From the IMG/VR virus record IMGVR_UViG_3300027782_000025, positions 124,001 to 188,000 of that record: a DNA stretch of 64,000 nucleotides. One strand, given 5' to 3'. Below are positions 1-64,000 of this stretch, piece by piece. A program made the position numbers and the translations under genes. Positions within the stretch are counted from its first letter, which is position 1; each line of letters begins with the position of its first letter. The notes under the pieces were generated by a model that worked only from the letters and a program-made list of their open reading frames with translations, ran no database searches and was not told the origin of the DNA.

Positions 1-640
1 CCTCGCCTTTAAGATGCTTGGGCGGTACCGGTGCCGCTTTAGGCGGTGTAAGAGACTGTATCGAACCTACGACAATAGTCTGACCATTCGGCTTATGCCC
101 AGCATAAAACATCCCTACTTCGTCCTTAATATCTCGTAACAATAAACGTGATCGCGCCTGTTCTACAACAATTGTCTGATCAGCCAGAATGACCGTAGGG
201 CAGTCGAAGATCTTGCAAATCGCACACGCCACTTCTGTCTTACCGGCGCCAGTTGGTAAAGCAATGATCCCACATTCATTGGTAATCGCTTCTTTTATCG
301 AAGTCAGCTGGTATTCTTCAAGGGTAATATCTGGTAACATGTCAGGCGTGACGATATCAACAGTCGGTACAGGGTATCTCCAAGCATCTCTTGCATCGGT
401 TATAGAAAGCGGTAAATTATGCTTCTTACACACTTCGATCACTAGAGCCAACAATGGCCTAGCGATTTTCTTTCTTGAACGATTATATTTTCTATAGACA
501 CCATCCCATTGCCCTCGCTGGTTAGGATCTATGTAGGTCCCAGGCCTTGAGACGCTGAAAGCCTCCCATAGAACATTATCTTCATGCTGGGTGATGTTTT
601 CAAAATAAACAAAATTATTGTCGCGTATGATTGCATTCAT
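1..640 (-). CDS. UvsW-like SF2 (DEAD-box) DNA helicase, N-terminal part, truncated at the window edge
   Basis: Not in the ORF track because it runs off the edge. My translation from the ATG at 640 gives MNAIIRDNNFVYFEN...LEEYQLTSIKEAITNECGIIALPTGAGKTEVAC...VILADQTIVVEQ, with a Q motif and Walker A (PTGAGKT). Confidence 0.85.
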   Translation of the reverse strand, partial: MNAIIRDNNFVYFENITQHEDNVLWEAFSVSRPGTYIDPNQRGQWDGVYRKYNRSRKKIARPLLALVIEVCKKHNLPLSITDARDAWRYPVPTVDIVTPDMLPDITLEEYQLTSIKEAITNECGIIALPTGAGKTEVACAICKIFDCPTVILADQTIVVEQARSRLLLRDIKDEVGMFYAGHKPNGQTIVVGSIQSLTPPKAAPVPPKHLKGE

Positions 641-661
641 AGCTTAATAATACATCGATAA

Positions 662-919
662 TTATTTTCCGGTTATAGTTTTAATGTGTTCTTGGTGCTT
701 TTCTTCTGGCAGGTACCATGGTATCTTAGGCGTCGTTTTTTGTATAGGCTGGTCACTATTTATCCAGCCGTCCCTTATAGAGTATCGGCCAGAAAAGCAA
801 GCACACTCTATAGAACAAAAGCTTATCTCTTGGTTACTCTCAGATATGATCCTATCGCAGCACGCACAATGGGTATGGATATTGTCTATTCTACAACATT
901 TATCGTTTAGTGTTGACAT
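662..919 (-). CDS. Small Cys-rich protein with an FCS/TRASH-like zinc finger
   Basis: 85 aa; HCACCD-x10-FCSIEC pattern; same strand as both neighbours; TAAATA 6 nt upstream of the ATG. Confidence 0.6.
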   Translation of the reverse strand: MSTLNDKCCRIDNIHTHCACCDRIISESNQEISFCSIECACFSGRYSIRDGWINSDQPIQKTTPKIPWYLPEEKHQEHIKTITGK

Positions 920-975
920 AATATCTATTTAAGCTATGTCTGTGTATCGTCGTAACATAATAAGCTATGTTTGAT

Positions 976-3900
976 CTAGCTCAATTCGCAACTGTCACCG
1001 TCACAGAATTTACTACCAAGGGCCTCATTGATAAACTCGGAATAGTCGGCGTCTCTAATGCCCTTATTATATTCGTCGACTTCTTCTTTGGTACAAGGGA
1101 TATAGGGGGCCTGTGGATAATTATGGCCAGTATGTGGGAGGAAGCTAATGCCCTTGGTTTGGTCTTCGTAAACCTCGAGCACCTTACTGATCTCCTTCGC
1201 CTCATTTTGCTTAAACTTGATAGTGCAGCTAACCTGATTGTCTGCCCAATAACGCTGATAATCGGTAGCATTGGCCATCTGCTGCCAAATACCTGCCTCG
1301 TCAACTGCTTTCACCCTCTCGTCGGTAACACCGAAGTACACCACAACGGTCCTATCTTTATCAGTGATAGATGGCTCGATTCTGTAGCCGGCATCAGATA
1401 AGATTTTAACTAGCACACTATCTTTAGCCACCCTAACAGTACGCCAGTAAGTGCCAGCCTCAGGATAATGAATGCCTGGGGTCGCGCCAGCAAGCAAGGA
1501 TACCGATCCAGAAGGCTTGACACTTGTGACTTTGATAGACTTTTGAATACACAACCAATCAGCATATATCGAATCCCATCGCTTAATCTCTTGGAATCCG
1601 GCATCACAGAATTCAGTAAGCATCTTACGCCTGCCGAATTTAGCGAACGCTTGAACTATGCCTGACTGCGATAAACCAATACGCCTATTCCTAAGCATAA
1701 CATGATTGGTGCGGGCATTGTGGGTAGGAAGTAAAGTGACAGTCTTAGCATAAAGATATGCGAATTTTAAAGTCCTCATGTAATCATCGACATTATCGTG
1801 ATTGGCAGGAAAAGTCTCGCAGAGGCAACATAGTTCGTACGATTCTAACGACTGCTCACAGCATGGGTTAGTACCCATCACCCTACCGTCAATACCCGGC
1901 TGTCTGCCATCTATCATTCTACCATAATCCCTAATATTATCTAGCCAAATTAGGCCTGGCTCTCCATTGGCAGCTATCTGTTCGCCTATCTTATCATAAT
2001 TCATACCCACATGGGCGAAGACAGAATTATTCGAAGCCCATCTGTGATGGTTTAATGCATTCCATGTCTCTATAGCAGGTACAAGTCTTTCTTCTGGAAT
2101 GCCAGACCCATTAAAGTCTTCAAGAGTGGCTTCGCTACGCATCGAAGAATATATCTTCTGTGTGCATTCATAGAACTTGCCAACTTCATCTTTATCCAAG
2201 GTAGCGATCGGGTTTTTCATGCTGCTGTAGGCAAAATCATCGGCATTGCCAAAGGCAATTTCAGCAGTGTTGTGAACCAGTCGGCCTTCTGCCACGAATT
2301 CGCTACGGTCTGGAACCGAAAGATCAAAAGTCTCTACCATAATGCCTTCGTCAACGACTGATTCTACTTCAATAGGCACCAAGCAAGCAGTCTCTGCGTC
2401 GCACAGTAAAGCGCGATTGTAGGTCATTTGATCCTGCTGAGGAGACCAAGATCTGCCATAATTGACATTGTCGCGATTTATCCATGCTGCTGGATATCCA
2501 TAATCATGGCCGCTAGAATGGGCAGTTTCTCGCAGCGTCTTGACGGCATGCGGTTGTATTAAATCCCTAAACCGTGCAATGGCAAAATCACCTACAAGCG
2601 AAATATCCCACTTAGCTTGGCCCTTATTATCAGCTTCTTTGCGAAGTCTTAGCTTGGTCGGAATTCCAAGACTCGAATAAACGGCCTGAACCTGTCTTAA
2701 AAAATCTCGGTAAATGCTCGAAATCATAGTGGCTGGACGATTCTTAGTGGAACCATCAGAATCTAATAAACCAGCCAAATAAGCTGCCCTAATCTCTGGT
2801 AGACCAAGTCTGATGTATTCTGGCACATTCAAAGGGGTCTTTGCTTGTTTGAGATTAGTATGAAGATATTGGGCAAACCGTCTAGATGTTACTCTAATTT
2901 TACGACTATTGTCTTGAGAAGGCTGTTCTTTAGGTGTAAACCCAAAGGCAGCAAAACCTGCAATCGCCTTTTCAGTAATTAAATCATGGTATTCGTCGCG
3001 GTTGATCGGAATAGAGACTGATGCGCCATGATTCTTGCGGGCTTTATATTGTCTACCAAGATAAACGTAACCATCACCCTGAATCGCTCCTAGAAACCAA
3101 GCTACTTCTGCGGTAAGACCAGGCACTACTAAATTATTACCACGTGTCGACAAATCACTGTATCCAGGCATGACAGTTGACGTGCCGGGTATAATAGCAT
3201 CTACAAATACCATCCGATCGCCGGCTTTAAGCTGATGTGCTCGTTTCCACTCATAAACACCGACACCTGTCATAACAGCTATTCTGTGTCGATCGGTGCA
3301 GCGGAACGGCCCAGTTTGGCTATTAATAGTAATAACCCTTTGGATGCCTTGAGCTACATTCTCAGCAACGGGATAATAACCGTCAGCGGTGAGAACTAGA
3401 TCACCGACCTGCACTTGCTCGATAGGTACTAAACCGCGTTTAAGATGGACCAACGTACCCTTAGGTAAACATCGTCTTACATTGCCTGCCACTACGCATC
3501 TTCCGATATAATTCATGATATCAGTAATATCAACGCTAGACAAAGTGCTGCCAATTCGCCTAGTTAAGTGATTTCTAATAAGTTCATGCAGTTCTTGTAA
3601 TATCCCAGGGCCTGCGGCCTTACCGCCAAAGCCTTTTATCGGAGCGTTCACTGGTCTAATAAGGGAATAATCGAATTGTAACGACCCTTCATTATTAGTA
3701 GTAGTATAGCTATGAATCAATGACCTTACACTATCAACCCACCCCTCTCTCGAATCTGATATCAAGTATGGCTTAATAATATCACTTGGCCTATTAATCT
3801 TAACCTTGCCGGCTCCCTTAGTGTCAAACCCGATACCAACACCAAGAAGACTCATGTCCATTAAAAAGCAAAATGGTTCAGCAGGATCAGCTTCAACCTT

Positions 3901-4356
3901 GTCATCCGTAGAAACAAACCCACAATTGTTTAATGATGCTGATCCTTTTTCCCACATAAAATCAGTACCCATCATCCAGAGGCCTCGCCCTGGCGGTAAA
4001 AATTTAAAATCCCACATTCTCTGAAACATCTCTTGTGCTGATTTCTGTGCTTTATCTAGATCGAATGGGATATGAAACTTTTTACAATGTAATCTCTGGA
4101 TTTCATAACATCCCTCTATGACTCTTATAGCCATATCTAAAAACGTCTCCTTCGAGCCATCATTCTTGACTCTTGAATACGTCCTATAGAAGACAAATTC
4201 TCCCAAGCCATTAAATCCAAATTTTGGTTTAGTACCAGCATAACCCTTTAAAAAATCAGCACTTAATTTAAAATGGCCAACAGTATCATTCGCTGTGCCG
4301 TCATTAAGATAAGTTCTAAAGCCAGTTGTCAATTTGGTCATGTAAGTGAACCCCAT
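976..4356 (-). CDS. nrdJ: Class II adenosylcobalamin-dependent ribonucleotide reductase (monomeric RTPR type), intein-interrupted
   Basis: FYRTYSR, FLPPGRGLW, SLNNCGF, LGVGIGF, VAGNVRR/TAEI, HRWASNNS, GEPG, TNPCCEQSL, TSVKPSGSVSLL and a C-terminal FCDGDSC redox pair. Confidence 0.95.
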   Translation of the reverse strand: MGFTYMTKLTTGFRTYLNDGTANDTVGHFKLSADFLKGYAGTKPKFGFNGLGEFVFYRTYSRVKNDGSKETFLDMAIRVIEGCYEIQRLHCKKFHIPFDLDKAQKSAQEMFQRMWDFKFLPPGRGLWMMGTDFMWEKGSASLNNCGFVSTDDKVEADPAEPFCFLMDMSLLGVGIGFDTKGAGKVKINRPSDIIKPYLISDSREGWVDSVRSLIHSYTTTNNEGSLQFDYSLIRPVNAPIKGFGGKAAGPGILQELHELIRNHLTRRIGSTLSSVDITDIMNYIGRCVVAGNVRRCLPKGTLVHLKRGLVPIEQVQVGDLVLTADGYYPVAENVAQGIQRVITINSQTGPFRCTDRHRIAVMTGVGVYEWKRAHQLKAGDRMVFVDAIIPGTSTVMPGYSDLSTRGNNLVVPGLTAEVAWFLGAIQGDGYVYLGRQYKARKNHGASVSIPINRDEYHDLITEKAIAGFAAFGFTPKEQPSQDNSRKIRVTSRRFAQYLHTNLKQAKTPLNVPEYIRLGLPEIRAAYLAGLLDSDGSTKNRPATMISSIYRDFLRQVQAVYSSLGIPTKLRLRKEADNKGQAKWDISLVGDFAIARFRDLIQPHAVKTLRETAHSSGHDYGYPAAWINRDNVNYGRSWSPQQDQMTYNRALLCDAETACLVPIEVESVVDEGIMVETFDLSVPDRSEFVAEGRLVHNTAEIAFGNADDFAYSSMKNPIATLDKDEVGKFYECTQKIYSSMRSEATLEDFNGSGIPEERLVPAIETWNALNHHRWASNNSVFAHVGMNYDKIGEQIAANGEPGLIWLDNIRDYGRMIDGRQPGIDGRVMGTNPCCEQSLESYELCCLCETFPANHDNVDDYMRTLKFAYLYAKTVTLLPTHNARTNHVMLRNRRIGLSQSGIVQAFAKFGRRKMLTEFCDAGFQEIKRWDSIYADWLCIQKSIKVTSVKPSGSVSLLAGATPGIHYPEAGTYWRTVRVAKDSVLVKILSDAGYRIEPSITDKDRTVVVYFGVTDERVKAVDEAGIWQQMANATDYQRYWADNQVSCTIKFKQNEAKEISKVLEVYEDQTKGISFLPHTGHNYPQAPYIPCTKEEVDEYNKGIRDADYSEFINEALGSKFCDGDSCELS
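2269..3471 (-). mobile_element. Intein (401 aa) with LAGLIDADG homing endonuclease in nrdJ
   Basis: Starts CLPKGTLV (aa 296) and ends TFDLSVPDRSEFVAEGRLVHN (aa 696), followed by Thr as the +1 nucleophile. Endonuclease blocks are WFLGAIQGDG and YLAGLLDSDG. Removing it restores GNVRR-TAEI. Confidence 0.95.
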
Positions 4357-4988
4357 TCCTTTATGGTTTGAAAATTAGTAAAATCAGCTTTGTTCGCAGA
4401 AAGATCTAAATTAACTTTATAGAGCTTTCCAAGAGTCGGTAAAAACATTGCATCTTGTAAATCTTTAGAAATCGCATCCATGGCAATTCTTCTACAAATA
4501 TTGTTAATTGCTAAAAACTCGATATTTATTTTACCGGCCTGAAAAAGATTAGTTAACAACATATTAGATCGTGGTCCATCACGCTTACTTAATACTAACG
4601 AAGCGCATTTACCTTCACATAATTTCTCTAGAAATTGATAAGACGATTGAGATGTCTTATCTATCTGAGATAAGGTATTGTTACTACTGATCAGCTGTTC
4701 ATAAGAAATCTGTAGAAGATTCTTTTGGTGTAAAGCAGATAACCCTTTATTAATCGTTTTATGCTTAAATGAATTCAGAATCGCAATTACTAAAAATCTT
4801 TTTACTTCATTAAAATCAAGTTCCCACTGCTTAAACTTATCGCAAATCGCGGTTAGGTAACGATATTGATAGGTCTTAGTAATATCCCGAGCTTTGGGAA
4901 ACTTAAGATTAATACCAAAGCTTTTGTAAATATCTTGGCAAATGCTGAATACTTGCATTGGGTCATGAGTGTTAAGATCTGTGTTCAT
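4338..4988 (-). CDS. Hypothetical protein
   Basis: 216-aa ORF overlapping the nrdJ start on the same strand; no motif recognised. Confidence 0.7.
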   Translation of the reverse strand: MNTDLNTHDPMQVFSICQDIYKSFGINLKFPKARDITKTYQYRYLTAICDKFKQWELDFNEVKRFLVIAILNSFKHKTINKGLSALHQKNLLQISYEQLISSNNTLSQIDKTSQSSYQFLEKLCEGKCASLVLSKRDGPRSNMLLTNLFQAGKINIEFLAINNICRRIAMDAISKDLQDAMFLPTLGKLYKVNLDLSANKADFTNFQTIKEWGSLT

Positions 4989-5026
4989 ACTGCGTTAATA
5001 CATAGCTTATAATTAAGGAAAATCAT

Positions 5027-5299
5027 ATGACGTTATCGAGCGAATCCGAACTCGACATGCCTTCCGAGGCACCACAAGGAATCTTTGACGAGAAATCGAA
5101 TCATGTAATTGAATCATTTGGTGCATCATTAGAACAGACTGGAATTAATAAAGCATTCTGTGTTCTCTTTGATGAAAACGATAAATTCAAGCCAAAAGTG
5201 TTTTTTCGAGGCGAATTGTTTGAGATAACTAAACACACATCTAGGATATTAAACCAGATGCGTTATAAGATCATAGAAGATTTAAACGGAAATTTTTAA
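5027..5299 (+). CDS. Hypothetical protein
   Basis: 90 aa; AAGGA Shine-Dalgarno upstream; fills the gap between minus-strand genes. Confidence 0.65.
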   Translation: MTLSSESELDMPSEAPQGIFDEKSNHVIESFGASLEQTGINKAFCVLFDENDKFKPKVFFRGELFEITKHTSRILNQMRYKIIEDLNGNF

Positions 5300-6924
5300 C
5301 TGATATTAGGAGTCGACACGAGCTTTTCATAATAGTAGCCAGTTATTCTTTTACCTTCGGCTATTACTTGATTAATCCCTATACCTTCTATACCGCCAGT
5401 AGAGTCATGACCAATCACTTGATTATTAGGTAGTATATTATTAACAGGGTTAAATAAATCAATATATGCTACACCATCAATGTTTTCAAGCACTTTGACT
5501 AAATTACTGATAAACAAAGATTGACCCATATCCCATTTATCTATATTAAAAAAATCGGTGATAAATGCTTCTACTTTCTCTTTGACCACTGAAGCATCTG
5601 CGCCACGACTGACTACTACATTTAGCTCAATATCGACTGTTTTTATGGCACCATCAGCGATTACTACTTCGTCTGTTAAAACATTAAATTGTTCCATATA
5701 TGATTTAAGAGCCAATTTTAACCCTAAGCTTGCCGTAACAGGCTTAGAACTCGCACCTTCAGCTAAAACATATAATCTAACTTGATTAGCATTAATGTTA
5801 GAATATAAAGCTGAAACGGCTTTTTTGATAGCACCATAAGTGGGGTGTTTAAAGGATAAAGCAGCTTGGGCATAATCTTCAGCTGTTACTATATTATTTC
5901 TAACAGCGTATTCTCTCGGCGCTCTTTTTTTGGCTTGATCTAAAGTCTCTCTATCGGTGCCCCCCGATGATGGCACGATGTTTCTGAATCTTACTACTGC
6001 TGTCGCAGCATATGCGTCACTAGAAATCGGCCGAAGCTGATCTATAATATTAGCACCTATTCTTCCTCTAATGCCACCACCTTTTCTATAGATAAATGTT
6101 AACGCACTCCCAGCGCTTGGCTGAAAACCATTAATATTATCGCCGAATCTTAAGACTACAGAGCTAGAATAGAATCTAACTTCGACCACCTTATCATTTG
6201 GACCATATGATTCGATAGGTTCGGTCGTGGTTTGGTAGTACTCCTCTATCGTTCCACTTTTAAGTATGACTTTTAAAGGCGACTCTAAAACATTAGAATC
6301 TATAATCGTATAGGTCTGGGATGCACCGCCAGTAGTAGTAATAGAATCATTAACAACCGTGGTGCCTTCGATACCAAATGCTATAATACCTTTCTTGCCA
6401 GAAGGAATGATGATATCGCCTAATAGGTCGTCAGGTGATCTATAGACCTCATATGATACCTGACCATTATCTGGTCCGGTTACATTAAAAATCTGTCCGG
6501 CAGGTACTCTTAGATCGAACCCCAATGATGCGCCTGTTAAAGTTAATTCAATATTGGTCGTAGAAGCCGTTTGCGGTAACATTCTTTGGTTAATTAACGC
6601 AAGATGGTTAATTAGAGCATCGATTGTTTTACATGTCGGCAAGGTTGCTTCATTGGATAACAAATCTGCTCGCAACGATAATTTAGAAATCGTTGAAGCT
6701 ATTATTTCCGTCAACATGATGACGCCATTGCTCGCTACAAAGTCATTAAAATCATTCGGGTAATATGTTCTTATATATTCAAGTATCGCTCTGCGAGCGG
6801 TGTTGAAATCCAACGAACTAAAATCTATATTACGTAAGTTAGCTGGAGTTAGCAGCACACCTATTTGTTGCGGTGAATTCGGTAAATCTATCGTTGTCTC
6901 GATCTTACTATCCATTTTGACCAC
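5296..6924 (-). CDS. Baseplate wedge protein, T4 gp6 / baseplate-J-like
   Basis: N-terminal IDFSSLDFNTARRAILEYIRTYYPNDFNDF, LRFGDNING, and GGTDRETLDQAKKRAP...IVTAEDY. Likely start is 6915. Confidence 0.88.
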   Translation of the reverse strand: MVKMDSKIETTIDLPNSPQQIGVLLTPANLRNIDFSSLDFNTARRAILEYIRTYYPNDFNDFVASNGVIMLTEIIASTISKLSLRADLLSNEATLPTCKTIDALINHLALINQRMLPQTASTTNIELTLTGASLGFDLRVPAGQIFNVTGPDNGQVSYEVYRSPDDLLGDIIIPSGKKGIIAFGIEGTTVVNDSITTTGGASQTYTIIDSNVLESPLKVILKSGTIEEYYQTTTEPIESYGPNDKVVEVRFYSSSVVLRFGDNINGFQPSAGSALTFIYRKGGGIRGRIGANIIDQLRPISSDAYAATAVVRFRNIVPSSGGTDRETLDQAKKRAPREYAVRNNIVTAEDYAQAALSFKHPTYGAIKKAVSALYSNINANQVRLYVLAEGASSKPVTASLGLKLALKSYMEQFNVLTDEVVIADGAIKTVDIELNVVVSRGADASVVKEKVEAFITDFFNIDKWDMGQSLFISNLVKVLENIDGVAYIDLFNPVNNILPNNQVIGHDSTGGIEGIGINQVIAEGKRITGYYYEKLVSTPNIS

Positions 6925-7312
6925 CGTTGTTTATAAATGTGTCTAAATTTTGAATTAAAGCGGGCTCAGTTAGCATAACATATACTATTCTGATAGCTAA
7001 ACCATGTTGTTCATAATCAGGTCTAAAATAAATGCTTTTTACGCTTATCCTAGGCTCATATTGCGCTATAGCTTGAGACACGTCGCGCTTAAGCATTTCA
7101 ATAGTAGAGTCATCAAGCTGATCAAAAATAGTGGCTCTCAAGTCAGTGCCAAAATCAGGCATCATCACCCGCTCGCCAGGGAGCGTCAACAATAATTGCA
7201 ATAAATCATTTTTAACTAATTTATCATCTTCCTGTCTTGATAATATCCCAGAAGGCCCACCTATAAACGGAGGATTATATCCATAATAATTAATCTTGGG
7301 GTTAATAGCCAT
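6908..7312 (-). CDS. Baseplate wedge protein, gp25/GPW-like
   Basis: LLLTLPGERVMMPDFGTDL and IAQYEPRI. Confidence 0.9.
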   Translation of the reverse strand: MAINPKINYYGYNPPFIGGPSGILSRQEDDKLVKNDLLQLLLTLPGERVMMPDFGTDLRATIFDQLDDSTIEMLKRDVSQAIAQYEPRISVKSIYFRPDYEQHGLAIRIVYVMLTEPALIQNLDTFINNGGQNG

Positions 7313-8037
7313 TATTTAACCACCATAGCAAGGTTTCTTAATTCTTCAAGTATAGTGCCCATGTTTTTTCTATTCTCATCTCTAGCTAGAATCGTTTTTT
7401 CTTGGTCTTGTCGATTAGTGTCAAGGCTACTTATTAAACTATCCTTGGTTTTAATTAGTTCATCTCTGGCAAAACCAGTCGATAAATTATTGATCATAGT
7501 TTCGACAGCAGACAGCGTTTTTTCTGTCTCATTGATGGTCTTTTGATATCGGTTTATCTCAACATCTTGGGTGATCAATAAAGCTTTAAAGTCGTTAAAT
7601 TGATTATTTAACGTTAAATATATCTGCTTACTGTTAGCATTGATCGAATCAATCTCGGCTTTGTTTAGACCCATCTCCATATAGTCAAAAAGATTTAGAT
7701 TATGAACGCTAGAATAAATTGAATCGATCTCTGAAACATCGCTAGCAAATGGTATAGGCACACCTACTTCAATATATTCACCTATTTCGTATTGCAAGCG
7801 ATTGTCGTTAATCGTTTCTGAATTTGCAGTGCTTACAAAATAAACTGGTTGTGTGAGATAGTCTCTGGTGTTTAGCCCAGCTCTCTTTTTATAGAATAAA
7901 CCAGTTGGAATTTGAGGAAACAATAAACTAGCACGCGGCGGTTTACCACCACTAACTGTAAATGTAATGTTTCCGGGCTGCGCTAAATCAATTGGTAGTA
8001 CGTTAGAGTAAAACCCTGTTGGAAATCTTATAATCAT
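7312..8037 (-). CDS. Hypothetical baseplate-region protein with a C-terminal coiled coil
   Basis: Start refined to the ATG at 8037, which gives an ATGA overlap with the upstream stop; heptad-rich C-terminal half. Confidence 0.65.
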   Translation of the reverse strand: MIIRFPTGFYSNVLPIDLAQPGNITFTVSGGKPPRASLLFPQIPTGLFYKKRAGLNTRDYLTQPVYFVSTANSETINDNRLQYEIGEYIEVGVPIPFASDVSEIDSIYSSVHNLNLFDYMEMGLNKAEIDSINANSKQIYLTLNNQFNDFKALLITQDVEINRYQKTINETEKTLSAVETMINNLSTGFARDELIKTKDSLISSLDTNRQDQEKTILARDENRKNMGTILEELRNLAMVVK

Positions 8038-10232
8038 TTTGTGTAAGTGTGCTCCACTTCCTTTTTGGGGCACTCTTCAAACGGCCCATTGTAAGTTTTA
8101 CCGCGATCAGTCGGTGCGAATTTAGCAGGCATGGCAGCTCTAGCCTTAGGCTGTAGATCAGCCTTAACTTTAATTGCTTTATTGACATATATAAAACTAT
8201 CTGTGCCAGTGGCGCACAGATTTATACTACCAGCCGATGTAAGGTTAATATCACCATCAGAGATAATATTAACACTACCCTTAGCATAGACCTGAGTTAT
8301 ACCAGATGCTTGACCATTAAAAACTGCAACCACATTGTTTTTTTGATCGACGTACTGATACATTGGGGCGCCGAGGCTGGCTCTCAAAGCTGCTAGTTTG
8401 TTTTTATCTGATAACCATAGACCACGGTCAGTAGAATCGACAAGTTCTACCCAAGATCCATCGCCACCAGAATTACCGTCTCTGGCTTCAAAACCAGCAT
8501 TAAGTTTACCTGCAGACGCTGACCCTGAAGAATACATCGGGCCTTCGCCATTCCCAGCTCTAGTCTTAAGTCTAATATACTCATTCTCTAAATCTATTTT
8601 CAGATGGTGTGTGCGAAGCTCGGAATCACCCAAAACTATGGGCTTCCGATTAAATTCGTTTTCTTCCACACCACGATACTTCTCTTGAAAGTTTAAGCCT
8701 AGTGTCGAAGCCATCATGATATATTGATAGCGATCATTAATTTCCATAACTTGGCCGGCTGGGGATCCCCACATAGTTCTATTCAATAAATCATTTTCAT
8801 TAAATTCAAAATTGAAGCCGCGCTGGTTATCCTTCTCTGTCGTTTTGCCTTTAGCACCTGGTGTTCTTCTCCCCTTCACTAAAAACCCATTTCCTCTAGG
8901 CGATTCGACCTTATCAGCTTCAGTGTCGCTAGTACCACGATCATCGAGAACTATTTTAAAACCGTGCCTTGTAACAAGTCTCATCCATCTTGCGTCTCGA
9001 TCCCACCACCACAGATCCTCACGCTCTGTGCGATGCCCAGCTTCTTCTAATAACGGTCTCTTTACGAATTTATCATTTTCTGGATCATTTCCACGATCAT
9101 AAGCTTGAAATAACATGCCACCTTTCGTTCTGATTTTAATCCATCTAAAATCCCATGATTTACTGACTGACAAAAAGCGTCTATCTGATTCATTCTTCGA
9201 AAATTCACCGAGTCTTGATTTTGAAGACCTAGCGAATTTATGTTGTGCATCGAATTCACCAGGCTGAGCCCAACCAACATCGCGCATTTCTATCTTGTGA
9301 CCATATCTGGTTAACATTTCTATGCGCCTAGTGTCGCCAAAATCTGCGTTCCAGTCTACATTTTTGTCGCCCTTACCCCACGATACTGGTCTGTCTTCAT
9401 TTATTAGCTTCTGGTTATATAACCAGCGCTCTACTTCATACTTTCGATCGAGCTTAAAATCACCACTGAATTCTCCTGTGGCCCCTCTTGACACGTACGG
9501 CATTATCTTCTGATCATTATTCCACCAATAGCCCACATCACTCATTATTAACATATTGCCATATTTAGTAATATTAGCAACGAACTTTTTGTCCGGCTCA
9601 TTAACTAGTGGCATAGCATTTTGAGCATCAAATTTTCTTTGCTGAATCGGATCAAGACCTAAGGGAGCTGGATCTATAAAATGTTCAATAGGATAATAAC
9701 CGACAGAGCTGTCAATGTTTAAACTACCATATCTTGATTGAACACCTTGGGACATCGGGCGACCGTCTTTAGGCAGATATTTTATATCATAATCAATTAA
9801 GTCTGGGAGCTTATTGTCAGTATTTGGTTTTTTGTTAACGATATTCTCTACCAAATTAGCTGGCGGTGTCCGCTGGGCCACAAAAGGTATCGGGTAATAA
9901 TTTAATCGGGTCGGAGCTGCATAACCACGCCAGATAGGGGCATATGGGTTACTCTTTTCGAATTCTATCCAGACGAAATCGCCGATACAAGGGACTTCGA
10001 AATGCCCGCTAGACTTTCCACCTATAAAGTTGGCAGGTATAGCCCACGGTGCCTCTACTGGCAATAAAGTATAATCATGGATGTCTGGGCATTTGAACTT
10101 AATTCTTCCCATTGCCAAGGGGTCATCTGTATCGACTACTAAAGCACGATGAGGTCCGACAAAACGATGCTCTTGATCGATTTGATCTTCTTTCACGAAC
10201 TCCTGAGAAATTCTTTCGAAATAGGTCGTCAC
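8034..10232 (-). CDS. Baseplate central spike, gp5/gpV/VgrG-like (OB fold plus beta-helix repeats)
   Basis: RALVVDTDDPLAMGRIKFKCP...PWA...VPCIGDFVWIEFEKSNPYAPIW.G is the gp5 N-terminal OB motif; repeated T-x-x-G-x-x-I-x-x-x-D units follow. Confidence 0.8.
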   Translation of the reverse strand: MTTYFERISQEFVKEDQIDQEHRFVGPHRALVVDTDDPLAMGRIKFKCPDIHDYTLLPVEAPWAIPANFIGGKSSGHFEVPCIGDFVWIEFEKSNPYAPIWRGYAAPTRLNYYPIPFVAQRTPPANLVENIVNKKPNTDNKLPDLIDYDIKYLPKDGRPMSQGVQSRYGSLNIDSSVGYYPIEHFIDPAPLGLDPIQQRKFDAQNAMPLVNEPDKKFVANITKYGNMLIMSDVGYWWNNDQKIMPYVSRGATGEFSGDFKLDRKYEVERWLYNQKLINEDRPVSWGKGDKNVDWNADFGDTRRIEMLTRYGHKIEMRDVGWAQPGEFDAQHKFARSSKSRLGEFSKNESDRRFLSVSKSWDFRWIKIRTKGGMLFQAYDRGNDPENDKFVKRPLLEEAGHRTEREDLWWWDRDARWMRLVTRHGFKIVLDDRGTSDTEADKVESPRGNGFLVKGRRTPGAKGKTTEKDNQRGFNFEFNENDLLNRTMWGSPAGQVMEINDRYQYIMMASTLGLNFQEKYRGVEENEFNRKPIVLGDSELRTHHLKIDLENEYIRLKTRAGNGEGPMYSSGSASAGKLNAGFEARDGNSGGDGSWVELVDSTDRGLWLSDKNKLAALRASLGAPMYQYVDQKNNVVAVFNGQASGITQVYAKGSVNIISDGDINLTSAGSINLCATGTDSFIYVNKAIKVKADLQPKARAAMPAKFAPTDRGKTYNGPFEECPKKEVEHTYTK

Positions 10233-10546
10233 AGGAGTTCCTTAAATACAGTTGATAAATTAGGGCATTCTATTACATCTAAAGGGCTTGGCCATCCAAA
10301 CACATTTCTAGCATTATTAAAAGCCACTAAGACCCACCCAAGATTAACATCATTATATACATCTAAGGCGACTAGATCTATCCTCCCTGCATAATTGGCA
10401 GGGACTTGGTACTTAGTTATTTGATCGGCCGGAGGCCTAGTCTTAAACACGGCCATCTCTACCCATCTTCCATATGTTTCTTTTCCATCGAAAGAAATTA
10501 ATGGTGTGTGAATATATCTCGAAGTTTGGCTTAAAGGAAATGCCAT
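10229..10546 (-). CDS. Baseplate wedge gp53 / tail-X (LysM-like) protein
   Basis: RIDLVALDVYNDVNLGWVLVAFNN; lies immediately upstream of the spike gene. Confidence 0.75.
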   Translation of the reverse strand: MAFPLSQTSRYIHTPLISFDGKETYGRWVEMAVFKTRPPADQITKYQVPANYAGRIDLVALDVYNDVNLGWVLVAFNNARNVFGWPSPLDVIECPNLSTVFKELL

Positions 10547-10558
10547 CTTAACCCCTTT

Positions 10559-11257
10559 CTAAAACCAACCTTTAGTAGGATATTTTACCAATAATGGAAT
10601 ATTCGCAGCAACATCTGTAGCATCTCCAGTCAAATTATTTGTCCACTCGATAAGTGTCAAGCTAATGTCTGACCGTAGCGGGAATACTTTACTGGCATTG
10701 CCTTCATAGATCATCGGCCCAGAATGCTTAACATCAATAGCGGCACAATAAAAGGTGTAACAATCACCATTTGGGTTGCCGACGTAAGCTGCGTCCGTGT
10801 CACCAAATAACCCATATTTAAAATAAATTATGAAGTCTTCACTCTTGAGATCGGTGGTCGAAGCGCCAGCTGCGCCGATACCAACACCAGAGTTAATATA
10901 ACCTCTTATCTTCTTGACTTCACTCGCTACTTTATCAACATTCCACAAACCTTTACCCAACGCGTCAGTCACTATATATGTCCAAGTTAACGATATCTTT
11001 CTTGCATCTATGCTCTTAACATAAGCGATCGGCGGTAATGTCGCAACAGCCTTAGATTCCCAGTTCATAGACTTATTGTCAGAAGTAACCTGCGGTGGAA
11101 ATTGAAAATTTACGGCCGTCCCGCTGCATTTGCCGACGCGCTGCATATTGGCAGCCCTCTGCGCTTTCGCATCACCCACAAGTGTTCTCTTGCCGTAAAA
11201 TACCAAAGAGCACGATTCAGCTATTATTTGATCTGATTCCGTTAATTGAAATGCCAT
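10559..11257 (-). CDS. Tail tube initiator / baseplate tube-junction protein
   Basis: FQFPPQVTSDNKSMNW...RKISLTWTY; sits between the tape measure and gp53-like genes, the usual position. Confidence 0.55.
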   Translation of the reverse strand: MAFQLTESDQIIAESCSLVFYGKRTLVGDAKAQRAANMQRVGKCSGTAVNFQFPPQVTSDNKSMNWESKAVATLPPIAYVKSIDARKISLTWTYIVTDALGKGLWNVDKVASEVKKIRGYINSGVGIGAAGASTTDLKSEDFIIYFKYGLFGDTDAAYVGNPNGDCYTFYCAAIDVKHSGPMIYEGNASKVFPLRSDISLTLIEWTNNLTGDATDVAANIPLLVKYPTKGWF

Positions 11258-14200
11258 TATATTTCAAATCCTCTAGGTGAACCGAAGAGACTAAGACCGA
11301 AATTGGTAGCGTTTCTTTGGTCAGCTGGTTTTAATGCTTCGAGTATTTTATCTAAAGTATCTTTTGATTCGCCCAAAAGTTCATTAGTCTTTATAACTGG
11401 GTCTTCCTCGTTGTTTACAGCAGGATTAGTTAAAGTCGTTGGTTTTCCAGAAGTCAATTCGGAAGCTATCTTGGTCTCATCGCTAATAGCCTTAGAATAT
11501 TCCATGCCGATCTTTTCTAAAGCAAGAGATAGGCTTTTAACCTTTTCTAATGCTTCATCAGTCGGCGAAAACTTCTGAAACGATTCGATAATGGCGGCAA
11601 GTGGTAAAGCCGAAAGACCAGTCACTGCATCTTTTATTAGCATCATCGAAGCTGCCAAACTACTAAACGATGCTGAAAGTCTATCTAACGGATCTGCAAA
11701 ATCATTTAAAGTATTAGCGTATTCTGCTATCTTGTTAACAGCAACACCTAAAAACATAGAAGCGAAATAAATGCTCATAGCGCCTGAAAATAATATCGCG
11801 CCGGCAGCCAGCATCCCATATGCTATCCAAGTTATGATTGGCACCGTAACCCATAGCTGCAAAATCGCAGCCAGCAATAAAGGACCAGTTATAAGCAATA
11901 GAACAGCGGAATTTAACAACATGCTAGATGCAGCCAAAAGGGCTGTAGCCCCAATCAAAGCAGCTGTCCCAGCAAACATTAGAGCGGTCGAGAATATGAC
12001 CAATACAAATGATGCGGCAAGAAGAACGCCTGTGGATGCAGCGATCAGAGCAGAAGCGAAGATTAAGATAGGCGCTGTGCCAAGAAGAAGATAAGCACCA
12101 CGTAGTAAAGCATTAGCACCATACCATAAATTCATACCAGATGAAAGAATCTCGCCAGAAGCTTGAAGCAAAATGGGAGAGATACTGGCTAAAGCAGTAG
12201 TAGCAGCCGATAATGCATCTATTCCAGCAGTGACCACCATCACAGCATAGTTTAGAATCATAGCACCAATAAGCAAACCGAAAGCGCCAGTTACAAGCGG
12301 CTGCGAAGCCGTAGCTAAAATCTCGGCAACTTCTTTTAAACCTATAACAGCAGCTTTTGCTGTATCCAAGAAGGTTAAATCTAAACTCAAAAAAGTATCA
12401 CTAAGCGATTGTATTGCCTGCGAGAACGCATCTAATGGATCAGCTATTTCGCCAAGCTCAACTACCTTAGCTGTATCGATACTTGCCAGTGCATTAACGC
12501 CAGCAGCTATAGTGGTAGCTGTCGCTGCAAAAACAGCCAAAGCTGCCGGATCTATTCCAGCCATAGATGCCACCAAACCTGCTACCCCAGCGCCAAATTC
12601 TTGAAGCGGAATGGAAATCGTTGATAACAAGTCGATCGAAGCTGGATCGATCGCACCCATAGCTTTAAGTAAAGCTGATATTCCAGTAGCAACGCTTGTA
12701 AAATTAGTCGCAAAATCAGCCCCCGCACCACTAAGAGCCTGCGAAATAGCTGCAACACCCATAGAGAACATGACTAGAGGGCCGGCCAAGAGACTTAAAA
12801 TACTAATCGCTTTAGGGTCGATTGTAGACAATGAACTTATGCCTGCTGCTAGCGCTTTGAAGTTATCACCCATGTTGGCGCCGCCTAGAGCAAAAGCAGC
12901 GCCGATTATCATTACTCCCAACGCCAGCGGCAGCAAAGCAACGCCTATTGCTGCTAATCTTAAAGCACCTGTAAACCCGATCTCCCAAGCAAAAGCAGCT
13001 AGTCCAACGCCAAATTCCTGCATCTGAGCGGCGAGGCCTGGTTGCATCGCCGAAGCTATCATTGAAAGCCCGTAGGCCAATAAAATCGTGGCCGCAGCTA
13101 ATACTACGCAAGCCACGGCAAACACGAAAAACGCTGCTGATAGAGCGACGATCGCCACCCCAAACGGGATGGCGGCTGGTATAAATACTACCATCGCCGT
13201 AGCCAAAAGATACAAGGAAACTGCTAAAAGAGCAACACTAAGAGCTAAAGTCGGTGTCAACACAGAAGCCACCAGCAAAAACGCTTGTGCCATAATGTAA
13301 ATCCCAACAGCTGCCAATAAAGCAGCGACACCAAAAGCAAGAACTACCGCAGCGAAAGCAAGCAGCACAGGGGCGCCCACAGTTAATGCCGGAATCACAA
13401 AATAAAGGACAGCCCCCAAAACACCTAACATTAAAGCAAAGAATAAACCACCAGCCACGATCTTGCCATAATCTACACTTGCAACAACGACTAAAGCTTG
13501 AGCCATTACCCACATAGCTCCAGCTGTTATGAGCAAAGCGACGGATAAGATAAGAATCGGAACGGCTGTTGTTCTAGCGACACTAGCCAATTTATCAATG
13601 CCGCTTGAAACATACCCCATAAAAGTATTGAAGGCTTGGCCGACGCTAGTGGCCAAAGATGACAAGATAGAACCCATCGAACCAACCATGCTCTGAATAG
13701 CAGTCGTCAATCTAGTGACAGCCGCAGACACAGCATTGGTAAAGAAGTTAGTTACAGTAAAGGCCTGCCATAGCCAGATGACTATAGAAACGATAGGGCC
13801 TATTAAAGCCAGTAAAGTAGCACCTAAAATTATAAGGCCTACTACTAATACGCTTATTATATAAGCGCCCCACTGCAATCCCGAGACAAGCAGATTCCAG
13901 CCAGGTATAACACTTCCGAAATAATCAGACCATTTAGCAATCCATCCTCCAAATTCTATAATTTTATCTATAGCATAATTAAGCCACTCTACTAACCAAG
14001 TTACGAACTCGAAAAATGGTTTTATAAACATTATAACCAATGCACCGCCTCGACTAGCTAGTATGCTTAATTGACTAGACAAGGTTCCCATAGAGGCACT
14101 GAATTTGTCGCCAACCGATTTGGAATCTTCCATCCTTTTATTTAATAATTTTACAGCTTCGATTGAATTCGGGTCAATACCTCCTTTCTTCATTTCGTCG

Positions 14201-15936
14201 GCCATTTTCTTATAGATAGCTATTTGTTCTTCTGAAAAACCTTGGCTCTTATACTGTGCCATAAGAATAGAATTAGCCTGCAAATCATTGCCAATACTGT
14301 TAAATGCACTCGCCACTTTCGTTGCCATCGATATATGCGCTTTGCCTATATCTTCAGGCGTCCTGATAGCGATTCCAGATAAAGCTTCTAGCGTTATAAG
14401 GTCTTCAAAAGTCGTACTATTCATCTTTTTTACAGCGTCAGTGCTAACGCCTAAAGATTTGGCCATAGCTAATTGTGCAGCTGTGGTTTTATTAACAGCG
14501 TTTGTAACATCTTTACTCAATTTATCGCCTAGCAGAAGAAATCTCTGCTGCATCAGATCGACGATGACTTGGACGTCTTGCCCTTCAAGGCCAAACTTAG
14601 CCATCGAATCTGCAAGTCCGAGCATTGTTTCCTTGGTCTCTTTTACATTATAACCCATGTTTTTTAATGTTCTTGAAGCACCAGCCAAAGACTTACCCGA
14701 TAAACCCGTCATCTTTTCCAGCTGAACCATGGTGGTAGCCAACTCTACTAAATCCTTCTTTCCAGTCTTTACATTTATAAGCTCTTTGACCATCTTTGCA
14801 GACTCTTCTGCAGCTATACCGCTCGATAAAGATACTTGCGCTGATATATTTGCTAATTCATACATCGAACCCACTGAACGATAAGTCGATTCTCTAAAAT
14901 TGTCTGCTATACCATCTATCTTTTTGGCTTCGCTTACTACTTTCCCCCAGATGTATGCTAACATCTGTGTCGATGTTTTGTTCTCTTCGATCTCTTTGTT
15001 AAGTTCTTTTACTTGTCTTCTTAACTGTTTTACAAGCTCGCCCTCAGATTCAACCGCAGCAGCTTCTGCAGCATGTGATTCATTCTTTGTATCTATAGCA
15101 GTAGTAATTTGATTTACGATCTTTAAGTGGTCTTCTAAGAGACCCAACTCAGCCTCAGTATACTGTCCGGTTGCGCTTGTAGAATTTCTTATATTTAAAG
15201 ATTGTCTCTGTATAGCCGCCATTGCTATGGATATGAGCTTAAAAGAATCCGCAGAAGTCTTAGTAGCAAGTTCGATCTTTGTTACAGCTTCTTCATACAG
15301 TTTAAATTCTTTGTTATACTTATCGAATTTAATATAATATTCATCGAACCCTGTATACATCTTATCTGATTTTTCTTTTATAGAATCAATATTTTTTATA
15401 AAAGTATCGAAAGCTATATTTATGTCAGCTAAAACTTTACTTCCGACGATAGACGTATTCAACGCATCAGACAATAGAGCTACATTTTTACCTAGGTTTT
15501 GGGATTTTGATTCGATATTACCGAAATCCTCTGACAATTTTGTAGAAGATAAAAGCGCACTTCCTAATGACGACTTCATCGTTTCAGTTAATGAATTGAT
15601 CTCGCCAATGTTAGATGATATATCATTATATGCAGTATTGATGGTATCAAAAGTATCTGATAGCCCCTTATTACTATCGGCAGTGGTCGCCACAGCATCA
15701 GCGAAAGACTGAGCACTAGTGAATATGTCTTTAAAATCAGATTTTATAACGGCACTACTGCTACTGATCGCATCAAATACTGATTTGGTGCTATTTAAGG
15801 CCGCATTCAGCTTTTTGTCGATATCACCAGAAAGCTGGAGAACATCATTAGATAATGATCCTAAGGCCTTTTCTGCCAATACAGTATTCATCTGTAATTC
15901 TATGCTTAAACCTAGCACATTTGGATCTACAGCCAT
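11257..15936 (-). CDS. Tail tape measure protein
   Basis: 1559 aa, Ala/Leu/Ser-rich and helical in character, with a long hydrophobic C-terminal half; inside the tail module; GGAGG Shine-Dalgarno. Confidence 0.88.
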   Translation of the reverse strand: MAVDPNVLGLSIELQMNTVLAEKALGSLSNDVLQLSGDIDKKLNAALNSTKSVFDAISSSSAVIKSDFKDIFTSAQSFADAVATTADSNKGLSDTFDTINTAYNDISSNIGEINSLTETMKSSLGSALLSSTKLSEDFGNIESKSQNLGKNVALLSDALNTSIVGSKVLADINIAFDTFIKNIDSIKEKSDKMYTGFDEYYIKFDKYNKEFKLYEEAVTKIELATKTSADSFKLISIAMAAIQRQSLNIRNSTSATGQYTEAELGLLEDHLKIVNQITTAIDTKNESHAAEAAAVESEGELVKQLRRQVKELNKEIEENKTSTQMLAYIWGKVVSEAKKIDGIADNFRESTYRSVGSMYELANISAQVSLSSGIAAEESAKMVKELINVKTGKKDLVELATTMVQLEKMTGLSGKSLAGASRTLKNMGYNVKETKETMLGLADSMAKFGLEGQDVQVIVDLMQQRFLLLGDKLSKDVTNAVNKTTAAQLAMAKSLGVSTDAVKKMNSTTFEDLITLEALSGIAIRTPEDIGKAHISMATKVASAFNSIGNDLQANSILMAQYKSQGFSEEQIAIYKKMADEMKKGGIDPNSIEAVKLLNKRMEDSKSVGDKFSASMGTLSSQLSILASRGGALVIMFIKPFFEFVTWLVEWLNYAIDKIIEFGGWIAKWSDYFGSVIPGWNLLVSGLQWGAYIISVLVVGLIILGATLLALIGPIVSIVIWLWQAFTVTNFFTNAVSAAVTRLTTAIQSMVGSMGSILSSLATSVGQAFNTFMGYVSSGIDKLASVARTTAVPILILSVALLITAGAMWVMAQALVVVASVDYGKIVAGGLFFALMLGVLGAVLYFVIPALTVGAPVLLAFAAVVLAFGVAALLAAVGIYIMAQAFLLVASVLTPTLALSVALLAVSLYLLATAMVVFIPAAIPFGVAIVALSAAFFVFAVACVVLAAATILLAYGLSMIASAMQPGLAAQMQEFGVGLAAFAWEIGFTGALRLAAIGVALLPLALGVMIIGAAFALGGANMGDNFKALAAGISSLSTIDPKAISILSLLAGPLVMFSMGVAAISQALSGAGADFATNFTSVATGISALLKAMGAIDPASIDLLSTISIPLQEFGAGVAGLVASMAGIDPAALAVFAATATTIAAGVNALASIDTAKVVELGEIADPLDAFSQAIQSLSDTFLSLDLTFLDTAKAAVIGLKEVAEILATASQPLVTGAFGLLIGAMILNYAVMVVTAGIDALSAATTALASISPILLQASGEILSSGMNLWYGANALLRGAYLLLGTAPILIFASALIAASTGVLLAASFVLVIFSTALMFAGTAALIGATALLAASSMLLNSAVLLLITGPLLLAAILQLWVTVPIITWIAYGMLAAGAILFSGAMSIYFASMFLGVAVNKIAEYANTLNDFADPLDRLSASFSSLAASMMLIKDAVTGLSALPLAAIIESFQKFSPTDEALEKVKSLSLALEKIGMEYSKAISDETKIASELTSGKPTTLTNPAVNNEEDPVIKTNELLGESKDTLDKILEALKPADQRNATNFGLSLFGSPRGFEI

Positions 15937-15981
15937 TAATAACGCCTCCGGTCGGATGTATTATATATTCGATGGGGAATA

Positions 15982-17325
15982 TTATTCTTTAGCTGAGAAT
16001 CTAACTGAAGCCGTGTCTGTGGTGAATCGACAGACATCAAAGATAGTTCTCCACTCTTTGGTGTCGATATTCCAACGGTGCTCAAAACCCATTAGTGTCC
16101 AATTACCAGTCCAATTGTGGAATTGATCTGGACCGTCTGATTGATCTAAGACAAGGTCTGCTGGTACTACGCCAGCAGAATTTGCTGGCCTCACGTATTC
16201 TATGTAAACGGTATCAGTGCCAAGGCCGATAGTATTATCTATCAATCCTGCTCCGGGAAAATCAAATCTGGCGTGTATTAAATTATATGCACCGTTCAAG
16301 TAAAGATTTGTAGCTCTATTTCTTATATAATCCCTATACATAAAACCAGTCGAACCATCGTTATAAAGTTCTGGTGGTGTTCTGCTGGCTGAAGTACCCT
16401 TCAGAAATCCAACCGCATCATTTTGCTTGATTGGCCCATGCGGGGTGGGATAGCCGGCAGTTATTTTGGATGAAGTATTAATGTCTTTGACAATACAATA
16501 TAATTCCTTAGGATCACTCTTTATGTCTATGTATTCTCCAGTAGTAGTACTTATGCCACTACTTGCTAACTTATTAATCATCGCTATAAAATCTTCGTTA
16601 CCAATAGCATATATCTCAAAGATATCAGCGTTCTTATAAATTCCTAAAGGCTTTGGCTTAAATTCGCCTTGAGGACAGATATTGATTAGAGGTGGTATGC
16701 CTTCAACAGGCGCGTATTCTTTAACCCCATATACCATCTGAGTCTTGGACTTTGTAAACATCGTGCCCATCTCCATCAACTGCCTGATGAATCGGGTCGG
16801 GCGCTGTCGCATCATATACCAATAATTTTCATCGTTATCAAGCGTCGGTGTTACTTTGTATGGTATTGAAGTATTTTCTGCAATTACTTTTTCTATTGCT
16901 TTTGATATCTTTCCCTTATAAGCTTTCCCACTTGCGCCAGCATAAGCTAGTTGATAATCAGCAGTGGTTATCGCTTCAAAATCAATGATAATGCCGCCAA
17001 AACCACCTCGCGCTCTAACATTAGCTTTAGTCAATAATAATTGAATCTTCCTAGTCGAAGTTTCGGGATAAACACCCTTTGCATATGCTATTTTAAAATG
17101 GACTTTAATCTCTTCTTTTAGCTTTTTTGGATACCAAACATTTTTATAAAAAGCGTCCCAACGCTCTAGATTGGTATCATACATAGAAAATCGTAATTGC
17201 AGACCACCATTATATGCGCCGGAAAAAAATATTTCTGTAACTCCAGGACCTATATTTTCATTTACATAAGGTGGTATAGTCAAATCGAGGACTATAATAC
17301 CGGTCATCTTCGGTGTAAATGCCAT
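15982..17325 (-). CDS. Baseplate hub-like protein (gp27/gpD/gp44-like)
   Basis: 447 aa, beta-rich character; AYKGKISKAIEKV...W..MRQRPTRFI; C-terminal GNWTLMGFEHRW...WRTIFDVCR. Assignment rests mainly on context. Confidence 0.5.
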   Translation of the reverse strand: MAFTPKMTGIIVLDLTIPPYVNENIGPGVTEIFFSGAYNGGLQLRFSMYDTNLERWDAFYKNVWYPKKLKEEIKVHFKIAYAKGVYPETSTRKIQLLLTKANVRARGGFGGIIIDFEAITTADYQLAYAGASGKAYKGKISKAIEKVIAENTSIPYKVTPTLDNDENYWYMMRQRPTRFIRQLMEMGTMFTKSKTQMVYGVKEYAPVEGIPPLINICPQGEFKPKPLGIYKNADIFEIYAIGNEDFIAMINKLASSGISTTTGEYIDIKSDPKELYCIVKDINTSSKITAGYPTPHGPIKQNDAVGFLKGTSASRTPPELYNDGSTGFMYRDYIRNRATNLYLNGAYNLIHARFDFPGAGLIDNTIGLGTDTVYIEYVRPANSAGVVPADLVLDQSDGPDQFHNWTGNWTLMGFEHRWNIDTKEWRTIFDVCRFTTDTASVRFSAKE

Positions 17326-18374
17326 TATCGAGCCTTTATCTTTAGTCTAATCAATGCGTTTTCATCGATTTTCACTAAATTATTGTCAATATATTTTATA
17401 ATGTCTTCCCGCCCTAGACCGGCCTCTGTAATTAACTCGTTCCAGTCCTTAATATTTTTTCCATTACTATTCTTGGGCGGCACCACATAATATATATCAT
17501 TCACATATGGTCTTATTTTATTATAATTCTGAATTATGCTTTGCAAGCCAGCCTTGTCATTATCAGGCGTCAAGACTACTTCCTTGGACCCTGTTAACCT
17601 TAGCTTTTTGCATTGATTATCAGTCAATGCTGCCCCGCCGCTAGCAATAGCGCCAAGGCCGATACTATTTTTATCAAAAATCGATTCAGTGATAAAGCAT
17701 CGACCATTATGAGCCACATCATCAAAACCAAAAAGAAAATCACCCTTTGAAACATTATTAACGCCGACCAATTTTCCTTCTTTATAAATATTGCGGTCTG
17801 GGAAGCGAAATGTTTTATTTATAAAGGAACGTGATTGCCAATATACCATTTCGCCAAATTCGAAGTAAGGCCAAAGCACGTCGTTGCCGCAGTGGTGCAA
17901 TGCTTGATGCTCGACATCTTCTTGGTTATACCCTCTTCTAATCAGCCACATCAAGATAGATGTCATTAATGTAGAGCCGTGCTCATTTATAATCGATGAA
18001 CCGGTTGGTAATTGAATCTGGTCTTCTATTATTTCAGGACCAGAAGGTTCTACAACTGATAAGCCGGGCCTAATCCCAGCAATCAGCCGATATGCTTCTT
18101 CAAAACTGCAATGTCTTACAAGTCTTATAAAATTCAAAAAAGAAACGTTTCGTTTACCGCTTTTAGGATTAGCTTGGCCTGCCCAAGTTTCATCTCCACG
18201 CCAGTCATGACATATACCTTTTTTCGGATTTATGTTAAAATGAAATCCGATATCATCGTTCAGAGGATTGCATATTATATATTCTTCGCCTTCACGTCTT
18301 ACCTTATAGACGTGATTTTTTTTAATATATTCTATAATCTTTTCAGCTGGAAGGTCCCATTTTTTCATATTCAC
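17325..18374 (-). CDS. DNA primase (DnaG/gp61-like, TOPRIM)
   Basis: VYWQSR, CFITESIFD, LTPDNDKAG and KDWNE match the TOPRIM acidic motifs. Confidence 0.88.
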   Translation of the reverse strand: MNMKKWDLPAEKIIEYIKKNHVYKVRREGEEYIICNPLNDDIGFHFNINPKKGICHDWRGDETWAGQANPKSGKRNVSFLNFIRLVRHCSFEEAYRLIAGIRPGLSVVEPSGPEIIEDQIQLPTGSSIINEHGSTLMTSILMWLIRRGYNQEDVEHQALHHCGNDVLWPYFEFGEMVYWQSRSFINKTFRFPDRNIYKEGKLVGVNNVSKGDFLFGFDDVAHNGRCFITESIFDKNSIGLGAIASGGAALTDNQCKKLRLTGSKEVVLTPDNDKAGLQSIIQNYNKIRPYVNDIYYVVPPKNSNGKNIKDWNELITEAGLGREDIIKYIDNNLVKIDENALIRLKIKAR

Positions 18375-18388
18375 CCCGATAAATAATA

Positions 18389-19177
18389 CTAATTTATCAC
18401 TAGGATGAATTTTCTGCTCACTCTAGAGGAGCCATCGGGAAGATTTAAAGTGATTTGGTACTGATATGTGCCTTTTAGAAAGTCAGCAGTGTTCACGTCA
18501 TACTGGACGACATAAGGGTTAGAGCGATAGCTTCCCTGTCTTAAACCTATCCGGCAAGCCGCTTTGTCTACCAGAGTTTCACAAAATTGAGTCTGAATTG
18601 TTATTGTCGGACTCAAAAACGGCATTAAGGGATTTACAAGATTAAAGTTATAATCATATAACGGCAGAGGCATCAATCCGACTTCTAAAGTACGCAGTTC
18701 TGGCTGATAGAACTGTTGGTCTATGGGTTCAAATCCAAATCTTATCGTCTGTAACTTATCATTGCAGTACCATGCGTCAGGGAATACCCAGAATCTATGG
18801 CAGCAGCTCAGGTTCGATAATGGCATCGGATCTGTGCCAGCTGTGACAGATTCTCCTATTGGAGTATAATACCATACATCGAAATAAACATCTGGTGCGA
18901 TAAAATCTGCCGGTACCAAAAATGGATAATGGTATTCTCCAACAACATCGGTAGAAACACATAATGGAGCTGGATATTCGGTCGAATCTCTTGGGCTAAT
19001 ATCTATTGTTGCTGCTAGATTAGAAGTTAATACCTCTGATTTATAGATTTCTATTTTAGAAATCTGATATGGCTCAGTAGGCTGACCGGAGTTATAGAAC
19101 TGAACATTCAGGTCTAAGTATTGGCCAAGCCTTCCGGCTATTCTAGGAAACGCAGTTGATAGTGATGAGCAGCTCAT
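18389..19177 (-). CDS. Hypothetical structural protein (Ig-like / BppU-like domains)
   Basis: Beta-strand patterns such as GEYHYPFLVP and GTYQYQITLNLPDG; lies in the tail module. Confidence 0.55.
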   Translation of the reverse strand: MSCSSLSTAFPRIAGRLGQYLDLNVQFYNSGQPTEPYQISKIEIYKSEVLTSNLAATIDISPRDSTEYPAPLCVSTDVVGEYHYPFLVPADFIAPDVYFDVWYYTPIGESVTAGTDPMPLSNLSCCHRFWVFPDAWYCNDKLQTIRFGFEPIDQQFYQPELRTLEVGLMPLPLYDYNFNLVNPLMPFLSPTITIQTQFCETLVDKAACRIGLRQGSYRSNPYVVQYDVNTADFLKGTYQYQITLNLPDGSSRVSRKFILVIN

Positions 19178-19194
19178 ATCATATATTTGATAGA

Positions 19195-19494
19195 TTAACG
19201 CCTTGGCATACTTGGCATTGAAGGCATAGATGGCATACTAGGCCGAGAAGCGCCAGAAGAAGACTTCTTCTCTGCTTCAGCTTGCTTTTCGTTTTCTTCT
19301 TGTATTCTTTTAAGCCACCAATGTCTATCTTCAGAAGACATAGCAGCCTGCTCGAACAGCGTTAGCTTCCCATATCTCTTAAGAATAAACTGCTGCTCCA
19401 TCAAGTTGCTATATTGTTTATCGTATTCCTCAGGCTTTAACTGGGCGAAAAAAGCTTTCAGATATCGGTAGTTCCGCTTTAAACTCGTGATCAC
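19195..19494 (-). CDS. gp51-like tail/baseplate assembly chaperone, possibly the frameshift extension of the gp26-like gene
   Basis: EQQFILKRYGKLTLFEQAAMSSEDRHWWLKRI; 65-nt overlap with the upstream gene; no good Shine-Dalgarno for its own starts. Confidence 0.6.
   Translation of the reverse strand: MITSLKRNYRYLKAFFAQLKPEEYDKQYSNLMEQQFILKRYGKLTLFEQAAMSSEDRHWWLKRIQEENEKQAEAEKKSSSGASRPSMPSMPSMPSMPRR
19202..19243 (-). repeat. 9-nt period repeat encoding (PSM)4
   Basis: GGCAT recurs at 19205, 19214, 19223 and 19232 on the + strand; the protein ends RPSMPSMPSMPSMPRR. Confidence 0.85.
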
Positions 19495-20437
19495 AATGTG
19501 GACAAGTGATGATAACGGTAGTGTCTATACCGGGTGAATGCTCTCTTACCCATTCTCGTATGGTCGACGTGTCTGTAGAGTGAAGTTTTTGTACAAAAGA
19601 ACGAATTGCGATCTGATCTGTGATGCCCATCACACTAGTGATCATTTTTTCAAGATTTTCGGTTATAGAATCGTCAAGATTATTATTGTCTATCTTCTGT
19701 TTATTTCGCTGAGAAGGTAGAGTACCTCCGGATCTAACTGAATTACCAGGTTTAGTATATGCCTGCTTTCTGAATTTTCTTTGCGAAAGAATTTCATTCG
19801 CATCGGATGCCCTTAAAAACCTAACGCCGACGAATACTTCTCGGTTGGTTACTTTAGACATGTATGGTAATATTACCTTAAATGGCTCTCTGCCAACAGA
19901 AGCATCAGCCCAAGCGATCGTGTTGGCTAAATCATTCAAGTCATATTTATGCGTTGATGAAGCATCGCAACTAGGGCAACCGATCATAAATTCATACATA
20001 TTACCATGAGTGATACCTCTAAGGAAATAGAGAAGAAATACTCTATCACCAAGCAATAAATCAGCCGGATCGAAACCGTTCGGAAATTTACAGCATTCTC
20101 TAAAGAGGTAATCGATAGACTGGCCGCTCTGCGCTAAACGTTGCGTAGCCAACACTTTTTCGGCCGTCTGGCCCATGGCTTTAACCATCACGACGCCATC
20201 TGGCCAATTATAATAAATCCCTTTGCTGGGCAGTGTACATTCTTCCCAAGGTATTAACTTATCTTCTGGCAATGCGATTAATTGTCGTAAAAATTCTTCA
20301 TTGCTGCCGCCACCTAGTAGGTTTTGAAGATCTGGATTATGGGCTTCCATCCTTACATCTTGATCGCCTTCTTCTCTTTCAGGTTTTGGTTTACTTTTGG
20401 CGCTGCCGCTAAGTGGAATATCCTCTTCTTGTGCCAT
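19430..20437 (-). CDS. T4 gp26-like baseplate hub / tail assembly chaperone
   Basis: TLPSKGIYY, DLLLGDRVFLLYFLRGITHG, two CxxC pairs (CPSC, CPHC) and C-terminal LPISESFFRP. Confidence 0.82.
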   Translation of the reverse strand: MAQEEDIPLSGSAKSKPKPEREEGDQDVRMEAHNPDLQNLLGGGSNEEFLRQLIALPEDKLIPWEECTLPSKGIYYNWPDGVVMVKAMGQTAEKVLATQRLAQSGQSIDYLFRECCKFPNGFDPADLLLGDRVFLLYFLRGITHGNMYEFMIGCPSCDASSTHKYDLNDLANTIAWADASVGREPFKVILPYMSKVTNREVFVGVRFLRASDANEILSQRKFRKQAYTKPGNSVRSGGTLPSQRNKQKIDNNNLDDSITENLEKMITSVMGITDQIAIRSFVQKLHSTDTSTIREWVREHSPGIDTTVIITCPHCDHEFKAELPISESFFRPVKA

Positions 20438-20502
20438 GTCGGTTTCCCTAAAATAAGATAGAACTATTTGTACTATTATATGTACAGTCTAGAATTGTCT
20501 CG

Positions 20503-21045
20503 TTAATCTTCAGCATAAAGAGCAAAATCGTAAGATATGGTAGCTTCTACTACTTTTATATCACTGCTAGTATATGATAGATCACCGAATTTTATAGATT
20601 TTGGCCAACTTTGGTTTAAAGTGTAAGTCTGGCGTGAAGAAACAGACGGCGTATAAACCAATATTTTACTTTCCTTCTTGTAAGAAGATGCCAAAGCCAT
20701 ACCATATTTAAATGTAAAGACTGAATTCATCCAGATTTTCATTATCTTTAATAGGCCGAAGTTATCATACCAAGTCATCGAAATATCGTCCCAATTTACT
20801 TTCTTGGCGAATTTATATTCGACACTAGAGCCTAAAACCTTTTCTTCTTCTACGGTAAACGTAGGTAGCTTGCAATCTTTAAGTGCCAATAAAGATTTAG
20901 GGCCTGGCTTGTTTTCTAATGTCTGATCCAATATTTTCGACACATCCCAAAAGAAATTTGTATAATACTCATCAGTAACAGTGTTTAAATTAAAGTTAAC
21001 AGGAGCTTTATTTTGCTTTGTGTCGCCGATAATAAATCCTGGCAA
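20503..21045 (-). CDS. Tail tube (gp19-like) paralog 3
   Basis: DCKLPTFTVEE, KFAKKVNWDDISMTWYD, WPKSIKFGDLSY; TTG start with AGGAG. Confidence 0.8.
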   Translation of the reverse strand: MPGFIIGDTKQNKAPVNFNLNTVTDEYYTNFFWDVSKILDQTLENKPGPKSLLALKDCKLPTFTVEEEKVLGSSVEYKFAKKVNWDDISMTWYDNFGLLKIMKIWMNSVFTFKYGMALASSYKKESKILVYTPSVSSRQTYTLNQSWPKSIKFGDLSYTSSDIKVVEATISYDFALYAED

Positions 21046-21075
21046 TTTTACTACTCCTATGATAACATGCTTTAG

Positions 21076-21714
21076 CTAATCAAAACCTGTCATATTTGGA
21101 CTTTTGGTCTCTTTAACATCTAAATAGCGTAAAGTAACGGATACGCTACCTATAGAATCAGCTTCATAATCAAGATTTGATGGTGTCACATTTAAAGGAA
21201 AGCAGTGGAATAGCTCATAAATATGTATGTATCGCCCTTTACCGTCTAATAGCGCTAGTTTAGCATCAAATGAATAGTCTTTAAATTTAGAATAAATGCT
21301 TTGCTCTGACTTAAAGACTAATTTTCTCATCCATTCATATATTCTAACAGCAGGACCGTCAGTCCAAGATATTGGTCCCAATATTTCGTTAAATTCTAGT
21401 TTAATAGGGTTGTGTTTAAATTTACCAGGCCTATACATAGTACGAGGCCCATTATGGATTGAAATTTCTTCAAAATCCATCGTGGGCCTATCACACTTTT
21501 TTAAATAAATTAAGAGATTTCCTGGTGCATCAGAAGACAAAGCACCATTGAAAGCCCGAGCATCAAGAGCAGGTAATAACTCAAACAGCCAGCGATAAGT
21601 TCTGGCTGTTTCTAATAAGTGATTAGGCGTGTTGGTAACTGCATAATCAATACTTTTATTACTTTTATCAGCATTACACTTCGATTTTTCAATCGGAATA
21701 TAAAATCCTGGCAT
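21076..21714 (-). CDS. Tail tube (gp19-like) paralog 2
   Basis: TYRWLFE, KCDRPTMDFEEI, PGKFKHNPIKLEF, LLDGKG, CFPLNVTPSNLDY. Confidence 0.8.
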   Translation of the reverse strand: MPGFYIPIEKSKCNADKSNKSIDYAVTNTPNHLLETARTYRWLFELLPALDARAFNGALSSDAPGNLLIYLKKCDRPTMDFEEISIHNGPRTMYRPGKFKHNPIKLEFNEILGPISWTDGPAVRIYEWMRKLVFKSEQSIYSKFKDYSFDAKLALLDGKGRYIHIYELFHCFPLNVTPSNLDYEADSIGSVSVTLRYLDVKETKSPNMTGFD

Positions 21715-21729
21715 AAAATATTACGCCTT

Positions 21730-22320
21730 TTAGCTAGGCTGTGAGCAATTCGAGCCCAAAGGACCAGGAATTTGAGGATTAGCGCACTTGCGGATAGCTC
21801 TATCGTATCGCATGGTCGCATCGCAAGTCAAGATAGCATCGCCGGTATAGTCTAGTTCTTGCCAATTAAAATTGGTTGGCCAAGTACCATACATATCCCA
21901 TTGCTCATTGGTATTACCCGCCCCATCAACCAATTTAAGGGTTGCTGTCTTTTTATAATTCTTAGGGTGGTTTACGCCAATAGTGTCCAAGCGACAAACT
22001 GACTCTAGCCAAACATACAAGCCCTGAGATATATTAGGATCTTGTTCTACATCATACCAAGTCAAAGTACATGCTTCCCATTCTTGCTTACCAGCGTAAT
22101 AAGCCTTTTCCTGTTGGTGCTGCATGTCTAGTTCAGAGAATTTAAATGTTGGTCTCTTGGCTTTTTGTAATACCAACAGCTCCTTGGGAGTCCAAGCTGA
22201 CCCGCCTCGGCCGATGGTTTCGAAGTACCATCGGTATGTCCTTCTAGTTTCCATGACGTTTGAAGGCGAATTTGCTCCAAACATCCCACCACCGATCTGT
22301 CCAATATTAAATCCTGGCAT
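21730..22320 (-). CDS. Major tail tube protein (gp19-like)
   Basis: RRTYRWYF, AKRPTFKF, YYAGKQEWEACTLTWYD, YKKTATLKLVDGAG, WPTNFNWQELDY; directly downstream of the sheath gene. Confidence 0.88.
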   Translation of the reverse strand: MPGFNIGQIGGGMFGANSPSNVMETRRTYRWYFETIGRGGSAWTPKELLVLQKAKRPTFKFSELDMQHQQEKAYYAGKQEWEACTLTWYDVEQDPNISQGLYVWLESVCRLDTIGVNHPKNYKKTATLKLVDGAGNTNEQWDMYGTWPTNFNWQELDYTGDAILTCDATMRYDRAIRKCANPQIPGPLGSNCSQPS

Positions 22321-22343
22321 TATGAATCTCCTTTAGAATGTTT

Positions 22344-25235
22344 TTAGATAGTTACAAGGCCAGCAGCAGCCAAAGACTCTTCTGCTGCAAAAGAAGCACC
22401 AGTCTTCAATACAGCCATGTTTAGAACAATAAATTCGACGGACTTGGTAGGTTGTAAGAACACCGAAACCCACAGTTCATTCCTGTCAATCCTTTCAGGA
22501 GTATTGTTTGATGCATCAACGACCACTTTATAGCCAGTTAGACCCCTTCTTGAAGCAATCTCCGAAAGGAAAGGGTTTACTACACTAAAAACCTGCGCCC
22601 AAAGAGTGCGGTCATTAGGTTCGAAAATGAACTGTCGTAAAATGGAGGTCAAATTCTTCTTGATATAAATCATTAACATTCTAACATTAACTCTATCGAG
22701 AGCAGTTGGTGAACGTTGAAGTGTTCGCTGGCCCCAGACAACTATGCCATCCTGAGCGAAGCTAACAATTGGGTTAACACTATTACCAGATCCATATAAC
22801 AAATCCCTTTCGGACTGGGTGGGGTTGTATTCAACAGCAAGGGCTGTTTGAATCCTACCACGTCGTAGACCGGCTGGTGCAAACCAAACTTCAGTATTCT
22901 GGGCAGTCCTTGAGAAAATACCTGCGACATGGCCAGAAGGAGGTACCCAGCGTTCTTCAGCGCTGAATTGGTCAAAGATTCTTAGCCAACTCCAATACAA
23001 AGCACCATACGAACTATTAATTGCATGATCAAGGTCATCATAGAGAAGACCATTATGCCAATCAATAGCCTGCTGTGGTCTTAGTCCAATTGGAGGATCT
23101 ACTAAGAATAAAACATCGCCTCGATTTTCGCAAAGCTGCAGCGCAGATCCGATCACAGCACCAGAGCTAAACCCAGGAATAGCAAGTAACATAATATCAA
23201 AAGCTTCTGGGTTTTGGAAAGCATAAAGTCCAGAACTTGTGGCGGGATTTCCAATGACTGCAGCATCAAGGTATGTCGCTGAATCTGCTGGGTCGGTTGG
23301 AATACCATTAGCCATGCCTCTAAACTGTCTATTGCTAAAAGAGGCTGGTTGCCTGATCTCGCCGTCACCAACATAGGAAGGACGTTCGATCCAATTTATG
23401 GTCCCATTGCCATTATTACCACCTATCGATGAACCAGGGTTAATGATATTGGCGATATAACGAGCATCAGCAGGATCGAATGAAACATCAGATATGGAAT
23501 CGACAGCATAACCAGACGAATCTTTAACAGTAATAATATATTTCTGGCTTGTTGAAGCATTGTTAGTATTAACAAGCTGTACACCGACCGTAAAGCCAGA
23601 ATACGTGTCTCTAACTGCGTCATATTTTCCGACCCACGTTCCAGCAGAAGTACCGACAAACCAACCCACAATGCTCTGATAATACGCAGCATCTTGGGCA
23701 CATTCGTCAGAAGTAGGATCTGTTACACATGATAGAGGTACTGTAGGATCATCGCTTTCCACAGGCATTAGAACACGTTCGTCTGAAAATCCGCGGTATG
23801 CTCCACCATAAGGGTAAAGCAAACCGACTTCTTCAGTAAAGCGTAAAGATTTAATATTAGTATAATTAGCTAGTAAAAACAAAGAATCTAATTCGTTGTT
23901 CGGCGTAGTAGCGATTACAATTACCATACCGGAAGAGTTCGGTACATTAATAGCAAAGGATTCATAATAATCCAATCCAGCCACCGTACCAAAGACATTT
24001 AATTGGCCAGCAATATTATCGGCTGTCTGGGCTAAACCAGCTACCAGATTTGCGGTAATAGTAAAGCTCGAAGAAGGAGATACTATCTTTAAAACCAATT
24101 GGTTATTGTCGGTGGTTATGTCATAAGGATCAGTCTTGGTTGAAATCACTCGCGCTCGTGGTATATCATATTGATACAACGAGACTCCAAGCGTTAAAGA
24201 CCAAGCTTCGCCATTGACTATTTGAATCCTATCGCCGTTTGCTGTCGATCTTATCTGTGGCACCACTGCCCCCGATTCATCAACCGCTGCAACAAACACA
24301 AAGTCGTGGCCGCCAGTGGTACCTAGCACATTATTTAAAGCATCGACTAGATCAGCAGTATTATCATAAGTCCCAGCACCAATGACATCATCATATGAAT
24401 GTGCTATGCCTTCGACAGCGATCCTAAATTTTCTATTATTAGGAGTTAGTTCGAATTGGAACATATCACCAGCACTAATTCGACCAGCGCTAACTGTGAT
24501 GATACCTGAAAGTATAGCACCCTGCACCACAAAAGAGCTAGAAGTGCCGGTGTTCGAACCATCAACCAGAGTACCTTCGGCGACTAGATAGCTCGGATCT
24601 GAGCTGTCATAAGAAGTGTCAACAACACGATAGTCGGCACCGTTTATCTTATAATGTGAATTGGTCGCAGGGTTTATATCTGTGTTACTAGTAACTTCTA
24701 AAACATAAGTAGCTGACAAGACACCGGCATAAGTCCCAGAGACTGAAAGACTAGCTTCTGTTGTGGGAGAAGTAGACTCTGAGGTAGCATTTTGGAATAT
24801 TGGTGTCGATATGCTGGCATTATGAAATACAACGGGATCAGCAACTGTTGGCCTACGTAAGTTAATTCTACCGTAGTCGATTCCAGTGAAGACTGGAATT
24901 CGACCCCAGCCGTACGTTCGGTTAGGAGTGTTATCGATGCTAATGTCTATCAATCTTGTTGGTAAAGCGGTAGAATATTCTACACCAACTCTCATTATAT
25001 AACAAGAATCGCCATCTTCCATGTATGCAAGAACCGCATACATGAGATAACTTTCTACAAACGGTGTGCCGAAAGTATTGATTGCAGATTCAGCGCCAGA
25101 AATAAACGTGGGGGTATTTATTGGTCCTCGTTGAGCAGTACCGATGAAAGCGGGGCGAAGCGGCCCAGCGTTAGAAGCTACAAGCGAAAGGTCTATTTCA
25201 CGAGGATATACACCAGGTGATAGATATACTGCCAT
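22344..25235 (-). CDS. Contractile tail sheath protein (gp18-like) with large inserted domains
   Basis: MAVYLSPGVYPREIDLS, PPSGHVAG, VWFAPAGLRRG, VNPI, WGQRTLQ, DRVNVR, QPTKSVEFI. Confidence 0.95.
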   Translation of the reverse strand: MAVYLSPGVYPREIDLSLVASNAGPLRPAFIGTAQRGPINTPTFISGAESAINTFGTPFVESYLMYAVLAYMEDGDSCYIMRVGVEYSTALPTRLIDISIDNTPNRTYGWGRIPVFTGIDYGRINLRRPTVADPVVFHNASISTPIFQNATSESTSPTTEASLSVSGTYAGVLSATYVLEVTSNTDINPATNSHYKINGADYRVVDTSYDSSDPSYLVAEGTLVDGSNTGTSSSFVVQGAILSGIITVSAGRISAGDMFQFELTPNNRKFRIAVEGIAHSYDDVIGAGTYDNTADLVDALNNVLGTTGGHDFVFVAAVDESGAVVPQIRSTANGDRIQIVNGEAWSLTLGVSLYQYDIPRARVISTKTDPYDITTDNNQLVLKIVSPSSSFTITANLVAGLAQTADNIAGQLNVFGTVAGLDYYESFAINVPNSSGMVIVIATTPNNELDSLFLLANYTNIKSLRFTEEVGLLYPYGGAYRGFSDERVLMPVESDDPTVPLSCVTDPTSDECAQDAAYYQSIVGWFVGTSAGTWVGKYDAVRDTYSGFTVGVQLVNTNNASTSQKYIITVKDSSGYAVDSISDVSFDPADARYIANIINPGSSIGGNNGNGTINWIERPSYVGDGEIRQPASFSNRQFRGMANGIPTDPADSATYLDAAVIGNPATSSGLYAFQNPEAFDIMLLAIPGFSSGAVIGSALQLCENRGDVLFLVDPPIGLRPQQAIDWHNGLLYDDLDHAINSSYGALYWSWLRIFDQFSAEERWVPPSGHVAGIFSRTAQNTEVWFAPAGLRRGRIQTALAVEYNPTQSERDLLYGSGNSVNPIVSFAQDGIVVWGQRTLQRSPTALDRVNVRMLMIYIKKNLTSILRQFIFEPNDRTLWAQVFSVVNPFLSEIASRRGLTGYKVVVDASNNTPERIDRNELWVSVFLQPTKSVEFIVLNMAVLKTGASFAAEESLAAAGLVTI

Positions 25236-25273
25236 ATTTAACTCCTCTTTTTTTAATGCTGTTCCAACTTACA

Positions 25274-25588
25274 TTAATTTTGCTTAGAATTTTTCGAACC
25301 AGAATCATAGATTATCTTAATAAATCCCTTTTTTTGAAGATTTTCCATCTGGTCTTCTCTTAAATGGTCGAGGGGCAATAAAGCATGCTGTCCAGGATTT
25401 AGACGAATTTGTTGTTCATAACGATAAAAGCTCGTGCCGGGGGGGCGCATTTGAAGTGGAATCATCTGTTTGCAACTGTTAAAAACTCTAACCATTCTTG
25501 TAGATTTAACGTCCTCAATAACAGCGTCCTGTACAGAAGGACGTCTAACTATTTTATTAGATTTTTGTTTTTTCTTTCTGTCTTCCAT
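25274..25588 (-). CDS. Hypothetical protein upstream of the sheath gene
   Basis: 104 aa; AGAG Shine-Dalgarno-like sequence; tightly packed with neighbours. Confidence 0.7.
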   Translation of the reverse strand: MEDRKKKQKSNKIVRRPSVQDAVIEDVKSTRMVRVFNSCKQMIPLQMRPPGTSFYRYEQQIRLNPGQHALLPLDHLREDQMENLQKKGFIKIIYDSGSKNSKQN

Positions 25589-25599
25589 TATTTATTCTC

Positions 25600-26376
25600 T
25601 TAAGTAGGTGTATAATATGCTGTTACTTGGCCGACAACGGTTGGTACCACCACTTGAGGCAATGGCAACCAAGCTTCCGCTGTAAAACTGAAATCATATT
25701 TAACCTTGGCCATAGAATCATTGCCTATTTCTTTATCACTATTATCAGCGGCACTGTTTAACTTCATCTGCACATTTCCGACAAGCTTCCCGTCGAACAT
25801 TCGCAGCTCTGCCAATGGATTAAAACGCGTCAAAACTTGATATAATATGTACTCTGCATCTCTCTTGTGTTCAGCCCAGACACCCATTTCATAGGTAACA
25901 TTGTAGGGAACTGGACGATAAAGCTTTGCCACCATAGAACCAGAGGTGTTTAAATACCTATTACCCATTGATAAATAAGTAGGACTAAATTTATCTTTAT
26001 TAAATTCGTGCGACGTCCGGCTAATAGCAGCGACAGGTAATTTGGTTCTACCGTCTTTTAAATCTCCTCGCCAGACTAAAATCGATTTGCTACCGCCAGC
26101 TATCCTAACCTTCATGAATCTGTAGGCATCTTTAGTAGGAACCCTTATACCGGTCCAATATTGCTTAACTGCTTCGTCAAGCGCCCTGAACCCAGGCGTA
26201 ATAAAATCCTCAACGTATTGAGGATAAGTTTTATATTCATCGCCCGTTAATGTCAGTCTGCCGCCCTGACTGTCGCTAAGCTGGCTCACTGCTGCATCCC
26301 TTGGAAGCCCGAAGGGAACATTTTGCAGCGTTTGCGGATTTATAGTGGTATCATGATTAAAATCATAGAGCGCCAT
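25600..26376 (-). CDS. Tail terminator / sheath stabiliser, gp15-like
   Basis: PVPYNVTYEMGVWAEHKRDAEYILYQVLTRFNP resembles the gp15 motif PVPYN...QI.EQILP.F.P. Confidence 0.8.
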   Translation of the reverse strand: MALYDFNHDTTINPQTLQNVPFGLPRDAAVSQLSDSQGGRLTLTGDEYKTYPQYVEDFITPGFRALDEAVKQYWTGIRVPTKDAYRFMKVRIAGGSKSILVWRGDLKDGRTKLPVAAISRTSHEFNKDKFSPTYLSMGNRYLNTSGSMVAKLYRPVPYNVTYEMGVWAEHKRDAEYILYQVLTRFNPLAELRMFDGKLVGNVQMKLNSAADNSDKEIGNDSMAKVKYDFSFTAEAWLPLPQVVVPTVVGQVTAYYTPT

Positions 26377-26671
26377 AGGTTTTTACCATTTCTGTGATTT
26401 TGGTGGCATCTAAATCTCTTATATAATGTTCAGTGTCGGTTTTTTGGGCTTTAAGCTCATCGACCGTCGGATATTCTTTTTTACCAACCAACACCTTTTC
26501 TACTATACCAGCATTATCTGTAGAATCCGAAATTTCTACTTGAATATCCATTTTGGATTTAAATTCGTCCTTTATACCTTCAGATACAGCTGGTATAATC
26601 TCTTTTATTTTAGCCATAGCCAATAATTTCATTTTCCTTATATCATCAGAGAGACTCACGGTAAGCTCCAT
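26363..26671 (-). CDS. Hypothetical protein
   Basis: 102 aa, overlapping both neck/tail neighbours on the same strand. Confidence 0.6.
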   Translation of the reverse strand: MELTVSLSDDIRKMKLLAMAKIKEIIPAVSEGIKDEFKSKMDIQVEISDSTDNAGIVEKVLVGKKEYPTVDELKAQKTDTEHYIRDLDATKITEMVKTYGAL

Positions 26672-27272
26672 TGGTCTTAATTATTTCTATATCGCCCACT
26701 ATATCTTTTATAGGTCTTACAGTGATATCAGCAGTAATAGATTCTAACTTACACGAAAGATAAAGCCAATTATAGCGGAAATTGCCGGAAGGTGCAGCGT
26801 TGGTTACTCTAAAGAAACGAGGTGCTAAGTCTACTTGAGCGCTATTGTAAGGAATTCTAATCACATCACCAGCCCGCAACATCCTTTCGCGGCAGACCAT
26901 ATATATTTGTCTGTGGCTTAGAGATATTTCCATTTTATTTTCTACATCTACACCAGATTTTTTTAGTTCTAACTCTATCGGAGAAGGCTTAAAAAATGCT
27001 TTGATCTTAAATGGATTCCAATATGTAGGGTCGGCGTCTTCTTCCCACACTTCACTAACGTCATCATTATTTGTTCTTAAAAAAATGTTAACTTCTGCGC
27101 CGACTATATTTATGCTCTCATCGACTAATTTTCTTGCCATTTTTAAATCTGGCGCTTCATTGTCAAACAATGAAAGCGGTGAATTGGTTTGTTCTATATC
27201 ACTCCTAAAATCCTTGGCCGCCGTCATAAAGTCAGGGATATCATCTACGCTTGAAAATCTTTTTTGAGTCAT
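26646..27272 (-). CDS. Neck / head-closure protein, gp14-like
   Basis: KLVDESINIVG, EVWEED, RAGDVIRIPY; start refined to the ATG at 27272 behind GGAGG. Confidence 0.75.
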   Translation of the reverse strand: MTQKRFSSVDDIPDFMTAAKDFRSDIEQTNSPLSLFDNEAPDLKMARKLVDESINIVGAEVNIFLRTNNDDVSEVWEEDADPTYWNPFKIKAFFKPSPIELELKKSGVDVENKMEISLSHRQIYMVCRERMLRAGDVIRIPYNSAQVDLAPRFFRVTNAAPSGNFRYNWLYLSCKLESITADITVRPIKDIVGDIEIIKTNGAYRESL

Positions 27273-27468
27273 TGGTGCCTCCTGCAGTATATTTATCTTT
27301 ATCATCATCTAGCAATAACCAGTGGTGGGCTGTTTTATCCTTAGCCACATCAATAGCCGCCTGCTCAGTATCCAATCTATGAATTATTATACCATCGCTG
27401 TTAAACTCAAAATAGTCTTTCCCATCCAGTGTCCAAACGGAGAAAGAAGCTTCGAAATTTTCAATCAT
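27241..27468 (-). CDS. Hypothetical protein (75 aa)
   Basis: GGAG-N8-ATG at 27468 (MIENFEASF...). The longer ORF-track start is probably an over-extension. Confidence 0.6.
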   Translation of the reverse strand: MIENFEASFSVWTLDGKDYFEFNSDGIIIHRLDTEQAAIDVAKDKTAHHWLLLDDDKDKYTAGGTNDSKKIFKRR

Positions 27469-27480
27469 CAAAAATACTCC

Positions 27481-27648
27481 ATGAAGATTAAAGAAATAAT
27501 CAATGAAATCCAATATAAATCCCCGACTACGTTCTTGGATCGGCAAAATCCTAGCGAGTACGATATTAGTAGTATTGGTGACCCATATGAATGGCATCGA
27601 AACGGAGGTAATAAAAAAACCAAGCCAAAACGCCCTAAAAAATCCTAA
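27481..27648 (+). CDS. Small hypothetical protein with a basic tail (55 aa)
   Basis: MKIKEIINEIQYK...KKTKPKRPKKS; fills the gap to the next convergent gene. Confidence 0.5.
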   Translation: MKIKEIINEIQYKSPTTFLDRQNPSEYDISSIGDPYEWHRNGGNKKTKPKRPKKS

Positions 27649-27971
27649 TCGCAATCAATTTCTTCATCTCTTGTCTTAAAAACAGAATTCTTTTTAGTGC
27701 TATGTAACTTCGCCAAATCATTCTCTGCTCTTATTCTTGGTGTAGCGACATTCCAAACATAATAATTTAATATATCGGTTTCAGTAGCATTACGTGGGCC
27801 GACATTTAGCATATGCCTAACGGTACGATCGCCGGTGCCAGGCACTTTCTCTATGATCTCTTGTATATTTTTGGGTTTTAGATTACAATATTGATTTAAT
27901 GTAAAATTGTTTGCTTCAAGTAGAGCATTGTAGGCCGGCTTTGCTATTTTATATGCGCCCCTCATTATCAT
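27645..27971 (-). CDS. Hypothetical protein
   Basis: 108 aa; ATGA-type overlap with dut. Confidence 0.6.
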   Translation of the reverse strand: MIMRGAYKIAKPAYNALLEANNFTLNQYCNLKPKNIQEIIEKVPGTGDRTVRHMLNVGPRNATETDILNYYVWNVATPRIRAENDLAKLHSTKKNSVFKTRDEEIDCD

Positions 27972-28528
27972 TTTCTTCCGGTAGAGCCAAAACCACCATC
28001 ATTGCGCGCTGTGTGATCAACGACACCAGCAATGATCTCTGGTTTAACTATACATTCGAGCATTGCTTGGGCGATACGGTCACCGTGGTTTATAGTTTGG
28101 GCGATATCGGAATTGTTTTTTATAGAAATAAAGATCTCACCACGATAATCAGAATCAACGATCCCTACTTGGTTAGCTAGATTGAGACCATTTAAACCGA
28201 TAGAAGATCTGATATATAATTTTAACACTAAATCTGAAGCAAATGATGCTTTATATCCAGTCGGTATCAAAATGGTTTCGGTGGGATGAATATATAACCG
28301 AGACATTTCTGATTCTTCAGAAGTAATATCGTCTAGTGCTTCGATATACTTCCTTAAATTTGTAGCATATGCATTATATAAAAAATGCTTTTTTCTTCCA
28401 TTTAGTAAGCATTCAGACATCCGGCGTGTTAAACATGCTGATATGTCAAAACACGCTGAGCCGCTTGTCTCGAATTTCGGCAGCGGCAAATCGTTACCAT
28501 TTAGCCTTTCTAAAGTTATTTTATACAT
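27968..28528 (-). CDS. dut: Trimeric dUTPase with an insertion
   Basis: All five motifs present: ACFDI, RSSIG, GIVDSDYRGEI, GDRIAQ, RNDGGFGSTG. Confidence 0.95.
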   Translation of the reverse strand: MYKITLERLNGNDLPLPKFETSGSACFDISACLTRRMSECLLNGRKKHFLYNAYATNLRKYIEALDDITSEESEMSRLYIHPTETILIPTGYKASFASDLVLKLYIRSSIGLNGLNLANQVGIVDSDYRGEIFISIKNNSDIAQTINHGDRIAQAMLECIVKPEIIAGVVDHTARNDGGFGSTGRK

Positions 28529-29318
28529 AAGGCTCCTCAGTAATCTCTACATATCCCTCATGTGGCCCTACATGTAAACCATGGAAAAAAGCGCCATATT
28601 TTGGCAGTAATAATTTATAAATCTTGTCAAAAACATACCGCATTTCCCATTCTGCATGGCGGGAAGTACGCATCAAAAGTATGTGTCTTAATTCTCGGAC
28701 ATTGACAGTAAAACCTATGTCATTAGCACACATATTAGGCAGGATTCGCCTGATAGAACTGGTTAATTTTTTCTTTTCGTCGAACCTTATAGTAGAATCG
28801 ATATCTAATTCATAATCTAATTCATCGTAACCGGCGCAGATATTCTCTAAGATAGCGTCGATCTTTTTTGAATGCTCTATATCTGGGCTAAGAACAACAC
28901 GTATAACATCCTCTCTGATGTAACGACCAGAATTTTGACTAAACGCAGTACCGACTCTGTGCCTAACAAGTTCATGGGTAAAAATCCTTGAACAGTCTCT
29001 AATAATAAAATTAAAGAATACATGTTCAAAGATACTACCATGCTTGACATCAAAACAGCCTTTAATATTATCCTTTATGGATCTTGTTCTAGTGATGTTT
29101 TTATTTGTCCCAACAACGAATGACTTGTAACATAACTTAGCATATACAGAACAAATAATCTCCATATCAGACACACCAGAAAATCTAGCTTCTTCGATCT
29201 CTCTAACAAATGGCTTGGCATCAGTATCTTCTAAATACTTTGTCAATTGATCTAAGTCCAATGTAGTTTGGCCTATAAGATAAGCGGTCGGAAACACGCG
29301 TTCGATTCGACTATTCAT
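28521..29318 (-). CDS. thyX: FAD-dependent thymidylate synthase
   Basis: HGSIFEH and HELVRHRVGTAFSQNSGRY match the ThyX RHR-x7-S motif; HAEWEMR. Confidence 0.95.
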   Translation of the reverse strand: MNSRIERVFPTAYLIGQTTLDLDQLTKYLEDTDAKPFVREIEEARFSGVSDMEIICSVYAKLCYKSFVVGTNKNITRTRSIKDNIKGCFDVKHGSIFEHVFFNFIIRDCSRIFTHELVRHRVGTAFSQNSGRYIREDVIRVVLSPDIEHSKKIDAILENICAGYDELDYELDIDSTIRFDEKKKLTSSIRRILPNMCANDIGFTVNVRELRHILLMRTSRHAEWEMRYVFDKIYKLLLPKYGAFFHGLHVGPHEGYVEITEEPYV

Positions 29319-30335
29319 TTATTTTCTGTCTGCTCCAATAGATGTAATGTGGTTGATATACCAATCAATAGTTATCTTGAGACCTGAGTCAAAGTCAGTG
29401 GTCGCTTCGAAATTAAATTTTAGCGCCGCTTGGGTACTATCTAAGCTTCTTCGGGGCTGTCCGTTTGGCCTAGAAGTATCATATTTTATTAGACCTTCGT
29501 ACTCCATTAATTGTGCTATCTTGATCGTTAAATCTTTTATACTTATTTCTTTTCCTGACCCAAGATTTATCGGCTCTGGATCATCGTAAACCGCTGTGGC
29601 TTGGACTATGCCTTTTGCAGCATCATCCACATATAAAAATTCTCTGGTCGGTGAGCCATCGCCCCATACTACGACATGGTCTGCTTTGTTTATTTTAGCC
29701 TCATAAACCTTTTTGATAATTGCTGGAATAACATGCGACGTGCTATCATCGAAATTATCAAGTGGACCATATAGATTAGCTGGTAACAAATGTATTCCAT
29801 TAAAACCATACTCTTGGCGATAGGCTTGGCTTTGTACAAGCAAAGCCTTTTTTGCAATACCGTAAGCCGCATTTGTCTCTTCTGGATAGCCATTCCAAAT
29901 ATCTGATTCTTTAAATGGAGATGCTGTAAATTTAGGATAGGAGCAGACAGTGCCGACAGTAACGAATTTTCTAACATTATGTCTTCTAGCATACTCCTGC
30001 ATCAGTATGCCCATCATAGCATTTTTATAAAAAAAAGACCCAGGCGTTTTTTGATTTGCACCAATCCCGCCGACAGCTGCGGCAAGATGAATAACGACAG
30101 TCGGAGACAATCTGCTAAATAATTCAGAAACATGAGATTCAATCGTAAGATCAAATAATACTGAGCGATTAATGTAGACATTATTAGGTTTAGCTTTTTG
30201 TCCTCTAACGAACTCAGAGCCAAAGCCATTTTCCATGAAGCATTGGGCAACTTTATTGCCCAAAAAGCCGGCGCCACCGGTGATTAGAATCGATTCTCGC
30301 TTTAAATTATTCGCCAAGCTTTCTTTTATATTCAT
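29319..30335 (-). CDS. fcl: GDP-L-fucose synthase (extended SDR)
   Basis: TGGAGFLG, HLAAAVGGIGAN, YPEETNAAYGIAKK, PANLYGP.DNFD, SHVIPA, WGDGSPTREFLYVDD. Start refined to 30335 behind AGGAG. Confidence 0.93.
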   Translation of the reverse strand: MNIKESLANNLKRESILITGGAGFLGNKVAQCFMENGFGSEFVRGQKAKPNNVYINRSVLFDLTIESHVSELFSRLSPTVVIHLAAAVGGIGANQKTPGSFFYKNAMMGILMQEYARRHNVRKFVTVGTVCSYPKFTASPFKESDIWNGYPEETNAAYGIAKKALLVQSQAYRQEYGFNGIHLLPANLYGPLDNFDDSTSHVIPAIIKKVYEAKINKADHVVVWGDGSPTREFLYVDDAAKGIVQATAVYDDPEPINLGSGKEISIKDLTIKIAQLMEYEGLIKYDTSRPNGQPRRSLDSTQAALKFNFEATTDFDSGLKITIDWYINHITSIGADRK

Positions 30336-30591
30336 CACGCTCTCTCCTTGTGGCTTCAAGATCAAACGACATATAATTCAAATCAGATACTAATGAATCC
30401 ACTTTTTCTTTAGCAAGTATCGCTAAACCTTTATGGCAAACGGCAATATCGCGCATAATTTTGCTAAAAACACTTCTAAGTTCGAGTGCTGTCTTAGAAG
30501 GCAATAAAGCAATCATTTCCTCTAACATCTTTATGTCTTCAAGGATAGCAGTGTACTTCTTATTGATTTCTGATAATTCATCTTCAGAAAT
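30307..30591 (-). CDS. Hypothetical coiled-coil protein, possible ATT start
   Basis: The frame is open from the AGGAG-N6-ATT at 30591; the first ATG (30528) lacks a Shine-Dalgarno. Confidence 0.6.
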   Translation of the reverse strand: MSEDELSEINKKYTAILEDIKMLEEMIALLPSKTALELRSVFSKIMRDIAVCHKGLAILAKEKVDSLVSDLNYMSFDLEATRRERDEYKRKLGE

Positions 30592-30600
30592 TGCGATCTC

Positions 30601-31257
30601 CTAGATAGAGCGCTCATAACCTGACTCTTTTAATCGATTTTCTTCAGCTTCGACACTGGCGATAATCGACCAAGGGCATTTTCCCTGAGGAGCGTCATTT
30701 TTATCAAAAGCTTCTAAAGGCAATGGTGGTGATTTTTTACCTAGAGAGCCATTATAGGTATTAAATTGTAATTTTCTTGGCTTATCCGAAAAATGCAGGA
30801 TTATAATAGATCTAGAATCGATGTTTGGATGATTAAATTTGTTCAATTTGCTCCAAACACGAAAATCAGGATACTTTTTAACATCTTCTATGTTGAAAAC
30901 ATTTTTATTCTTCAATTCCATTATCTTTCTACTCCTTAAAGCTAGACCATTGGAACCTAGGTTATGATAAGGATAATTACCACACCCACGTTCACATGAA
31001 AAATTGTCGCGGCCAAGAGCCTTCTTGCTAATCGTTAGACATTTGGGGCAAATTGCTAACTCAACACCGCCTGACACGATACACACCGCACTATCGACTT
31101 TATCTACTGGAATCATTCTATTTTTATGGACTAAGATCTCTTTGCTTTCACCAACCGACCGCAAAGTCGCCCTTTGGGTCGAAGTTTCCTCGATTAGATC
31201 ATATAGCTTTGAACTTATCGAACCATCAATGTTTAATATTCTGTATCTACCTTCCAT
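30601..31257 (-). CDS. Hypothetical protein with a zinc ribbon
   Basis: GGAGG-N4-ATG at 31257 (MEGRYRIL); CPKC...CERGC. Confidence 0.7.
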   Translation of the reverse strand: MEGRYRILNIDGSISSKLYDLIEETSTQRATLRSVGESKEILVHKNRMIPVDKVDSAVCIVSGGVELAICPKCLTISKKALGRDNFSCERGCGNYPYHNLGSNGLALRSRKIMELKNKNVFNIEDVKKYPDFRVWSKLNKFNHPNIDSRSIIILHFSDKPRKLQFNTYNGSLGKKSPPLPLEAFDKNDAPQGKCPWSIIASVEAEENRLKESGYERSI

Positions 31258-31315
31258 ATATCCTCCAGTAATTTTAATGCGTCTGATACTCCTGTAACAA
31301 ACTCTAATGGCTCTG

Positions 31316-31585
31316 TCAATACCCTTCTGAAACCATACGCAATCCATCTTGCAACAATACATCAAAACGATCATCAGAAACCACATCATAATCGACTAGG
31401 CCATTCCGGCCCATCAGCTGTTCTAGCTTGGCTTCAACCTGCTCACCGATCAATGCCTTAATGGTCTGTGTTAATTGCTTCTTGCTTAGCACTTCCAGCA
31501 CGAGCACAGTCCTAAAATTCCCATTTCTCTTCTTAACATTTTTAAAACTGGGGTTAAAACCGGGATATGGTGTTTTCTTATCCAT
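31316..31585 (-). CDS. Hypothetical protein
   Basis: 89 aa; AGGAG Shine-Dalgarno. Confidence 0.65.
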   Translation of the reverse strand: MDKKTPYPGFNPSFKNVKKRNGNFRTVLVLEVLSKKQLTQTIKALIGEQVEAKLEQLMGRNGLVDYDVVSDDRFDVLLQDGLRMVSEGY

Positions 31586-31633
31586 TTTGCACTCCTTTTA
31601 AGCGTAAAGTATATACCTAGAGGAGATAGACCA

Positions 31634-32014
31634 ATGAAAGAATATTACATAATATTCAGCTGTGGATTATTTGAAAAGTATCATAAAATTTTTTCATATG
31701 AGAAAGATTCGAAATATTATCTTCCGATTTATACAGACAGCGAAATGGCAAATGCTTTTCAGTCAGCGATTGAAGCTACTTACAAGGATGATTTAAGCAT
31801 CCATGCAAATCTCTGCACAAATAAAAAACACCTTATAGAAATGCTTCAAACAATAGCTAGTCTGCACCAAGAACTAATTTACGTAACAATAAATCCAAAC
31901 ATCGTTTCAGGCGACACAAAAGGTAATATTAATCTGATAGACGATGAACACGTAATAACGGATTATATAGAAAAATTAGAAAATGAGGTTACTTGTAATC
32001 AAGATCCTGTATAA
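31634..32014 (+). CDS. Hypothetical protein, weak SseB-like motif
   Basis: GAGGAG Shine-Dalgarno; YLPIYTDSEMA resembles the SseB motif LPVFTS.E. Confidence 0.6.
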   Translation: MKEYYIIFSCGLFEKYHKIFSYEKDSKYYLPIYTDSEMANAFQSAIEATYKDDLSIHANLCTNKKHLIEMLQTIASLHQELIYVTINPNIVSGDTKGNINLIDDEHVITDYIEKLENEVTCNQDPV

Positions 32015-32126
32015 ACCCGCCAGCATCTTCGTCAGCATCCTCATAATAAAGCGGTACCTCTTTGACCTTTTTGGCCTGCTTGGCCGGTTCGCTATCAGTA
32101 ATAGTTAGATCTATCTCTTCTTCCAT
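31989..32126 (-). CDS. Possible small acidic protein (45 aa)
   Basis: MEEEIDLTITDSEPAKQAKKVKE...; fills the gap between two + genes; no Shine-Dalgarno. Confidence 0.3.
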   Translation of the reverse strand: MEEEIDLTITDSEPAKQAKKVKEVPLYYEDADEDAGGFIQDLDYK

Positions 32127-32153
32127 ACAATATATACATAGAGCATCAAAATA

Positions 32154-32870
32154 ATGAAAGAAATATTCGAAACCACTAAATTCGACGAAATAACATATAT
32201 CGATGAGAATCATTCTTATTGGTTCGGCGACGAAAGACTTGTGTCAGTAACTCAATATCTATCTAAATACAAGCAACCTTTCGATACAGACAGATGGAGC
32301 AAGCATAGTGCAAAGAAAGAAGGCGTAAGCCAACAAACGATCATAGAGCGTTGGGATGCTAAAGGAAAAGTAAGCTTAGAAAAAGGAACTATAGTCCACA
32401 ATGCCGCCGAAATGATAATAAAAGGCGAAGATATAGACATCGCAGGTTTACCACATGAAGTTAAAGTAGCCAAAAAACTCTGGGACGATTTAAAACAGAA
32501 GTACAATGCTACTACTCTAAAAACCGAATGGGTTATCGGAGACACTACCGCAAAAGTTGCTGGCAGAATAGACGCTCTTATACAATTAGAATATAATGGC
32601 AAATTAGTAACTTCTTTATTAGACTGGAAGACCGGCACCGTAAAATTAGATAATAAATATGAAAAGATGAAGAGCCCATTCAACGGACTTGAAGACTGTT
32701 CATTAAACCATTATAGTATACAGTTAAGTTTATATAGACTAATATTGGAGCGCAATTTAAACATCAAATTGAGCCATGGTATATTGATAAATCTGCCTGG
32801 TTCAGGGTCTGCTAAAATAATTAAATCGAGGGATTATAGACCGATATTAGAAAAATTATTATTTCCCTAA
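32154..32870 (+). CDS. PD-(D/E)XK exonuclease (RecB / Cas4-like fold, no Fe-S cysteines)
   Basis: SVTQYL, GTIVH, AGRIDAL, LLDWKTG, YSIQLSLY. Confidence 0.88.
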   Translation: MKEIFETTKFDEITYIDENHSYWFGDERLVSVTQYLSKYKQPFDTDRWSKHSAKKEGVSQQTIIERWDAKGKVSLEKGTIVHNAAEMIIKGEDIDIAGLPHEVKVAKKLWDDLKQKYNATTLKTEWVIGDTTAKVAGRIDALIQLEYNGKLVTSLLDWKTGTVKLDNKYEKMKSPFNGLEDCSLNHYSIQLSLYRLILERNLNIKLSHGILINLPGSGSAKIIKSRDYRPILEKLLFP

Positions 32871-33106
32871 AAGGTTACTTCGAATCTAATAGTACTTGGG
32901 CGGCCAAAGCCAGAGCCGGTTGTGGCGCCAGAACCGACCGAATTTAATTCATATATTTCAGATCCTGAAATATCAGATAACACCTGGCTGGTGGTAAAAG
33001 TGGTACGATCTTTTTCAAGGTTAGGTGGTACTTGGACAAAACCATTTACGATCTGATAATCGCGGTAAATCTTAATGCTTTCAAAAGACATATCACTGTC
33101 CTCCAT
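32867..33106 (-). CDS. Hypothetical protein (79 aa)
   Basis: The ATG at 33106 lies 1 nt after the stop of the giant ORF. Confidence 0.6.
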   Translation of the reverse strand: MEDSDMSFESIKIYRDYQIVNGFVQVPPNLEKDRTTFTTSQVLSDISGSEIYELNSVGSGATTGSGFGRPSTIRFEVTF

Positions 33107-33107
33107 T

Positions 33108-36100
33108 TTATATATTGTAGTTTTTATCTGGCAATATATCTGGAAAATCCTGTCCGCCTTTATTCTTTTCAAAGGACAAAGCTCTACAATAATCAAGTTT
33201 AGGATAATTACTCTTGATGCGGTTTATTATCCTTATTTTAGGAACTTCGAGATCTACCTTTTTATTAATAATTACTATAATAGTGCGACTCTTGATTTCA
33301 TCGGTATAATTAGCCTCAACGAGATCTACGCAGGTGTTTGAAACCAAATAATATGGTTTATAAATGCTTTTCTTGAAATTTCTGGCGGCCATCAAAGATC
33401 CGACGGTAGCCAACTTGCCGTTAATCTGAAAACTTGGACTAAATAAATCGCGTTCGATCTTAAAAAATGTCGATTTATTCGCAGCAATAGAGATAGTCTC
33501 TGGGGTGCAACATAACTCACCAGCAAACGGGTCGCCTTCCTCTGGAGGAAATGGTACACAGACTAATCCATCTACACCATGTATTTTGGGTGTCAGAGTC
33601 GGACAATATGGTAATGGATATGGATAAGGCCCGTCTGGTACGATATAATATGAAATTGGACTACCAAATAATGTTGTCTCAAAAATAGCTGTTACTAAAA
33701 GAGCACTAATCCTCTTTTTAATAGTAAGCACGTATTCATACGACCCCACAACACCCATATCATTCTGAACAACTACAACATCATTGGGCGCAAATAAAGT
33801 CATGCTTTCGAGGACGCTCTGTATATCTGCGGCTGAAGCGTTATAATATATCCTATCTGAAAAGTAAATGGTTTTATCGACAGATTCGAATTTTAATATA
33901 TAAAACCCTGCAGTAGCATTACTATACGACCATCTAATCTTTTGCGGCTTACCTCCACCTATTTGAATTCTAACTACCGTGACTTCATCGCCAACTAGAT
34001 CGACCGACTGTATGCCCAACTGCTTTATAGGCTGAGCTGTCATTTTACCCTTATATTCCAAAGTCCAATCATAAACATTGCCGTTTTGGACTAATGTTAA
34101 TCCTATATCTTCAGCAGCATAAAAATCACAATTATCAATAATACTTTTCACTATGTCACTATTCGTAGCTGCTGCTTCGATAGGTGCTGTAGTACAAAAA
34201 GCACCGGCTGGGCTGTATAATGAAAGAGTATACCTGCCTGAGTTCGCTTTATAACTAAATTTTTGTACTTCGTTAACGCCGATTCCGCCGATCCAATCGA
34301 CATAAACCACATAATCCTTATTGGAAGTCGATAGCCTTGATACATTTTTTCCAGCCATAGAACCAACGAAATCTATGTGCCAAGGTCCAGTATATGGTCC
34401 ATCATAATTCGTAGTCTGGCCCGAAACAGTTACATTTCCAATACCTATGGACGGTAAGGCAAATAAGGCAGCTCTAACAGTATTAAGACTAGCATCATAA
34501 GGAATAGTAACTGTTTGCTCGCCATCAAAAAAAATCGTAAAAGCTCTATTAGAAGCAGAAACATTGCTTATAGTTTGTCTTTCATTCTTTGTACCGACCA
34601 CAGAACGATTTGTAAAAGCAAAGTAAGTTCCAATAAGCCCTTTGCTAACCGATTTCATGATAGGAATAGCCATACCCTTCAATGACCCGACGAACTCGAT
34701 TCTAAAACTTCTAGTTTCGACTGCTGTTACCAGAACATTGTTTGGTCCGATAAGCGTATTAGATTCTAATATAGTTTTTAAGGCTGCAGCAGTTGCATTA
34801 TAAGGAACAGTCACAGTCTGCGTCACGCCGCTTTTCGCAAACGTAAGTTTATAAGTACCACCATCCGCCAGCGGGACAGTTATATACTGCACTTCATTAG
34901 TAATTGAAGTCTCTGATATGTCAGCTATAACAAAATTTGGTTTTACCTTCTTAGCAAAAAGACTAATAGCTCCTATTTTTGGGTTAGGGATATCGCAGCC
35001 AGAAGGACGATCAGAAGTTAACGATGTACCATTATATATTAATTGGCTAGAAATCGGCGCGGAGCATTGATCAGCACCTGTTCCCGACGTATTATCTAAT
35101 ATTTCCTTGAAGGATAGCCATACGCCTACTTGCCCGTTTATCGCATTACCGATTGGCGGCCCCAAAGCAGTGCCGTTTGCGCTTGGTGGCCTAATATAGT
35201 CCCATCTACTGCTAGGAAATATTCTACTAAGATCTTGCGGTACTTCTAATATAGAACCTATATTAATGGTTCGAGTTAATCTCTTTGTATCTTTATTACA
35301 ATTGGTATAGTCAAGATGAACAACGATATCAGTAGCAGGATCTGGTTTGCAATTTGATTTATTATCAACACAACTTGGTGGTGTGTTGTTACGATCAATT
35401 ATCTTGTTCATTAAAAAGAAATATTCTATCGATTCTACAATCATGTCTGTTTTAAAATCACCAAAGAAAATCGAATAGGTATCTGCGATGTCCGTTGGAA
35501 CGTATTTCCCTGTAGCTTGGTCATATCTGCTAGAACCTGCAGGTATACACCAAATACAATTGTTATATAATGTAACGTCGGTTACTTTGAAATTGGTGAT
35601 AGCTTCCATCTGCGAATCACTTTGCCTTATTTGGTTTAGCACATATTGAGAAGGAGTGCCGCCATTACCGTTCTGCTTCCAATAATTGCATGTATCACTA
35701 TAATCGCAGTCAATTGGAACATTACTTCCAGCATAGGGCGATGACCTCCCATCAGTAATAACTTGACGATAAGCCATCTTCTTAACATTAGGCCTGCCGT
35801 AATCTCTATAAGTTACTTTAACAAAAGCTGAAAAAATATTCACTTCTTGGCGCGGGATACCGGTGACAGAAATGTTTAATTTTACATCTTTAATACCGTC
35901 TAGAATCACGGTCTGATCCAACAGCTTACATAACTTAATGCCATAAACGCCAACACCCTTAGGTATAAATTTAGAGCCATCAAATTCAGAAGTAATCGCC
36001 CCAGGTTTTAAATTATTCTTAAGCGTAATATTAAATGCTGCTGGCATGTCAAACAAGTAGGTCAATGACCCTGCAGTGGTAATTGCTGTCGGATTAACGC

Positions 36101-39056
36101 CTTGGAATGGGACCGATTGCACTTTTAGTTTTTCTAATGGTGTCGAGTCGAGTCGCGCCGGCAAATAATGAAACCTACTACCACCAGAAGTAATAATGTC
36201 GACCAAACCAGTAAGATTTTGCCCAGCATCGTCAGCACCTGTGCGATAATCAGATGTGGTTATGGTTAAAAAATATTTTCCTGCTTCAAGATTATAGTTC
36301 TTGCTGACAGATTCGCCATATCTAAGAACCAATTCATTACCAACAAAAGAATCAGAAACAGTAGCAACAGAACTGTTATTAAGATCCCAACAATTCATAT
36401 TTTTTGGCCCAAAATCATGCCTCTCAACACCCTTGACACCGACTGAACATTCTAAAGAGTCCCTAAAGAAAATACTGCTCACATTACCGCTTACCTCATA
36501 ACTATTTAATAAAACAGCTATAGAAGGAAAAAACTCGATACCTTTATTATCGACACCAGCGGATGGTACGGGCACATAATAATAATCAAGCATTATTTTG
36601 GTTGGCGAAGTGTCAAGCGATGCCCAAATAACAGAACCGCCAAAATCATCTATCGCTACCCAGTCTGCACGATTGGTGACAGGATAATATGCTGGTATAA
36701 TAAAAGTATCTAGCATATTATATTGTATCCCTGCCTGACTCGCAAACACTTTATTTAGAATCAAAGGGTTTATAGAGATACATCGGCCTGACTCTGGCGT
36801 AATTAAATTCTGATTAGTGTCTAAAATATCGTAGCACAACAAAAGCCCTGGCAATTTTTGGTTAGCGACAAATTCTGAAATTGGGGTAGCAGGCAAGTTC
36901 TTTATAAGATAGTTAAATATCGGCGCACACATAAAGCTAAAGCTACGCAGATTTGCCATCCCAGCCATAGGTAAATCAAGACTGACTATAGGAGTAATTT
37001 TAGTCACAATGCCTGTTTTATTGAAGATCGACACATCATAAACATAAGATCTTAGGATACTATAGCGTTTAATGTCTTGGGAGCCTGACGCATTAAACCC
37101 TACGAATAGAGCGCGATGGCCGGCAAATTCCGTAACGCCATTATAATCATAAGACGGCACATATCCTATACCAATACCAGTAATAGAAGGATATCTCCGT
37201 TCTGTCCTAGGTACTATATCTATACTATTAACTTCTATTTCTGATGATTTTCCTGTAATCACATCCACAGAATAAAGATGTCCAGAACCCGTGCCTATAA
37301 ACAATAACCTCATCCCAGGATCATACGCCTGAGCAGAAGGAGCATTATTGTCGAATCCTATGACATTATCAAATAAAAAAGGTAAAAAAGCAATTGCAGA
37401 ACGCTCTCGCGTTTTCATATTCATAGCAAAAAGCCTATAAGAAGCGTCATCAGACCGCTCTATATAAAAAACTCTATCAAACACTGAATCATAACTTATC
37501 AGAGATTCATTGTTTGCTAAAATCTCTGGTGCACGTGAGGATGTGTCTGGTAATGTGTAACTGCTGTTTATCTTAAAATGGGTCAGCGATTTTAAATTCG
37601 AACCTTTAAACAGAGACCCACCTTGCCATAATTCTTTAACTGAACCAAAGGCAGATACGCCTGGTGTCGTATTAGCGCCCACATAACCACATAAAGTATT
37701 AATAGAACTAGATATTTGGTCAAAATATTCACCGCCGGTTGCGGTTTGGCTATCTATAAGCACAACCGCTGCACTAGCGATACCAACCGATGCCACGAAA
37801 TTATAATAGTCTTGAGACGCGCTAATTGTCTCATCATTTAATATAAACAAAAATTTATGCCCACATTGTATGGCTTGCCGAAATGCTTCGAATTGATCAG
37901 AGCCACCCACAGCAGAGTCGACATAATTAAAATCATCGTCTAACGACAATCCGGTAGAACGATGGTCGACATAAATGCAAAAAATCTTCGTCGCTAAAGA
38001 TCTAAATCTAAGATAATCAGCTGGTTCTACTTTCTTGAGGTCAGCGCCGTTTAAAGAAAAATCATTATCAGCCATACCTGATAAATTCTTGGTCGAATCG
38101 ATTAATATCTGATAATTTAAAGGACCAGTATGACCACTAGTTCGAAACATCTGGTTAAGCATTAGACCACTAGCTGGTACTAAATCAAACCGCCAACTTC
38201 CATCTAAAGCCTTGCCGGAGCTTGTTAGAGCTAATTCCATCCTAAACCCGACAGATCTAACTATAGATGAAACTGCTATATTGCTAAGACTGCCATATGA
38301 TTGATTATTAAACCCATAAGTAAACGCATTCGCAGTCGAAACACCGATAATGTTAACAGTCGAAGAATTGACAGGCTCTGAAATCATGGCCGCATATTTA
38401 TCAACCATTATCCTATCGTTTTCGCAAGAATTATCCCAAAATCCCTTTAAAGTATTCAGTGAAAGCTTATAATATTGTTTACCAGCAAAGAACCCAATAT
38501 ATTCGGGCGTACCCCTGACTTTCGATATTGCTAACCTATAATCGTACCCACCACTAAGTAAAGCTTTGTTGGTTTGTAGCAAAGCCCTTCCTGGAGCGAC
38601 TCCTGTGTTTAAACTAGATGCATCTATGAAATGTAAGTCGATAGAACACTTATCACTATTCTTTCTACAAGAAACCGACGTACCGAATTTTTGAAAATTT
38701 ATTGTAGGTAGGTTCGGGATAGTCGATGTGTTAGTTGGTATACTTGCTGTTGTGTCTAAATTAATATCCTGCCCTAAGAAACTCACTGCATTAAACGATG
38801 CCAAAATCACATTCGGTCGTCTTATTAATTCCCTTAAAGAACCTGGGATTTTCTCTACATTAGTTATAAACTTGTTGGTGGGCGGTGCTGTAGCAGCGGG
38901 CGTGTCGCAGGCTTGATAATCGATACCATTTAGAATCCTAGGTAAACTGCTTTCAACAGTTTTATACTTATCATTACAAACCATTAGTAATGAATCGACA
39001 TCTACAGAGATTAATTCGACATAATTGGATCTCGATATATCTGATTGATCTGCCAT
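33108..39056 (-). CDS. Very large virion / receptor-binding-like protein (beta-propeller-like middle, four repeated C-terminal modules)
   Basis: 1982 aa; propeller-like blades (AYDPGMRLLFIGTGSGHLYSVDVITG); four NEVQ-type repeats. Confidence 0.7.
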   Translation of the reverse strand: MADQSDISRSNYVELISVDVDSLLMVCNDKYKTVESSLPRILNGIDYQACDTPAATAPPTNKFITNVEKIPGSLRELIRRPNVILASFNAVSFLGQDINLDTTASIPTNTSTIPNLPTINFQKFGTSVSCRKNSDKCSIDLHFIDASSLNTGVAPGRALLQTNKALLSGGYDYRLAISKVRGTPEYIGFFAGKQYYKLSLNTLKGFWDNSCENDRIMVDKYAAMISEPVNSSTVNIIGVSTANAFTYGFNNQSYGSLSNIAVSSIVRSVGFRMELALTSSGKALDGSWRFDLVPASGLMLNQMFRTSGHTGPLNYQILIDSTKNLSGMADNDFSLNGADLKKVEPADYLRFRSLATKIFCIYVDHRSTGLSLDDDFNYVDSAVGGSDQFEAFRQAIQCGHKFLFILNDETISASQDYYNFVASVGIASAAVVLIDSQTATGGEYFDQISSSINTLCGYVGANTTPGVSAFGSVKELWQGGSLFKGSNLKSLTHFKINSSYTLPDTSSRAPEILANNESLISYDSVFDRVFYIERSDDASYRLFAMNMKTRERSAIAFLPFLFDNVIGFDNNAPSAQAYDPGMRLLFIGTGSGHLYSVDVITGKSSEIEVNSIDIVPRTERRYPSITGIGIGYVPSYDYNGVTEFAGHRALFVGFNASGSQDIKRYSILRSYVYDVSIFNKTGIVTKITPIVSLDLPMAGMANLRSFSFMCAPIFNYLIKNLPATPISEFVANQKLPGLLLCYDILDTNQNLITPESGRCISINPLILNKVFASQAGIQYNMLDTFIIPAYYPVTNRADWVAIDDFGGSVIWASLDTSPTKIMLDYYYVPVPSAGVDNKGIEFFPSIAVLLNSYEVSGNVSSIFFRDSLECSVGVKGVERHDFGPKNMNCWDLNNSSVATVSDSFVGNELVLRYGESVSKNYNLEAGKYFLTITTSDYRTGADDAGQNLTGLVDIITSGGSRFHYLPARLDSTPLEKLKVQSVPFQGVNPTAITTAGSLTYLFDMPAAFNITLKNNLKPGAITSEFDGSKFIPKGVGVYGIKLCKLLDQTVILDGIKDVKLNISVTGIPRQEVNIFSAFVKVTYRDYGRPNVKKMAYRQVITDGRSSPYAGSNVPIDCDYSDTCNYWKQNGNGGTPSQYVLNQIRQSDSQMEAITNFKVTDVTLYNNCIWCIPAGSSRYDQATGKYVPTDIADTYSIFFGDFKTDMIVESIEYFFLMNKIIDRNNTPPSCVDNKSNCKPDPATDIVVHLDYTNCNKDTKRLTRTINIGSILEVPQDLSRIFPSSRWDYIRPPSANGTALGPPIGNAINGQVGVWLSFKEILDNTSGTGADQCSAPISSQLIYNGTSLTSDRPSGCDIPNPKIGAISLFAKKVKPNFVIADISETSITNEVQYITVPLADGGTYKLTFAKSGVTQTVTVPYNATAAALKTILESNTLIGPNNVLVTAVETRSFRIEFVGSLKGMAIPIMKSVSKGLIGTYFAFTNRSVVGTKNERQTISNVSASNRAFTIFFDGEQTVTIPYDASLNTVRAALFALPSIGIGNVTVSGQTTNYDGPYTGPWHIDFVGSMAGKNVSRLSTSNKDYVVYVDWIGGIGVNEVQKFSYKANSGRYTLSLYSPAGAFCTTAPIEAAATNSDIVKSIIDNCDFYAAEDIGLTLVQNGNVYDWTLEYKGKMTAQPIKQLGIQSVDLVGDEVTVVRIQIGGGKPQKIRWSYSNATAGFYILKFESVDKTIYFSDRIYYNASAADIQSVLESMTLFAPNDVVVVQNDMGVVGSYEYVLTIKKRISALLVTAIFETTLFGSPISYYIVPDGPYPYPLPYCPTLTPKIHGVDGLVCVPFPPEEGDPFAGELCCTPETISIAANKSTFFKIERDLFSPSFQINGKLATVGSLMAARNFKKSIYKPYYLVSNTCVDLVEANYTDEIKSRTIIVIINKKVDLEVPKIRIINRIKSNYPKLDYCRALSFEKNKGGQDFPDILPDKNYNI
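33720..34898 (-). repeat. Four degenerate ~95-aa protein repeats: NE(V/R)Q...G.(Y/F).L.F...T..I.YNA....(V/I)...LE......N(V/I).V......(W/Y).I.F
   Basis: Units begin NEVQYITV, NERQTISN, NEVQKFSY and KPQKIRWS. Conservation is at protein level only; the DNA has diverged. Confidence 0.8.
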
Positions 39057-39057
39057 A

Positions 39058-39585
39058 TTAATTTCCTAGAATCTTATAGGCTGTAATTTTCTTATCCGAT
39101 TTCGGACGCGTTACTTTAAAAATCAATCCAAATCGTTTTAAATCGCTATGATTATCGCCATCTGTCCATCTTTTGAAAAATTCTTTTTTCGGCAAATAAC
39201 CATTATTTTTTTTCTTTTTGAATGGGTCTTCAAAAAAGATATTATCTTCGTCGCACCCCATAGCCACTACAAAGTGACCATGATCATTTGATCTTATCAG
39301 GCAAAGTATCGGATTTCCGATTTTAATTTCCTTTTGAAGTCTAGAAAGAGACATGCCGTGGTATTCTTGAAAATTAAGACCTAGTAATTTACAAGCACTA
39401 ACTAATTCTTGTGTGCTTGTGCCTTTGCCTTTGGTACTACCCAATAACCTGGTGTATTTTGATAAGTCGTTTTTATCTTCGGGATGTTCGTATTCATAGA
39501 TCGACTTCAGAGCTGCCGCCCCGCAGTCATAGTCGTGCTTTTGAGCAACCCTTGGCAATGATATATTAACCTTCGTAGTCTTCAT
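39058..39585 (-). CDS. Peptidase C39-like cysteine protease
   Basis: Q..DYDCGAAAL (catalytic Cys), GHFVV (His) and FEDP (Asp); stand-alone, no ABC transporter domains. Confidence 0.85.
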   Translation of the reverse strand: MKTTKVNISLPRVAQKHDYDCGAAALKSIYEYEHPEDKNDLSKYTRLLGSTKGKGTSTQELVSACKLLGLNFQEYHGMSLSRLQKEIKIGNPILCLIRSNDHGHFVVAMGCDEDNIFFEDPFKKKKNNGYLPKKEFFKRWTDGDNHSDLKRFGLIFKVTRPKSDKKITAYKILGN

Positions 39586-39594
39586 ATAATATAT

Positions 39595-40038
39595 TTAATC
39601 GCCACGATTGTACGATGCCCAATCATCAACCAACGATAATATCCGTTTTTTCTCGTTGAGTGCTTTACGCTCTGTTGTGAATAGTATTGATTCTGGGTGC
39701 CAATCTCCGCTACCATCGAAATAATAGAATTCGCCGGTATTAGCGCAGCGTTTGATAGCCGACACTTCGAAACATATTATATTGAATTGGCCGACAAGAA
39801 GTGATGATAATATGCTGAAAACCGCGCTAGGTAGTCTAGGACATATATATTTTGATTTTGTATTGTATTTATATATCTTTTTAACGAAGAATATCTTTGG
39901 ATGGCAAGCTAACATCCAATTTAGTTCGCTTGGTACTAGATCCTTATCGGAATTAGTGTATAAATCTATAAAATATAATTTATTTCCTATTTTATATTTA
40001 GATAATTCGATTACAGATTTGATTTTTTTCTTGATCAT
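39595..40038 (-). CDS. Hypothetical protein
   Basis: Start refined to 40038 (TAATG overlap with the upstream stop). Confidence 0.6.
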   Translation of the reverse strand: MIKKKIKSVIELSKYKIGNKLYFIDLYTNSDKDLVPSELNWMLACHPKIFFVKKIYKYNTKSKYICPRLPSAVFSILSSLLVGQFNIICFEVSAIKRCANTGEFYYFDGSGDWHPESILFTTERKALNEKKRILSLVDDWASYNRGD

Positions 40039-40250
40039 TAACCAAGGATAACCTTGTTTATAGCTTGATTTACTATGTCTTCCGCCATTTTCTTTTTTAC
40101 GCCAGAAACGATAGATTCCCAACTGGCTCCGGTTTTGATCTCGATCTGGTGGTCACCATTATTAATCGGTTGTCCAGCCATAGGCACTATTCTAACGTTG
40201 CTTGCGCCGATAGACTTTATTTTCTGGATTGCTTCATTGACATTGAGCAT
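40038..40250 (-). CDS. Hypothetical protein (70 aa)
   Basis: AGGAG Shine-Dalgarno; abuts both neighbours. Confidence 0.7.
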   Translation of the reverse strand: MLNVNEAIQKIKSIGASNVRIVPMAGQPINNGDHQIEIKTGASWESIVSGVKKKMAEDIVNQAINKVILG

Positions 40251-41063
40251 CTAAATACTCCTAAATAAATTATTAAACACTTCTAAAGCCAATTTAAACG
40301 TTTCTTTCTTTCCAATCGTACTGCCGAAACGCCTTCCAAGCGACGGTCTAAATATAGCATATTTACCACCATTCAAAATATGTTCATCTATAGCCTTAAT
40401 AATATTTGTAGCGCCTTGACCGACAGGATAAAAACCGGAACCAGTTTTAAAATCCCTAGCAATTATGCTATAAACACAAGTTTTAAGAGGCTCAAACCAA
40501 CGATCGTGAGGATTCTTATTGCTTTTCTCCATAAAACGGCAAGGATCATATGATAATTTAAACCTTTTGTGTGACGATAAAAACTTCTGAAGACTTTCTG
40601 TGTTATCTAGTAACATCGTATCAGTCATTTCTAACACCGGTACAAGCGACATCGACACAGCAAATGACGATAGTTTACTAATGAAATCATTGAAACTTGT
40701 CATATCGATAAATGATGATTTTTCGATTCCGATCTGAATAGCTTTGGCTTTAAAATATGATGCGATCGAAAGTTCTCTATCTATATCCTTTTGTACTATT
40801 GTTTTTCCATGTCCCAATTCTATCCTTACGATATTGATAGGCATATCTGCCAATTTTTTCTTAATTCTTTCTATGGTAATGTCCGGCAAAGAAGTTAGTG
40901 ATAATCCATTTATATTAAGTATAGATGCTGATTTGAATCCGCTGTCTCTGATAAGATCTATAGATTCATCGATGTTATCATGATGTTCGTCGATGCAGGC
41001 CGAGACTTCTAAATTATTACGATAGGTCAATGACGTGGTCATATTGTGGGCCAGTTCCAACAA
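40251..41063 (-). CDS. Xylose-isomerase / AP-endonuclease-2-like TIM barrel with a degenerate metal site
   Basis: SACIDE, PVLE, SYDPCRF, IIARD and PVGQG follow the spacing of the sugar-phosphate isomerase/epimerase family. Likely start is 41042. Confidence 0.7.
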   Translation of the reverse strand: MLELAHNMTTSLTYRNNLEVSACIDEHHDNIDESIDLIRDSGFKSASILNINGLSLTSLPDITIERIKKKLADMPINIVRIELGHGKTIVQKDIDRELSIASYFKAKAIQIGIEKSSFIDMTSFNDFISKLSSFAVSMSLVPVLEMTDTMLLDNTESLQKFLSSHKRFKLSYDPCRFMEKSNKNPHDRWFEPLKTCVYSIIARDFKTGSGFYPVGQGATNIIKAIDEHILNGGKYAIFRPSLGRRFGSTIGKKETFKLALEVFNNLFRSI

Positions 41064-42216
41064 GCGTTACAGGTATTCCGGCAACATCCTCAAGCATCTT
41101 TATGAAATCAAGGATCTTCGGGGTAAGTTTGTCTCTTGATGATGAAGCAAAGCAAGTCCAGTCGATGTAATTAGCAAAATTAAGAGCTAATTTGGTAGCG
41201 CCATTAACCATCACAGCCTCACGCAGTTGTCTTTTAGAAAAAGAAAATACTCTTCTGACCCTCTTTGTAACTGTCGTTTTCTCTTTTTCTCTTAAGATAG
41301 TTGCATATTCTAATGGCATCTCTGATTTTCTAGCTATTTCTTCCCAATCAATTTCGACCTGATCGTCATACCCTCCGCCAGAATATCCCTTCTGAACGCC
41401 TTCTTCAATCACATTACCGACTCTGATTGGATAAGGCCGAAGTACAAGGTAAACATCACCAAGGTACTTTGGAGAAATCCCCATATCGGCTAAGTTTTGA
41501 ACTGCAGAAGTGCCACGGCTAGTGCAAGTGGGGTATGAATGACCGTGGTTGATGTCAAGTGAGAATCCTTGTGCGCCTTCATGTAAAAATGTGAACGTAG
41601 CTCTAAGCACACAGTCAATATATTCGTGAAGAGCTTCACAATGGTGTTTACACATTACATTAAATGGATCAAAAAGCGACATGTCCTCTAATATGGCAGA
41701 AGGTCGTGTCCACGTTTTGCAAAATACAAATCTGCTTAACTCTTCATAATCCACTGCTAGCTTCGTCCCCGGCAGCCTTTGTATCTTGTCTGCTATGGCA
41801 GCACCACAACCTTGCATTGTGCTCGCTAGATGCTTAGTGCTGTCTTTGCCTTCATTTTCCCTTGCTCTGTGCTCTTCCGTGATTACCATAGCTCTTTGGT
41901 GAATAATAAGCCTATCTATACTTCCTGTTAATTCTACTTCTTTCATCAGCTGTAGTAAAGTAAATGCAGAAGAAGAACCCATGATTATCCAAGGATTGTA
42001 ATTTGGTAGCCATTTCCTCAAGATCGCAGCCGATGGCATCGCTTTTGCAATATATGCAGTACCGTCTACGTTAACAGCTGTATGACCAGCATTAGCCATG
42101 TTTGTATTTGATAAAAATTCGGGTCTGTATTTTTGTGCGAGATAAGAAGTTATCAGACCTTTACCAGTGCTGCCGAACTGACCATCAGTAACCACATTGA
42201 ACTTACCGCGTTGCAT
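41017..42216 (-). CDS. purZ: PurZ-type N6-succino-2-amino-2'-deoxyadenylate synthase (adenylosuccinate synthase paralog)
   Basis: QFGSTGKG (Ser16 in place of the PurA catalytic Asp), NAGHT, STMQG, HEGAQGFSL, YPTCTSR, PIRVG, TTVTKRVRRVFSFS, LNFANY (not the PurA motif TKLD), GTGP. Confidence 0.85.
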   Translation of the reverse strand: MQRGKFNVVTDGQFGSTGKGLITSYLAQKYRPEFLSNTNMANAGHTAVNVDGTAYIAKAMPSAAILRKWLPNYNPWIIMGSSSAFTLLQLMKEVELTGSIDRLIIHQRAMVITEEHRARENEGKDSTKHLASTMQGCGAAIADKIQRLPGTKLAVDYEELSRFVFCKTWTRPSAILEDMSLFDPFNVMCKHHCEALHEYIDCVLRATFTFLHEGAQGFSLDINHGHSYPTCTSRGTSAVQNLADMGISPKYLGDVYLVLRPYPIRVGNVIEEGVQKGYSGGGYDDQVEIDWEEIARKSEMPLEYATILREKEKTTVTKRVRRVFSFSKRQLREAVMVNGATKLALNFANYIDWTCFASSSRDKLTPKILDFIKMLEDVAGIPVTLVGTGPQYDHVIDLS

Positions 42217-42499
42217 CTTGAGCCTCCGCCGAAGAATTATTCAGATAAGATTTTATCAGTTCAAGCATAAGATTCTCTTTACCATGAAAGCCTTCATCGT
42301 AAGCATGCCTTAAAGCCCCGATGTCTATATTATTTAATACCTTTTTTAAATTTATAGCATTGTCAATTGCTTTTAATCTGTTTAGTATATCAGAAGCTTC
42401 AGCTGACATACGCGATTTTTCAGAATGTAACCATTGTTCGGTCTTAAATAAAAGACCGATATCATCATCAAGCTGGTCTAATATTTCAATAATGTTCAT
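42203..42499 (-). CDS. Hypothetical helical protein
   Basis: 98 aa, overlapping purZ and the DeoC-like gene. Confidence 0.65.
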   Translation of the reverse strand: MNIIEILDQLDDDIGLLFKTEQWLHSEKSRMSAEASDILNRLKAIDNAINLKKVLNNIDIGALRHAYDEGFHGKENLMLELIKSYLNNSSAEAQDATR

Positions 42500-43197
42500 T
42501 TTTTCACCGTATTAATGCTTCTAATTATGCCCTTGGTCTGCTGAAGACTGGCACCGAACCTTTTTGCAGGTTCGCAAGCCAGTAAATCTTCAATACAGTC
42601 GAGATTACCACTCACTTTTATCGGGCACTTTAAGAATTGCGACATGTTGGTGATAAAAGCGCTGTGTATAGCTGGATTGGCTTTATAATTCTGAGTCTTT
42701 AAGGTGATATCATCTCGAATTAAAGTCGGCGTCTTTAGATCACGAAAGGCTTCATAGGCACTGGCTAGATCTGCTTCATCCTTAGTCCTCGTGCCTATAA
42801 CGAATCTTATCTCGCAAAGCTCACCGATAAACTTCTTTAAAAACTCAGTGCACGAAATAATTTCTTTTCTAATATCACCCTTTTGCTTTTTTGGCGATAT
42901 GTATATTTCAAAACCATCTGTTTCTAAAGAATCTAAGCTTAAGCCCTTGAACTTGTCTGTAGAAAAGACTTCACCCTTAGGCCAATCTACTGGCGTAATG
43001 ATCTTATACTTCCCTTTCGATCTGCCTCTGCAAACCAAAGCATCAGAGCTTAATGAAGGATGTACTATAATCGCAGGCAAACGATACTTGTGAGCTAATT
43101 CGAAAGATTCTAAGATCTCATTGCCTTGGAAAACATCTATTTCGATTCTCGTGAGCAGTTCGCCATTAGTCATTTTCTTGTTCCGTGATTTTATCAA
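42496..43197 (-). CDS. DeoC (deoxyribose-phosphate aldolase)-like TIM barrel lacking the canonical Schiff-base Lys motif
   Basis: AIIVHP, IITPVDWPKG, PIKVSG and KRFGAS align in order with DeoC AVCV.P, V.TV..FP.G, .IKASGG and .RIGTS. The FVKTSTG motif is replaced by LIRDDI. Confidence 0.65.
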   Translation of the reverse strand: MIKSRNKKMTNGELLTRIEIDVFQGNEILESFELAHKYRLPAIIVHPSLSSDALVCRGRSKGKYKIITPVDWPKGEVFSTDKFKGLSLDSLETDGFEIYISPKKQKGDIRKEIISCTEFLKKFIGELCEIRFVIGTRTKDEADLASAYEAFRDLKTPTLIRDDITLKTQNYKANPAIHSAFITNMSQFLKCPIKVSGNLDCIEDLLACEPAKRFGASLQQTKGIIRSINTVKK

Positions 43198-43555
43198 GTG
43201 CGCCTTTTAGAGCATCAATATCTCTGATAATATTTACATGGTCTAAGAAATAAAATGATTTCTTCTCGAAATCTTCACCGTTAGTAATAATCACGACCGG
43301 TTTACAAAGCGCTAAAGCTATACCAAGCTCGACATGCGAACCAAGCCTCGCTGGCATTAACATAACCAAAACATCGCAATCGACGACACCTTGATATTCT
43401 TTAAGTCCGATCTCCTTAAGCGAAACCTCATCGTTTACACCACCATGGGTGGTCCAATCATAAGTAATAGTGCATTGCAAATATGCAAGATACTTAAATA
43501 AAGCTTTAACATTGGTTTTATTATATAAACTAGAAGCAACGTAAATCTTAGTCAT
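43166..43555 (-). CDS. Nucleoside 2-deoxyribosyltransferase / Rcl-like (d)NMP N-glycosidase
   Basis: KIYVASS, ITYDWT, EYQGVVDCDVLV and GSHVELGIALALCKPV, with the catalytic Glu retained. Confidence 0.82.
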   Translation of the reverse strand: MTKIYVASSLYNKTNVKALFKYLAYLQCTITYDWTTHGGVNDEVSLKEIGLKEYQGVVDCDVLVMLMPARLGSHVELGIALALCKPVVIITNGEDFEKKSFYFLDHVNIIRDIDALKGALDKITEQEND

Positions 43556-43562
43556 TAACCTT

Positions 43563-44552
43563 CTACTCCTTGGGTTTTAAATAATCACGCAAAATTTCAG
43601 ACGCAGCCATCTTATGATCAAGTTTGTTGAACATAGACATAAAAGGCCATGGGTTGACAGAGCTACAGAAGGTGAATTTATCTCTTTCCTTCTCAGACAT
43701 CGATTCAAAAGCCGTAACATAATATTCTGCTTCCTTCTCGAATCTTTTCGCCCTGTTTTCTGGCAATACATCAGGATTTGTTCCATAAAAATGTAATTTC
43801 TTTAAATCCGTCGATGGATTCATATCAACGCCAAAGATGTAAATCTTATCGAAATTCATCCAAAGCGCAATCTGCATGCTGGCGAATACGCTACTTCTGC
43901 CTATGCATAAACCATCAACTAAATCCTTGCTAAAAGATTTAACGCCAATGTTTCTAAACTGAATAGTGCCCGTCTTTCGTCTTTGTATGGACGATGAATT
44001 AAAAATTGTCCCATTAAATTCATCCCAAAGAGCAGCGTGCCTTTGTATCTGGGAAGAATCAAAAAAAGCCCAGTAATCAGTAGGCCATAGCCTAGGGTCA
44101 GGATAGTTTACAGATAAAAATTCTATTCCTGGCCTGTGCTTGAGGCTTCTCAAATCGACTTCATTCAGCGTTGGGCCATTGCCTATGATGATAAGCGTTT
44201 TCCCTCGGCCGGTGTCTTTCAAAGATCTAGTCTTTTCTAAATAAATCGGGTCTACAGTACGTGAAATATAAGTAACACGTGGTTCCCGCTTTTTCTTTAT
44301 ATCCTGTCTTTGCATCGCCTGCTGCTGGCGAACTTCAACCGCCCCTGCCTTCTTGGGCGCAACTCTGGCACTATCTTGAATTTTCGTCGGTGGTTTTTCG
44401 GGCTTAGGTGGTAGAGGCGCAGAACGCTGCTGGTGACGCACGCCTGGTTGAGGACCATTTACTATCGATACTTTAACTGCCTGAGCTTTTAGTCTAGTCA
44501 GTAGATGGGAACTGTGTACAGCATTAGGCGAAATAGCCCTATTGTATCTCAT
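43563..44552 (-). CDS. DUF115 / MAF-like, GT42 (sialyltransferase)-like transferase with a low-complexity N-terminus
   Basis: LIIIGNGPTLNEVDL, GRSSVFASMQIALWMNFDKIYIFGVDM and HFYG; the first ~100 aa are rich in P, K, Q and R. Confidence 0.7.
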   Translation of the reverse strand: MRYNRAISPNAVHSSHLLTRLKAQAVKVSIVNGPQPGVRHQQRSAPLPPKPEKPPTKIQDSARVAPKKAGAVEVRQQQAMQRQDIKKKREPRVTYISRTVDPIYLEKTRSLKDTGRGKTLIIIGNGPTLNEVDLRSLKHRPGIEFLSVNYPDPRLWPTDYWAFFDSSQIQRHAALWDEFNGTIFNSSSIQRRKTGTIQFRNIGVKSFSKDLVDGLCIGRSSVFASMQIALWMNFDKIYIFGVDMNPSTDLKKLHFYGTNPDVLPENRAKRFEKEAEYYVTAFESMSEKERDKFTFCSSVNPWPFMSMFNKLDHKMAASEILRDYLKPKE

Positions 44553-44553
44553 G

Positions 44554-45324
44554 TCATTTTCTCGGGTTATGTGTCAGGGTCTTAAGACTCCTATTAATTT
44601 TTGGTATGAGATTGTATTGGGAATCTGACAATAATTTGTTTAAACCAGCTTTCTGACTATTTTTCTTATTAAGTAAACTAAACATGCAACGATGTATGGT
44701 AGTGGTAAGCAAATTAAATACCGGTGCTCTTCCGGGAGTATATACCAACCTATTATTAACCAATTTATTTATTACTTGCAATAGTGCATCATTAGAAAGA
44801 TCACTATATTCGTCATCATTCAAGAGATTAAAACGCATACTAATCCCTGTGCACATCTTACCAATATCAGCAAGAAGGTCATGCCATGATGCCGAAGTAG
44901 GTTGTTCTTTGATATACCCTTCTTCTAAAAGCTTAGGGATCACTTCTAACCTCTGCTTAAACATGTTGTTTTTGAGCGCATTTCCCATAAACATATTATC
45001 CATAGTGAACAAACGTCTATCTAGTGTGAAAGGAGTTTTAGAAGAGATATTGCAAAGACGATATCGACCTGTTACAATGTTATTACGGGATTTGAAAAAA
45101 ACGGGGATAGGAAGGGCTAAACAATGTATTTTATACTCAGATCTAGGATCAAGCAATTCCTTCCCATGTTTTTTAAGAATTCTCCCGTCAACCATTGCCG
45201 GCGAGCAGGGTTTTGTATACAATAAATTGTAGGCCCTGTATTGTTCAAGATCTGGGTGTGACGAACCCAGTATCCAAAGGTACCAGGTTTTCTCCAAAAC
45301 GGCGCTATCACAATAGTTTGCCAT
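44554..45324 (-). CDS. Late-transcription sigma-like factor (T4 gp55-like)
   Basis: N-terminal NY, then IGKMCTGIS...DLSNDALLQVINK...YTPGRAPVFNLLTTTIHRC, which parallels the gp55 pattern DMISD.IE..L....FDP....PF.YFTQI. Confidence 0.55.
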   Translation of the reverse strand: MANYCDSAVLEKTWYLWILGSSHPDLEQYRAYNLLYTKPCSPAMVDGRILKKHGKELLDPRSEYKIHCLALPIPVFFKSRNNIVTGRYRLCNISSKTPFTLDRRLFTMDNMFMGNALKNNMFKQRLEVIPKLLEEGYIKEQPTSASWHDLLADIGKMCTGISMRFNLLNDDEYSDLSNDALLQVINKLVNNRLVYTPGRAPVFNLLTTTIHRCMFSLLNKKNSQKAGLNKLLSDSQYNLIPKINRSLKTLTHNPRK

Positions 45325-45370
45325 AGAGAGGACTCCTAAAAAAGTTTGTCAAAATGAAAGGAATTTACAA

Positions 45371-46717
45371 ATGAGTTATGAACGCCAACTGTCAAAGCTT
45401 TACCTACGAGGTTCTTTAGTGAACGTATCGATGAAAGAAATCGACCCACAGGAAAAGCAATTAGTCGAATTAACATTTTCTAATCTCATCAACGAACCAG
45501 AATTAGAACGCTCAAAAACCAAATTTATAAAAAGGTTTAATAGAACAATACGTGCTGACTATAAAGACGATGTCACTACATCAGAGCAAGATTACTTAGT
45601 GGCATTATGGAGAGCATTAGTAGATCTACTGGTAAGTCGCAAAATCAATGGCTTCACATGCCAGAACTGTAAAGCAACCAGCTACCAAAATAAAATAGGT
45701 CTGACTATACAATTTAATCAATGCTACCACATTTCGCCATGCTGCAATAGAATCTTGGTAGGCCAAGAATTTAAAAATCCTGACGACTGCGAATTGAAGA
45801 CTATAGAATCATCTAGGTCTCCAATATTCGCTAACAAGGGCGAAAGGAAGTATAGCGACGAGATACTAGCCGACCGCCAAAGCCTTATAAAGTTTGTCAG
45901 TAAGCACATATCGAACTATCAGCAGCAAGTAATCAAAGAGAATCAACAACAGAAGTATCTTACCGAAAAGACTGTACAAGTTCCAGCTACACTTAGTATA
46001 ATTAGCGCTTTCGCTGCGGTCTTGATGAAATCAGGCACTAATTTCGAAGTCAAGTATAAAGCACCAAACGGCCAGCTGATATCGACTAACCTATTCCATG
46101 ATGTTGATAATAAGGAAGATATCTTAAACAGGATAATGAGAGATATCAGCCAAGATTATAATGAATATCATATAGTGTTTGATACATTCTATTGTGGGAC
46201 TGACGATATTATCTCTATCATGCTAATATTGCAAAACCACGCGGATTGTGGTATAATACACGAATTGCATGATGACAAGATAGTCATAATCAGTAGAGAA
46301 AACCAAAGTGTCAGTATGAAAAAGACATTTAAAGAGAAAATCAAATTCACTACCGGTAGAACAGGTGTGAACTCAAACGGCGATGATTCTGAAGGATTGG
46401 ACAACTTAGTTCAGGGAGGATTGGCTATGCTTGGATTTGGTGATGATCACGAGACTCAAGTGGAAATAAAAGAGATAATCCACAAGGTCGCGGATAACTT
46501 AAATGATTTAAGTAGGATAGTATGGATTTTGCAGGTGCAGAGTTCAGGCTTTATGATCGACGGCGAAATCGACCGTTTTCACGAATATACTTCTAAATAT
46601 CCAGGCGCAAAGCTTAACAATACCGATCTTGCCGATTATCTTGGCGTAAGCACAAGAATAGTTAAGAGATGCAAAGAAGAAATCGAAACGCAATGTTTCT
46701 TCCATGGTTTAGGTTAG
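45371..46717 (+). CDS. Sigma-70-like DNA-binding protein with an inserted zinc ribbon and C-terminal HTH
   Basis: EQDYLVALWRA (region-2-like), CQNC...PCC, and C-terminal NTDLADYLGVSTRIVKR (HTH); AAAGGA Shine-Dalgarno. Confidence 0.55.
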   Translation: MSYERQLSKLYLRGSLVNVSMKEIDPQEKQLVELTFSNLINEPELERSKTKFIKRFNRTIRADYKDDVTTSEQDYLVALWRALVDLLVSRKINGFTCQNCKATSYQNKIGLTIQFNQCYHISPCCNRILVGQEFKNPDDCELKTIESSRSPIFANKGERKYSDEILADRQSLIKFVSKHISNYQQQVIKENQQQKYLTEKTVQVPATLSIISAFAAVLMKSGTNFEVKYKAPNGQLISTNLFHDVDNKEDILNRIMRDISQDYNEYHIVFDTFYCGTDDIISIMLILQNHADCGIIHELHDDKIVIISRENQSVSMKKTFKEKIKFTTGRTGVNSNGDDSEGLDNLVQGGLAMLGFGDDHETQVEIKEIIHKVADNLNDLSRIVWILQVQSSGFMIDGEIDRFHEYTSKYPGAKLNNTDLADYLGVSTRIVKRCKEEIETQCFFHGLG

Positions 46718-47098
46718 GATCTTTGGGCGGTTTAAGACTTTATCAAAAAACGCAATTGCGTCTGCTTTTGCGTTAGGATTATAACTACGCCAATTAAGCA
46801 AATGGCCGAAAGTCCAATGGCAATGACTAGCAGATTCGCATAGTGTAATAAGATTATTCGGATCTAATTCTAGCTCAGGGGCTAGATGGTAAGGCATGAG
46901 GTGGTGAACTTCAAGCGAAACTCTACCACCACACGCCAAACACATTCCATTTAATTCAAGATGAACCGCTCTAGCTTTTTTCCACTTAGAAGATCTAGGC
47001 TTAGAGGCAAAATCTGGTTTCGCAAATAAAAGCCTTGGTTTATTTAAATAATTAAACCTAAAATTACCTTTATCGCTACTCTTAAGATTTTTCCCCAT
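46709..47098 (-). CDS. HNH endonuclease
   Basis: CLACG...LEVHH..PYH..PELELDPNNLITLC....CHWTFGH. Confidence 0.88.
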   Translation of the reverse strand: MGKNLKSSDKGNFRFNYLNKPRLLFAKPDFASKPRSSKWKKARAVHLELNGMCLACGGRVSLEVHHLMPYHLAPELELDPNNLITLCESASHCHWTFGHLLNWRSYNPNAKADAIAFFDKVLNRPKILT

Positions 47099-47373
47099 GG
47101 TAATTTACCAACTTCCTCTCCATCGCCTTTAGGTAAAAGCGATTCTAAACTAGCAATTGCTTCTTCATTAGAAAAAGCCAGTTCTTCTAATTTTACGTCA
47201 GACAAAGCCATCGCTTTAGGTGTAATTGGAACTACCTGCTGGAGTGAATATCCAGCTAAATTCCAAGCAGCTAAAATAAGATCATTGTTCTGCACTTCGC
47301 TACCACGCAATTTATCGATGATAATCATAATTGCTTCAGTTGGTAAACCTACAGGGAACGGGGTCATTGCCAT
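47044..47373 (-). CDS. Hypothetical protein
   Basis: AGGAG-N7-ATG at 47373 (MAMTPFPVGLP...). Confidence 0.7.
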   Translation of the reverse strand: MAMTPFPVGLPTEAIMIIIDKLRGSEVQNNDLILAAWNLAGYSLQQVVPITPKAMALSDVKLEELAFSNEEAIASLESLLPKGDGEEVGKLPWGKILRVAIKVILGLII

Positions 47374-47374
47374 T

Positions 47375-47788
47375 TTATTTCTCCTTGATTGTGTCAGATT
47401 GTAAACTATTAACAATCTTACTATCATATTTACCATTTTGTGCCATAGTCTGAATGATTAGACCTTCTACTTTCTCTCTTAAAATACCGCTGTCCTTTGC
47501 AAGAGCAGAAGTTTTTCGTTCGACTCTGTCAATGTCTGCTCTAATGGAAGACGTATCGCCGAATATCTTCGTTTGCAAGTCTGTTATCTTGTCTAAGCAA
47601 TGTTCCATGTTATCCAAGAAGCTCATGTGCCTATCCTTCATTGGCAGCACTACATTACAACCAAACCACCTTATGCCTTGCGCGACGAAATACGCAAAAG
47701 CTGCTAGAATACCCATTGGAATGCCAAATTTCTCTATAATACTAACCCAATCTGTATCGACCATGGAGAAAACCGAAGTGATATCCAT
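47375..47788 (-). CDS. Holin-like single-TM protein with a coiled coil
   Basis: Hydrophobic segment FGIPMGILAAFAYFVAQGI followed by an amphipathic helix; AGAGGA Shine-Dalgarno. Confidence 0.45.
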   Translation of the reverse strand: MDITSVFSMVDTDWVSIIEKFGIPMGILAAFAYFVAQGIRWFGCNVVLPMKDRHMSFLDNMEHCLDKITDLQTKIFGDTSSIRADIDRVERKTSALAKDSGILREKVEGLIIQTMAQNGKYDSKIVNSLQSDTIKEK

Positions 47789-47854
47789 TGATATATCCTC
47801 TTAGGGCCTATTTAAGTAAATTTGAATAGACTAAAAAAGGATAATAAAATAGTA

Positions 47855-48793
47855 TTAGATAGGCTCTAATTTAAGATGAGTAGCCAATTGGGTAATGCCT
47901 TTATAAGATTTTATAATATCAGCCTCTAATTTTTTATCGCCTCCAGCCAAAGCATTGGCGTCAGCTTTCCCAAACTTTTTATTCTTTTGAAGAGTGGGTA
48001 ATATATAATCACTATATATTTTATACAGTGCTGGAATATCCTTTTCTTCGAGGTCTACAGCACCTAAAATAGAATTAATTATCTTGTCATAAATCTGCAC
48101 AGCACCATCGATAGCTAATTTGGCAACTAAATCATTCTTACTTCGGCCGAACTTGCCAGAAGGACCTGCATCCATATAATCTTTTACGCCTTTAGCTTTA
48201 TCCTTTGCCCAGCCTGCCCAAGATCTCTTTGGTTTTTGGTCCGCTTCATCTTCATCTACGTCTTCATCCACATCTGTGGCTTCATTGATTGATTCTTTAA
48301 TGCTCTTGCTATTGTTTGCAGCATATTGTATGATCCATTTCTGGTTGTTTGGCTGAGTAATACCAACTGTCTTGAAGAAGGCCTGCCACCACTGGCTATT
48401 AAGAGAAGCTGAAGAATGCACAGTCGTGGTACCAGGAGCCAAATCCTCTTGCGATTGGCTAGCGTTAGAGATAAGGGCCTTAATTTGTGGTCCTAAATTC
48501 TTATTGAACTTCATTGACAAAATGCAGACTAGTTTTTCCGACTTATCCTCTGTCGTAAAGTGTGACAAAGCATTTGCTAGTATTCCAAATATGTTCAGGT
48601 TTCCACCAAAAGAATTATTAGTCGCACCGGTCGGTAAAAAATTATTTCCCTTTTTGGAAAATTTCGTAAAGAATTCGTCAAAATGAGTTTGGCAAAGAGC
48701 TAATTTAAACCCATATTTTCTTTCGAAGTCTTTTGGAGTGGTAGTTGGACTTTCGTAACAATTAGCGGCAGCACATACGCCTGAACTAGCCAT
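47855..48793 (-). CDS. Hypothetical protein
   Basis: 312 aa; acidic linker EATDVDEDVDEDEAD. Confidence 0.7.
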   Translation of the reverse strand: MASSGVCAAANCYESPTTTPKDFERKYGFKLALCQTHFDEFFTKFSKKGNNFLPTGATNNSFGGNLNIFGILANALSHFTTEDKSEKLVCILSMKFNKNLGPQIKALISNASQSQEDLAPGTTTVHSSASLNSQWWQAFFKTVGITQPNNQKWIIQYAANNSKSIKESINEATDVDEDVDEDEADQKPKRSWAGWAKDKAKGVKDYMDAGPSGKFGRSKNDLVAKLAIDGAVQIYDKIINSILGAVDLEEKDIPALYKIYSDYILPTLQKNKKFGKADANALAGGDKKLEADIIKSYKGITQLATHLKLEPI

Positions 48794-48804
48794 ATTTTTA
48801 TACC

Positions 48805-48999
48805 TTATTTAAACCAATGATCATCATGGCCATCAGGGATGATTATATTATCATCACCGATGAATCTGCGTTCGTCTCTGGCTGATAACTCGGTGTGGTC
48901 TCTTTTTTTCCTGCACTGTTTACAATATCTAACGCCAGGGTCATTACTGACGAGTGTCCCGTTACACCATCCTAAACATTTTACTTTTTTGCCTTTCAT
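48805..48999 (-). CDS. Small zinc-ribbon protein
   Basis: CLGWC...RYCKQC; start refined to MKGKKVKC. Confidence 0.6.
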   Translation of the reverse strand: MKGKKVKCLGWCNGTLVSNDPGVRYCKQCRKKRDHTELSARDERRFIGDDNIIIPDGHDDHWFK

Positions 49000-49015
49000 G
49001 ACTTCACCGTGTTCT

Positions 49016-49630
49016 TCAGAAGTCAATTATCTTGACTATTATATGTTTACTTTCGGCGTATTCCAAAGCATTCTCAGTAATACTTGGAGCCACTATATAT
49101 CCTACACATTTCTTATTTATAGCTGATAAATATTCAACGTATCTAATAGCTTGTGATACATTAGCTATAGAAGCTTTTTTTCTTTTAACCTCATAAGAAT
49201 GATAAATTGCAGAAGCGTCGATCCTTACAAGATCTATTAACCCCAAAGATTTTGTGTCATATTCTTCGATATACTCATCGTCTGGAAAATCAGCCTTTAA
49301 CTCACAAATCAGCTTTTGAACTAATTCGGCCTCAGTCCTAAGCATTAGTATTTTATTATCATGCCACTCAGCAGGGCTAAAAGAATGAATCATTTCACAT
49401 ATCGTTATCTTGATGGTTTCAGATCGATTTCTTGCAATTATGTTATTACTATCGAACTCTATCCTAGATCCTGCAGACATATAGTTGATCGGTTTAATAA
49501 GCCTAGAAGTATGAATCTGTAACGATGCATCGGACTTTATTATTATTAGATAAACACCGTTCGATAATTTGCTCAAACCCCTACCATCATACTCGACTGA
49601 ACAATTCGCTAAAATAATATGGCTTATCAA
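49016..49630 (-). CDS. nucS: Mismatch-specific endonuclease NucS/EndoMS homologue
   Basis: N-domain ANCSVEYDGRG...LIIIKSDASLQIH...KPINYM; nuclease domain EEY...GLIDLV...YEVKRKKA....VSQAIRY...GYIVAPSIT. Confidence 0.85.
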   Translation of the reverse strand: MISHIILANCSVEYDGRGLSKLSNGVYLIIIKSDASLQIHTSRLIKPINYMSAGSRIEFDSNNIIARNRSETIKITICEMIHSFSPAEWHDNKILMLRTEAELVQKLICELKADFPDDEYIEEYDTKSLGLIDLVRIDASAIYHSYEVKRKKASIANVSQAIRYVEYLSAINKKCVGYIVAPSITENALEYAESKHIIVKIIDF

Positions 49631-49641
49631 ATAAAAACCTC

Positions 49642-49661
49642 GGTAAATAAGAGTATTTACC
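49642..49661. promoter_or_regulatory. Perfect 8-bp inverted repeat GGTAAATA-agag-TATTTACC between divergent genes
   Basis: Read directly from the sequence; each arm carries TAAATA facing one of the two divergent genes. Confidence 0.55.
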
Positions 49662-49679
49662 TCTAACTAGGAGATCGCG

Positions 49680-50045
49680 ATGGACAAGGCTTTAATGCAA
49701 AAAATGTTTATAAAACTTTTCTCTACTAGGCAAATAGCACACGTCGAACATCTAAAAACGGACATGTTCTCGGCGCATATCGCACTTAACGAATTGTATG
49801 ATGAATTATTAGGGTTAACAGATGAGTTAATAGAAACGTACCAAGGGCAATTTGGCCTGATTGAACCTATCGATAAATTATTCTTAGAATATGTTGACAT
49901 TATCGAGTATCTTGAATCATTTGCCTCAGAAGTAGCGAGAATTTCAGAAAAAATGCCGGAAGGATGCGGTCATCTTGGAAACATTATGCAAGAGATAGGC
50001 TCTTTAATGTATAAGACGATTTATAAACTAAAATATTTAAAGTAA
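49680..50045 (+). CDS. Ferritin-like four-helix protein (DUF5856-like)
   Basis: HVEHLKT..FSAHIALNELYDEL..LTDELIETYQG...IYKLKYL; AGGAG Shine-Dalgarno. Confidence 0.75.
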   Translation: MDKALMQKMFIKLFSTRQIAHVEHLKTDMFSAHIALNELYDELLGLTDELIETYQGQFGLIEPIDKLFLEYVDIIEYLESFASEVARISEKMPEGCGHLGNIMQEIGSLMYKTIYKLKYLK

Positions 50046-50597
50046 TTAAATACCCATTGCCGTGCGGCCAAAGAACTGATTTGGCATACCCATCATGGTC
50101 TGTCGTGCGGCATATGGCTCACCAGGTTGCTTTGGCATCCTATTTGGTGCTCCTAACACGACGTAGCCTGATTCATGCGCTGCGAGAACATCCGTTATGA
50201 ATTTAATTATTTTAAATACCGTCGTTTGACGCCTAGCACCAGACATGCCATTTGCTGATTTCGTGATAATACCAGATTTAATTTGCCTAGCTAAATCATT
50301 TAAATTATTATGAAATGTCTCACCTAAAAACATTCTCTTATTGCCAAGAACAAATAAATTCCAGCCAATGATAGCTCTGCCTAATGATGTATCAATCTCA
50401 GAGGCGTATGGCACCACCTCGACTTTATTTATTAGGCAAATGTCAGGATCAAAGGGTAAATCCTGTAAAAGAGGAGGATATACTAATCTATCAAACGAAT
50501 CGACAAATCCTTTCCCGATAAAATAGCGAATCAGTTTTCGCCTCACCGTTTCGGTGTTTGCAAAGTGCTTGATCAGATCTATGTCTTGTGTGTCCAT
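50046..50597 (-). CDS. Hypothetical protein
   Basis: 183-aa ORF abutting the gp46-like gene. Confidence 0.7.
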   Translation of the reverse strand: MDTQDIDLIKHFANTETVRRKLIRYFIGKGFVDSFDRLVYPPLLQDLPFDPDICLINKVEVVPYASEIDTSLGRAIIGWNLFVLGNKRMFLGETFHNNLNDLARQIKSGIITKSANGMSGARRQTTVFKIIKFITDVLAAHESGYVVLGAPNRMPKQPGEPYAARQTMMGMPNQFFGRTAMGI

Positions 50598-50607
50598 ATA
50601 TTTATAT

Positions 50608-52422
50608 TTAATTCCCAGATAGTATAGAAAATCTGTTAATTCTTTTTACCTTCAATTCCCTATCAAAAACATCAAACATTTGGTTACGGTGTGAAATAAT
50701 TAATATATTGTCGATCCTAGATGACAAATCATTTCTAATAATGCTAATAAGGCCTTCGATACCATCTTCATCCATCCTGCCATCGACCTCATCTAGTACC
50801 ATCAGATTACACTGTCTACCATACATTACTTCATAAAAATCATAAGATGCAAGCATGAAAGCAAGATCAGTTCTTTTCCTTTCGCCGCCTGACTGATATT
50901 CATAACCCCACATATTACTTGTTATCCTAAGGTCATTTTCGATCTTTATCTTAATGTCTAGACCAAGTATACCCAAATAATGTTCTAATCTTGAATTAAT
51001 ATATGGCAAGTGTTCTTCGCACATAAAGCTTTTAACCTTATTCCTATCATTATATGATTTGTATAAATAGGTATAATGCTTGTCTAAAACTGTAATGTCT
51101 TCTAAATCACTACTATGCTTTACAATATTGGCTAGAATGTCTTTAAGTCTACCATCCAACCGCTCAATGATGGTTTGATTTGGGTCGCAATCCGTTTCTG
51201 CTTCTGTCCTTAATAATGTTAACCTTTTAATCTCAGCTTTATAATTTAGAACTATTGTCGAAAGATTATTAGCTTCCATGATCGTTATGTTAGGAATTTT
51301 TGTGGCCAGCATCGCCTCATATTTTTTGATAACCTTGTTGCTTTCTTCTCTGGCAGCCGAAGCATCTAGCAGCTGTGTGTTAAATATCGATAATTCTTTT
51401 TCTATCTTATCTAAATTGTTAGTTATCATACTTGAAGGTATAGACTGTTGGCAAGCAACGCAACTCTTACCCTGTAGCTTATTAACCTCATCACGCCGCT
51501 TTTTTAAAACAGATAGATTAGATTCTATCGTGGCAATCGTCCTAAAGTGCCCAGCATCTTCAGACTTCAATCTGTCTATCTCGGCTTTAATCTTTTCTAT
51601 CAATCTCCATTTTTCAGTTAATTTGTCGATGTCAGGAATAGTTATACTACCGATTTTTCCATTTATAGTTTCGATCATGGAATCAATATCAGAAATCCTT
51701 TTAGCTCTTTTGATCTCATAAGCGCCACTTTCTTCACGATAAGACTCGATATCACTTATCGTTCTATCTCTATTGGCTTCAAGGTCTGTGATTTTAGATT
51801 TAATATTTGTGAATAGGAATTGGGCATTATCGGATTTAGCTTTTGCTATCTTGGCGTAAAAACTAAACCTATCGACTCTTAGTATTTTTTCAAGAGCTTT
51901 TTTCCTAGCCACCTCGCTCATTTCCATCCAAGACCGACCATATTGATTAAAGAAAACACTGCCACAAAATATGTCATAATCGAGGTTAAAAGTCTTATTC
52001 AACTGCGATTGCATAGCTTTAGATGTAGAAACAGTGTCGGCGGATATCCTTGTCTCGTCGCCATCTCTACTAAATAACACTTCTGTAGTGCCACCTTTTT
52101 GTCTTCGCCTTATAATCTGATCACCATTTTTAAAATCGATAATCACTTCACAGGTCTTGCCGGTAAAGTGATTAATTATAGAATCACCAGCCGATGAAGC
52201 GTGCATAGTTCGACCAAACAGTCCCCACAGCACGACATTTGGAATTGAGCTCTTACCTGAACCATTTGATTTGCGAATGTCTTCTGAACCGACTTGAGTC
52301 GAATTCCCAGTATCTATTTCACCTGTAATCAGACAACTCCCAGGGTCTTCAAGCGATAGCACCGATTCATAATCACCATAAGATAAAAAATTGCGCCACT
52401 TTACCGATTTGATTTCCAACAT
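50608..52422 (-). CDS. Recombination ATPase, T4 gp46 / SbcC / Rad50-like
   Basis: WRNFLSYG, Walker A SNGSGKSS, coiled coil with CVAC zinc hook, signature SGGERKR, Walker B LMVLDEVD, H-loop IISH. Confidence 0.93.
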   Translation of the reverse strand: MLEIKSVKWRNFLSYGDYESVLSLEDPGSCLITGEIDTGNSTQVGSEDIRKSNGSGKSSIPNVVLWGLFGRTMHASSAGDSIINHFTGKTCEVIIDFKNGDQIIRRRQKGGTTEVLFSRDGDETRISADTVSTSKAMQSQLNKTFNLDYDIFCGSVFFNQYGRSWMEMSEVARKKALEKILRVDRFSFYAKIAKAKSDNAQFLFTNIKSKITDLEANRDRTISDIESYREESGAYEIKRAKRISDIDSMIETINGKIGSITIPDIDKLTEKWRLIEKIKAEIDRLKSEDAGHFRTIATIESNLSVLKKRRDEVNKLQGKSCVACQQSIPSSMITNNLDKIEKELSIFNTQLLDASAAREESNKVIKKYEAMLATKIPNITIMEANNLSTIVLNYKAEIKRLTLLRTEAETDCDPNQTIIERLDGRLKDILANIVKHSSDLEDITVLDKHYTYLYKSYNDRNKVKSFMCEEHLPYINSRLEHYLGILGLDIKIKIENDLRITSNMWGYEYQSGGERKRTDLAFMLASYDFYEVMYGRQCNLMVLDEVDGRMDEDGIEGLISIIRNDLSSRIDNILIISHRNQMFDVFDRELKVKRINRFSILSGN

Positions 52423-53175
52423 TTATACAAGTTCTTTCATAAAATTCGGATGTGATTTAATATAATCAGGTAGAGTATTCTTGTCTATAGCTTCAGCATT
52501 CCAAATACCATTTGCTACTGGATGAAGATTTTGTATCTGATTTTCTGGCGTCCAACCATAATACACATCTTTTAACCAATTCGTACGTAATTCGTCCTTA
52601 TGACCATGACAAAGATATTTGTATTCCATCACTTCTTTACGCTGACAAGTGCCAAAATGATATATCTTAGTCGGCAAGCCATGTCCTTGGCCACCTGATC
52701 TTCTAAGATTAAACATCCTAATGGGGCTGAAACCATCTTTAACAACGTGGTTAAATGATCTCCAAAAATTGATATAATTGGATGTCCCATAAAGTCTATG
52801 TGGACCATCATAAGCCATTTTGACACCTTCCATAAAGGTTTCTTTATCTATGACTTCATCAGAATCAGCAGTAACGATCATATCGTAACCGGCCACATGA
52901 TTATAAACAGAGTGTCTATGAGATGCTTCCCTAGGATAAGAATCTGCTTCTTCCCATATCAGTTTATCACCAAGATTCTTGTGTGCTATATTAAAAATAG
53001 AGTCTCTTGAGTCTGGACATTGTACCAATTTACCATTAAAAAGTGGAATGTGACCGTGTGATGCCTTCTTTGAATATGATACATAAACCTTATCACAGAA
53101 AGGTTTTAAAGAATCTAAACATAAGTCTAAATATTCTGCGCCATAGTGAAGTGGTACAAAGCCGAGTATTTTCAT
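52423..53175 (-). CDS. GT-A fold glycosyltransferase (GT2-like)
   Basis: ILGFVPLHYGAEYL, DxD-like ADSDE, IYHFG. Confidence 0.75.
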   Translation of the reverse strand: MKILGFVPLHYGAEYLDLCLDSLKPFCDKVYVSYSKKASHGHIPLFNGKLVQCPDSRDSIFNIAHKNLGDKLIWEEADSYPREASHRHSVYNHVAGYDMIVTADSDEVIDKETFMEGVKMAYDGPHRLYGTSNYINFWRSFNHVVKDGFSPIRMFNLRRSGGQGHGLPTKIYHFGTCQRKEVMEYKYLCHGHKDELRTNWLKDVYYGWTPENQIQNLHPVANGIWNAEAIDKNTLPDYIKSHPNFMKELV

Positions 53176-53183
53176 GATGATCC

Positions 53184-53212
53184 TTGACGTGAGGAAAAAA
53201 CTAACTTATAAT
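53184..53212 (+). promoter_or_regulatory. Near-consensus sigma70 promoter
   Basis: TTGACG (53184-53189), a 17-nt spacer, then TATAAT (53207-53212), facing the + strand glycan genes. Confidence 0.75.
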
Positions 53213-53442
53213 TATAATACACCAGTGTTTATTCTACAATAGCGTTAACTATCGCAGGCATATGGTAATTACCACTCGATTTTCAATAAGTTATCGTCTA
53301 CAAGAATGAAACCGCTCTAGGAAATCTCAGAGATCATAGCCGTAAATACATCTCTTGGTTCGTAAATATATTACTTTGTTTTTTGATGCTGATTACAGGC
53401 AAAGCTGCCACCATTAGATCTTTTAGTAGGAAAGCATTTATA

Positions 53443-54189
53443 ATGAAAAAGTTTAATACGGCCTTAGTATGCACAGCCAAGAATGAAGATAATTATATAC
53501 AAGAATGGGTTGAATACTATATTAAACTTGGATTCGATAAAATATTCATATACCAAAATGATTGGAGATGTAGTTATGAGCATCCGGATGTTATAAAATA
53601 TGAATTAGACGGCTACGGTAAACAATTTGAAGTTTATAATACATTTATACAAAAACATCATGATGAATTCGAATGGGCCGCTTTCTTTGATGTCGATGAG
53701 TTTTTAGTCTTAAAAAGACATTCTAATATTAATGAATTTCTGGAAGAGTATAAACAATACCCAGCGATAGGCATAAGCTGGTATTTTTTTGGCGCAAACG
53801 GCCATGAAGTCATAGTAAACGATAATTACAGCGTTATTGATAGATTCACTAAGAGGAATGAAAGTCTTGATCTATATTTTAAATCAATAGTTAAATTAGA
53901 CAAAGATATGATTATGACTGCTCATAACAGAGTGGGTACGACATACTTTACAAATGGAATAGAAATAATAGACAAAGGTAGTGCTGAAGGTGGTACAGCT
54001 GAAGCCGCTCAATTAAACCACTATTTCGTTAAGACCATAGGAGAATTCGAGAAGAAGGTCGCAAGAGGGATGCCAAACCTAACACCAGACCACCCAGAAT
54101 ATATAAGGCCGATGAGTTATTTTAACCATCATAATAACAACGAGACTGAAGACCTCTTAGCATATAATTTTAAGCATGATATAAAATGA
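53443..54189 (+). CDS. Glycosyltransferase (GT92 / GT2_4-like)
   Basis: CTAKNEDNYIQEWVEYY..LGFDKIFIY, WAAFFDVDEFL, LNHYFVKT; start refined to 53443. Confidence 0.85.
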   Translation: MKKFNTALVCTAKNEDNYIQEWVEYYIKLGFDKIFIYQNDWRCSYEHPDVIKYELDGYGKQFEVYNTFIQKHHDEFEWAAFFDVDEFLVLKRHSNINEFLEEYKQYPAIGISWYFFGANGHEVIVNDNYSVIDRFTKRNESLDLYFKSIVKLDKDMIMTAHNRVGTTYFTNGIEIIDKGSAEGGTAEAAQLNHYFVKTIGEFEKKVARGMPNLTPDHPEYIRPMSYFNHHNNNETEDLLAYNFKHDIK

Positions 54190-54227
54190 CTATGATTTTT
54201 TTTTAAATATACAAAGCGAACATTATT

Positions 54228-54235
54228 TATAAATA
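54228..54235 (+). promoter_or_regulatory. T4-late-like promoter TATAAATA
   Basis: Exact TATAAATA 15 nt upstream of the FkbM ATG. Confidence 0.45.
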
Positions 54236-54250
54236 AACAGAGAGATCACT

Positions 54251-54832
54251 ATGAATCTTGTGCAAATTGGCGCAAACCGCGGTAACGACCATGTTACGGT
54301 ATTAATAAAAAACCATGAAATGCCATTCGATAAAATAATATTAGTCGAACCTATCATATATGTTTTAGAAAGACTAGCAAACTGCTATAAAGACTTAAAT
54401 AATGTTTTTATCGAAAACTGCATAATAAGTAACTCGCTAAAAAAGACCGAAACCATATACTTTCATCACGGCTATGATTATGAAACTAGCACACTAAACA
54501 GTAAGCATTTAATCGATCACGGATGTCCGGAAGATAGAATAGTGTCAAATGAAGTATCAAATATGACTTTAACAGACTTATTATCTAAACATAATATCAA
54601 ATTCATAAATTATCTATTCATCGATGCTGAGGGACAAGACATCGATATTCTTATGAGTCTAGATCTTGCTATAACACCTGTTGATTATATCCACTTCGAA
54701 ATTGCACATTCAGACGGTGTTTTTAAGCGTGGGCCTAAATTTGATGGTGTCTGTGCATATTTAAAAAACTTAGGCTATGAGCTTGCAATAACCGATACCG
54801 ATCTAACAGCAAAAAAGGCAATCACATGTTAG
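54251..54832 (+). CDS. FkbM-family SAM methyltransferase
   Basis: VQIGANRG, LVEP, TLTDLL..H.I..I.YLFIDAEGQDIDIL, IHFE. Confidence 0.88.
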   Translation: MNLVQIGANRGNDHVTVLIKNHEMPFDKIILVEPIIYVLERLANCYKDLNNVFIENCIISNSLKKTETIYFHHGYDYETSTLNSKHLIDHGCPEDRIVSNEVSNMTLTDLLSKHNIKFINYLFIDAEGQDIDILMSLDLAITPVDYIHFEIAHSDGVFKRGPKFDGVCAYLKNLGYELAITDTDLTAKKAITC

Positions 54833-55632
54833 CATGTAATATCTATGTCGACAACCAACAAGTTATAGAATACCCTGTATCATATATTATGCGTAATCTA
54901 ACTTTTGTAGACCAATTCATGGTATATGGTGGTGACGATATCAGTTACAATATTCTAAAAGATACTCTAAGTAATACGCCTAAAGTGCAAATTATAAACA
55001 TCGATAAAAAGATTAAGAATCCTCAAGACATAGCAGCAGCCCAGAATAAATGTCTGGAAAATACTTTTAATATGCTCAAACCAGATTTCATACTATCATT
55101 ACAGGCCGACATCTTGTTTAGTATTGAAGGTATTAGACAGATCCATGAATATATTTCTAATCCAACGGCGAGCAGCCTCTGTTTTAAAATCCAACACGTT
55201 AAACTATATATTAAATGCGGCATTTCCCACTTTGGTGCTGTTTTGCTAAATAGGGATTGTAAAGAAAGGTTTGTGCAGGATGGTGCCTATTTGTCTGCAG
55301 ACCCCCATAACAACGAGAATTATAAACACCATGACAATATCGCGTGCCATGATATAGGCTATTTATCGCCACAGATATGGGCAAAGAAATTAAAGCAGCA
55401 TGCTAAAACGTGGGGGTCGCCAAGCGCACTGGCAGACGCAATAAAATATGACGATAGTAATAAACTTGAATTCATCCTTAAATATAGCAAATACGTAAAA
55501 AAATTAGTCGGCTGCTTTGGGTTATTAAATAAAGAAGTCGATGCCGAATGGTATACGGTGATTGAAGATTTCGGTTTAGTCGAAGACTGGAAAGCGACAG
55601 TCGATATATTGAAAGAAGATTTTTGCAAGTAA
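54826..55632 (+). CDS. GT-A-like glycosyltransferase (divergent)
   Basis: FILSLQADILF in a DxD-like position, CHDIGY; island context. Confidence 0.55.
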   Translation: MLACNIYVDNQQVIEYPVSYIMRNLTFVDQFMVYGGDDISYNILKDTLSNTPKVQIINIDKKIKNPQDIAAAQNKCLENTFNMLKPDFILSLQADILFSIEGIRQIHEYISNPTASSLCFKIQHVKLYIKCGISHFGAVLLNRDCKERFVQDGAYLSADPHNNENYKHHDNIACHDIGYLSPQIWAKKLKQHAKTWGSPSALADAIKYDDSNKLEFILKYSKYVKKLVGCFGLLNKEVDAEWYTVIEDFGLVEDWKATVDILKEDFCK

Positions 55633-55662
55633 TTATCTTTATCATAAATATAGGGAAAAGAA

Positions 55663-56169
55663 GTGGGCGATTTAAAAATAGGGCAAGGATCATATGAAAG
55701 CATTATTAGACGTGGGACCCTTAATAGCATAACGATAGGAAATTATAGCTCTATAGCCGATGGCTGTATCTGCGATGGTGGTTTTGGCCATAACACTAAG
55801 TTTATCACGACTTATCCATTAAATGAAAAGCTAAAGAATTGTGCTCATCTAGCCGGTCACCCAGTATGTAGAGGAGATATACACATCGGAAACGATGTGT
55901 GGATAGGCGAAGGATGCATGATAATGAGCGGTGTTACAATAGGCGATGGTGCCGTGGTCGGGGCTAGATCTATAGTAACAAAAGATATTCAGCCATATAG
56001 CATAGTTGTCGGATCGCCGGCCAATATAACGAGGAAAAGATTTACAGACGAACAGATAAATAGACTATTAGATATTAAATGGTGGAATTGGAATGAACAA
56101 AAGATAATCGACAATGCTCATCTGCTGATGAGTGAAGATATTAACAGTTTTATAACAGCACACTCATAA
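55663..56169 (+). CDS. Hexapeptide-repeat O-acetyltransferase (CatB/Vat-like)
   Basis: IGNYSSIA, IHIGNDVWIG, GVTIGDGAVVGARSIVTKD..PYSIVVGSPA, RF......LL.IKWW.W. Confidence 0.92.
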   Translation: MGDLKIGQGSYESIIRRGTLNSITIGNYSSIADGCICDGGFGHNTKFITTYPLNEKLKNCAHLAGHPVCRGDIHIGNDVWIGEGCMIMSGVTIGDGAVVGARSIVTKDIQPYSIVVGSPANITRKRFTDEQINRLLDIKWWNWNEQKIIDNAHLLMSEDINSFITAHS

Positions 56170-56178
56170 GGGAATGAA

Positions 56179-56739
56179 ATGAAGCAAATCGTAAAGAATC
56201 TATTAGCGATGACTAAGAGTGCAATGTCTGATACCGACATCTCTAGAGATCTAGATAAAATCGACGGTTCATTCACTGCGGTGTATCAAGCACCAGCAGG
56301 GGTAGAACATTATAGATTATTATCATATATTAGTAGGCAAGTCAGCGGCAGCCAAATATTAGATGTAGGAACATATCGAGGGTATTCAGCGATAGCACTA
56401 AGCAATAACCTAAATAATAAAATTATTTCTTACGACATCCAGAAGCACCATACACAAGAAAATACAAGTAACACCGAATATAGAATCGGCGAAGCAACAA
56501 AATTCGAAGATTTCAAGAATACCTCAATTATTCTATTAGACACGTTTCATGATGGAGTCTACGAAGAATTATTCATAAACCATCTAAGGTCAATCAAGTG
56601 GGCAGGTTTACTAATAATGGATGATATTACTGAATTCCCTGAACTAAGAATTTTATTCAATAAATTGCCAGAAGAGAAGTATGACATATCTCATATAGGC
56701 CATTGGTCTGGGACTGGACTCGTGGTATTCGATAACTAA
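56179..56739 (+). CDS. Class I SAM methyltransferase
   Basis: ILDVGTYRGYSAIAL, ILLDTFHDG, LIMDDI. Confidence 0.8.
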   Translation: MKQIVKNLLAMTKSAMSDTDISRDLDKIDGSFTAVYQAPAGVEHYRLLSYISRQVSGSQILDVGTYRGYSAIALSNNLNNKIISYDIQKHHTQENTSNTEYRIGEATKFEDFKNTSIILLDTFHDGVYEELFINHLRSIKWAGLLIMDDITEFPELRILFNKLPEEKYDISHIGHWSGTGLVVFDN

Positions 56740-56756
56740 AACCTAAAGCGAGTTAA

Positions 56757-57365
56757 TTAATCATTGTTAAATAATGCGATTATCTTTTCTTTAAATTCAG
56801 AATAATAATCACACTTGTTTATCAGATTGTCAGAAGCAGCCATATATTCCTTATAAGATCCGACGCTAGCGTGGTACTTATTTATGCTAGGTTTTTTTCT
56901 TATTACAGCTACCCCGAAATCGCCAGTATAAGTTACAATCCCAATATTTGCTATATGTCTAATGTGCCATATCGACCTAAACACTGTTCCACACCTATAA
57001 GATACAGCAAAATCCTCGCTAGGCGGATAGGCATCGTGGAGAACTATTGCGCCATTTGGGTTTATATATTTCAAGGAATTTAAGATATCTTTTGTGACTT
57101 GCGCTTCATCATGGTCACCATCTATAAAAATCAAATCGAAATTCTGACCATTCTGATCAAAGAATTGATCACTATTCATCGACTTGATCCTATCATCGAA
57201 CATTTCCCCGACCGGCTCGACACCTACTTTATCTGCGCATACGATTTTATCCCAGCATACTTTACCTTGAACACCTATCTCTAAATAAGATTTAAAATTA
57301 TATGCTCTGATCAGATGGTTTATAATATCAACGTGAGTTATATCTTCTTTGAAATTAGGCTCCAT
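56757..57365 (-). CDS. Class I SAM methyltransferase (Methyltransf_24-like)
   Basis: YLEIGV, FDLIFIDGDH, GAIVLHD. Confidence 0.88.
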   Translation of the reverse strand: MEPNFKEDITHVDIINHLIRAYNFKSYLEIGVQGKVCWDKIVCADKVGVEPVGEMFDDRIKSMNSDQFFDQNGQNFDLIFIDGDHDEAQVTKDILNSLKYINPNGAIVLHDAYPPSEDFAVSYRCGTVFRSIWHIRHIANIGIVTYTGDFGVAVIRKKPSINKYHASVGSYKEYMAASDNLINKCDYYSEFKEKIIALFNND

Positions 57366-57979
57366 GCTTTTTTATCCTCCTCTATTATTGTGTTTGCTTC
57401 AGGTAGCAGACCTATACTACGACTCCAGTCCATGATGGCTTGAAGGTCGCTATAAACGGTCATTTTATAATCTAACAATTTAAGTTTATCAAATATCCAA
57501 TTATCGCCGAACCATAACTTTATCTCCCCAGGTATCGGATAAACTAACTCAACCATCTTGCGAGACAAGCAGATGAAGACGCCAGGGACGCCATCCTGCA
57601 CTACTTGTGTTGTCGGGTTGGGAGAATCGGAAAAGGCACTAACGCCAGTCACAAGCGGAATTACCTTCTGAGTATCAAGATCTATTAATTTTATCTTAGC
57701 ACAAACGTCATTTTTAAGATAAATATCGCTATTTAGGATAATTAAGGTATCGAACTCTGGATGTGCTAAGAAATACTCCATTAATTGATTCCAAGCTGGA
57801 TTAACATAAACATTCTTAGCATTAATTATTTTATTGTAAGGCTCTATTAATTTTTTTATGTCAGGTGTGGCATTATTGTCGATTATAAGGATACCGTCGG
57901 CACCAATAACATGGGCTAAGCATCTCTTAACACAAGCCACGTCATAAATTACAGGTATACCGACTAATAATTTTCTCAT
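57338..57979 (-). CDS. GT2-like glycosyltransferase
   Basis: LIIDNN, NVYVNPAWNQ, ILNSDI, LWFGDNWI. Confidence 0.8.
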   Translation of the reverse strand: MRKLLVGIPVIYDVACVKRCLAHVIGADGILIIDNNATPDIKKLIEPYNKIINAKNVYVNPAWNQLMEYFLAHPEFDTLIILNSDIYLKNDVCAKIKLIDLDTQKVIPLVTGVSAFSDSPNPTTQVVQDGVPGVFICLSRKMVELVYPIPGEIKLWFGDNWIFDKLKLLDYKMTVYSDLQAIMDWSRSIGLLPEANTIIEEDKKAWSLISKKI

Positions 57980-57988
57980 ACTGTATTT

Positions 57989-58639
57989 TTATTTAAGATC
58001 AAACCCATAAGCTGCATTCACAGCCTCATATTGGCGCGGCCCATGAAACCCAAAGCGCTTTTTAATATCATGATCATATTCAGGTATGTGTGATTCTATC
58101 GAAAACCACGTTGCTACATCTAAAGGCGCAAACACTATACCGTGTGATTCAAATAATGGCTTATTGACAAGGCAAATTTGCCAATCCTCATTATCCCAGG
58201 TACCGCCGTAATGCTTTTTACAAACATCTAAAAGCTTTTTACTACGCAGGCTAAACCCTCCATTACCTACTCGGCAGTTGGGTCTTTTGGTAGCTTCCAA
58301 AAGCCACGGTGCGCCTATATAATCATAATTTAAAAAATCAGGATTCCAATTAGCAGTGTTAAGAATAAAACCATCATGTTGAACAACAAGAACAAATTTA
58401 GTATTGATGTGGTCAGTAAGACTACCACTGATTAATTTACTATACTCACCGATAACCATTGGCTTTATTTTTTTATAGCCGACACCTGTGATATCTGAAT
58501 CGTAAGCCGATTGAAATATCACTTCACCAAAATCGACTTTATCAATGCATTGCCTAACAGCAAAAAGCGAGCTTTCAAAAGATTTTTTATCCGTGCGCCC
58601 ATCAGCCATAAACAATGTAACATTTTTTAATCGGAGCAT
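57989..58639 (-). CDS. DUF5672-like putative glycosyltransferase
   Basis: LVVQHDGFI...W...FLNYDYIGAPW, VGNGGFSLRS, NED, FAP..VA..FS.E, FGFHG. Confidence 0.85.
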   Translation of the reverse strand: MLRLKNVTLFMADGRTDKKSFESSLFAVRQCIDKVDFGEVIFQSAYDSDITGVGYKKIKPMVIGEYSKLISGSLTDHINTKFVLVVQHDGFILNTANWNPDFLNYDYIGAPWLLEATKRPNCRVGNGGFSLRSKKLLDVCKKHYGGTWDNEDWQICLVNKPLFESHGIVFAPLDVATWFSIESHIPEYDHDIKKRFGFHGPRQYEAVNAAYGFDLK

Positions 58640-58671
58640 AATGATACCTAAATGAATGGAATAAATTATAA

Positions 58672-59295
58672 TTACTGATTATTTTTGAGGTTACTATTGC
58701 TGAATTTAGTTAACCAAGTATATGCAGCGTTCTTATCATCTGGCGTTTTAATCTTAAAAGAATCAAAACGCAAAAACGGCTTAGGTAAGGATCTTGATAA
58801 AGTTTCATGAATGGATAAGGTGTTCCAATCGTGTTTACTAGGGTTAGTACAGAAAATATTTGCAGAGTCTTGCTCGGACTCTTTCGTACCAACATAAACA
58901 TGCTTTTTATCGGCTTTAGTGTCGGCCTGATTATGGTAGATCGGGGCACTTATACCTATAAATTCATGATTAAACAAAGGAATTTCGTCATTAATTATAA
59001 TATCGCCATCTAAAATTAGAGCCAATTCGTTTATTTCCTTAGAAATCAGCCGCATAGTGTGCATTATGCCTAGGTCAGGATCATTGTTTAATATAAATTT
59101 AATATTATCTAGCTTTTTTAAATGAGCTATTATGAGATTAGATCTGAATCCAACTACCACATATATTTCTTCATAATTCTTTAGGGCTTTAATTTGGTAA
59201 TCTATAATTCTTTTGCCATTCACCATGGCCATTGCTTTTGGAATATTTTGCTTTAATCTAGCCCCAAAGCCTGCGGCACATATCACGGCTTTCAT
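58672..59295 (-). CDS. Sugar-phosphate / choline nucleotidyltransferase (MobA/LicC-like)
   Basis: AVICAAGFGARL...PKAM..VNGKRII, YVVVGF, ILDGDI. Confidence 0.85.
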   Translation of the reverse strand: MKAVICAAGFGARLKQNIPKAMAMVNGKRIIDYQIKALKNYEEIYVVVGFRSNLIIAHLKKLDNIKFILNNDPDLGIMHTMRLISKEINELALILDGDIIINDEIPLFNHEFIGISAPIYHNQADTKADKKHVYVGTKESEQDSANIFCTNPSKHDWNTLSIHETLSRSLPKPFLRFDSFKIKTPDDKNAAYTWLTKFSNSNLKNNQ

Positions 59296-59379
59296 TATTA
59301 TCCTTTATAGTTAGACACGATATCTACATAACTATAAAAAATAATCAGATAACCGCGAATTAACACAAGAAATGCAGTG

Positions 59380-59994
59380 TTAAAGTTTTATGAAAGAGCC
59401 CCATAAAACACTTAAAAAATCTAGATATTTATACTTTTCAAGACCTACTGAATCTATGCTAGATTGAACCATGTTTAAAGAAGACTCGTGCACTTCGAAC
59501 CCAATACCATCCCAAAGTCCAGTCGATAATAATCTTGATTTAACTGCTGAATAATTTTCAGATTCATTAGGCGAATCAGCGAAGTCGTGTAACATAATAA
59601 CATCGCCTATCTTAAGAAATTTCGAAAATATATCGAATTCTTTAGTCTTTGCTCCACCATCACATAATATCAAAGTTTTATCTCTCGAAGCAATTAAAGA
59701 TGAAATAGAATCGATAATATCAGGAGAAAAGCAATCACAATATCTGATATTATCATTTACTTCATGGTTTTTAGGGATTTTGACATGCGAAGGTTCTAGT
59801 TCATAGGTAAGAAATAAAGCCTCAGGCCGCTTATTTTTATAAAGCCATACAGAAAATCCGCCGTTATCAGTTCCGATCTCTATAATAAGATCGAAATCTT
59901 TAATAACCACCGAGAATACTAAATCAGTACCAGGCATTTGCGCAGCGCCAACACCAACAAGATCGTTAAAATAATTAGTCATAGTAAACCTCAT
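59380..59994 (-). CDS. Class I SAM methyltransferase (CmcI-like)
   Basis: IIEIGTDNGG, LILCDGGAK..EF, GDVIMLHD. Confidence 0.75.
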   Translation of the reverse strand: MRFTMTNYFNDLVGVGAAQMPGTDLVFSVVIKDFDLIIEIGTDNGGFSVWLYKNKRPEALFLTYELEPSHVKIPKNHEVNDNIRYCDCFSPDIIDSISSLIASRDKTLILCDGGAKTKEFDIFSKFLKIGDVIMLHDFADSPNESENYSAVKSRLLSTGLWDGIGFEVHESSLNMVQSSIDSVGLEKYKYLDFLSVLWGSFIKL

Positions 59995-60007
59995 AAGATA
60001 AAGTATA

Positions 60008-61741
60008 TTATATATTTAAAGGTTGGTGTAAATGAACCTGCCTCAAACTAGAAATATCGACCACCGCTTCTTTAAACCACGCCGGAAACATCGCCTTGGC
60101 TTTTTTAAATAATCTCTCGAAAGACCCATCTATAATAAATGTGTCGGCATGATCTGCGTGAGACCTAACACTTCTACCAACGGATTGCACAAGCCTTAAA
60201 ACAGTAATCCAGTCATAATATTTATCATCTAATTTCATCCTCGCCGCCAACTGCTTATCATCATAGAAATTAGCAAAAGGCATCTTGCAAACGATCTGAA
60301 AACGGCTCAAATCATCCTTAAGATCAACGCCCTCATAAAGAGAAGGAGAAATAATGATGCTATCATGGGATAAAGCATGAGAGTCTAAAAGGTCAGACCT
60401 ATTAGGATAATCCTTAGAAGATCTAAAACGCTTCGAAACACTAGATTCACAATTCAGGCTAAGATACTCCATAATAGCGTTATTATGAGTATGAATAATT
60501 CCCCTTTGGTGGCCAAATTTATTAACGATAGCTTCGACTGACCTAACCAAAGGTGGACCCCAATCGACCATCTTATCCTTACCACCGGTCATTTGAGCAG
60601 CCGGCCAATAGTAAATCGGCCTATTCTCGACAGGAAAGCGATTCTTCATCCTAAGAGCAGCAACGTCAGACCTATCGACACCAACGGTGTTACAAAAAGT
60701 GTCGACATCAAGAATAGTAGCACTCATCAGAAGCACCTTGTTACCATGCCTAAAAATGAAACGCTCGGCAAAATCACCAACGATAACTGGTCTCAAGTTA
60801 AGCACACGGTATTCACCGACAGAAGGAGAAAACTTAATTTCGTGATCCATAACCCATTCGCAATCATCGAAATCATTATCCACAAACATTTCGATCTTGC
60901 CGGCAACACCCAGAAAGTCTCTAGCGGCTATATGGTCCTCATCTGCAATTGCGATATCCTCAAGCTCCTTAAAAACACCAATAATATTCTCATTTAAAAA
61001 CCATTGCTTATACTGATTAGGACTATCGAAAACCGGAAGGGCATAGCCACGTTCTTTTAAATCGATATCGCTAATCGTAACGTTAACAAAAGAAAGTATT
61101 TCTTGACCAAGATTATGTGCCTCATCGGTAATAAGTAGACTGCGGGGATCAACGAAACGATCTTTGGTAAAAGTGGTCTGATAGAGGAAAGAGCTAAAAT
61201 TCATACACAGAAATCTAGAATTGATCGCCTTATGAAGTTGCTCATAATAGGCACAGGCGCTGAAAGTGCGTCCAGGGGGCAAGAAAATATTCTCCTCTGC
61301 GTTCTCGAAGCAAAAGCGGCACTTAACGCCAGAGCCAAGCAAATTGGTCTTACAGACACCAACGGAGCAATTCCTAAAACCATTGTCGAGCTTGTTAATA
61401 TCCGAAGCGGCAAGGGTAAGACTCCATTTCTTTTTGCCTTTCATTCTTTCCCAGACGTCGCATTCATAAGCATTCCTGCCTTTAAGCTCCGTCACGATAG
61501 AGCCGTATTCAGATACTAACTGGTCTTGCAGTTGCTTAGTAGCAGTTAGCCAATACATATTATCGAAAAATTTAGCAACCGTCATCCCGATGGCAGTCTT
61601 ACCAGAGCCAGTGGGAGCTTCGATTATAACGATCTTTTTACCAGAATTAAAAGAATCAAGCACGAACTTGATAGCTTCCCTCTGTCCATCGCGGTAAGCA
61701 GATTTAACAAAGAATTTATCTATATCATCCGTATTATACAT
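60008..61741 (-). CDS. DinG/XPD/YoaA-family SF2 helicase with a Cys cluster
   Basis: EAPTGSGKT, LKGRNAYEC...C..GVC...C.FC...CAYY, DEAH, SATI, EGVDL, QSVGRSVR. Confidence 0.92.
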   Translation of the reverse strand: MYNTDDIDKFFVKSAYRDGQREAIKFVLDSFNSGKKIVIIEAPTGSGKTAIGMTVAKFFDNMYWLTATKQLQDQLVSEYGSIVTELKGRNAYECDVWERMKGKKKWSLTLAASDINKLDNGFRNCSVGVCKTNLLGSGVKCRFCFENAEENIFLPPGRTFSACAYYEQLHKAINSRFLCMNFSSFLYQTTFTKDRFVDPRSLLITDEAHNLGQEILSFVNVTISDIDLKERGYALPVFDSPNQYKQWFLNENIIGVFKELEDIAIADEDHIAARDFLGVAGKIEMFVDNDFDDCEWVMDHEIKFSPSVGEYRVLNLRPVIVGDFAERFIFRHGNKVLLMSATILDVDTFCNTVGVDRSDVAALRMKNRFPVENRPIYYWPAAQMTGGKDKMVDWGPPLVRSVEAIVNKFGHQRGIIHTHNNAIMEYLSLNCESSVSKRFRSSKDYPNRSDLLDSHALSHDSIIISPSLYEGVDLKDDLSRFQIVCKMPFANFYDDKQLAARMKLDDKYYDWITVLRLVQSVGRSVRSHADHADTFIIDGSFERLFKKAKAMFPAWFKEAVVDISSLRQVHLHQPLNI

Positions 61742-61764
61742 TTATCACCATTAAGGAACAAAAT

Positions 61765-62853
61765 ATGGCAAACATCGCAATAACGGCAGACATTCATTTA
61801 GGACTCACGGGCAGATTAAATGATACCATTTATGCACTAAAAACAATACGTTCATATTGTCAAGTAGCTAACATCGACATCGTCCTGATCCTCGGCGACC
61901 TCTTCCATGATAGAAAATATCTAGAGATAGATGTTTTAAACAAAGCGACAGAATTCTTTAACGAATGCAGAGAGCTAAAGCAGACATGGATCGTATTTCC
62001 TGGCAACCACGACATGTATCTCAGGCACAGCTGGAAATGTAATAGTTTAGATCCGATAAATGATAAATTAGTGGTTATTAACGATATAAAAGATCTTGTA
62101 ATAGAAGGAAGACATTTCCATATCTTGCCGTATATGACCAAAGAAAGCACATATCGCAAAGTCTTAGAATTACTTTCACAAAAAGCTGATGCCGAAACTA
62201 TACTTCTAACGCACATTGGTGTAAATGGCGCCACCTATAACACCTGCTTTACCCAAGCTTCGAATTCTTCTATAACATTTAACGACACACCATATAGGAA
62301 GATCTTCACTGGGCATTATCACAATAGGCAATCGATAGGGGATAGGGTATATTATCCAGGGTCCCCAATACCTTTCAAACACGATGAAGGCGGTATTCCC
62401 CATGGATTCTTGGTATTAGATACTGACACTTTAGAACAGAAGTTCGTTAACATCCAGAAAGCTGGTCAGAAGTTCTTCCCGACTGAAGCTCCACCACCGA
62501 ATTTTTATACCATCATTCACACAGATGTTAATTCGACATCTGAAGAAGTAATTAAGAATAACCACATTCGTGTCGTGTTGGGTGAAACCATCGCGGAGAA
62601 TGAGAAAGAATCGATTAGACTACTACTAGAAAACTACAATCCTAAAAGCATAAAGTTCATCACCCCGGTCGAAAAGATAACTGCTGGCAGAAAAGAAATA
62701 AAAACTTACGGCATCAGCGATTACTTCGACAGATGGATTAAAAAAGATAAAAATTTTAAAGAGCTTGATGATAAACTGATATTAAAACTAAATCAGGAAA
62801 TCATACAACTCGGCGATGAACAATACCTATCAGAATCCCAAGAAATAGAATAA
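61765..62853 (+). CDS. Recombination nuclease, T4 gp47 / SbcD / Mre11-like
   Basis: ADIHLG, GDLFH, GNHD, THIG, GHYH, YPGSP metallophosphoesterase motifs. Confidence 0.92.
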   Translation: MANIAITADIHLGLTGRLNDTIYALKTIRSYCQVANIDIVLILGDLFHDRKYLEIDVLNKATEFFNECRELKQTWIVFPGNHDMYLRHSWKCNSLDPINDKLVVINDIKDLVIEGRHFHILPYMTKESTYRKVLELLSQKADAETILLTHIGVNGATYNTCFTQASNSSITFNDTPYRKIFTGHYHNRQSIGDRVYYPGSPIPFKHDEGGIPHGFLVLDTDTLEQKFVNIQKAGQKFFPTEAPPPNFYTIIHTDVNSTSEEVIKNNHIRVVLGETIAENEKESIRLLLENYNPKSIKFITPVEKITAGRKEIKTYGISDYFDRWIKKDKNFKELDDKLILKLNQEIIQLGDEQYLSESQEIE

Positions 62854-62868
62854 GTGTATTATCACACA

Positions 62869-62920
62869 GTCAACAGTCTAGTGTTGACAACATAGCGACC
62901 ACGTTTGTCGTAGGTTTTTT
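62869..62920 (+). terminator. Two short hairpins and a T6 run after the gp47-like gene, possible terminator
   Basis: GTCAACA-N6-TGTTGAC (62869-62888); GCGAC-N7-GTCGT (62895-62911); TTTTTT (62915-62920). The stems are weak. Confidence 0.35.
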
Positions 62921-63407
62921 AAGCAGTTGGGAAACCAGATTCGGTCTTTTCAGGCAAGTTATCTCCATTGATCTGGTTTGTATAAATAAATGCCTGTAAC
63001 TCCCCAACCCGGCGATGAGCTATATCACTAGAGAAGGCGTGGCTTAACAGAGGACGGCATGTCTGCGAGCCATCAGTTGCCCCATATATAGTTCCTAACT
63101 CAAAGATCTGAGACACCAAACCTGATAGAGTGTACGGGTGACTGAACCTCACCGACGGCGGCAGATCCCATTATTATTGTTGACTATCGGCTAGCTCTAA
63201 ACCCCGCAAACCATAAGCGACTTGGTGAGCTGGACTGGTAGTGTTAAATAGTAAAACCGAGGCATTAGTAACATTTTGCACCTCTGGCCATTCTTTTGGT
63301 CTTTTTTTTTAAAGACTTTTAGGGCGGGCGGGGAGGAGCTTGGTATATAATAAATGTGCCATTTAAAATAAAAATTAAAAGATAAAGGTCCACCGACAGG
63401 AAAACAA

Positions 63408-64000
63408 ATGGCAAAATTTACACCTCGTTTCCCTAGAAACGCTACTGACGGTCAAGAAGTTGCAGATAAGTATGGAAATGTTTGGAGATATTATTCTTCC
63501 ACTGACACCTGGGTATCAATCGGTTATCTTCAGCCTCCAATTATTGTCGATGAAAAGAATGATGGCTTTGTCTCCCCCGAAATTTATAAAAGAATACAAT
63601 ATTATAAAAACTTTAAAGAAGCTCTTAATCAAGCGCCCTTAAAGATATTGCCAGGTAGGGGAGCATACTATTATTACTTTAGATCTAATAATCGACTGAT
63701 TAAATTTAAGGCTGAATCTAAAAGCCAACTGCGTATAGAAGTCAATATGCAGCGGCTTTATCGTTTATTATATAATGAGAGATGCAAAGGCCCGACCGGT
63801 CAACGTGGACTAATTGGTGCGGCTGGAGTCGATGGTCTAGCAGCCCCCGCTGAACTCTCATTTAATCCAACATTTGACAATAATATAATGTCTTTTGCGG
63901 TCTACACCCCTCAGCCTTTAGAGGCTGGTGGAAAGATTTTTCTTCCGAATGGCCACGTACCAGATATAAGTGTTAGATTGGATGAGCTTGACCCCTCCTT
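63408..64000 (+). CDS. Tail-fibre-like protein with collagen triplets, truncated at the window edge
   Basis: Not in the ORF track. My translation: MAKFTPRFPRNATDGQEVADKYGNVWRY...GPTGQRGLIGAAGVDGLA (six G-X-Y triplets); open to the end of the window; AGGA Shine-Dalgarno. Confidence 0.75.
   Translation, partial: MAKFTPRFPRNATDGQEVADKYGNVWRYYSSTDTWVSIGYLQPPIIVDEKNDGFVSPEIYKRIQYYKNFKEALNQAPLKILPGRGAYYYYFRSNNRLIKFKAESKSQLRIEVNMQRLYRLLYNERCKGPTGQRGLIGAAGVDGLAAPAELSFNPTFDNNIMSFAVYTPQPLEAGGKIFLPNGHVPDISVRLDELDPS

Follow-up and report, generated by a model that had tools for sequence, protein, structure and literature searches.

Our analysis indicates that a tail-assembly gene of a large freshwater phage probably gives rise to a short and a long protein from a single message through a programmed +1 slip of the ribosome, a conclusion that rests on comparative evidence alone but that we hold with fairly high confidence. 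In the window under study (a stretch of 64,000 nucleotides), the minus strand carries a gene for a protein related to gp26 of phage T4 that ends in GAA AGC TTT TTT CGC CCA ... TGA and that is followed in the +1 frame by a domain of 83 codons possessing neither a Shine-Dalgarno sequence nor a conserved start codon. The same domain is found at the same FF dipeptide in distant lineages of the T4 gp26/gp51 family, and this might explain why T4 seemed to lack the frameshift used by other long-tailed phages. The features on which our analysis relies are the following:

19430..20437, minus strand: 0-frame open reading frame encoding the gp26-like, presumed tail/hub assembly chaperone of 335 aa (the short, 'G'-like product), with two CxxC pairs (C154/C157, C312/C315), ending in LPISESFFRPVKA followed by the stop codon
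19445..19453, minus strand: proposed shift site TTT TTT CGC (Phe329 Phe330 Arg331)
19195..19446, minus strand: +1-frame extension ('T'-like, resembling the C-terminal domain of gp51) of 83 codons, AQLKPEEYDKQYSNLMEQQF...PSMPSMPSMPSMPRR, plus the stop codon TAA at 19197-19195
19430..19494, minus strand: overlap of the two open frames
20503..22320, minus strand: three tandem tail-tube paralogues (180, 212 and 196 aa) directly upstream of the chaperone gene
22344..25235, minus strand: tail sheath, 963 aa
11257..15936, minus strand: tape-measure-like open reading frame, 1559 aa, downstream of the chaperone gene after three intervening open reading frames

The initial annotation had proposed a candidate +1/-2 frameshift that fuses a gp26-like to a gp51-like chaperone, and the underlying observation is confirmed. 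The run of six T lies at 19453-19448 and the 0-frame stop codon at 19432-19430. The downstream open reading frame, if taken from the GTG at 19494, ends at 19195 (99 aa) and overlaps the upstream one by 65 nt; it reads GCT TTT TTC GCC CAG across the site and is hence in the +1 (equivalently -2) frame, whereas the -1 frame (CTT TTT TCG CCC AGT TAA) stops at once. Neither the GTG nor the first ATG (19401-19399) is preceded by a purine-rich Shine-Dalgarno motif, although many other genes of the window possess one (for example AAAGGAG, AGAGGAG and TAGGAG), and an SD-like TAGGGAAAC is present upstream of the ATG of the gp26-like gene itself. The pattern is more than chance. In-frame TTT TTT Cnn occurs only twice in the 18,603 codons of the window's genes.

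A DNA search of the phage collection with this locus found nothing close, but the site and the frame relation are kept in all 42 distinct relatives that we examined (42-96% identity). In these, the second Phe codon is TTT 42 times and TTC never, the first Phe codon is TTT in 37 and TTC in 5, and the Arg codon is CGN 42 times and AGR never. Elsewhere in the same genes, the ratio of TTT to TTC is 251:246 and AGR makes up 35% of the Arg codons, while other invariant residues nearby (Cys, Leu, Pro, Ile) vary freely at synonymous sites. Conservation of the site thus exceeds the constraint imposed by the protein, although FFRP is itself a conserved protein motif that accounts for part of it. That the frame break is an artefact of sequencing or assembly, or a recent mutation that split a once continuous gp51-like gene, would be conceivable given the error-prone nature of homopolymer runs and the continuity of T4 gp51. 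This possibility is effectively refuted by the recurrence of the same break in the 42 relatives and in many distant lineages, by independent DNA assemblies from other samples (X4, and X6 at 95-99% identity) that cross the T-run without any indel, and by the fact that none of the 120 best family hits (309-377 aa) is an in-frame fusion.

The +1 domain is present in every relative (62-105 aa), but no start codon is conserved. The GTG at 19494-19492 is merely formed by the Cys315 codon TGT plus the next G, and it is absent from the related loci L014 and L077 (TGT TCA). At least 14 of 43 loci have no ATG, GTG or TTG in the +1 frame upstream of the site, and in 5 loci this frame opens only 4 codons before it. 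The position of the internal Met is occupied by CTT, CTC, CTG, TTA or AGG in several loci, and LIS04 has no start codon in the whole gap. Consistent with a fusion, the third-position wobble pattern of the +1 frame begins just after the 0-frame stop codon and upstream of the internal Met, the stretch between the site and this Met is conserved as protein, and in an AF2 model of the extension (pLDDT 84.6; helices 4-23, 29-33 and 37-63, followed by a disordered PSMP tail) the first predicted helix starts at residue 4. These data make it unlikely that two separate proteins are produced without a fusion, be it through initiation at GTG 19494 or ATG 19401 or through reinitiation after the 0-frame UGA. 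Such a reading can draw on the listing of the small open reading frame by gene callers as a separate hypothetical protein of 47-119 aa, on an ATG about 30 nt after the 0-frame stop codon in the window and in many relatives, and on the fact that reinitiation needs no Shine-Dalgarno sequence; it does not, however, explain the invariant TTT_C, nor the T TTT TTC heptamers found in lineages that use the -1 frame (see below).

In our best reading, most ribosomes decode the 0-frame up to the UGA and release the protein of 335 aa. A minority, with tRNA-Phe in the P site on the second UUU (19450-19448) and the comparatively rare CGC codon waiting in the A site, would slip one base forward onto UUC (19449-19447), continue with GCC (19446-19444) and add the predicted three-helix domain with its proline-rich tail, so that the predicted fusion protein comprises 330 + 83 = 413 aa. 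Two other routes to a fusion were considered. A loss of one U in the U6 run by a slipping RNA polymerase would yield the identical protein, and the site is indeed a homopolymer (T6 here, T7 in Mel-JY01, T9 in RsoM2USA). However, 5 of the 42 close relatives, as well as HSE3, GXN1 and the locus L095, carry TTC TTT C, a run of only three T with the same frame relation; six T is probably short for slippage by a bacterial polymerase; and the invariant base is the C after the second TTT, which matters for tRNA re-pairing and not for the polymerase. Transcriptional slippage is consequently improbable, although RNA contigs from a lake metatranscriptome that cover 19540-20457 and 18900-19008 do not span the junction and can speak neither to this point nor to a single transcript. 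A -2 ribosomal shift on the T6 run, giving ESFFFAQLK with one extra Phe instead of ESFFAQLK, is less likely still, despite the identity of the +1 and -2 frames and the re-pairing two bases back that T6 would allow: relatives with TTC TTT C cannot re-pair at -2 (TTT to CTT) but can at +1, and -2 shifts are presumably the rarer event.

What might stimulate the shift did not emerge from our data. In-frame TTT_C is common, occurring 62 times in the window's genes and 3 times in this open reading frame, so that the motif alone cannot provide efficient shifting. RNAalifold predicted no conserved structure for 35 junctions (0 pairs), we found no conserved upstream SD-like element, and CGN is only moderately rare here, with all four CGN codons occurring among the relatives. 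A GGAAC-N4-GUUCC hairpin seen in many relatives lies over the codons for MEQQFQ and is absent from the window; we regard it as a by-product of the protein motif. No tRNA genes are present in the window.

Distant lineages place the same domain at the same FF dipeptide, and their slippery motif matches the frame. Bacillus, Listeria, Streptococcus and Microcystis phages and one huge phage use the +1 frame; the +1 lineages (HSE3, GXN1, LIS04, the loci L092 and L095, LR756508 and Mel-JY01) carry TTT_C or a T-run, with TTT_C itself being found in Bacillus phage HSE3, Streptococcus phage GXN1, L092, L095 and LR756508. One member of a +1 lineage, the locus L097 (TTA TTC AAT CCC AGT), lacks TTT_C and would need another site such as CCC_A. 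RaK2 plus 3 relatives, PA5oct, RsoM2USA, the locus L126 and another huge-phage lineage (LR756511 plus 6 relatives) use the -1 frame, always with the canonical heptamer T TTT TT(C/T).

The 0-frame protein belongs to the PF12322 (T4_baseplate) family, with 37.5 bits against a cut-off of 24.5 (2.7e-9; profile positions 9-219 of 219, residues 78-331), and it also matches phrog_150 (baseplate hub, 4.3e-13). C154, C157, C312, C315 and F329 are invariant across the window protein, homologues from Firmicute phages, RaK2 and T4 gp26/gp51, and they are invariant or nearly so in an alignment of 40 sequences. The AF2 model of the protein (pLDDT 81.7, pTM 0.78) had 66 Foldseek matches in BFVD at E <= 0.001, the best being the 'baseplate hub subunit' of SP-15 (7.9e-19, target TM 0.84). 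Foldseek against the PDB gave no significant match, and sequence searches of the PDB with T4 gp51 and with the family profile found nothing. The three best of 48,161 PDB chains for the N-terminal domain are an uncharacterised protein from Bacillus (Geobacillus) stearothermophilus (3fgx_B, Z 5.6), the HK97 tail assembly chaperone (2ob9, Z 5.4, 91 residues) and YqbN from B. subtilis (3klu, Z 5.3); all of these are weak, and so is the link to the chaperone fold.

The genomic context is compatible with a chaperone role. The gene directly follows the three tube paralogues (phrog_4542 tail tube, 1e-16 to 1e-19; PF06841 gp19), which in turn are preceded by the sheath gene (phrog_23, 1.8e-84). The tape-measure-like gene, itself a weak match (phrog_167, 7.9e-8), is not adjacent in this window, as open reading frames of unknown function (18389-19177), for a primase (17325-18374) and again of unknown function (15982-17325) intervene. 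In HSE3 and LIS04, the order is sheath, tube, the homologue, a small open reading frame or gap, and tape measure. A predicted complex of the +1 domain with the three tube paralogues scored 0.00, without controls, and is no evidence either way.

While the initial annotation viewed the downstream open reading frame as a gp51-like chaperone that pairs with the gp26-like one, it is not a separate gene of this kind; it appears to resemble only the C-terminal extension of gp51, so that the short product is gp26-like and the predicted fused product gp51-like. T4 possesses two PF12322 genes, gp26 (208 aa, ending in KEFFELL) and gp51 (the domain plus 48 more residues in frame), whereas the window's phage, RaK2, HSE3 and PA5oct have one each; a six-frame search of the 274-kb contig found one match over the cut-off. 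The resemblance of the extension to the C-terminus of gp51 is at the level of a lead. An hhalign comparison gave P 0.028 at gp51 residues 222-251, the HMM retrieved T4 gp51 at E 0.25, and an ESM-Atlas look-alike cluster carries PF28602 Gp51_C of Pfam 38.1 (0.93, 176 features, rank 30), as do 25 of 30 named hits for the RaK2-like -1 domain. The extension has no hit in our local Pfam, PHROG and NCBIfam libraries, the Pfam copy used, in which T4 gp51 itself shows only PF12322, not including PF28602; a profile of the domain found only 55 small unnamed open reading frames without Pfam annotation.

We consider it somewhat more likely than not that the whole PF12322 family is the tail assembly chaperone of T4-type contractile tails and carries an ancient recoding site at its C-terminal FF dipeptide, which switched between +1 (UUU_C) and -1 (U_UUU_UUC) in different jumbo, huge and Firmicute-phage lineages and which T4 replaced by two genes, gp26 as 'G' and gp51 as 'GT'. 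Programmed frameshifting in tail assembly chaperones is a classic conserved recoding event, yet a major review states that it is found in long-tailed phages 'except T4' (PMC5009743); our literature searches, in which most subscription journals were not covered, found no report of the frameshift described here. If our view is correct, T4-type tails use the same two-product logic as other long-tailed phages, the textbook exception would disappear, and gp51, an essential T4 protein of unknown function, would gain a concrete role. The family would then be a natural test bed for the evolution of frameshift direction, and hundreds of jumbo and huge-phage genomes would be mis-annotated at this locus, where a 'baseplate hub' gene is followed by a small hypothetical open reading frame or an empty gap.

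The arrangement lends itself to a comparison with the lambda gpG/gpGT chaperones and the conserved G-T frameshift of long-tailed phages (Levin 1993; Xu, Hendrix, Duda 2004, as summarised in PMC5009743). There too, a slippery site sits near the end of the first of two overlapping open reading frames, the second of which has no start of its own, and the expected products are a short, abundant protein and a long, rare fusion. We infer that the two products act like G and GT, that is, as a chaperone of the tape measure or hub plus an adaptor domain that recruits another tail part. In contrast to lambda, the frame in this phage is +1 rather than -1, the first open reading frame is three times longer than gpG and carries a four-cysteine (zinc-ribbon-like) module, and there is no detectable sequence similarity. 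With the T4 hub assembly chaperones gp26 and gp51 (PMC3004832), the gene shares the family and the C-terminal EFF motif; gp26 stops a few residues after this motif, as does the short product here, and gp51 is required for assembly but absent from the particle, as expected for a G/GT-type chaperone. T4, however, uses two separate genes on opposite strands and no frameshift, and identity to the T4 proteins is only 16-18%.

With regard to the shift itself, the site recalls programmed +1 sites that pair a shift-prone P-site codon with a slowly decoded A-site codon, apparently including yeast Ty1 (CUU_AGG_C) and prfB (CUU_UGA), as well as the structural genes of Listeria phage PSA and the probable +1 shift in the tail chaperone of the archaeal virus HSTV-2 (PMC5009743). 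Re-pairing from UUU to UUC would turn a wobble pair into a Watson-Crick pair for the anticodon GAA, next to an Arg codon that is in the minority in this genome (CGC is 9.6% of the Arg codons), but no stop codon is present in the A site. Notably, in contrast to the -1 lineages of its own family, the window's clade avoids a T before the run.

The tail genes of the large freshwater phage studied here lie in a block on the minus strand. The window is part of a 75-kb IMG/VR record, and the same sequence sits in a 274-kb contig. The order of the genes in this block, as read along the minus strand, is as follows.

22344-25235, minus strand: tail sheath, 963 aa, unusually long
20503-22320, minus strand: three tandem tail-tube paralogues (180, 212 and 196 aa), of which relatives keep at least the two proximal copies
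19430-20437, minus strand: ORF of 335 aa
to 19195, minus strand: small ORF in another reading frame
minus strand: unknown ORF of 262 aa
17325-18374, minus strand: primase
minus strand: unknown ORF of 447 aa
11257-15936, minus strand: ORF of 1559 aa that weakly matches tape measure proteins
further along the minus strand: baseplate genes

The 335-aa protein belongs to Pfam PF12322 (T4_baseplate, the family of T4 gp26 and gp51) and to PHROG 150 "baseplate hub". The primase and the two ORFs of 262 and 447 aa, neither of which has any family match, are inserted between the proposed chaperone gene and the tape-measure-like ORF (15982-19177, minus strand), and this breaks the usual adjacency of chaperone and tape measure.

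The initial annotation had proposed a programmed +1/-2 frameshift at a T6 run that would fuse a gp26-like with a gp51-like chaperone, and every detail of the underlying sequence observation is correct. The 0 frame ends GAA AGC TTT TTT CGC CCA GTT AAA GCC TGA, with the T6 at 19453-19448 and the stop codon at 19432-19430. The downstream frame is +1 (GCT TTT TTC GCC CAG), while the -1 frame runs into TAA at once. Counted from GTG 19494, the two frames overlap by 65 nt, and neither this GTG nor the first ATG (19401-19399) is preceded by a Shine-Dalgarno motif, although many other genes of the window possess one. In-frame TTT TTT Cnn occurs only twice in 18,603 codons of the window.

Two scans of IMG/VR yielded 69 loci, of which 42 have distinct junction sequences at 42-96% protein identity. 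All 42 read TT(T/C) TTT CGN CCN (Phe-Phe-Arg-Pro), with a 0-frame stop codon 9-39 nt later, and all encode in the +1 frame a conserved domain of 62-105 residues with the consensus ARxxPxEYDRxYxxLMEQQFQLKxYGxLSLFEQxxMxAEDRxWWxKRLEKE... This domain ends in PS(M/I/V)P repeats followed by RR (19198-19260, minus strand, in the window). The number of these repeats differs (three against four copies) among relatives that are 93-100% identical (loci L023-L088), and this tail is predicted to be disordered. Independent DNA assemblies from other samples cross the T-run without an indel; conservation and these independent assemblies exclude an artefact or a pseudogene.

The site is conserved beyond what the protein requires. 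The second Phe codon is TTT in 42 of 42 sequences, and the first is TTT 37 times and TTC 5 times, whereas a conserved Phe ten codons upstream is TTT 16 times and TTC 14 times, and the ratio of TTT to TTC elsewhere in these genes is 251:246. Likewise, the Arg codon is CGN in 42 of 42, although AGR makes up 35% of the Arg codons elsewhere, and the neighbouring invariant Cys, Leu, Pro and Ile residues use all their synonymous codons. Hence, the base that never changes is the C after the second TTT, together with the T before it, and these are exactly what a tRNA-Phe slipping from UUU to UUC needs. Transcriptional slippage would give the same protein, but it is unlikely where the run is only TTC TTT C. 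A -2 ribosomal shift would add one Phe and cannot re-pair in those variants.

The +1 domain has no start of its own. The GTG at 19494 is made by a cysteine codon (TGT) plus the next G, and it disappears where the next residue changes, as in the related locus L014. At least 14 of 43 loci have no ATG, GTG or TTG in the +1 frame upstream of the site, and in five loci the +1 frame opens only four codons before it. The internal Met of the "LMEQQF" motif is replaced by CTT, CTC, CTG, TTA or AGG codons in several relatives. Codon-position entropy shows the third-position wobble of the +1 frame already at codons 7-15 after the site, that is, directly after the 0-frame stop codon and before that Met. 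An AlphaFold model of the domain (pLDDT 84.6) starts its first helix at residue 4. Gene callers in public data assign this ORF lengths from 47 to 119 aa, as expected when there is no real start. Independent initiation or reinitiation fails on the missing conserved start and on the coding signal upstream of the Met.

The same arrangement appears wherever we looked in the family, always at the C-terminal FF dipeptide, and none of the GenBank records that we inspected annotates a frameshift there. The junctions of these distant lineages are listed below.

Table. Junctions of distant lineages with the domain in the +1 frame
Bacillus phage HSE3: TTC TTT CGT CCC
Streptococcus phage GXN1: TTC TTT CGT CCC
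Listeria phage LIS04: TTT TTT AGT (no start codon and no annotated CDS in the gap before the tape measure)
IMG/VR locus L092: TTT TTT CGT CCC
IMG/VR locus L095: TTC TTT CGT
IMG/VR locus L093: TTA TTT AAT CCC
Huge phage LR756508: AAC TTT CTA
Microcystis phage Mel-JY01: TTT TTT TGG

Table. Junctions of distant lineages with the domain in the -1 frame
Huge phage LR756511 and six relatives at 54-70% identity: (G/A)(G/A)T TTT TTC TTC
Klebsiella phage RaK2 and three relatives at 55% identity: (CG/CA)T TTT TTC
Ralstonia phage RsoM2USA: GTT TTT TTT TCC
Pseudomonas phage PA5oct: AGT TTT TTC
Locus L126: AAT TTT TTC

Every -1 lineage has the canonical X_XXY_YYZ heptamer T TTT TT(C/T). The +1 clade to which the window belongs never has a T before its run, which would create that heptamer. 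The type of slippery motif thus tracks the frame of the downstream domain, and this is hard to explain unless ribosomes really change frame there. One exception is a +1-frame relative, locus L097 (IMG/VR 3300001531_000177, 1880-1930), whose junction reads TTA TTC AAT CCC AGT; it lacks TTT_C and, if it shifts, would need another site, perhaps CCC_A. An HMM of the +1 domain, iterated on six-frame ORFs of these loci, links most of the lineages tested, both +1 and -1 (E-values before inclusion 1e-7 to 4e-3), while RaK2 stays borderline at E 0.015.

In HSE3 and LIS04, the gene order is sheath, tube, this gene, small ORF or gap, tape measure, and this is the slot of the lambda G/GT chaperones. The AlphaFold model of the window protein is confident (pLDDT 81.7, pTM 0.78), and no relative has a solved structure by sequence search. 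A Foldseek search against the PDB is not significant, although the HK97 tail assembly chaperone appears at rank 3. An exhaustive VIA search puts three small proteins on top of 48,161 chains: an uncharacterised Bacillus (Geobacillus) stearothermophilus protein (3fgx, Z 5.6), the HK97 tail assembly chaperone (2ob9, Z 5.4, 91 of 104 residues, model residues 46-147), and B. subtilis YqbN (3klu, Z 5.3). These Z values are low, and we consequently treat this resemblance as a lead that agrees with the synteny and not as proof.

T4 gp26 (208 aa) is covered end to end by PF12322 and stops four residues after KEFF, whereas T4 gp51 (249 aa) has the same domain over residues 1-201 and then 48 more residues in frame. 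A six-frame search finds two family genes in T4 and one each in the window's phage, RaK2, HSE3 and PA5oct. None of the 120 best database relatives of the window protein (309-377 aa) is long enough to be an in-frame fusion. In one T4-like contig (locus L113, IMG/VR 2974754850_000001), the gp51 reading frame ends after 120 codons although tblastn matches residues 1-247, possibly through a frameshift or a sequencing error in that record. The gp51 extension aligns with the core of the +1 domain (motif M..(E/D)R followed by a basic helix), with an hhalign P of 0.028 at gp51 222-251; the RaK2-type domain against the main profile gives P 0.005, and the HMM ranks gp51 as the best T4 ORF, but only at E 0.25. 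According to the ESM Atlas, look-alike clusters of the window's domain include one carrying the Pfam 38.1 family PF28602 "Gp51_C" (0.93, 176 shared features), and for the RaK2-like -1 domain, 25 of 30 named hits carry that family. Taken together, these indirect data make it, in our view, more likely than not that the short product corresponds to gp26 and the long one to gp51. Our comparative evidence strongly supports the interpretation made in the initial annotation, even though the long protein has not been observed directly, with one correction: the downstream ORF appears to be a gp51-C-terminal-like extension and not a separate chaperone gene.

The G-T frameshift has been described as conserved in long-tailed phages "except T4", and a probable +1 case has been mentioned for an archaeal myovirus (PMC5009743). 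T4 gp26 and gp51 are listed as hub assembly chaperones, with gp51 being essential, of unknown function and absent from the particle (PMC3004832), and "proposed roles" were still spoken of in 2022 (PMC9024508). A preprint on phage G lists a "programmed frameshift tail chaperone" without detail, and a multi-omics study of a Listeria phage notes a tail chaperone gene co-transcribed with a hypothetical gene but no frameshift. We found no report of a frameshift in this family, although prior knowledge cannot be excluded as our full-text searches did not reach most subscription journals. While G/GT-type recoding as such is known, the case reported here would place it in the T4 gp26/gp51 family and in the +1 direction.

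The most economical model is a +1 ribosomal shift in which the tRNA-Phe in the P site moves from UUU to UUC while the A site waits for CGN. For the anticodon GAA, this move goes from a wobble pair to a Watson-Crick pair. In this genome, with a GC content of 39%, AGA and AGG make up 64% of the Arg codons and CGC only 9.6%. The product would be ...ISESFF-AQLKPEEY..., a protein of 413 aa (translated in part). However, in-frame TTT_C is common, with 62 occurrences in the window and 3 in this gene, and TTT-CGN pairs are only slightly depleted, with 6 observed against 9.6 expected. No stimulatory RNA structure or SD-like element is conserved. A GGAAC-N4-GTTCC hairpin lies about 45 nt after the shift site, over the codons for MEQQFQ, in many relatives (loci L034, L038, L039, L051, L055 and others), but it is absent from the window and not supported by RNAalifold, so it is probably a by-product of the peptide motif. 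A low efficiency of a few percent, as in lambda, may be all that is needed, but this is an inference.

Elsewhere in the window, a peptidase C39-like protein (39058-39585, minus strand; PF03412, 4.1e-16) is encoded directly upstream of an ORF of 1982 aa of unknown function (33108-39056, minus strand). Furthermore, an adenylosuccinate-synthetase-like gene of 399 aa (41017-42216, minus strand; PF00709, 2.3e-33; phrog_1211 "2-aminooxy adenylosuccinate synthetase", 1.9e-63) lies near a nucleoside 2-deoxyribosyltransferase-like gene, a dUTPase and a thymidylate synthase (these three at 43166-43555, 27968-28528 and 28521-29318). A PurA/PurZ-like enzyme in a phage could point to modified (2-aminoadenine) DNA.

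Follow-up and report, generated by a model that had tools for sequence, protein, structure and literature searches.

A PurZ-type enzyme and its conserved gene neighbourhood in a jumbo T4-like phage known from environmental DNA

We describe a giant T4-like phage, known only from environmental DNA and with a genome of at least 275 kb, that carries a genuine PurZ-type enzyme, the key step for replacing adenine with 2-aminoadenine (Z) in DNA. The usual helper genes were not found around it, at least within the roughly 84 kb of the genome that was seen, and different genes take their place. This uncultured lineage therefore probably makes Z-containing DNA in a new way, although its DNA chemistry has not been measured. 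The sequence analysed here (the window) is a 64,000-nt stretch, positions 124,001 to 188,000 of the 274,625-bp IMG/VR contig IMGVR_UViG_3300027782_000025. A sequence-only reading had proposed a PurZ-type enzyme in a large T4-like myovirus and a candidate Z genome, with the caution that substitution may be partial or absent. The enzyme identity and the large T4-like myovirus are supported by the present work, and the caution still stands, as nothing here measures DNA chemistry.

The ATG-started purZ frame and its QFGSTGKG motif lie exactly where the sequence-only reading placed them, whereas LNFANY, given as about 41170-41181, spans the slightly longer interval listed in Table 1. The similarity to known enzymes is far beyond chance. 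The protein matches Pfam PF00709 (E 2.3e-33, 116 bits against a cut-off of 27) and PHROG 1211, '2-aminooxy adenylosuccinate synthetase' (E 1.9e-63). Its best PDB matches are the phiVC8 PurZ structures 6FM1/6FKO (E 1e-43) and S-2L PurZ (2e-37), followed by the archaeal short-type PurA of Pyrococcus horikoshii (5K7X/2D7U, 5e-36), which shares the same short architecture and is the recognised evolutionary source of PurZ (PMC8342488); E. coli PurA scores only 1.5e-17. On the other hand, although the best NCBIfam model is PurZ NF038379 (amino_Aden_PurZ), the score of 228.8 bits falls short of its curated cut-off of 300, and the archaeal-type PurA model scores nearly as well (211 bits). The PurZ model is 293 positions long and was presumably built from small-phage PurZ.

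Comparison with the substrate-contact residues of S-2L PurZ (PMC8342488) showed that 27 of 29 are the same as in S-2L or phiVC8, the exceptions being G130->A131 and Y203->T230. The dGMP pocket and deoxy-selectivity elements of the two crystal structures (the Asn/Ala/His loop, Thr, the Arg from the partner subunit, Gln, Arg-Val with insertion, the TTVT loop and Arg) are represented. The conserved residues include Ser16 in place of the catalytic Asp13 of PurA, His45, Arg147, Gln216, Val266 (the 2'-OH block), the TTVT loop at residues 314-317 (within TTVTKRVRRVFSFS, residues 314-327), Arg321, Asn346, Phe347 and Pro390. Asn349, next to Tyr350, replaces the guanine-reading Asp of PurA and PurZ0. 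Ser is also found in 147 of 149 family representatives.

In the phylogeny, a 100/100 branch unites the Ser-type sequences, and the window protein lies in the 47-row crown clade (94/92), in a 27-row group (100/99) next to the phiVC8/S-2L/SH-Ab group, with PurZ0 and archaeal Asp-type PurA outside; a quick tree agrees. An ordinary auxiliary PurA that boosts AMP synthesis from IMP, Asp and GTP is thus very unlikely, even though Pfam sees only the general PF00709 family and large GenBank phages do carry PurA. The protein has neither GDEGKG nor the (T/N)KxD guanine motif (LNFANY instead of LTKLDV), the Val with its insertion and the TTVT loop are PurZ-like, and the 100/100 branch separates it from Asp-type PurA. 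A GTP-dependent PurZ0-type enzyme is equally improbable. The Ser is shared with PurZ0, contrary to the sequence-only reading, in which PurZ0 differed at this site as well, and an NDT-family accessory enzyme recalls PurZ0 phages (PMC12884076). However, PurZ0 of phages Wayne and Ghobes has GSEAKG, differing from PurZ at the third P-loop residue, keeps Asp at the base-reading site and is separated from the window protein by well-supported branches. 7VF6, a 'PurA-like adenylosuccinate synthetase' that may or may not be a PurZ0, scores only 5.6e-19.

The genome belongs to a jumbo T4-like myovirus, so that 'large', as the sequence-only reading put it, was an understatement. The 274,625-bp contig encodes homologues of the Gp23 capsid protein, gp21-like protease, gp15, gp19 and gp25, as well as a 963-aa sheath. 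At least 120 related protein clusters (53-96% identity) occur on contigs of up to 438 kb; all 120 nearest relatives have GS[C/T/A]GKG or could not be scored, and 115 have LNFANY. Megablast of 20 kb of the window against GenBank phages found no match, and a scan of genomic contigs found no cellular relative above 35% identity and hence no clue to the host. The characterized Z-phages are small sipho- and podoviruses (PMC8599892), as the sequence-only reading stated. In agreement with this, all 210 significant GenBank hits (E<=1e-5) are below 60% identity, the PurZ/PurZ0-bearing records listed are 39-83 kb, and the five larger phage records examined (154-283 kb) are Asp-type PurA; no GenBank phage over 100 kb that we examined has a Ser-type PurZ. 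A 2026 review of jumbo phages lists uracil, deazaguanine and acyl-adenine modifications but not Z (PMC13282480), and literature searches for PurZ or aminoadenine in jumbo phages or myoviruses found nothing relevant. An ATP-type PurZ in a large, environmentally common clade of jumbo myoviruses extends the trait to a different virion type and replication machinery, and to genomes about six times larger.

Table 1. Features of the window discussed in the text (positions are those of the 64,000-nt window).
Feature	Position	Strand	Length	Description
purZ	41017..42216	-	399 aa	ATP-type succino-amino-deoxyadenylate synthase (PurZ)
QFGSTGKG	42157-42180	-		residues 13-20 of PurZ
LNFANY	41167-41184	-		residues 345-350 of PurZ
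TIM-barrel gene	40251..41042	-	263 aa	xylose-isomerase-like TIM barrel; overlaps the purZ 3' end by 26 nt
small conserved gene	42203..42499	-	98 aa	118-131 aa in relatives; its stop overlaps the purZ start by 14 nt
DERA-fold gene	42496..43173	-	225 aa	predicted DERA-fold (deoxyribose-5-phosphate-aldolase-like) TIM barrel; an upstream TTG at 43197 would give 233 aa
NDT-like gene	43166..43555	-	129 aa	NDT-superfamily protein; candidate dAMP/dNMP N-glycosidase
conserved gene	43563..44552	-	329 aa	probable CMP-sugar-type glycosyltransferase
conserved gene	44554..45324	-	256 aa	unknown function; first gene of the syntenic run
dut	27968..28528	-	186 aa	trimeric-type dUTPase, adjacent to ThyX
thyX	28521..29318	-		flavin-dependent thymidylate synthase
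RNR	976..4356	-		class II (B12-dependent, RTPR-like) ribonucleotide reductase interrupted by an intein with a LAGLIDADG homing endonuclease
sugar-modification cluster	53383-59994			second such cluster

PurZ of vibriophage phiVC8, cyanophage S-2L and Acinetobacter phage SH-Ab 15497 shares with the window protein the GSTGKG P-loop, the NFxN/QY adenine site, the TTVT aspartate loop and the Val 2'-OH block, at 33-36% identity over the full length, but the latter has a longer insertion between Val266 and the TTVT loop. In those phages, with genomes of 39-67 kb, purZ belongs to a Z-cluster with mazZ/DUF550 and datZ, with or without dpoZ. No DatZ, MazZ, DUF550/DUF5664 or DpoZ was found in the window, confirming for DatZ, MazZ and DpoZ what the sequence-only reading had stated, or within 10 kb of purZ in 13 relatives. 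In particular, DatZ probes from S-2L, phiVC8 and SH-Ab gave no hit in the six-frame window at E<=1 or in 22 environmental loci, and a DatZ pattern scan of IMG/VR found only contigs of 52 kb or less. DpoZ-like genes do appear beside purZ in two small-phage loci. Extension into the left flank gave head and terminase genes only, while the right flank is blocked by a 3,709-aa gene that runs off the locus, and the polymerase was not found in the part of the genome seen; about 190 kb of the contig lies beyond it.

Instead, purZ is the sixth of eleven same-strand genes whose junctions are at most 9 nt apart or overlap, and nine of these genes keep their order across relatives whose PurZ is only 48-60% identical. 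The sequence-only reading had missed this conserved alternative set of neighbours, as well as the sub-threshold NCBIfam score. Synteny was examined in 13 non-redundant jumbo loci: the DERA-fold protein is present in 13 of 13, and the NDT-like protein and the xylose-isomerase-like TIM barrel in 12 of 13 each. A promoter and terminator scan of the cluster was at chance level (32 observed against 27.4 expected, and 6 against 5.2).

The NDT-like protein matches Pfam PF05014 only below the cut-off (E 1.7e-5). In a profile search of the PDB its best match was the CMP N-glycosidase 4JEN (1.1e-6), then MilB, BlsM and NDTs, with DNPH1/Rcl reaching only E about 1, and no homologue was found in GenBank phages. 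Residues Y5, N12, W34, E53, D61, H74 and E76 are conserved; Y5 and E76 are invariant, as is E53, which with D61 (at least 90% conserved) is taken as the acidic partner of the conserved Tyr/acid/Glu triad. The Glu in G(S/T)H(V/I)E(L/I/F)G aligns with the nucleophile of 4JEN/MilB and with E103 of DmtZ, and the preceding acidic residue aligns as well. An NDT-family enzyme has a precedent in Z pathways in DmtZ, part of the PurZ0-DutZ-DmtZ system of Arthrobacter phage Wayne and Gordonia phage Ghobes (PMC12884076), and NDTs are associated with dZ-enriched contigs (bioRxiv 10.1101/2025.10.22.683976). Yet the similarity to DmtZ is only marginal (no phmmer hit; hhalign probability 58%, E 1e-4 over 61 columns), the protein appears closer to the MilB/BcmB-type NMP N-glycosidases, and, as its nearest solved relatives act on CMP, its base specificity remains obscure. 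It may nevertheless be functionally analogous to DmtZ.

The DERA-fold protein could be identified only by its predicted structure. A single-sequence AlphaFold model was unusable (pLDDT 39.8), but AF2 with an 80-sequence alignment gave pLDDT 93.2 and pTM 0.90, and the top 50 Foldseek matches in the PDB are all DERA (E 4e-11, TM 0.75-0.80, 10-17% identity). Profile searches of PDB sequences, Pfam on all 80 members, hhalign against E. coli DeoC and a BFVD search gave no match. The family has only 191 proteins, of which four are named deoxyribose-phosphate aldolase by JGI. The phosphate-binding SGN and G-A-S motifs are retained, whereas E89, R123, R153 and K186, each invariant in the 80 sequences, appear to occupy the positions of D102, K137, K167 and K201 of E. 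coli DERA. The Schiff-base lysine thus appears to be replaced by arginine, and dR5P cleavage is doubtful. This assignment rests on strand register and spacing (34/30/33 against 35/30/34 residues) rather than superposition, and K159 or K74 could substitute.

For the xylose-isomerase-like protein, of unknown substrate, Pfam PF01261 (AP_endonuc_2) was detected in orthologues from two relatives, and its profile matched Art22 (2e-4) and AsbF (2e-3) in the PDB. The small protein coupled to purZ is not a MazG/MazZ, as it has no conserved acidic cluster and hhalign gave a probability of 0.2%. The 329-aa protein shows weak MptE-like/DUF115, WaaZ and CstII sialyltransferase signals (E 0.2 to 1e-5). It is conceivable, though unlikely, that the block makes a further-modified purine, PurZ supplying dZ nucleotides or a related succinylated intermediate that the DERA-fold, TIM-barrel and glycosyltransferase-like proteins convert into, or attach as, a hypermodified base. 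Four conserved enzymes of unassigned function do flank purZ in fixed order, Arg apparently in place of two catalytic Lys suggests a different anionic ligand for the DERA-fold protein, and a second sugar-modification cluster is present (Table 1). However, there is no precedent, and no DNA-acting domain (glycosylase-fold transferase, kinase or amidoligase of known hypermodification systems) was identified in the part of the genome seen.

We consider it more likely than not that PurZ condenses dGMP with aspartate during infection, using ATP (and possibly dATP, as reported for S-2L PurZ), to give dSMP. dGMP is abundant if host DNA is broken down to dNMPs, as T4-like phages do, and the window encodes SbcCD/gp46-47-like nuclease subunits. 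Host PurB and host kinases would then convert dSMP to dZMP and dZTP, and the phage replisome would incorporate Z opposite T. On weaker grounds, we suggest that adenine is excluded not by DatZ but by the NDT-superfamily enzyme, acting on dAMP to give adenine plus deoxyribose 5-phosphate, as DmtZ does in PurZ0 phages, while the DERA-fold and xylose-isomerase-like proteins would bind or process the phospho-sugar product. That would make this a third, independently assembled accessory set for Z-DNA synthesis. A canonical DatZ/MazZ pair in the remainder of the genome is not excluded.

Alternatively, and less probably, PurZ is active but the virion DNA is only partly Z-substituted or not at all, the enzyme and its neighbours serving to reshape purine deoxynucleotide pools (draining dGMP, consuming dATP, recycling host dNMPs) or to counter a host defence. 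No recognizable dATP triphosphohydrolase or Z-selective polymerase was found in the sequence searched. The class II RNR, also noted in the sequence-only reading, could supply dATP without passing through dAMP, so an NMP-level glycosidase alone may not exclude adenine. The DNA is 61% A+T, so full substitution would need a very large dZTP flux. In E. coli, PurZ-containing clusters without a matched replisome give only partial substitution (bioRxiv 10.1101/2025.10.22.683976). On the other hand, every PurZ-bearing phage whose DNA has been analysed, as cited in the papers read here, has Z in its DNA (PMC8342488, PMC12884076), the gene is kept with an intact pocket across a large clade, and an NDT-family neighbour fits adenine removal.

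It is possible, if doubtful, that a widespread lineage of jumbo T4-like phages (275-440 kb) has fully Z-substituted genomes, by far the largest natural ZTGC-DNA molecules, copied by a T4-type replisome without DpoZ. Adenine would then be kept out without DatZ or MazZ by a previously undescribed trio of a MilB-like deoxynucleotide N-glycosidase, an apparently lysine-less DERA-fold protein and a xylose-isomerase-like barrel. The clade offers candidates for new nucleotide-pool enzymes, of practical interest for making Z-DNA in vivo, and a natural test of whether a T4-type replisome can copy Z-DNA without a dedicated polymerase.

The window has no tRNAs. Its Dut, 13 kb from purZ, is the only window protein that hits the DutZ probes, but its best relatives are ordinary phage and enterobacterial dUTPases, and its identification as a DutZ was not supported. 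Relatives carry inteins inside purZ, as the RNR does here, which fits a conserved and important gene.

The ATG-initiated ORF that the sequence-only reading had identified as a PurZ-type gene was recovered at exactly the coordinates proposed there, with QFGSTGKG as residues 13-20, at the DNA positions that reading had assigned to it, TTVTKRVRRVFSFS as residues 314-327 and LNFANY as residues 345-350. The encoded protein matches several independent libraries, including the Pfam adenylosuccinate synthetase family PF00709 (E 2.3e-33) and PHROG 1211, annotated as '2-aminooxy adenylosuccinate synthetase' (E 1.9e-63). Among solved structures, the phiVC8 PurZ entries 6FM1/6FKO/6TNH match best (E about 1e-43), followed by S-2L PurZ 7ODX (2e-37), and further down by archaeal Pyrococcus PurA (5e-36), a 'PurA-like' entry 7VF6 (6e-19) and E. 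coli PurA (1.5e-17). The observation is therefore confirmed.

Coordinates of the features discussed in the text (positions in the window unless a locus is named)
Feature	Coordinates	Strand	Length or remark
purZ	41017-42216	-	399 aa
QFGSTGKG motif of purZ	42157-42180	-	residues 13-20
Gene run containing purZ	45324 down to 33108	-	eleven genes
DERA-fold protein (predicted fold)	42496-43173	-	225 aa
C39-family cysteine peptidase	39058-39585	-	
Giant ORF immediately downstream of the C39-family peptidase	33108-39056	-	1,982 aa
Giant ORF running off the window	63408 onward	+	3,709 aa
Dut	27968-28528		next to ThyX
Class II (RTPR-like) ribonucleotide reductase with intein	976-4356	-	1,126 aa
Three consecutive gp19-like tail-tube paralogues	20503-22320	-	180, 212 and 196 aa
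Nucleotide-sugar epimerase	29319-30365		
Sugar-modification gene cluster	53383-59994		
NucS/EndoMS mismatch endonuclease (N and C domains); HNH endonuclease	49016-49630 and 46709-47098	-	
Dam-like (MethyltransfD12) N6-adenine methyltransferase, locus L016 (347-kb relative)	2596-3465		6.5 kb upstream of purZ
dCMP deaminase, locus L014 (407-kb relative)	5999-6433		

Whether this protein is a PurZ, a PurZ0 or an ordinary PurA was addressed first at the level of individual residues. The contact list from the S-2L PurZ-dGMP-dATP structure (PMC8342488) was projected onto an alignment of S-2L, phiVC8, SH-Ab 15497, Bacillus phage vB_BpsS-140, three jumbo-clade relatives, the PurZ0 proteins of Wayne and Ghobes, and E. 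coli PurA. The window protein is identical to S-2L or phiVC8 at 27 of 29 positions: it has Ser16 where PurA has Asp13, as well as the Asn-Ala-Gly-His-Thr loop, Arg147, Gln216, Arg265-Val266 (the valine that clashes with a 2'-OH), the TTVT loop, Arg321, Asn346, Phe347 and Pro390. Position 349 is Asn, as in phiVC8 (N297), whereas both PurZ0 proteins and PurA keep the guanine-reading Asp there. The two differences (G130->A and Y203->T) are second-shell dGMP positions that also vary within the clade.

Phylogenetic analysis pointed in the same direction. A 149-row quick tree and a 98-row IQ-TREE with ultrafast bootstrap/SH-aLRT support, the latter including archaeal and bacterial sequences recovered from 185,579 species genomes, gave the same picture: Asp-type archaeal PurA is basal, a 100/100 branch unites all Ser-type sequences, and PurZ0 and forms that keep Asp at the base site make up the lower grade. 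The window protein falls in the crown clade with GS[T/C/S]GKG and NFx(N/Q)Y (94/92), where it sits in a 27-row group (100/99) beside the group holding phiVC8, S-2L and SH-Ab. At the base of the Ser-type radiation lies a 15-row clade of Ser-type PurA-like paralogues (GSEGKG with LNHxDY) from ordinary bacterial chromosomes and large MAG contigs (Nostoc, Lacibacter, Binatia, Actinomycetota, Acidobacteriota and others); CPR bacteria and DPANN archaea also carry Ser-type forms. On the other hand, the curated NCBIfam PurZ model NF038379, although the top hit, scores only 228.8 bits against a cut-off of 300, while the archaeal-type PurA model scores 211 against a cut-off of 368. By NCBI's rule, the protein would therefore not be automatically named PurZ. 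We read this as divergence of an unsampled clade and not as a different function, because the residue and tree criteria are both satisfied, and it is very likely that the enzyme is a functional PurZ.

The window has no nucleotide match among 50,697 GenBank phage records, but the identical protein is found on 16 environmental contigs, and one IMG/VR locus from a 274,625-bp viral contig is base-for-base identical to the window over 21,197 bases, which places the window at 124,001-188,000 of that contig. The window and its left flank encode a 963-aa tail sheath, baseplate wedge and gp25, three gp19-like tube paralogues, a gp15-like protein and a tape measure, as well as terminase, a gp21-like S77 protease and a Gp23 major capsid protein. 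Replication and nucleotide genes include primase, two helicases, SbcC and an SbcD-like phosphoesterase, NucS, ThyX, Dut and a class II ribonucleotide reductase (RNR; 295 bits, below the 340 cut-off) that holds an intein with Hom_end/LAGLIDADG_3 domains. The virus is thus a jumbo T4-like myovirus, in agreement with the sequence-only reading, which had placed the gene in a large T4-like myovirus.

Relatives with 48-60% identical PurZ lie on contigs of 96-438 kb. A word-indexed search found 2,614 relatives at E<=1e-10, the 120 best of which are 53-96% identical; of these, 118 have GS[C/T]GKG and 115 have LNFANY. An exhaustive search found 2,850 50%-identity clusters at E<=1e-3, and in seven of the relatives that it returned the PurZ genes, of 730-1,197 aa, are interrupted by inteins carrying LAGLIDADG homing endonucleases. 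There are at least two insertion sites, near the NAGH catalytic loop and near the CTSR dGMP-binding strand, and one of these genes has two inteins. No cellular genome has anything above 35% identity. Among GenBank phages, all 210 significant hits at E<=1e-5 are below 60% identity, and the listed PurZ/PurZ0-bearing records are 39-83 kb phages, while the five larger phage records that hit weakly (154-283 kb) all have Asp-type GD[E/A]GKG.

To look for the known accessory genes, proteins from phiVC8, S-2L, SH-Ab 15497, Wayne and Ghobes (MazZ, DatZ, DpoZ, DUF550-DUF5664, DutZ, DmtZ and neighbouring unknowns) were used as probes against every six-frame ORF of the window at E<=1. Only the PurZ probes and the Dut-family probes gave hits, the latter to a single Dut ORF whose best relatives are ordinary dUTPases of Klebsiella and E. 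coli siphoviruses and of enterobacteria. The same probes found nothing within 10 kb of purZ in any jumbo-clade locus, although two small-phage loci (43-kb contigs, with PurZ 42% and 32% identical) do have a DpoZ-like polymerase beside purZ. A DatZ-alignment scan of IMG/VR returned 28 loci, all on contigs of 52 kb or less. The canonical Z-cluster is therefore absent from the regions examined, which exclude about 190 kb of this genome.

Instead, purZ lies in a run of eleven same-strand genes with junctions of +9 to -26 nt. The order across 13 non-redundant jumbo-clade loci is 256 aa, 329 aa, NDT-like, 225 aa, a small ORF, purZ, 263 aa, 70 aa and 147 aa, with an occupancy of 12/13 for the NDT-like, 13/13 for the 225-aa and 12/13 for the 263-aa protein. 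The 129-aa NDT-like protein has a sub-threshold hit to Pfam PF05014, and its ortholog profile matches CMP N-glycosidase 4JEN (1.1e-6), MilB, BlsM and several nucleoside deoxyribosyltransferases, with the nucleophile Glu aligned. Its residues Y5, N12, W34, E53, H74 and E76 are invariant, and D61 is nearly so. It has no homologue in GenBank phages and only a marginal profile match to DmtZ (58%).

The 225-aa protein has no sequence match anywhere, yet with an 80-sequence alignment it is confidently predicted to fold (pLDDT 93.2, pTM 0.90), and the top 50 PDB matches of the model are all deoxyribose-5-phosphate aldolases (E 4e-11, TM 0.75-0.80). BFVD, the viral structure library, has no counterpart. 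The family has 191 members, all uncultured, four of which had been named deoxyribose-phosphate aldolase by JGI. By β-strand register and spacing, the positions of E. coli DERA D102/K137/K167/K201, which include the Schiff-base Lys and the β5 Lys, appear to be occupied by invariant E89/R123/R153/K186, while the phosphate-binding loops are kept. The protein probably binds a phospho-sugar or nucleotide, but it may not be a Schiff-base aldolase; this is an inference and not the result of a superposition. Of the remaining neighbours, the 263-aa protein is a xylose-isomerase-like TIM barrel (PF01261 in relatives, with weak matches to Art22 and AsbF), the 329-aa protein has weak glycosyltransferase signals, and the small ORF is not MazG-like.

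From the established pathway (PMC8342488, PMC12884076), it is inferred that PurZ converts dGMP, aspartate and ATP to dSMP and that host PurB and host kinases finish dZTP; S-2L PurZ can also burn dATP as its phosphate donor. By analogy with DmtZ, and with the reported association of NDT domains with dZ-enriched contigs (bioRxiv 10.1101/2025.10.22.683976), the NDT-like enzyme possibly hydrolyses dAMP to adenine plus deoxyribose 5-phosphate, which would block the salvage of host-derived adenine deoxynucleotides, a route that matters in T4-like phages that recycle host DNA as dNMPs. The two barrel proteins would then handle the sugar phosphate. The weak point of this scheme is dATP made directly by the class II RNR, for which no dedicated hydrolase was found in the regions examined. 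It is somewhat more likely than not that the virion DNA contains Z, whereas the assignment of the NDT-like enzyme as the adenine-exclusion step is tentative and slightly less likely than not. One 347-kb relative encodes a Dam-like N6-adenine methyltransferase upstream of purZ, and a 407-kb relative has a dCMP deaminase there; a Dam-type enzyme would be curious in a fully Z-substituted genome.

The PurZ family is already known, and the enzyme described here is a divergent addition to it. What is new is its occurrence in a jumbo myovirus, the lack of DatZ, MazZ and DpoZ in the regions examined, and a different conserved accessory set. The system resembles the PurZ0/DutZ/DmtZ logic in using an NDT-family enzyme, but differs in pairing that enzyme with an ATP-type PurZ and in an apparently non-orthologous NDT lineage, which fits the 'functional convergence' picture of PMC12884076. 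We found no paper linking PurZ or aminoadenine to jumbo, huge or myovirus phages. However, more than 2,000 viruses have been predicted from PurZ homology (PMC13128860), and members of this clade may therefore already sit unremarked in such lists. The interpretation offered by the sequence-only reading thus holds, and the finding is of more interest than was stated there, because it represents a whole jumbo-phage lineage with an alternative accessory module, although in the absence of DNA chemistry or enzyme assays it remains a prediction.

Other genes of the window are also of note. The NucS/EndoMS mismatch endonuclease is complete and is conserved near the block in relatives, and an HNH endonuclease is also present. 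The sugar-modification cluster comprises a GT2/GT92-like glycosyltransferase, an FkbM methyltransferase, a hexapeptide acyltransferase, two more methyltransferases, DUF5672 and a MobA/IspD-like nucleotidyltransferase, with a nucleotide-sugar epimerase encoded separately. Finally, the pair of C39-family cysteine peptidase and giant protein is conserved in relatives, where the giant protein is 1,491-3,522 aa and one has a VWA domain.

What the first reader, a model, noticed from the sequence alone, without database searches (positions are those of the whole stretch)
40251..43555. purZ neighbours (Rcl/NDT-like glycosidase, DeoC-like and isomerase barrels) as a possible alternative Z-pathway module
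Seen: five overlapping same-strand genes, in order NDT/Rcl-like, DeoC-like, 98-aa protein, purZ, TIM barrel. The glycosidase keeps Tyr, an acidic residue and the catalytic Glu (GSHVELG). Established: Rcl/DNPH1-type enzymes cleave dNMPs into base plus deoxyribose 5-phosphate, which is the DeoC substrate. Known Z clusters remove dATP with DatZ. Inference: this phage may deplete dAMP, or swap bases, at the monophosphate level instead. That would be a Z-support route I do not know to be described.
Basis: inference. Interest (0 to 1): 0.75.

Follow-up and report, generated by a model that had tools for sequence, protein, structure and literature searches.

The report
Jumbo-phage PurZ module with odd barrels
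This is the probable 2-aminoadenine (Z-base) DNA gene cluster of an uncultured giant phage; depleting dAMP with an NDT-type enzyme is already published, but its constant partner is an undescribed protein family shaped like deoxyribose-phosphate aldolase that lacks that enzyme's key catalytic lysine.

Summary
Five overlapping minus-strand genes (43555 to 40251) encode an NDT-superfamily protein, a DERA-fold barrel, a 98-aa protein, a PurZ (Ser at the PurA Asp13 position) and a xylose-isomerase-like barrel. All are under purifying selection (dN/dS 0.006-0.08).

The window is a fragment of an uncultured jumbo myovirus. About 20 related large contigs, one a complete 356-kb genome, keep the block. 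No DatZ, MazG, DUF550, DUF5664 or PurB was found in those searched, and positive controls worked. dUTPase-family genes are present.

- dAMP removal or base swapping by an NDT enzyme next to PurZ is already published (DmtZ, NAR 2026; NDT preprint 2025).
- This NDT is not a DmtZ orthologue, and its PurZ lies on the PurZ side of the tree, not PurZ0. That suggests independent recruitment.
- The "DeoC-like" protein is not a canonical aldolase. The Schiff-base lysine is an invariant arginine across a family of about 220 clusters with no Pfam model.
- That protein is the most constant PurZ companion and is kept where the NDT is missing.
- The window's isomerase-like barrel lacks two of the four canonical metal ligands.

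Verdict: a new variant of a known kind, containing an undescribed enzyme family of unknown chemistry.

The parts
43166..43555 (-). NDT-superfamily protein, 129 aa. Probable dNMP (dAMP) N-glycosidase or phosphodeoxyribosyl transferase; a functional analogue of DmtZ, not an orthologue.
   Evidence: PF05014 E 1.7e-5. Profile vs PDB: CMP N-glycosidase 4JEN 1e-6, NDTs 4e-5, BlsM and MilB. Y5, D33, W34, E53, P68, E76 are invariant. Against Ghobes DmtZ: 18% identity, HHalign probability 17.6%. dN/dS 0.03-0.04.
42496..43197 (-). DERA-fold TIM barrel, 233 aa, from an undescribed family. Arg161 sits at the Schiff-base Lys position and Arg131 at the K137 position. K194 (=K201), E19 (=D16), E97 (=D102) and the RFGAS phosphate motif are kept.
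   Evidence: AF2 pLDDT 90. Foldseek top 50 PDB hits are all DERA; AFDB clusters agree. HHalign vs 17 DERAs: probability 92.7%, E 4e-7, with residue mapping. 220 clusters in 1.84 billion representatives. 0 of 61 members hit Pfam DeoC. K82 and R161 invariant. dN/dS 0.006-0.008.
42203..42499 (-). Conserved 98-aa protein of unknown function, between the DERA-like gene and purZ.
   Evidence: HMM hits at the same position in nearly all relatives, including L161. No Pfam or PHROG match. dN/dS 0.014-0.04.
41017..42216 (-). PurZ, 399 aa: 2-aminodeoxyadenylosuccinate synthetase homologue.
   Evidence: phrog_1211 1.9e-63 and PF00709 2e-33. Best PDB matches are phiVC8 PurZ 1e-43 and S-2L PurZ 2e-37. Ser16 at the E. 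coli PurA Asp13 position. The tree groups it with canonical PurZ, apart from PurZ0 and PurA (95/89), in its own large-phage clade (96/95).
40251..41063 (-). Xylose-isomerase-like (AP_endonuc_2 superfamily) TIM barrel, 270 aa, with an incomplete metal site in this copy.
   Evidence: AF2 pLDDT 87. Foldseek hits: sugar and sugar-phosphate epimerases, dehydratases. HHalign vs six E. coli paralogues: 94.6%. E144 and D173 are kept; canonical His maps to Ile201 and Glu to Arg238, where relatives have Asp and Glu. dN/dS 0.07-0.08. Absent in L036, L138 and L161.
43563..44552 (-). MptE-like (DUF115 / WaaZ-like) protein, 329 aa, directly upstream. It is part of the conserved block; its functional membership in the module is uncertain.
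   Evidence: PF01973 E 1e-5, below cut-off. Atlas neighbours are MptE-like or glycosyltransferase-like viral clusters. Conserved at 38-55% identity in all relatives, including L036, L138 and L161. Carries an intein in L125.
40038..40250 (-). Conserved 70-aa protein downstream of the barrel; part of the syntenic block.
   Evidence: dN/dS about 0.007.
27968..28528 (-). dUTPase-family protein, 186 aa. Candidate dNTP pyrophosphatase (DutZ-like role possible). Lies next to ThyX, so an ordinary dUTPase role is equally possible.
   Evidence: PF00692 2.4e-17 and PF22769 9e-10. dUTPase-family genes are present in all five related genomes, two in G001. 32-36% identical to ordinary phage dUTPases.
976..4356 (-). 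Class II ribonucleotide reductase with an intein. The phage makes its own deoxynucleotides, dA nucleotides included.
   Evidence: RNR_Alpha 8e-29, RNR-II_ins_dom, LAGLIDADG_3, Hom_end, Hint_2.

Best explanation
The locus is the purine-replacement (2-aminoadenine, Z) nucleotide module of a lineage of uncultured jumbo myoviruses.

Shown:
- A bona fide PurZ-clade enzyme with the Asp13-to-Ser change.
- A minimal NDT-superfamily protein with an intact Tyr/Glu/Glu catalytic set.
- A DERA-derived barrel and a xylose-isomerase-like barrel.
- All are under purifying selection and syntenic in about 20 large phage contigs.
- The related genomes searched show no match to DatZ, MazG, DUF550, DUF5664 or PurB. 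They carry dUTPase-family genes and a class II RNR.

Inferred mechanism:
1. A dUTPase-family enzyme converts dATP and dGTP to dAMP and dGMP.
2. PurZ condenses dGMP with aspartate.
3. Host PurB and host kinases finish dZTP.
4. The NDT protein removes adenine at the monophosphate level (dAMP to adenine plus deoxyribose 5-phosphate, or transfer of that sugar phosphate to another base). This is what DmtZ does in PurZ0 phages, but with an independently recruited NDT lineage.

The DERA-derived barrel keeps the phosphate site and the K201, D102 and D16 equivalents, but has Arg at the Schiff-base position. I take it to bind the deoxyribose-5-phosphate moiety, either free from the NDT reaction or as part of a nucleotide. 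It would transform it by chemistry other than canonical K167 Schiff-base aldol cleavage. It is the core PurZ partner. The NDT and the isomerase-like barrel are accessory.
For: - PurZ identity.
- NDT superfamily and catalytic residues. Its closest solved relatives by sequence are nucleotide N-glycosidases (4JEN, BlsM, MilB). Arg70 lies six residues before the catalytic Glu in the phage clade.
- Published precedent for NDT plus dUTPase-type adenine exclusion without DatZ or MazZ: PMC12884076 and the bioRxiv preprint.
- DatZ, MazG, DUF550, DUF5664 and PurB not found in G001-G005, with positive controls in Bm1 and SH-Ab 15497.
- dUTPase genes in all five genomes.
- DERA ancestry and residue mapping.
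- The DERA-like family sits next to nucleotide genes in divergent contexts: NDT upstream in L161; a dCTP-deaminase/dUTPase-like gene directly downstream in L036 and L162; a dCMP deaminase nearby.
- It occurs once per large genome, always with PurZ, and is absent from two small PurZ phages.
- Purifying selection.
- Inteins in PurZ in L125 and in the RNR in the window mark them as core replication-linked genes.
Against: - No biochemical or DNA-composition data exist for any member of this lineage.
- The whole ten-gene block is syntenic, so linkage may be inherited rather than functional.
- The NDT protein was not found in L132 (a fragment), L138 (70% complete) or L036. It is unlinked in G005. 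The DERA-like protein therefore does not depend on it.
- The Schiff-base Lys is Arg in every family member.
- The 186-aa dUTPase sits next to ThyX and may be an ordinary dUTPase.
- Complex prediction gave no answer.
- The window's own record is only about 21% complete. Absence claims rest on relatives.
Confidence: 0.55

Rival explanations
1. The NDT-like glycosidase cleaves dAMP, a true deoxyribose-phosphate aldolase then splits deoxyribose 5-phosphate into glyceraldehyde 3-phosphate and acetaldehyde, and an isomerase barrel processes the product. Together they form a catabolic sink that drains dAMP.
For: DERA is the closest fold by far. The K201, D102 and D16 equivalents and the RFGAS phosphate motif are retained. 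The NDT and DERA-like genes overlap. DERA is the standard in-vitro coupling enzyme for DmtZ. A neighbouring Lys (K194), with Arg161 supplying the positive charge, could in principle take over as nucleophile (inference).
Against: Arg replaces the Schiff-base Lys in all 61 aligned members and also replaces K137. No member matches Pfam DeoC. The DERA-like gene persists where no NDT was found. Aldose-ketose isomerisation of a 2-deoxy sugar has no chemical basis (established chemistry). The window's barrel lacks two metal ligands.
Confidence: 0.15
2. The DERA-derived barrel, possibly with the isomerase-like barrel, acts on a nucleotide of the PurZ pathway itself. One example is a phage-encoded substitute for adenylosuccinate lyase (PurB), releasing fumarate from the PurZ product. 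Another is making or salvaging dGMP or dZMP.
For: It is the most constant PurZ neighbour across PurZ identities down to about 30%. No Lyase_1 (PurB) was found in five genomes, one complete, whereas Ghobes encodes its own PurB. Two invariant or near-invariant arginines (R131, R161) could hold carboxylates or phosphate (inference). It has the strongest purifying selection in the block.
Against: No precedent exists for such chemistry on a DERA scaffold. Small Z phages manage with host PurB. Complex prediction with PurZ gave no support (not evidence either way). In L162 no PurZ lies within 6 kb downstream.
Confidence: 0.15
3. The barrels and the MptE-like gene are not part of Z metabolism. They belong to a sugar or glycosylation pathway, or to another lineage-specific function. 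They sit beside purZ only because the block is inherited intact.
For: The whole block orf448, orf256, MptE-like, NDT, DERA-like, orf98, PurZ, barrel, orf70, orf175b is syntenic. The MptE-like protein resembles WaaZ- or glycosyltransferase-like proteins. The window also has an NAD-dependent sugar epimerase/dehydratase and a GT2 glycosyltransferase. Xylose-isomerase-like barrels are mostly sugar epimerases and dehydratases.
Against: In rearranged relatives the DERA-like gene stays beside nucleotide-metabolism genes (NDT, DCD-like, dCMP deaminase, PurZ). It lies between the NDT gene and purZ with overlapping reading frames.
Confidence: 0.1
4. The PurZ homologue of this lineage does not make Z. 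It uses another acceptor and yields a different modified purine, and the neighbouring enzymes elaborate it.
For: It is only 33-37% identical to characterised PurZ proteins and forms its own clade. It has an unusual neighbour set with two non-canonical barrels.
Against: It has the diagnostic Ser at Asp13. It groups with canonical PurZ to the exclusion of PurZ0, and both of those groups make Z (PMC12884076).
Confidence: 0.05

Closest known systems
DmtZ / DutZ adenine-exclusion system of PurZ0 phages (Gordonia phage Ghobes, Arthrobacter phage Wayne; PMC12884076)
   Same: PurZ-type synthetase together with an NDT-superfamily enzyme and dUTPase-family enzyme(s). No match to DatZ or MazZ. The NDT protein keeps the Tyr / acid-or-amide / Glu triad and shares a WT.HG motif and a PA..G..E segment with DmtZ.
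   Different: The NDT here is 129 aa and 18% identical to DmtZ. HHalign probability is 17.6%, and its HMM does not find DmtZ. The segment carrying DmtZ Asp12 is absent. By spacing from the next strand, Glu53 takes the place of Asn77 (my reading). The PurZ is on the PurZ side of the tree, not PurZ0. The hosts are jumbo myoviruses. Two extra TIM barrels are present.
Canonical Z cluster PurZ-DatZ-MazZ/DUF550-DpoZ (S-2L, phiVC8, SH-Ab 15497, Burkholderia phage Bm1)
   Same: The PurZ has the Ser replacement and is phylogenetically nearest to this group.
   Different: No DatZ (PF12917, or Bm1 DatZ used as query), MazG, DUF550 or DUF5664 was found in related genomes. Those families are detected in Bm1 and SH-Ab 15497 by the same search. 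Only a weak PolA-like ORF of about 400 aa is present.
Deoxyribose-phosphate aldolase (DERA/DeoC, PF01791)
   Same: Same (beta/alpha)8 fold with TM 0.72-0.78. Full-length HHalign match. K201, D102 and D16 equivalents and the RFGAS phosphate-binding motif are kept.
   Different: Schiff-base Lys167 is replaced by Arg161 (invariant) and Lys137 by Arg131. An extra invariant Lys82 is present. There is no Pfam match in any of 61 members.
Rcl/DNPH1, MilB, BlsM and BcmB nucleotide N-glycosidases of the NDT superfamily
   Same: Closest solved relatives by sequence profile. Shared (S/T)H(V/I)E(L/I)G catalytic segment.
   Different: Much shorter (129 aa). It has its own invariant TYDWT.HG motif. Substrate is unknown. 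Arg70 sits where, from memory of the literature, Rcl has Ser87 and nucleoside NDTs have Asp92; this was not tested here.
Xylose-isomerase-like sugar(-phosphate) epimerases and dehydratases (FrlC, UlaE/SgbU, YcjR, IolE, AsbF; PF01261)
   Same: Fold (TM 0.62-0.71). HHalign 94.6%, with the first Glu and the Asp ligands conserved.
   Different: No Pfam match. The His ligand is Asp in relatives and Ile in the window. The last Glu is Arg in the window.

Membership tests
PurZ (2-aminodeoxyadenylosuccinate synthetase) | Adenylosuccinate-synthetase homology | tested here: met
   PF00709 2.3e-33 and phrog_1211 1.9e-63. PDB PurZ phiVC8 1e-43 and S-2L 2e-37.
PurZ (2-aminodeoxyadenylosuccinate synthetase) | Ser in place of the catalytic Asp13 of PurA. 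This criterion is used in PMC12884076 and in the 2025 preprint. | tested here: met
   GSTGKG in the window against GDEGKG in E. coli PurA. Ser is present in all phage rows and is invariant in alignment A7.
PurZ (2-aminodeoxyadenylosuccinate synthetase) | Phylogenetic placement with PurZ rather than PurA or PurZ0 | tested here: met
   ML tree of 27 rows. The group with phiVC8, S-2L, SH-Ab and Bm1 has support 95/89. The window's own large-phage clade has 96/95. PurZ0 (Ghobes, Wayne) and E. coli PurA fall outside. Caveats: few outgroups and no archaeal PurA.
PurZ (2-aminodeoxyadenylosuccinate synthetase) | Activity on dGMP plus Asp; Z in virion DNA | not testable with these tools
   No isolate or biochemical data exist.
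NDT superfamily (PF05014) | Sequence-profile membership | tested here: met
   The single sequence scores 25.4 bits, below the 28.8 cut-off. Most homologues carry PF05014. The family profile hits 4JEN at 1e-6 and NDT structures at 4e-5.
NDT superfamily (PF05014) | Catalytic Tyr, Asp/Glu/Asn and nucleophile Glu | tested here: met
   Y5, E53 and E76 are invariant in 29 sequences. E53 aligns with the catalytic Asp of 8QC0.
DmtZ (dAMP hydrolase / dR5P transferase of PurZ0 phages) | Membership of the monophyletic DmtZ group | tested here: not met
   18% identity. HHalign probability 17.6%, E 0.0014, over 61 columns. The NDT family HMM finds no hit in Ghobes or Wayne at E<=0.01. tblastn against 50,697 phage records gives no match.
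DmtZ (dAMP hydrolase / dR5P transferase of PurZ0 phages) | Asp12 (adenine N6 recognition) and Asn77 | tested here: not met
   The Asp12-bearing insertion is a gap in the NDT129 family. By spacing, the Asn77 position is Glu53.
DmtZ (dAMP hydrolase / dR5P transferase of PurZ0 phages) | dAMP-specific hydrolysis and transfer to the Z base | not testable with these tools
   Needs an enzyme assay.
DERA / DeoC class I aldolase (PF01791) | (beta/alpha)8 DERA fold | tested here: met
   Foldseek top 50 PDB hits are all DERA, E down to 2e-11, TM 0.72-0.78. AFDB clusters agree.
DERA / DeoC class I aldolase (PF01791) | Match to the Pfam DeoC model | tested here: not met
   0 of 61 members match at E<=1. 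The window protein has no Pfam hit.
DERA / DeoC class I aldolase (PF01791) | Schiff-base lysine on strand 6 (E. coli K167) | tested here: not met
   HHalign aligns LIR161D with FIK167T. R161 is invariant in 61 sequences. K167 of the window lies six residues later and is present only in the nearer half of the family.
DERA / DeoC class I aldolase (PF01791) | K201, D102 and the phosphate-binding motif | tested here: met
   K194 aligns with K201, E97 with D102, and RFGAS with RFGASS. K194 is at least 90% conserved.
Xylose-isomerase-like TIM barrel (AP_endonuc_2, PF01261) | Fold and profile homology | tested here: met
   Foldseek E 3e-10 to 5e-11. HHalign vs six E. coli paralogues: 94.6%, E 7e-8. 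Note that the Pfam model itself does not hit.
Xylose-isomerase-like TIM barrel (AP_endonuc_2, PF01261) | Glu-Asp-His-Glu metal site | tested here: not met
   E144 and D173 align with the invariant Glu and Asp. The His position is Ile201 and the last Glu is Arg238 in the window. Several relatives have Asp and Glu at these positions.
Canonical Z cluster | DatZ and MazZ/DUF550(/DUF5664) present in the genome | tested here: not met
   Not found in G001-G005, G088 or G089. They are found in the control phages Bm1 and SH-Ab 15497, and DUF5664 is found in G090. The window's own record is a 21%-complete fragment.

The most novel reading that the evidence does not exclude
The DERA-derived barrel with Arg at the Schiff-base position (about 220 sequence clusters, all so far from large phage contigs) is a new enzyme of Z-nucleotide metabolism that is obligatorily paired with PurZ in jumbo phages. 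It might be a phage-encoded replacement for adenylosuccinate lyase, or a new deoxyribose-5-phosphate- or dNMP-converting activity. Either would add an undescribed step to the aminoadenine pathway.
Probability: 0.3. Interest if true: 0.8.

Novelty: new variant of a known kind. Interest (0 to 1): 0.6.

Why it matters
Z-genomes have so far been characterised in small siphoviruses and podoviruses. They use two known support kits: DatZ plus MazZ or DUF550, and DutZ plus DmtZ.

This locus would extend Z biosynthesis to a diverse lineage of 150-400 kb phages. In the paper searches made here, no paper linking PurZ or diaminopurine to jumbo phages was found.

It would also be a further independent recruitment of an NDT enzyme for adenine exclusion.

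Most usefully, it points to an uncharacterised, strongly constrained DERA-derived family as the constant PurZ partner. A natural DERA scaffold with its nucleophilic lysine swapped for arginine is of interest for enzyme evolution and for enzymatic synthesis of Z-DNA precursors.

Tried and rejected
- blastn of the locus and tblastn of the NDT protein against 50,697 phage records found no match.
- HHalign of the DERA-like family against E. coli DeoC alone was uninformative, with probability below 1%.
- The profile search against PDB sequences found nothing real.
- The genome-contig scan with E. coli DeoC returned only orthologues at least 89% identical, useless for a profile.
- A MAFFT alignment of the four E. 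coli DeoC-family paralogues was unreliable and was discarded.
- A phylum-wide search finally gave 16 diverse DERAs, which made the mapping possible.
- The HD-domain protein found only in G002 was considered as a DatZ. It was rejected: it hits the generic HD model only and has no similarity to Bm1 DatZ.
I did not send those sequences again. I repeated the job with an alignment of window and related-locus sequences only. The result was 'no answer' and is evidence for nothing.
- Extended members of the DERA-like family (300-358 aa) were checked for fused domains. No Pfam domain was found.
- Two context look-ups returned only contigs under 2 kb without DNA.

Full report
**What is there**

The window is the reverse strand of an IMG/VR virus record of 75,320 bases that CheckV rates about 21% complete.
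- 43166-43555 (129 aa)
- 42496-43197 (233 aa)
- 42203-42499 (98 aa)
- 41017-42216 (399 aa)
- 40251-41063 (270 aa)

Each overlaps the next. They lie inside a longer run of tightly packed same-strand genes, from 45324 down to at least 33108. Overlap alone therefore does not set the five apart.

Against two close relatives (L004, L005) all five have dN/dS between 0.006 and 0.084. The 233-aa gene is the most constrained and the 270-aa gene the least. All five are real genes.

Elsewhere the window encodes:
- tail sheath, baseplate and gp15-like proteins
- SbcC, SbcD, a helicase and a Toprim protein
- ThyX and a dUTPase-family protein
- a sugar epimerase/dehydratase and a GT2 glycosyltransferase
- an intein-bearing class II ribonucleotide reductase

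The phage is a large myovirus that makes its own deoxynucleotides.

**PurZ**

The 399-aa protein matches PHROG 1211 (1.9e-63) and PF00709. Its best solved relatives are the PurZ proteins of phiVC8 (1e-43) and S-2L (2e-37). E. coli PurA scores only 1e-17.

It has GSTGKG where PurA has GDEGKG, which is the Asp13-to-Ser change used to define PurZ.

In a maximum-likelihood tree with E. coli PurA, PurZ0 (Ghobes, Wayne) and canonical PurZ, it falls in a well-supported large-phage clade (96/95). That clade groups with canonical PurZ (95/89) and excludes PurZ0. It is at most 37% identical to any PurZ in 50,697 deposited phage records.

**The lineage and the linkage**

Scans of IMG/VR with PurZ and with the 233-aa family recovered about 20 distinct large contigs of 75-408 kb. 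One is a 274,625-base contig with an identical PurZ (G001). Another is a complete 355,825-base genome with terminal repeats (G002).

HMM searches show one conserved block:

orf448 (opposite strand) - orf256 - MptE-like - NDT - DERA-like - orf98 - PurZ - barrel - orf70 - orf175b

The block persists down to PurZ identities of about 30% (L036, L161, L138).

Its variations are informative:
- The NDT gene is absent near PurZ in L132/L134, L036 and L138, and was not found anywhere in the L132 and L138 records.
- In G005 the NDT gene sits about 12 kb away on the other strand.
- The isomerase-like barrel is absent in L036, L138 and L161.
- The DERA-like gene is present once in every large genome, always with PurZ.
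- In L036 and L162 a dCTP-deaminase/dUTPase-like gene directly follows the DERA-like gene.
- Two small PurZ phages have none of these genes: L015 (basal to the clade) and L016 (a complete 43.5-kb genome). L015 instead carries a DUF5664 pyrophosphatase next to PurZ.

**Absence of the canonical helpers**

Five related genomes were searched: G001 (70% complete), G002 (100%) and G003-G005. None has a match to:
- YfbR-like/DatZ (PF12917)
- MazG
- DUF550
- Lyase_1/PurB
- Bm1 DatZ used as a query

DUF5664 was sought in G001, G002 and G005 of that set and not found. The L132 and L138 records (G088, G089) were also negative for DatZ, DUF550 and DUF5664. The same searches do find DatZ and DUF550 in Burkholderia phage Bm1 and Acinetobacter phage SH-Ab 15497, and DUF5664 in G090.

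One generic HD protein occurs only in G002 and is unrelated to DatZ. dUTPase-family genes occur in all five genomes, with two in G001. The window's copy (27968-28528) lies next to ThyX.

**The NDT protein**

The single sequence scores just under the PF05014 cut-off. It has more than 100 homologues, most of which carry that domain. They include small proteins of Bacillaceae that the source databases name 'group-specific protein'.

A 29-sequence profile hits the following in the PDB:
- CMP N-glycosidase 4JEN (1e-6)
- several nucleoside deoxyribosyltransferases (4e-5)
- BlsM and MilB

Y5, D33, W34, E53, P68, G72, E76 and others are invariant. E53 aligns with the catalytic Asp of a solved NDT. In the phage clade an arginine (R70) lies six residues before the nucleophile Glu. 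From my memory of the Rcl and NDT literature, that position discriminates 5'-phosphate from 5'-OH. This is an inference, not a test.

**What is already known**

A 2026 paper (PMC12884076) showed the following:
- PurZ0 phages Ghobes and Wayne lack DatZ and MazZ.
- They use a dUTPase-like DutZ (dATP and dGTP to dAMP and dGMP).

A 2025 preprint associated PF05014 with dZ-enriched aquatic contigs and showed a dA-preferring transferase.

The window's NDT protein is nonetheless not a DmtZ orthologue:
- It is 18% identical to DmtZ, with HHalign probability 17.6%.
- Its HMM does not detect DmtZ in Ghobes or Wayne.
- The segment carrying DmtZ Asp12 is missing.
- It accompanies a PurZ-side rather than a PurZ0 synthetase.

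This looks like another independent recruitment of the same fold for the same job.

**The DeoC-like protein**

It has no Pfam or PHROG match. An AlphaFold model from 32 homologues (pLDDT 90) finds only DERAs among the top 50 PDB hits, and mostly DERAs among AlphaFold DB clusters.

An exhaustive profile search found 220 clusters (193 at E<=1e-10) and did not run into the large cellular DeoC family. None of 61 diverse members matches Pfam DeoC.

With 16 diverse bacterial DERAs plus E. coli DeoC, HHalign gives a full-length alignment (probability 92.7%, E 4e-7). It maps:

| Window residue | E. coli DERA residue |
|---|---|
| E19 | D16 |
| E97 | D102 |
| R131 | K137 |
| R161 | K167 (the Schiff-base lysine; LIRD against FIKT) |
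| K194 | K201 |
| RFGAS | RFGASS |

R161 and K82 are the only invariant residues across the 61 sequences. The lysine six residues after R161 is present only in the nearer half of the family.

The family is thus a DERA derivative that keeps the phosphate site and part of the proton relay but has lost the canonical nucleophile. It cannot be assumed to cleave deoxyribose 5-phosphate. A nucleophile swap to K194, or quite different chemistry on a deoxyribose-5-phosphate-bearing ligand, both remain open.

**The isomerase-like barrel**

The model (pLDDT 87) matches xylose-isomerase-like epimerases and dehydratases: FrlC, UlaE/SgbU, YcjR, IolE and AsbF. HHalign against six E. coli paralogues gives 94.6%.

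- The first Glu (E144) and the Asp (D173) ligands are kept.
- The His ligand position is Asp in most relatives but Ile201 in the window.
- The last Glu is Arg238 in the window, and Glu in about half of the relatives.

It is the fastest-evolving gene of the block and is dispensable in some relatives.

**Synthesis**

The best-supported reading is a Z-genome module in jumbo phages. It combines PurZ with an NDT-type, DmtZ-like adenine-exclusion step, fed by a dUTPase-family pyrophosphatase. The host is assumed to supply PurB and kinases.

The novel element is the DERA-derived, lysine-less barrel that always travels with PurZ. Its function is unknown. I favour binding and conversion of the deoxyribose-5-phosphate moiety by non-canonical chemistry. 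Rivals are:
- a true aldolase with a swapped nucleophile
- a PurB-like or other nucleotide-level step
- mere synteny with a sugar pathway

A complex prediction for PurZ, NDT and the DERA-like protein gave no answer. Paper searches for PurZ with 'aldolase', PurZ with 'jumbo', and diaminopurine with 'jumbo phage' found nothing describing such a module.

**Limits**
- No member of this lineage is cultured.
- The Z content of its DNA is not shown.
- Absence claims rest on relatives, because the window's own record is a fragment.
- Residue mappings rest on profile alignments and a predicted model, not on superposed coordinates.

Noticed in passing
window 976-4356 (-): The 1126-aa ORF is a class II (B12-dependent) ribonucleotide reductase interrupted by an intein with a LAGLIDADG homing endonuclease.
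   Followed up: partly
L125:11738-15376 and L125:7525-9573: In one relative the PurZ ORF is 1212 aa, with intein splicing and two LAGLIDADG segments. The MptE-like ORF is 682 aa and also carries an intein. An intein in the MptE-like gene suggests it is a conserved, important enzyme.
   Followed up: partly
window 43563-44552 (-): The MptE-like (DUF115 / WaaZ- or Maf-like) protein directly upstream of the NDT gene is more conserved across the lineage than PurZ: 38% against 29% identity in L036. Its role is unknown; it may be a glycosyltransferase or a pyrophosphokinase.
   Followed up: partly
window 27968-30365 (-): A dUTPase-family gene (186 aa), ThyX and an NAD-dependent sugar epimerase/dehydratase lie in a row. 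The near-identical 274-kb relative G001 has a second, canonical dUTPase. Which copy, if either, acts on dATP or dGTP is open.
   Followed up: partly
window 39058-39585 (-) and 33108-39056 (-): A C39-family cysteine peptidase (E 4e-16) lies immediately upstream of a 1982-aa ORF with no annotation.
   Followed up: no
L015:6063-6593 (43-kb contig, PurZ basal to the jumbo clade): A DUF5664 (PF18909) dATP/dGTP diphosphohydrolase-type gene lies 1.4 kb upstream of PurZ. This record has no NDT, DERA-like or isomerase-like barrel. Alternative helper sets thus accompany closely related PurZ genes.
   Followed up: yes
G002:254902-255600 (-); also G001, G003, G004: A roughly 400-aa ORF gives weak, split matches to the DNA_pol_A model. 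In G002 it lies about 8 kb from PurZ. It may be a divergent or split family-A polymerase. Its relation to DpoZ was not examined.
   Followed up: no
window 12001-14000, inside ORF 11257-15936 (-): Local AT skew of 0.278 and GC of 0.46, well above the window's background. The 1559-aa ORF has no significant Pfam match.
   Followed up: no
L138 (IMGVR_UViG_3300023202_000383, 256,507 bases): IMG/VR classes this record as a provirus. Here the PurZ homologue is on the opposite strand, 1.8 kb from the DERA-like gene.
   Followed up: no
P0076-P0133: The nearest cellular relatives of the 129-aa NDT protein are proteins of about 130 aa from Bacillaceae and Leuconostoc, named 'group-specific protein' in their source databases. 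They have Gly in place of the phage clade's Arg70. Their function appears uncharacterised.
   Followed up: no
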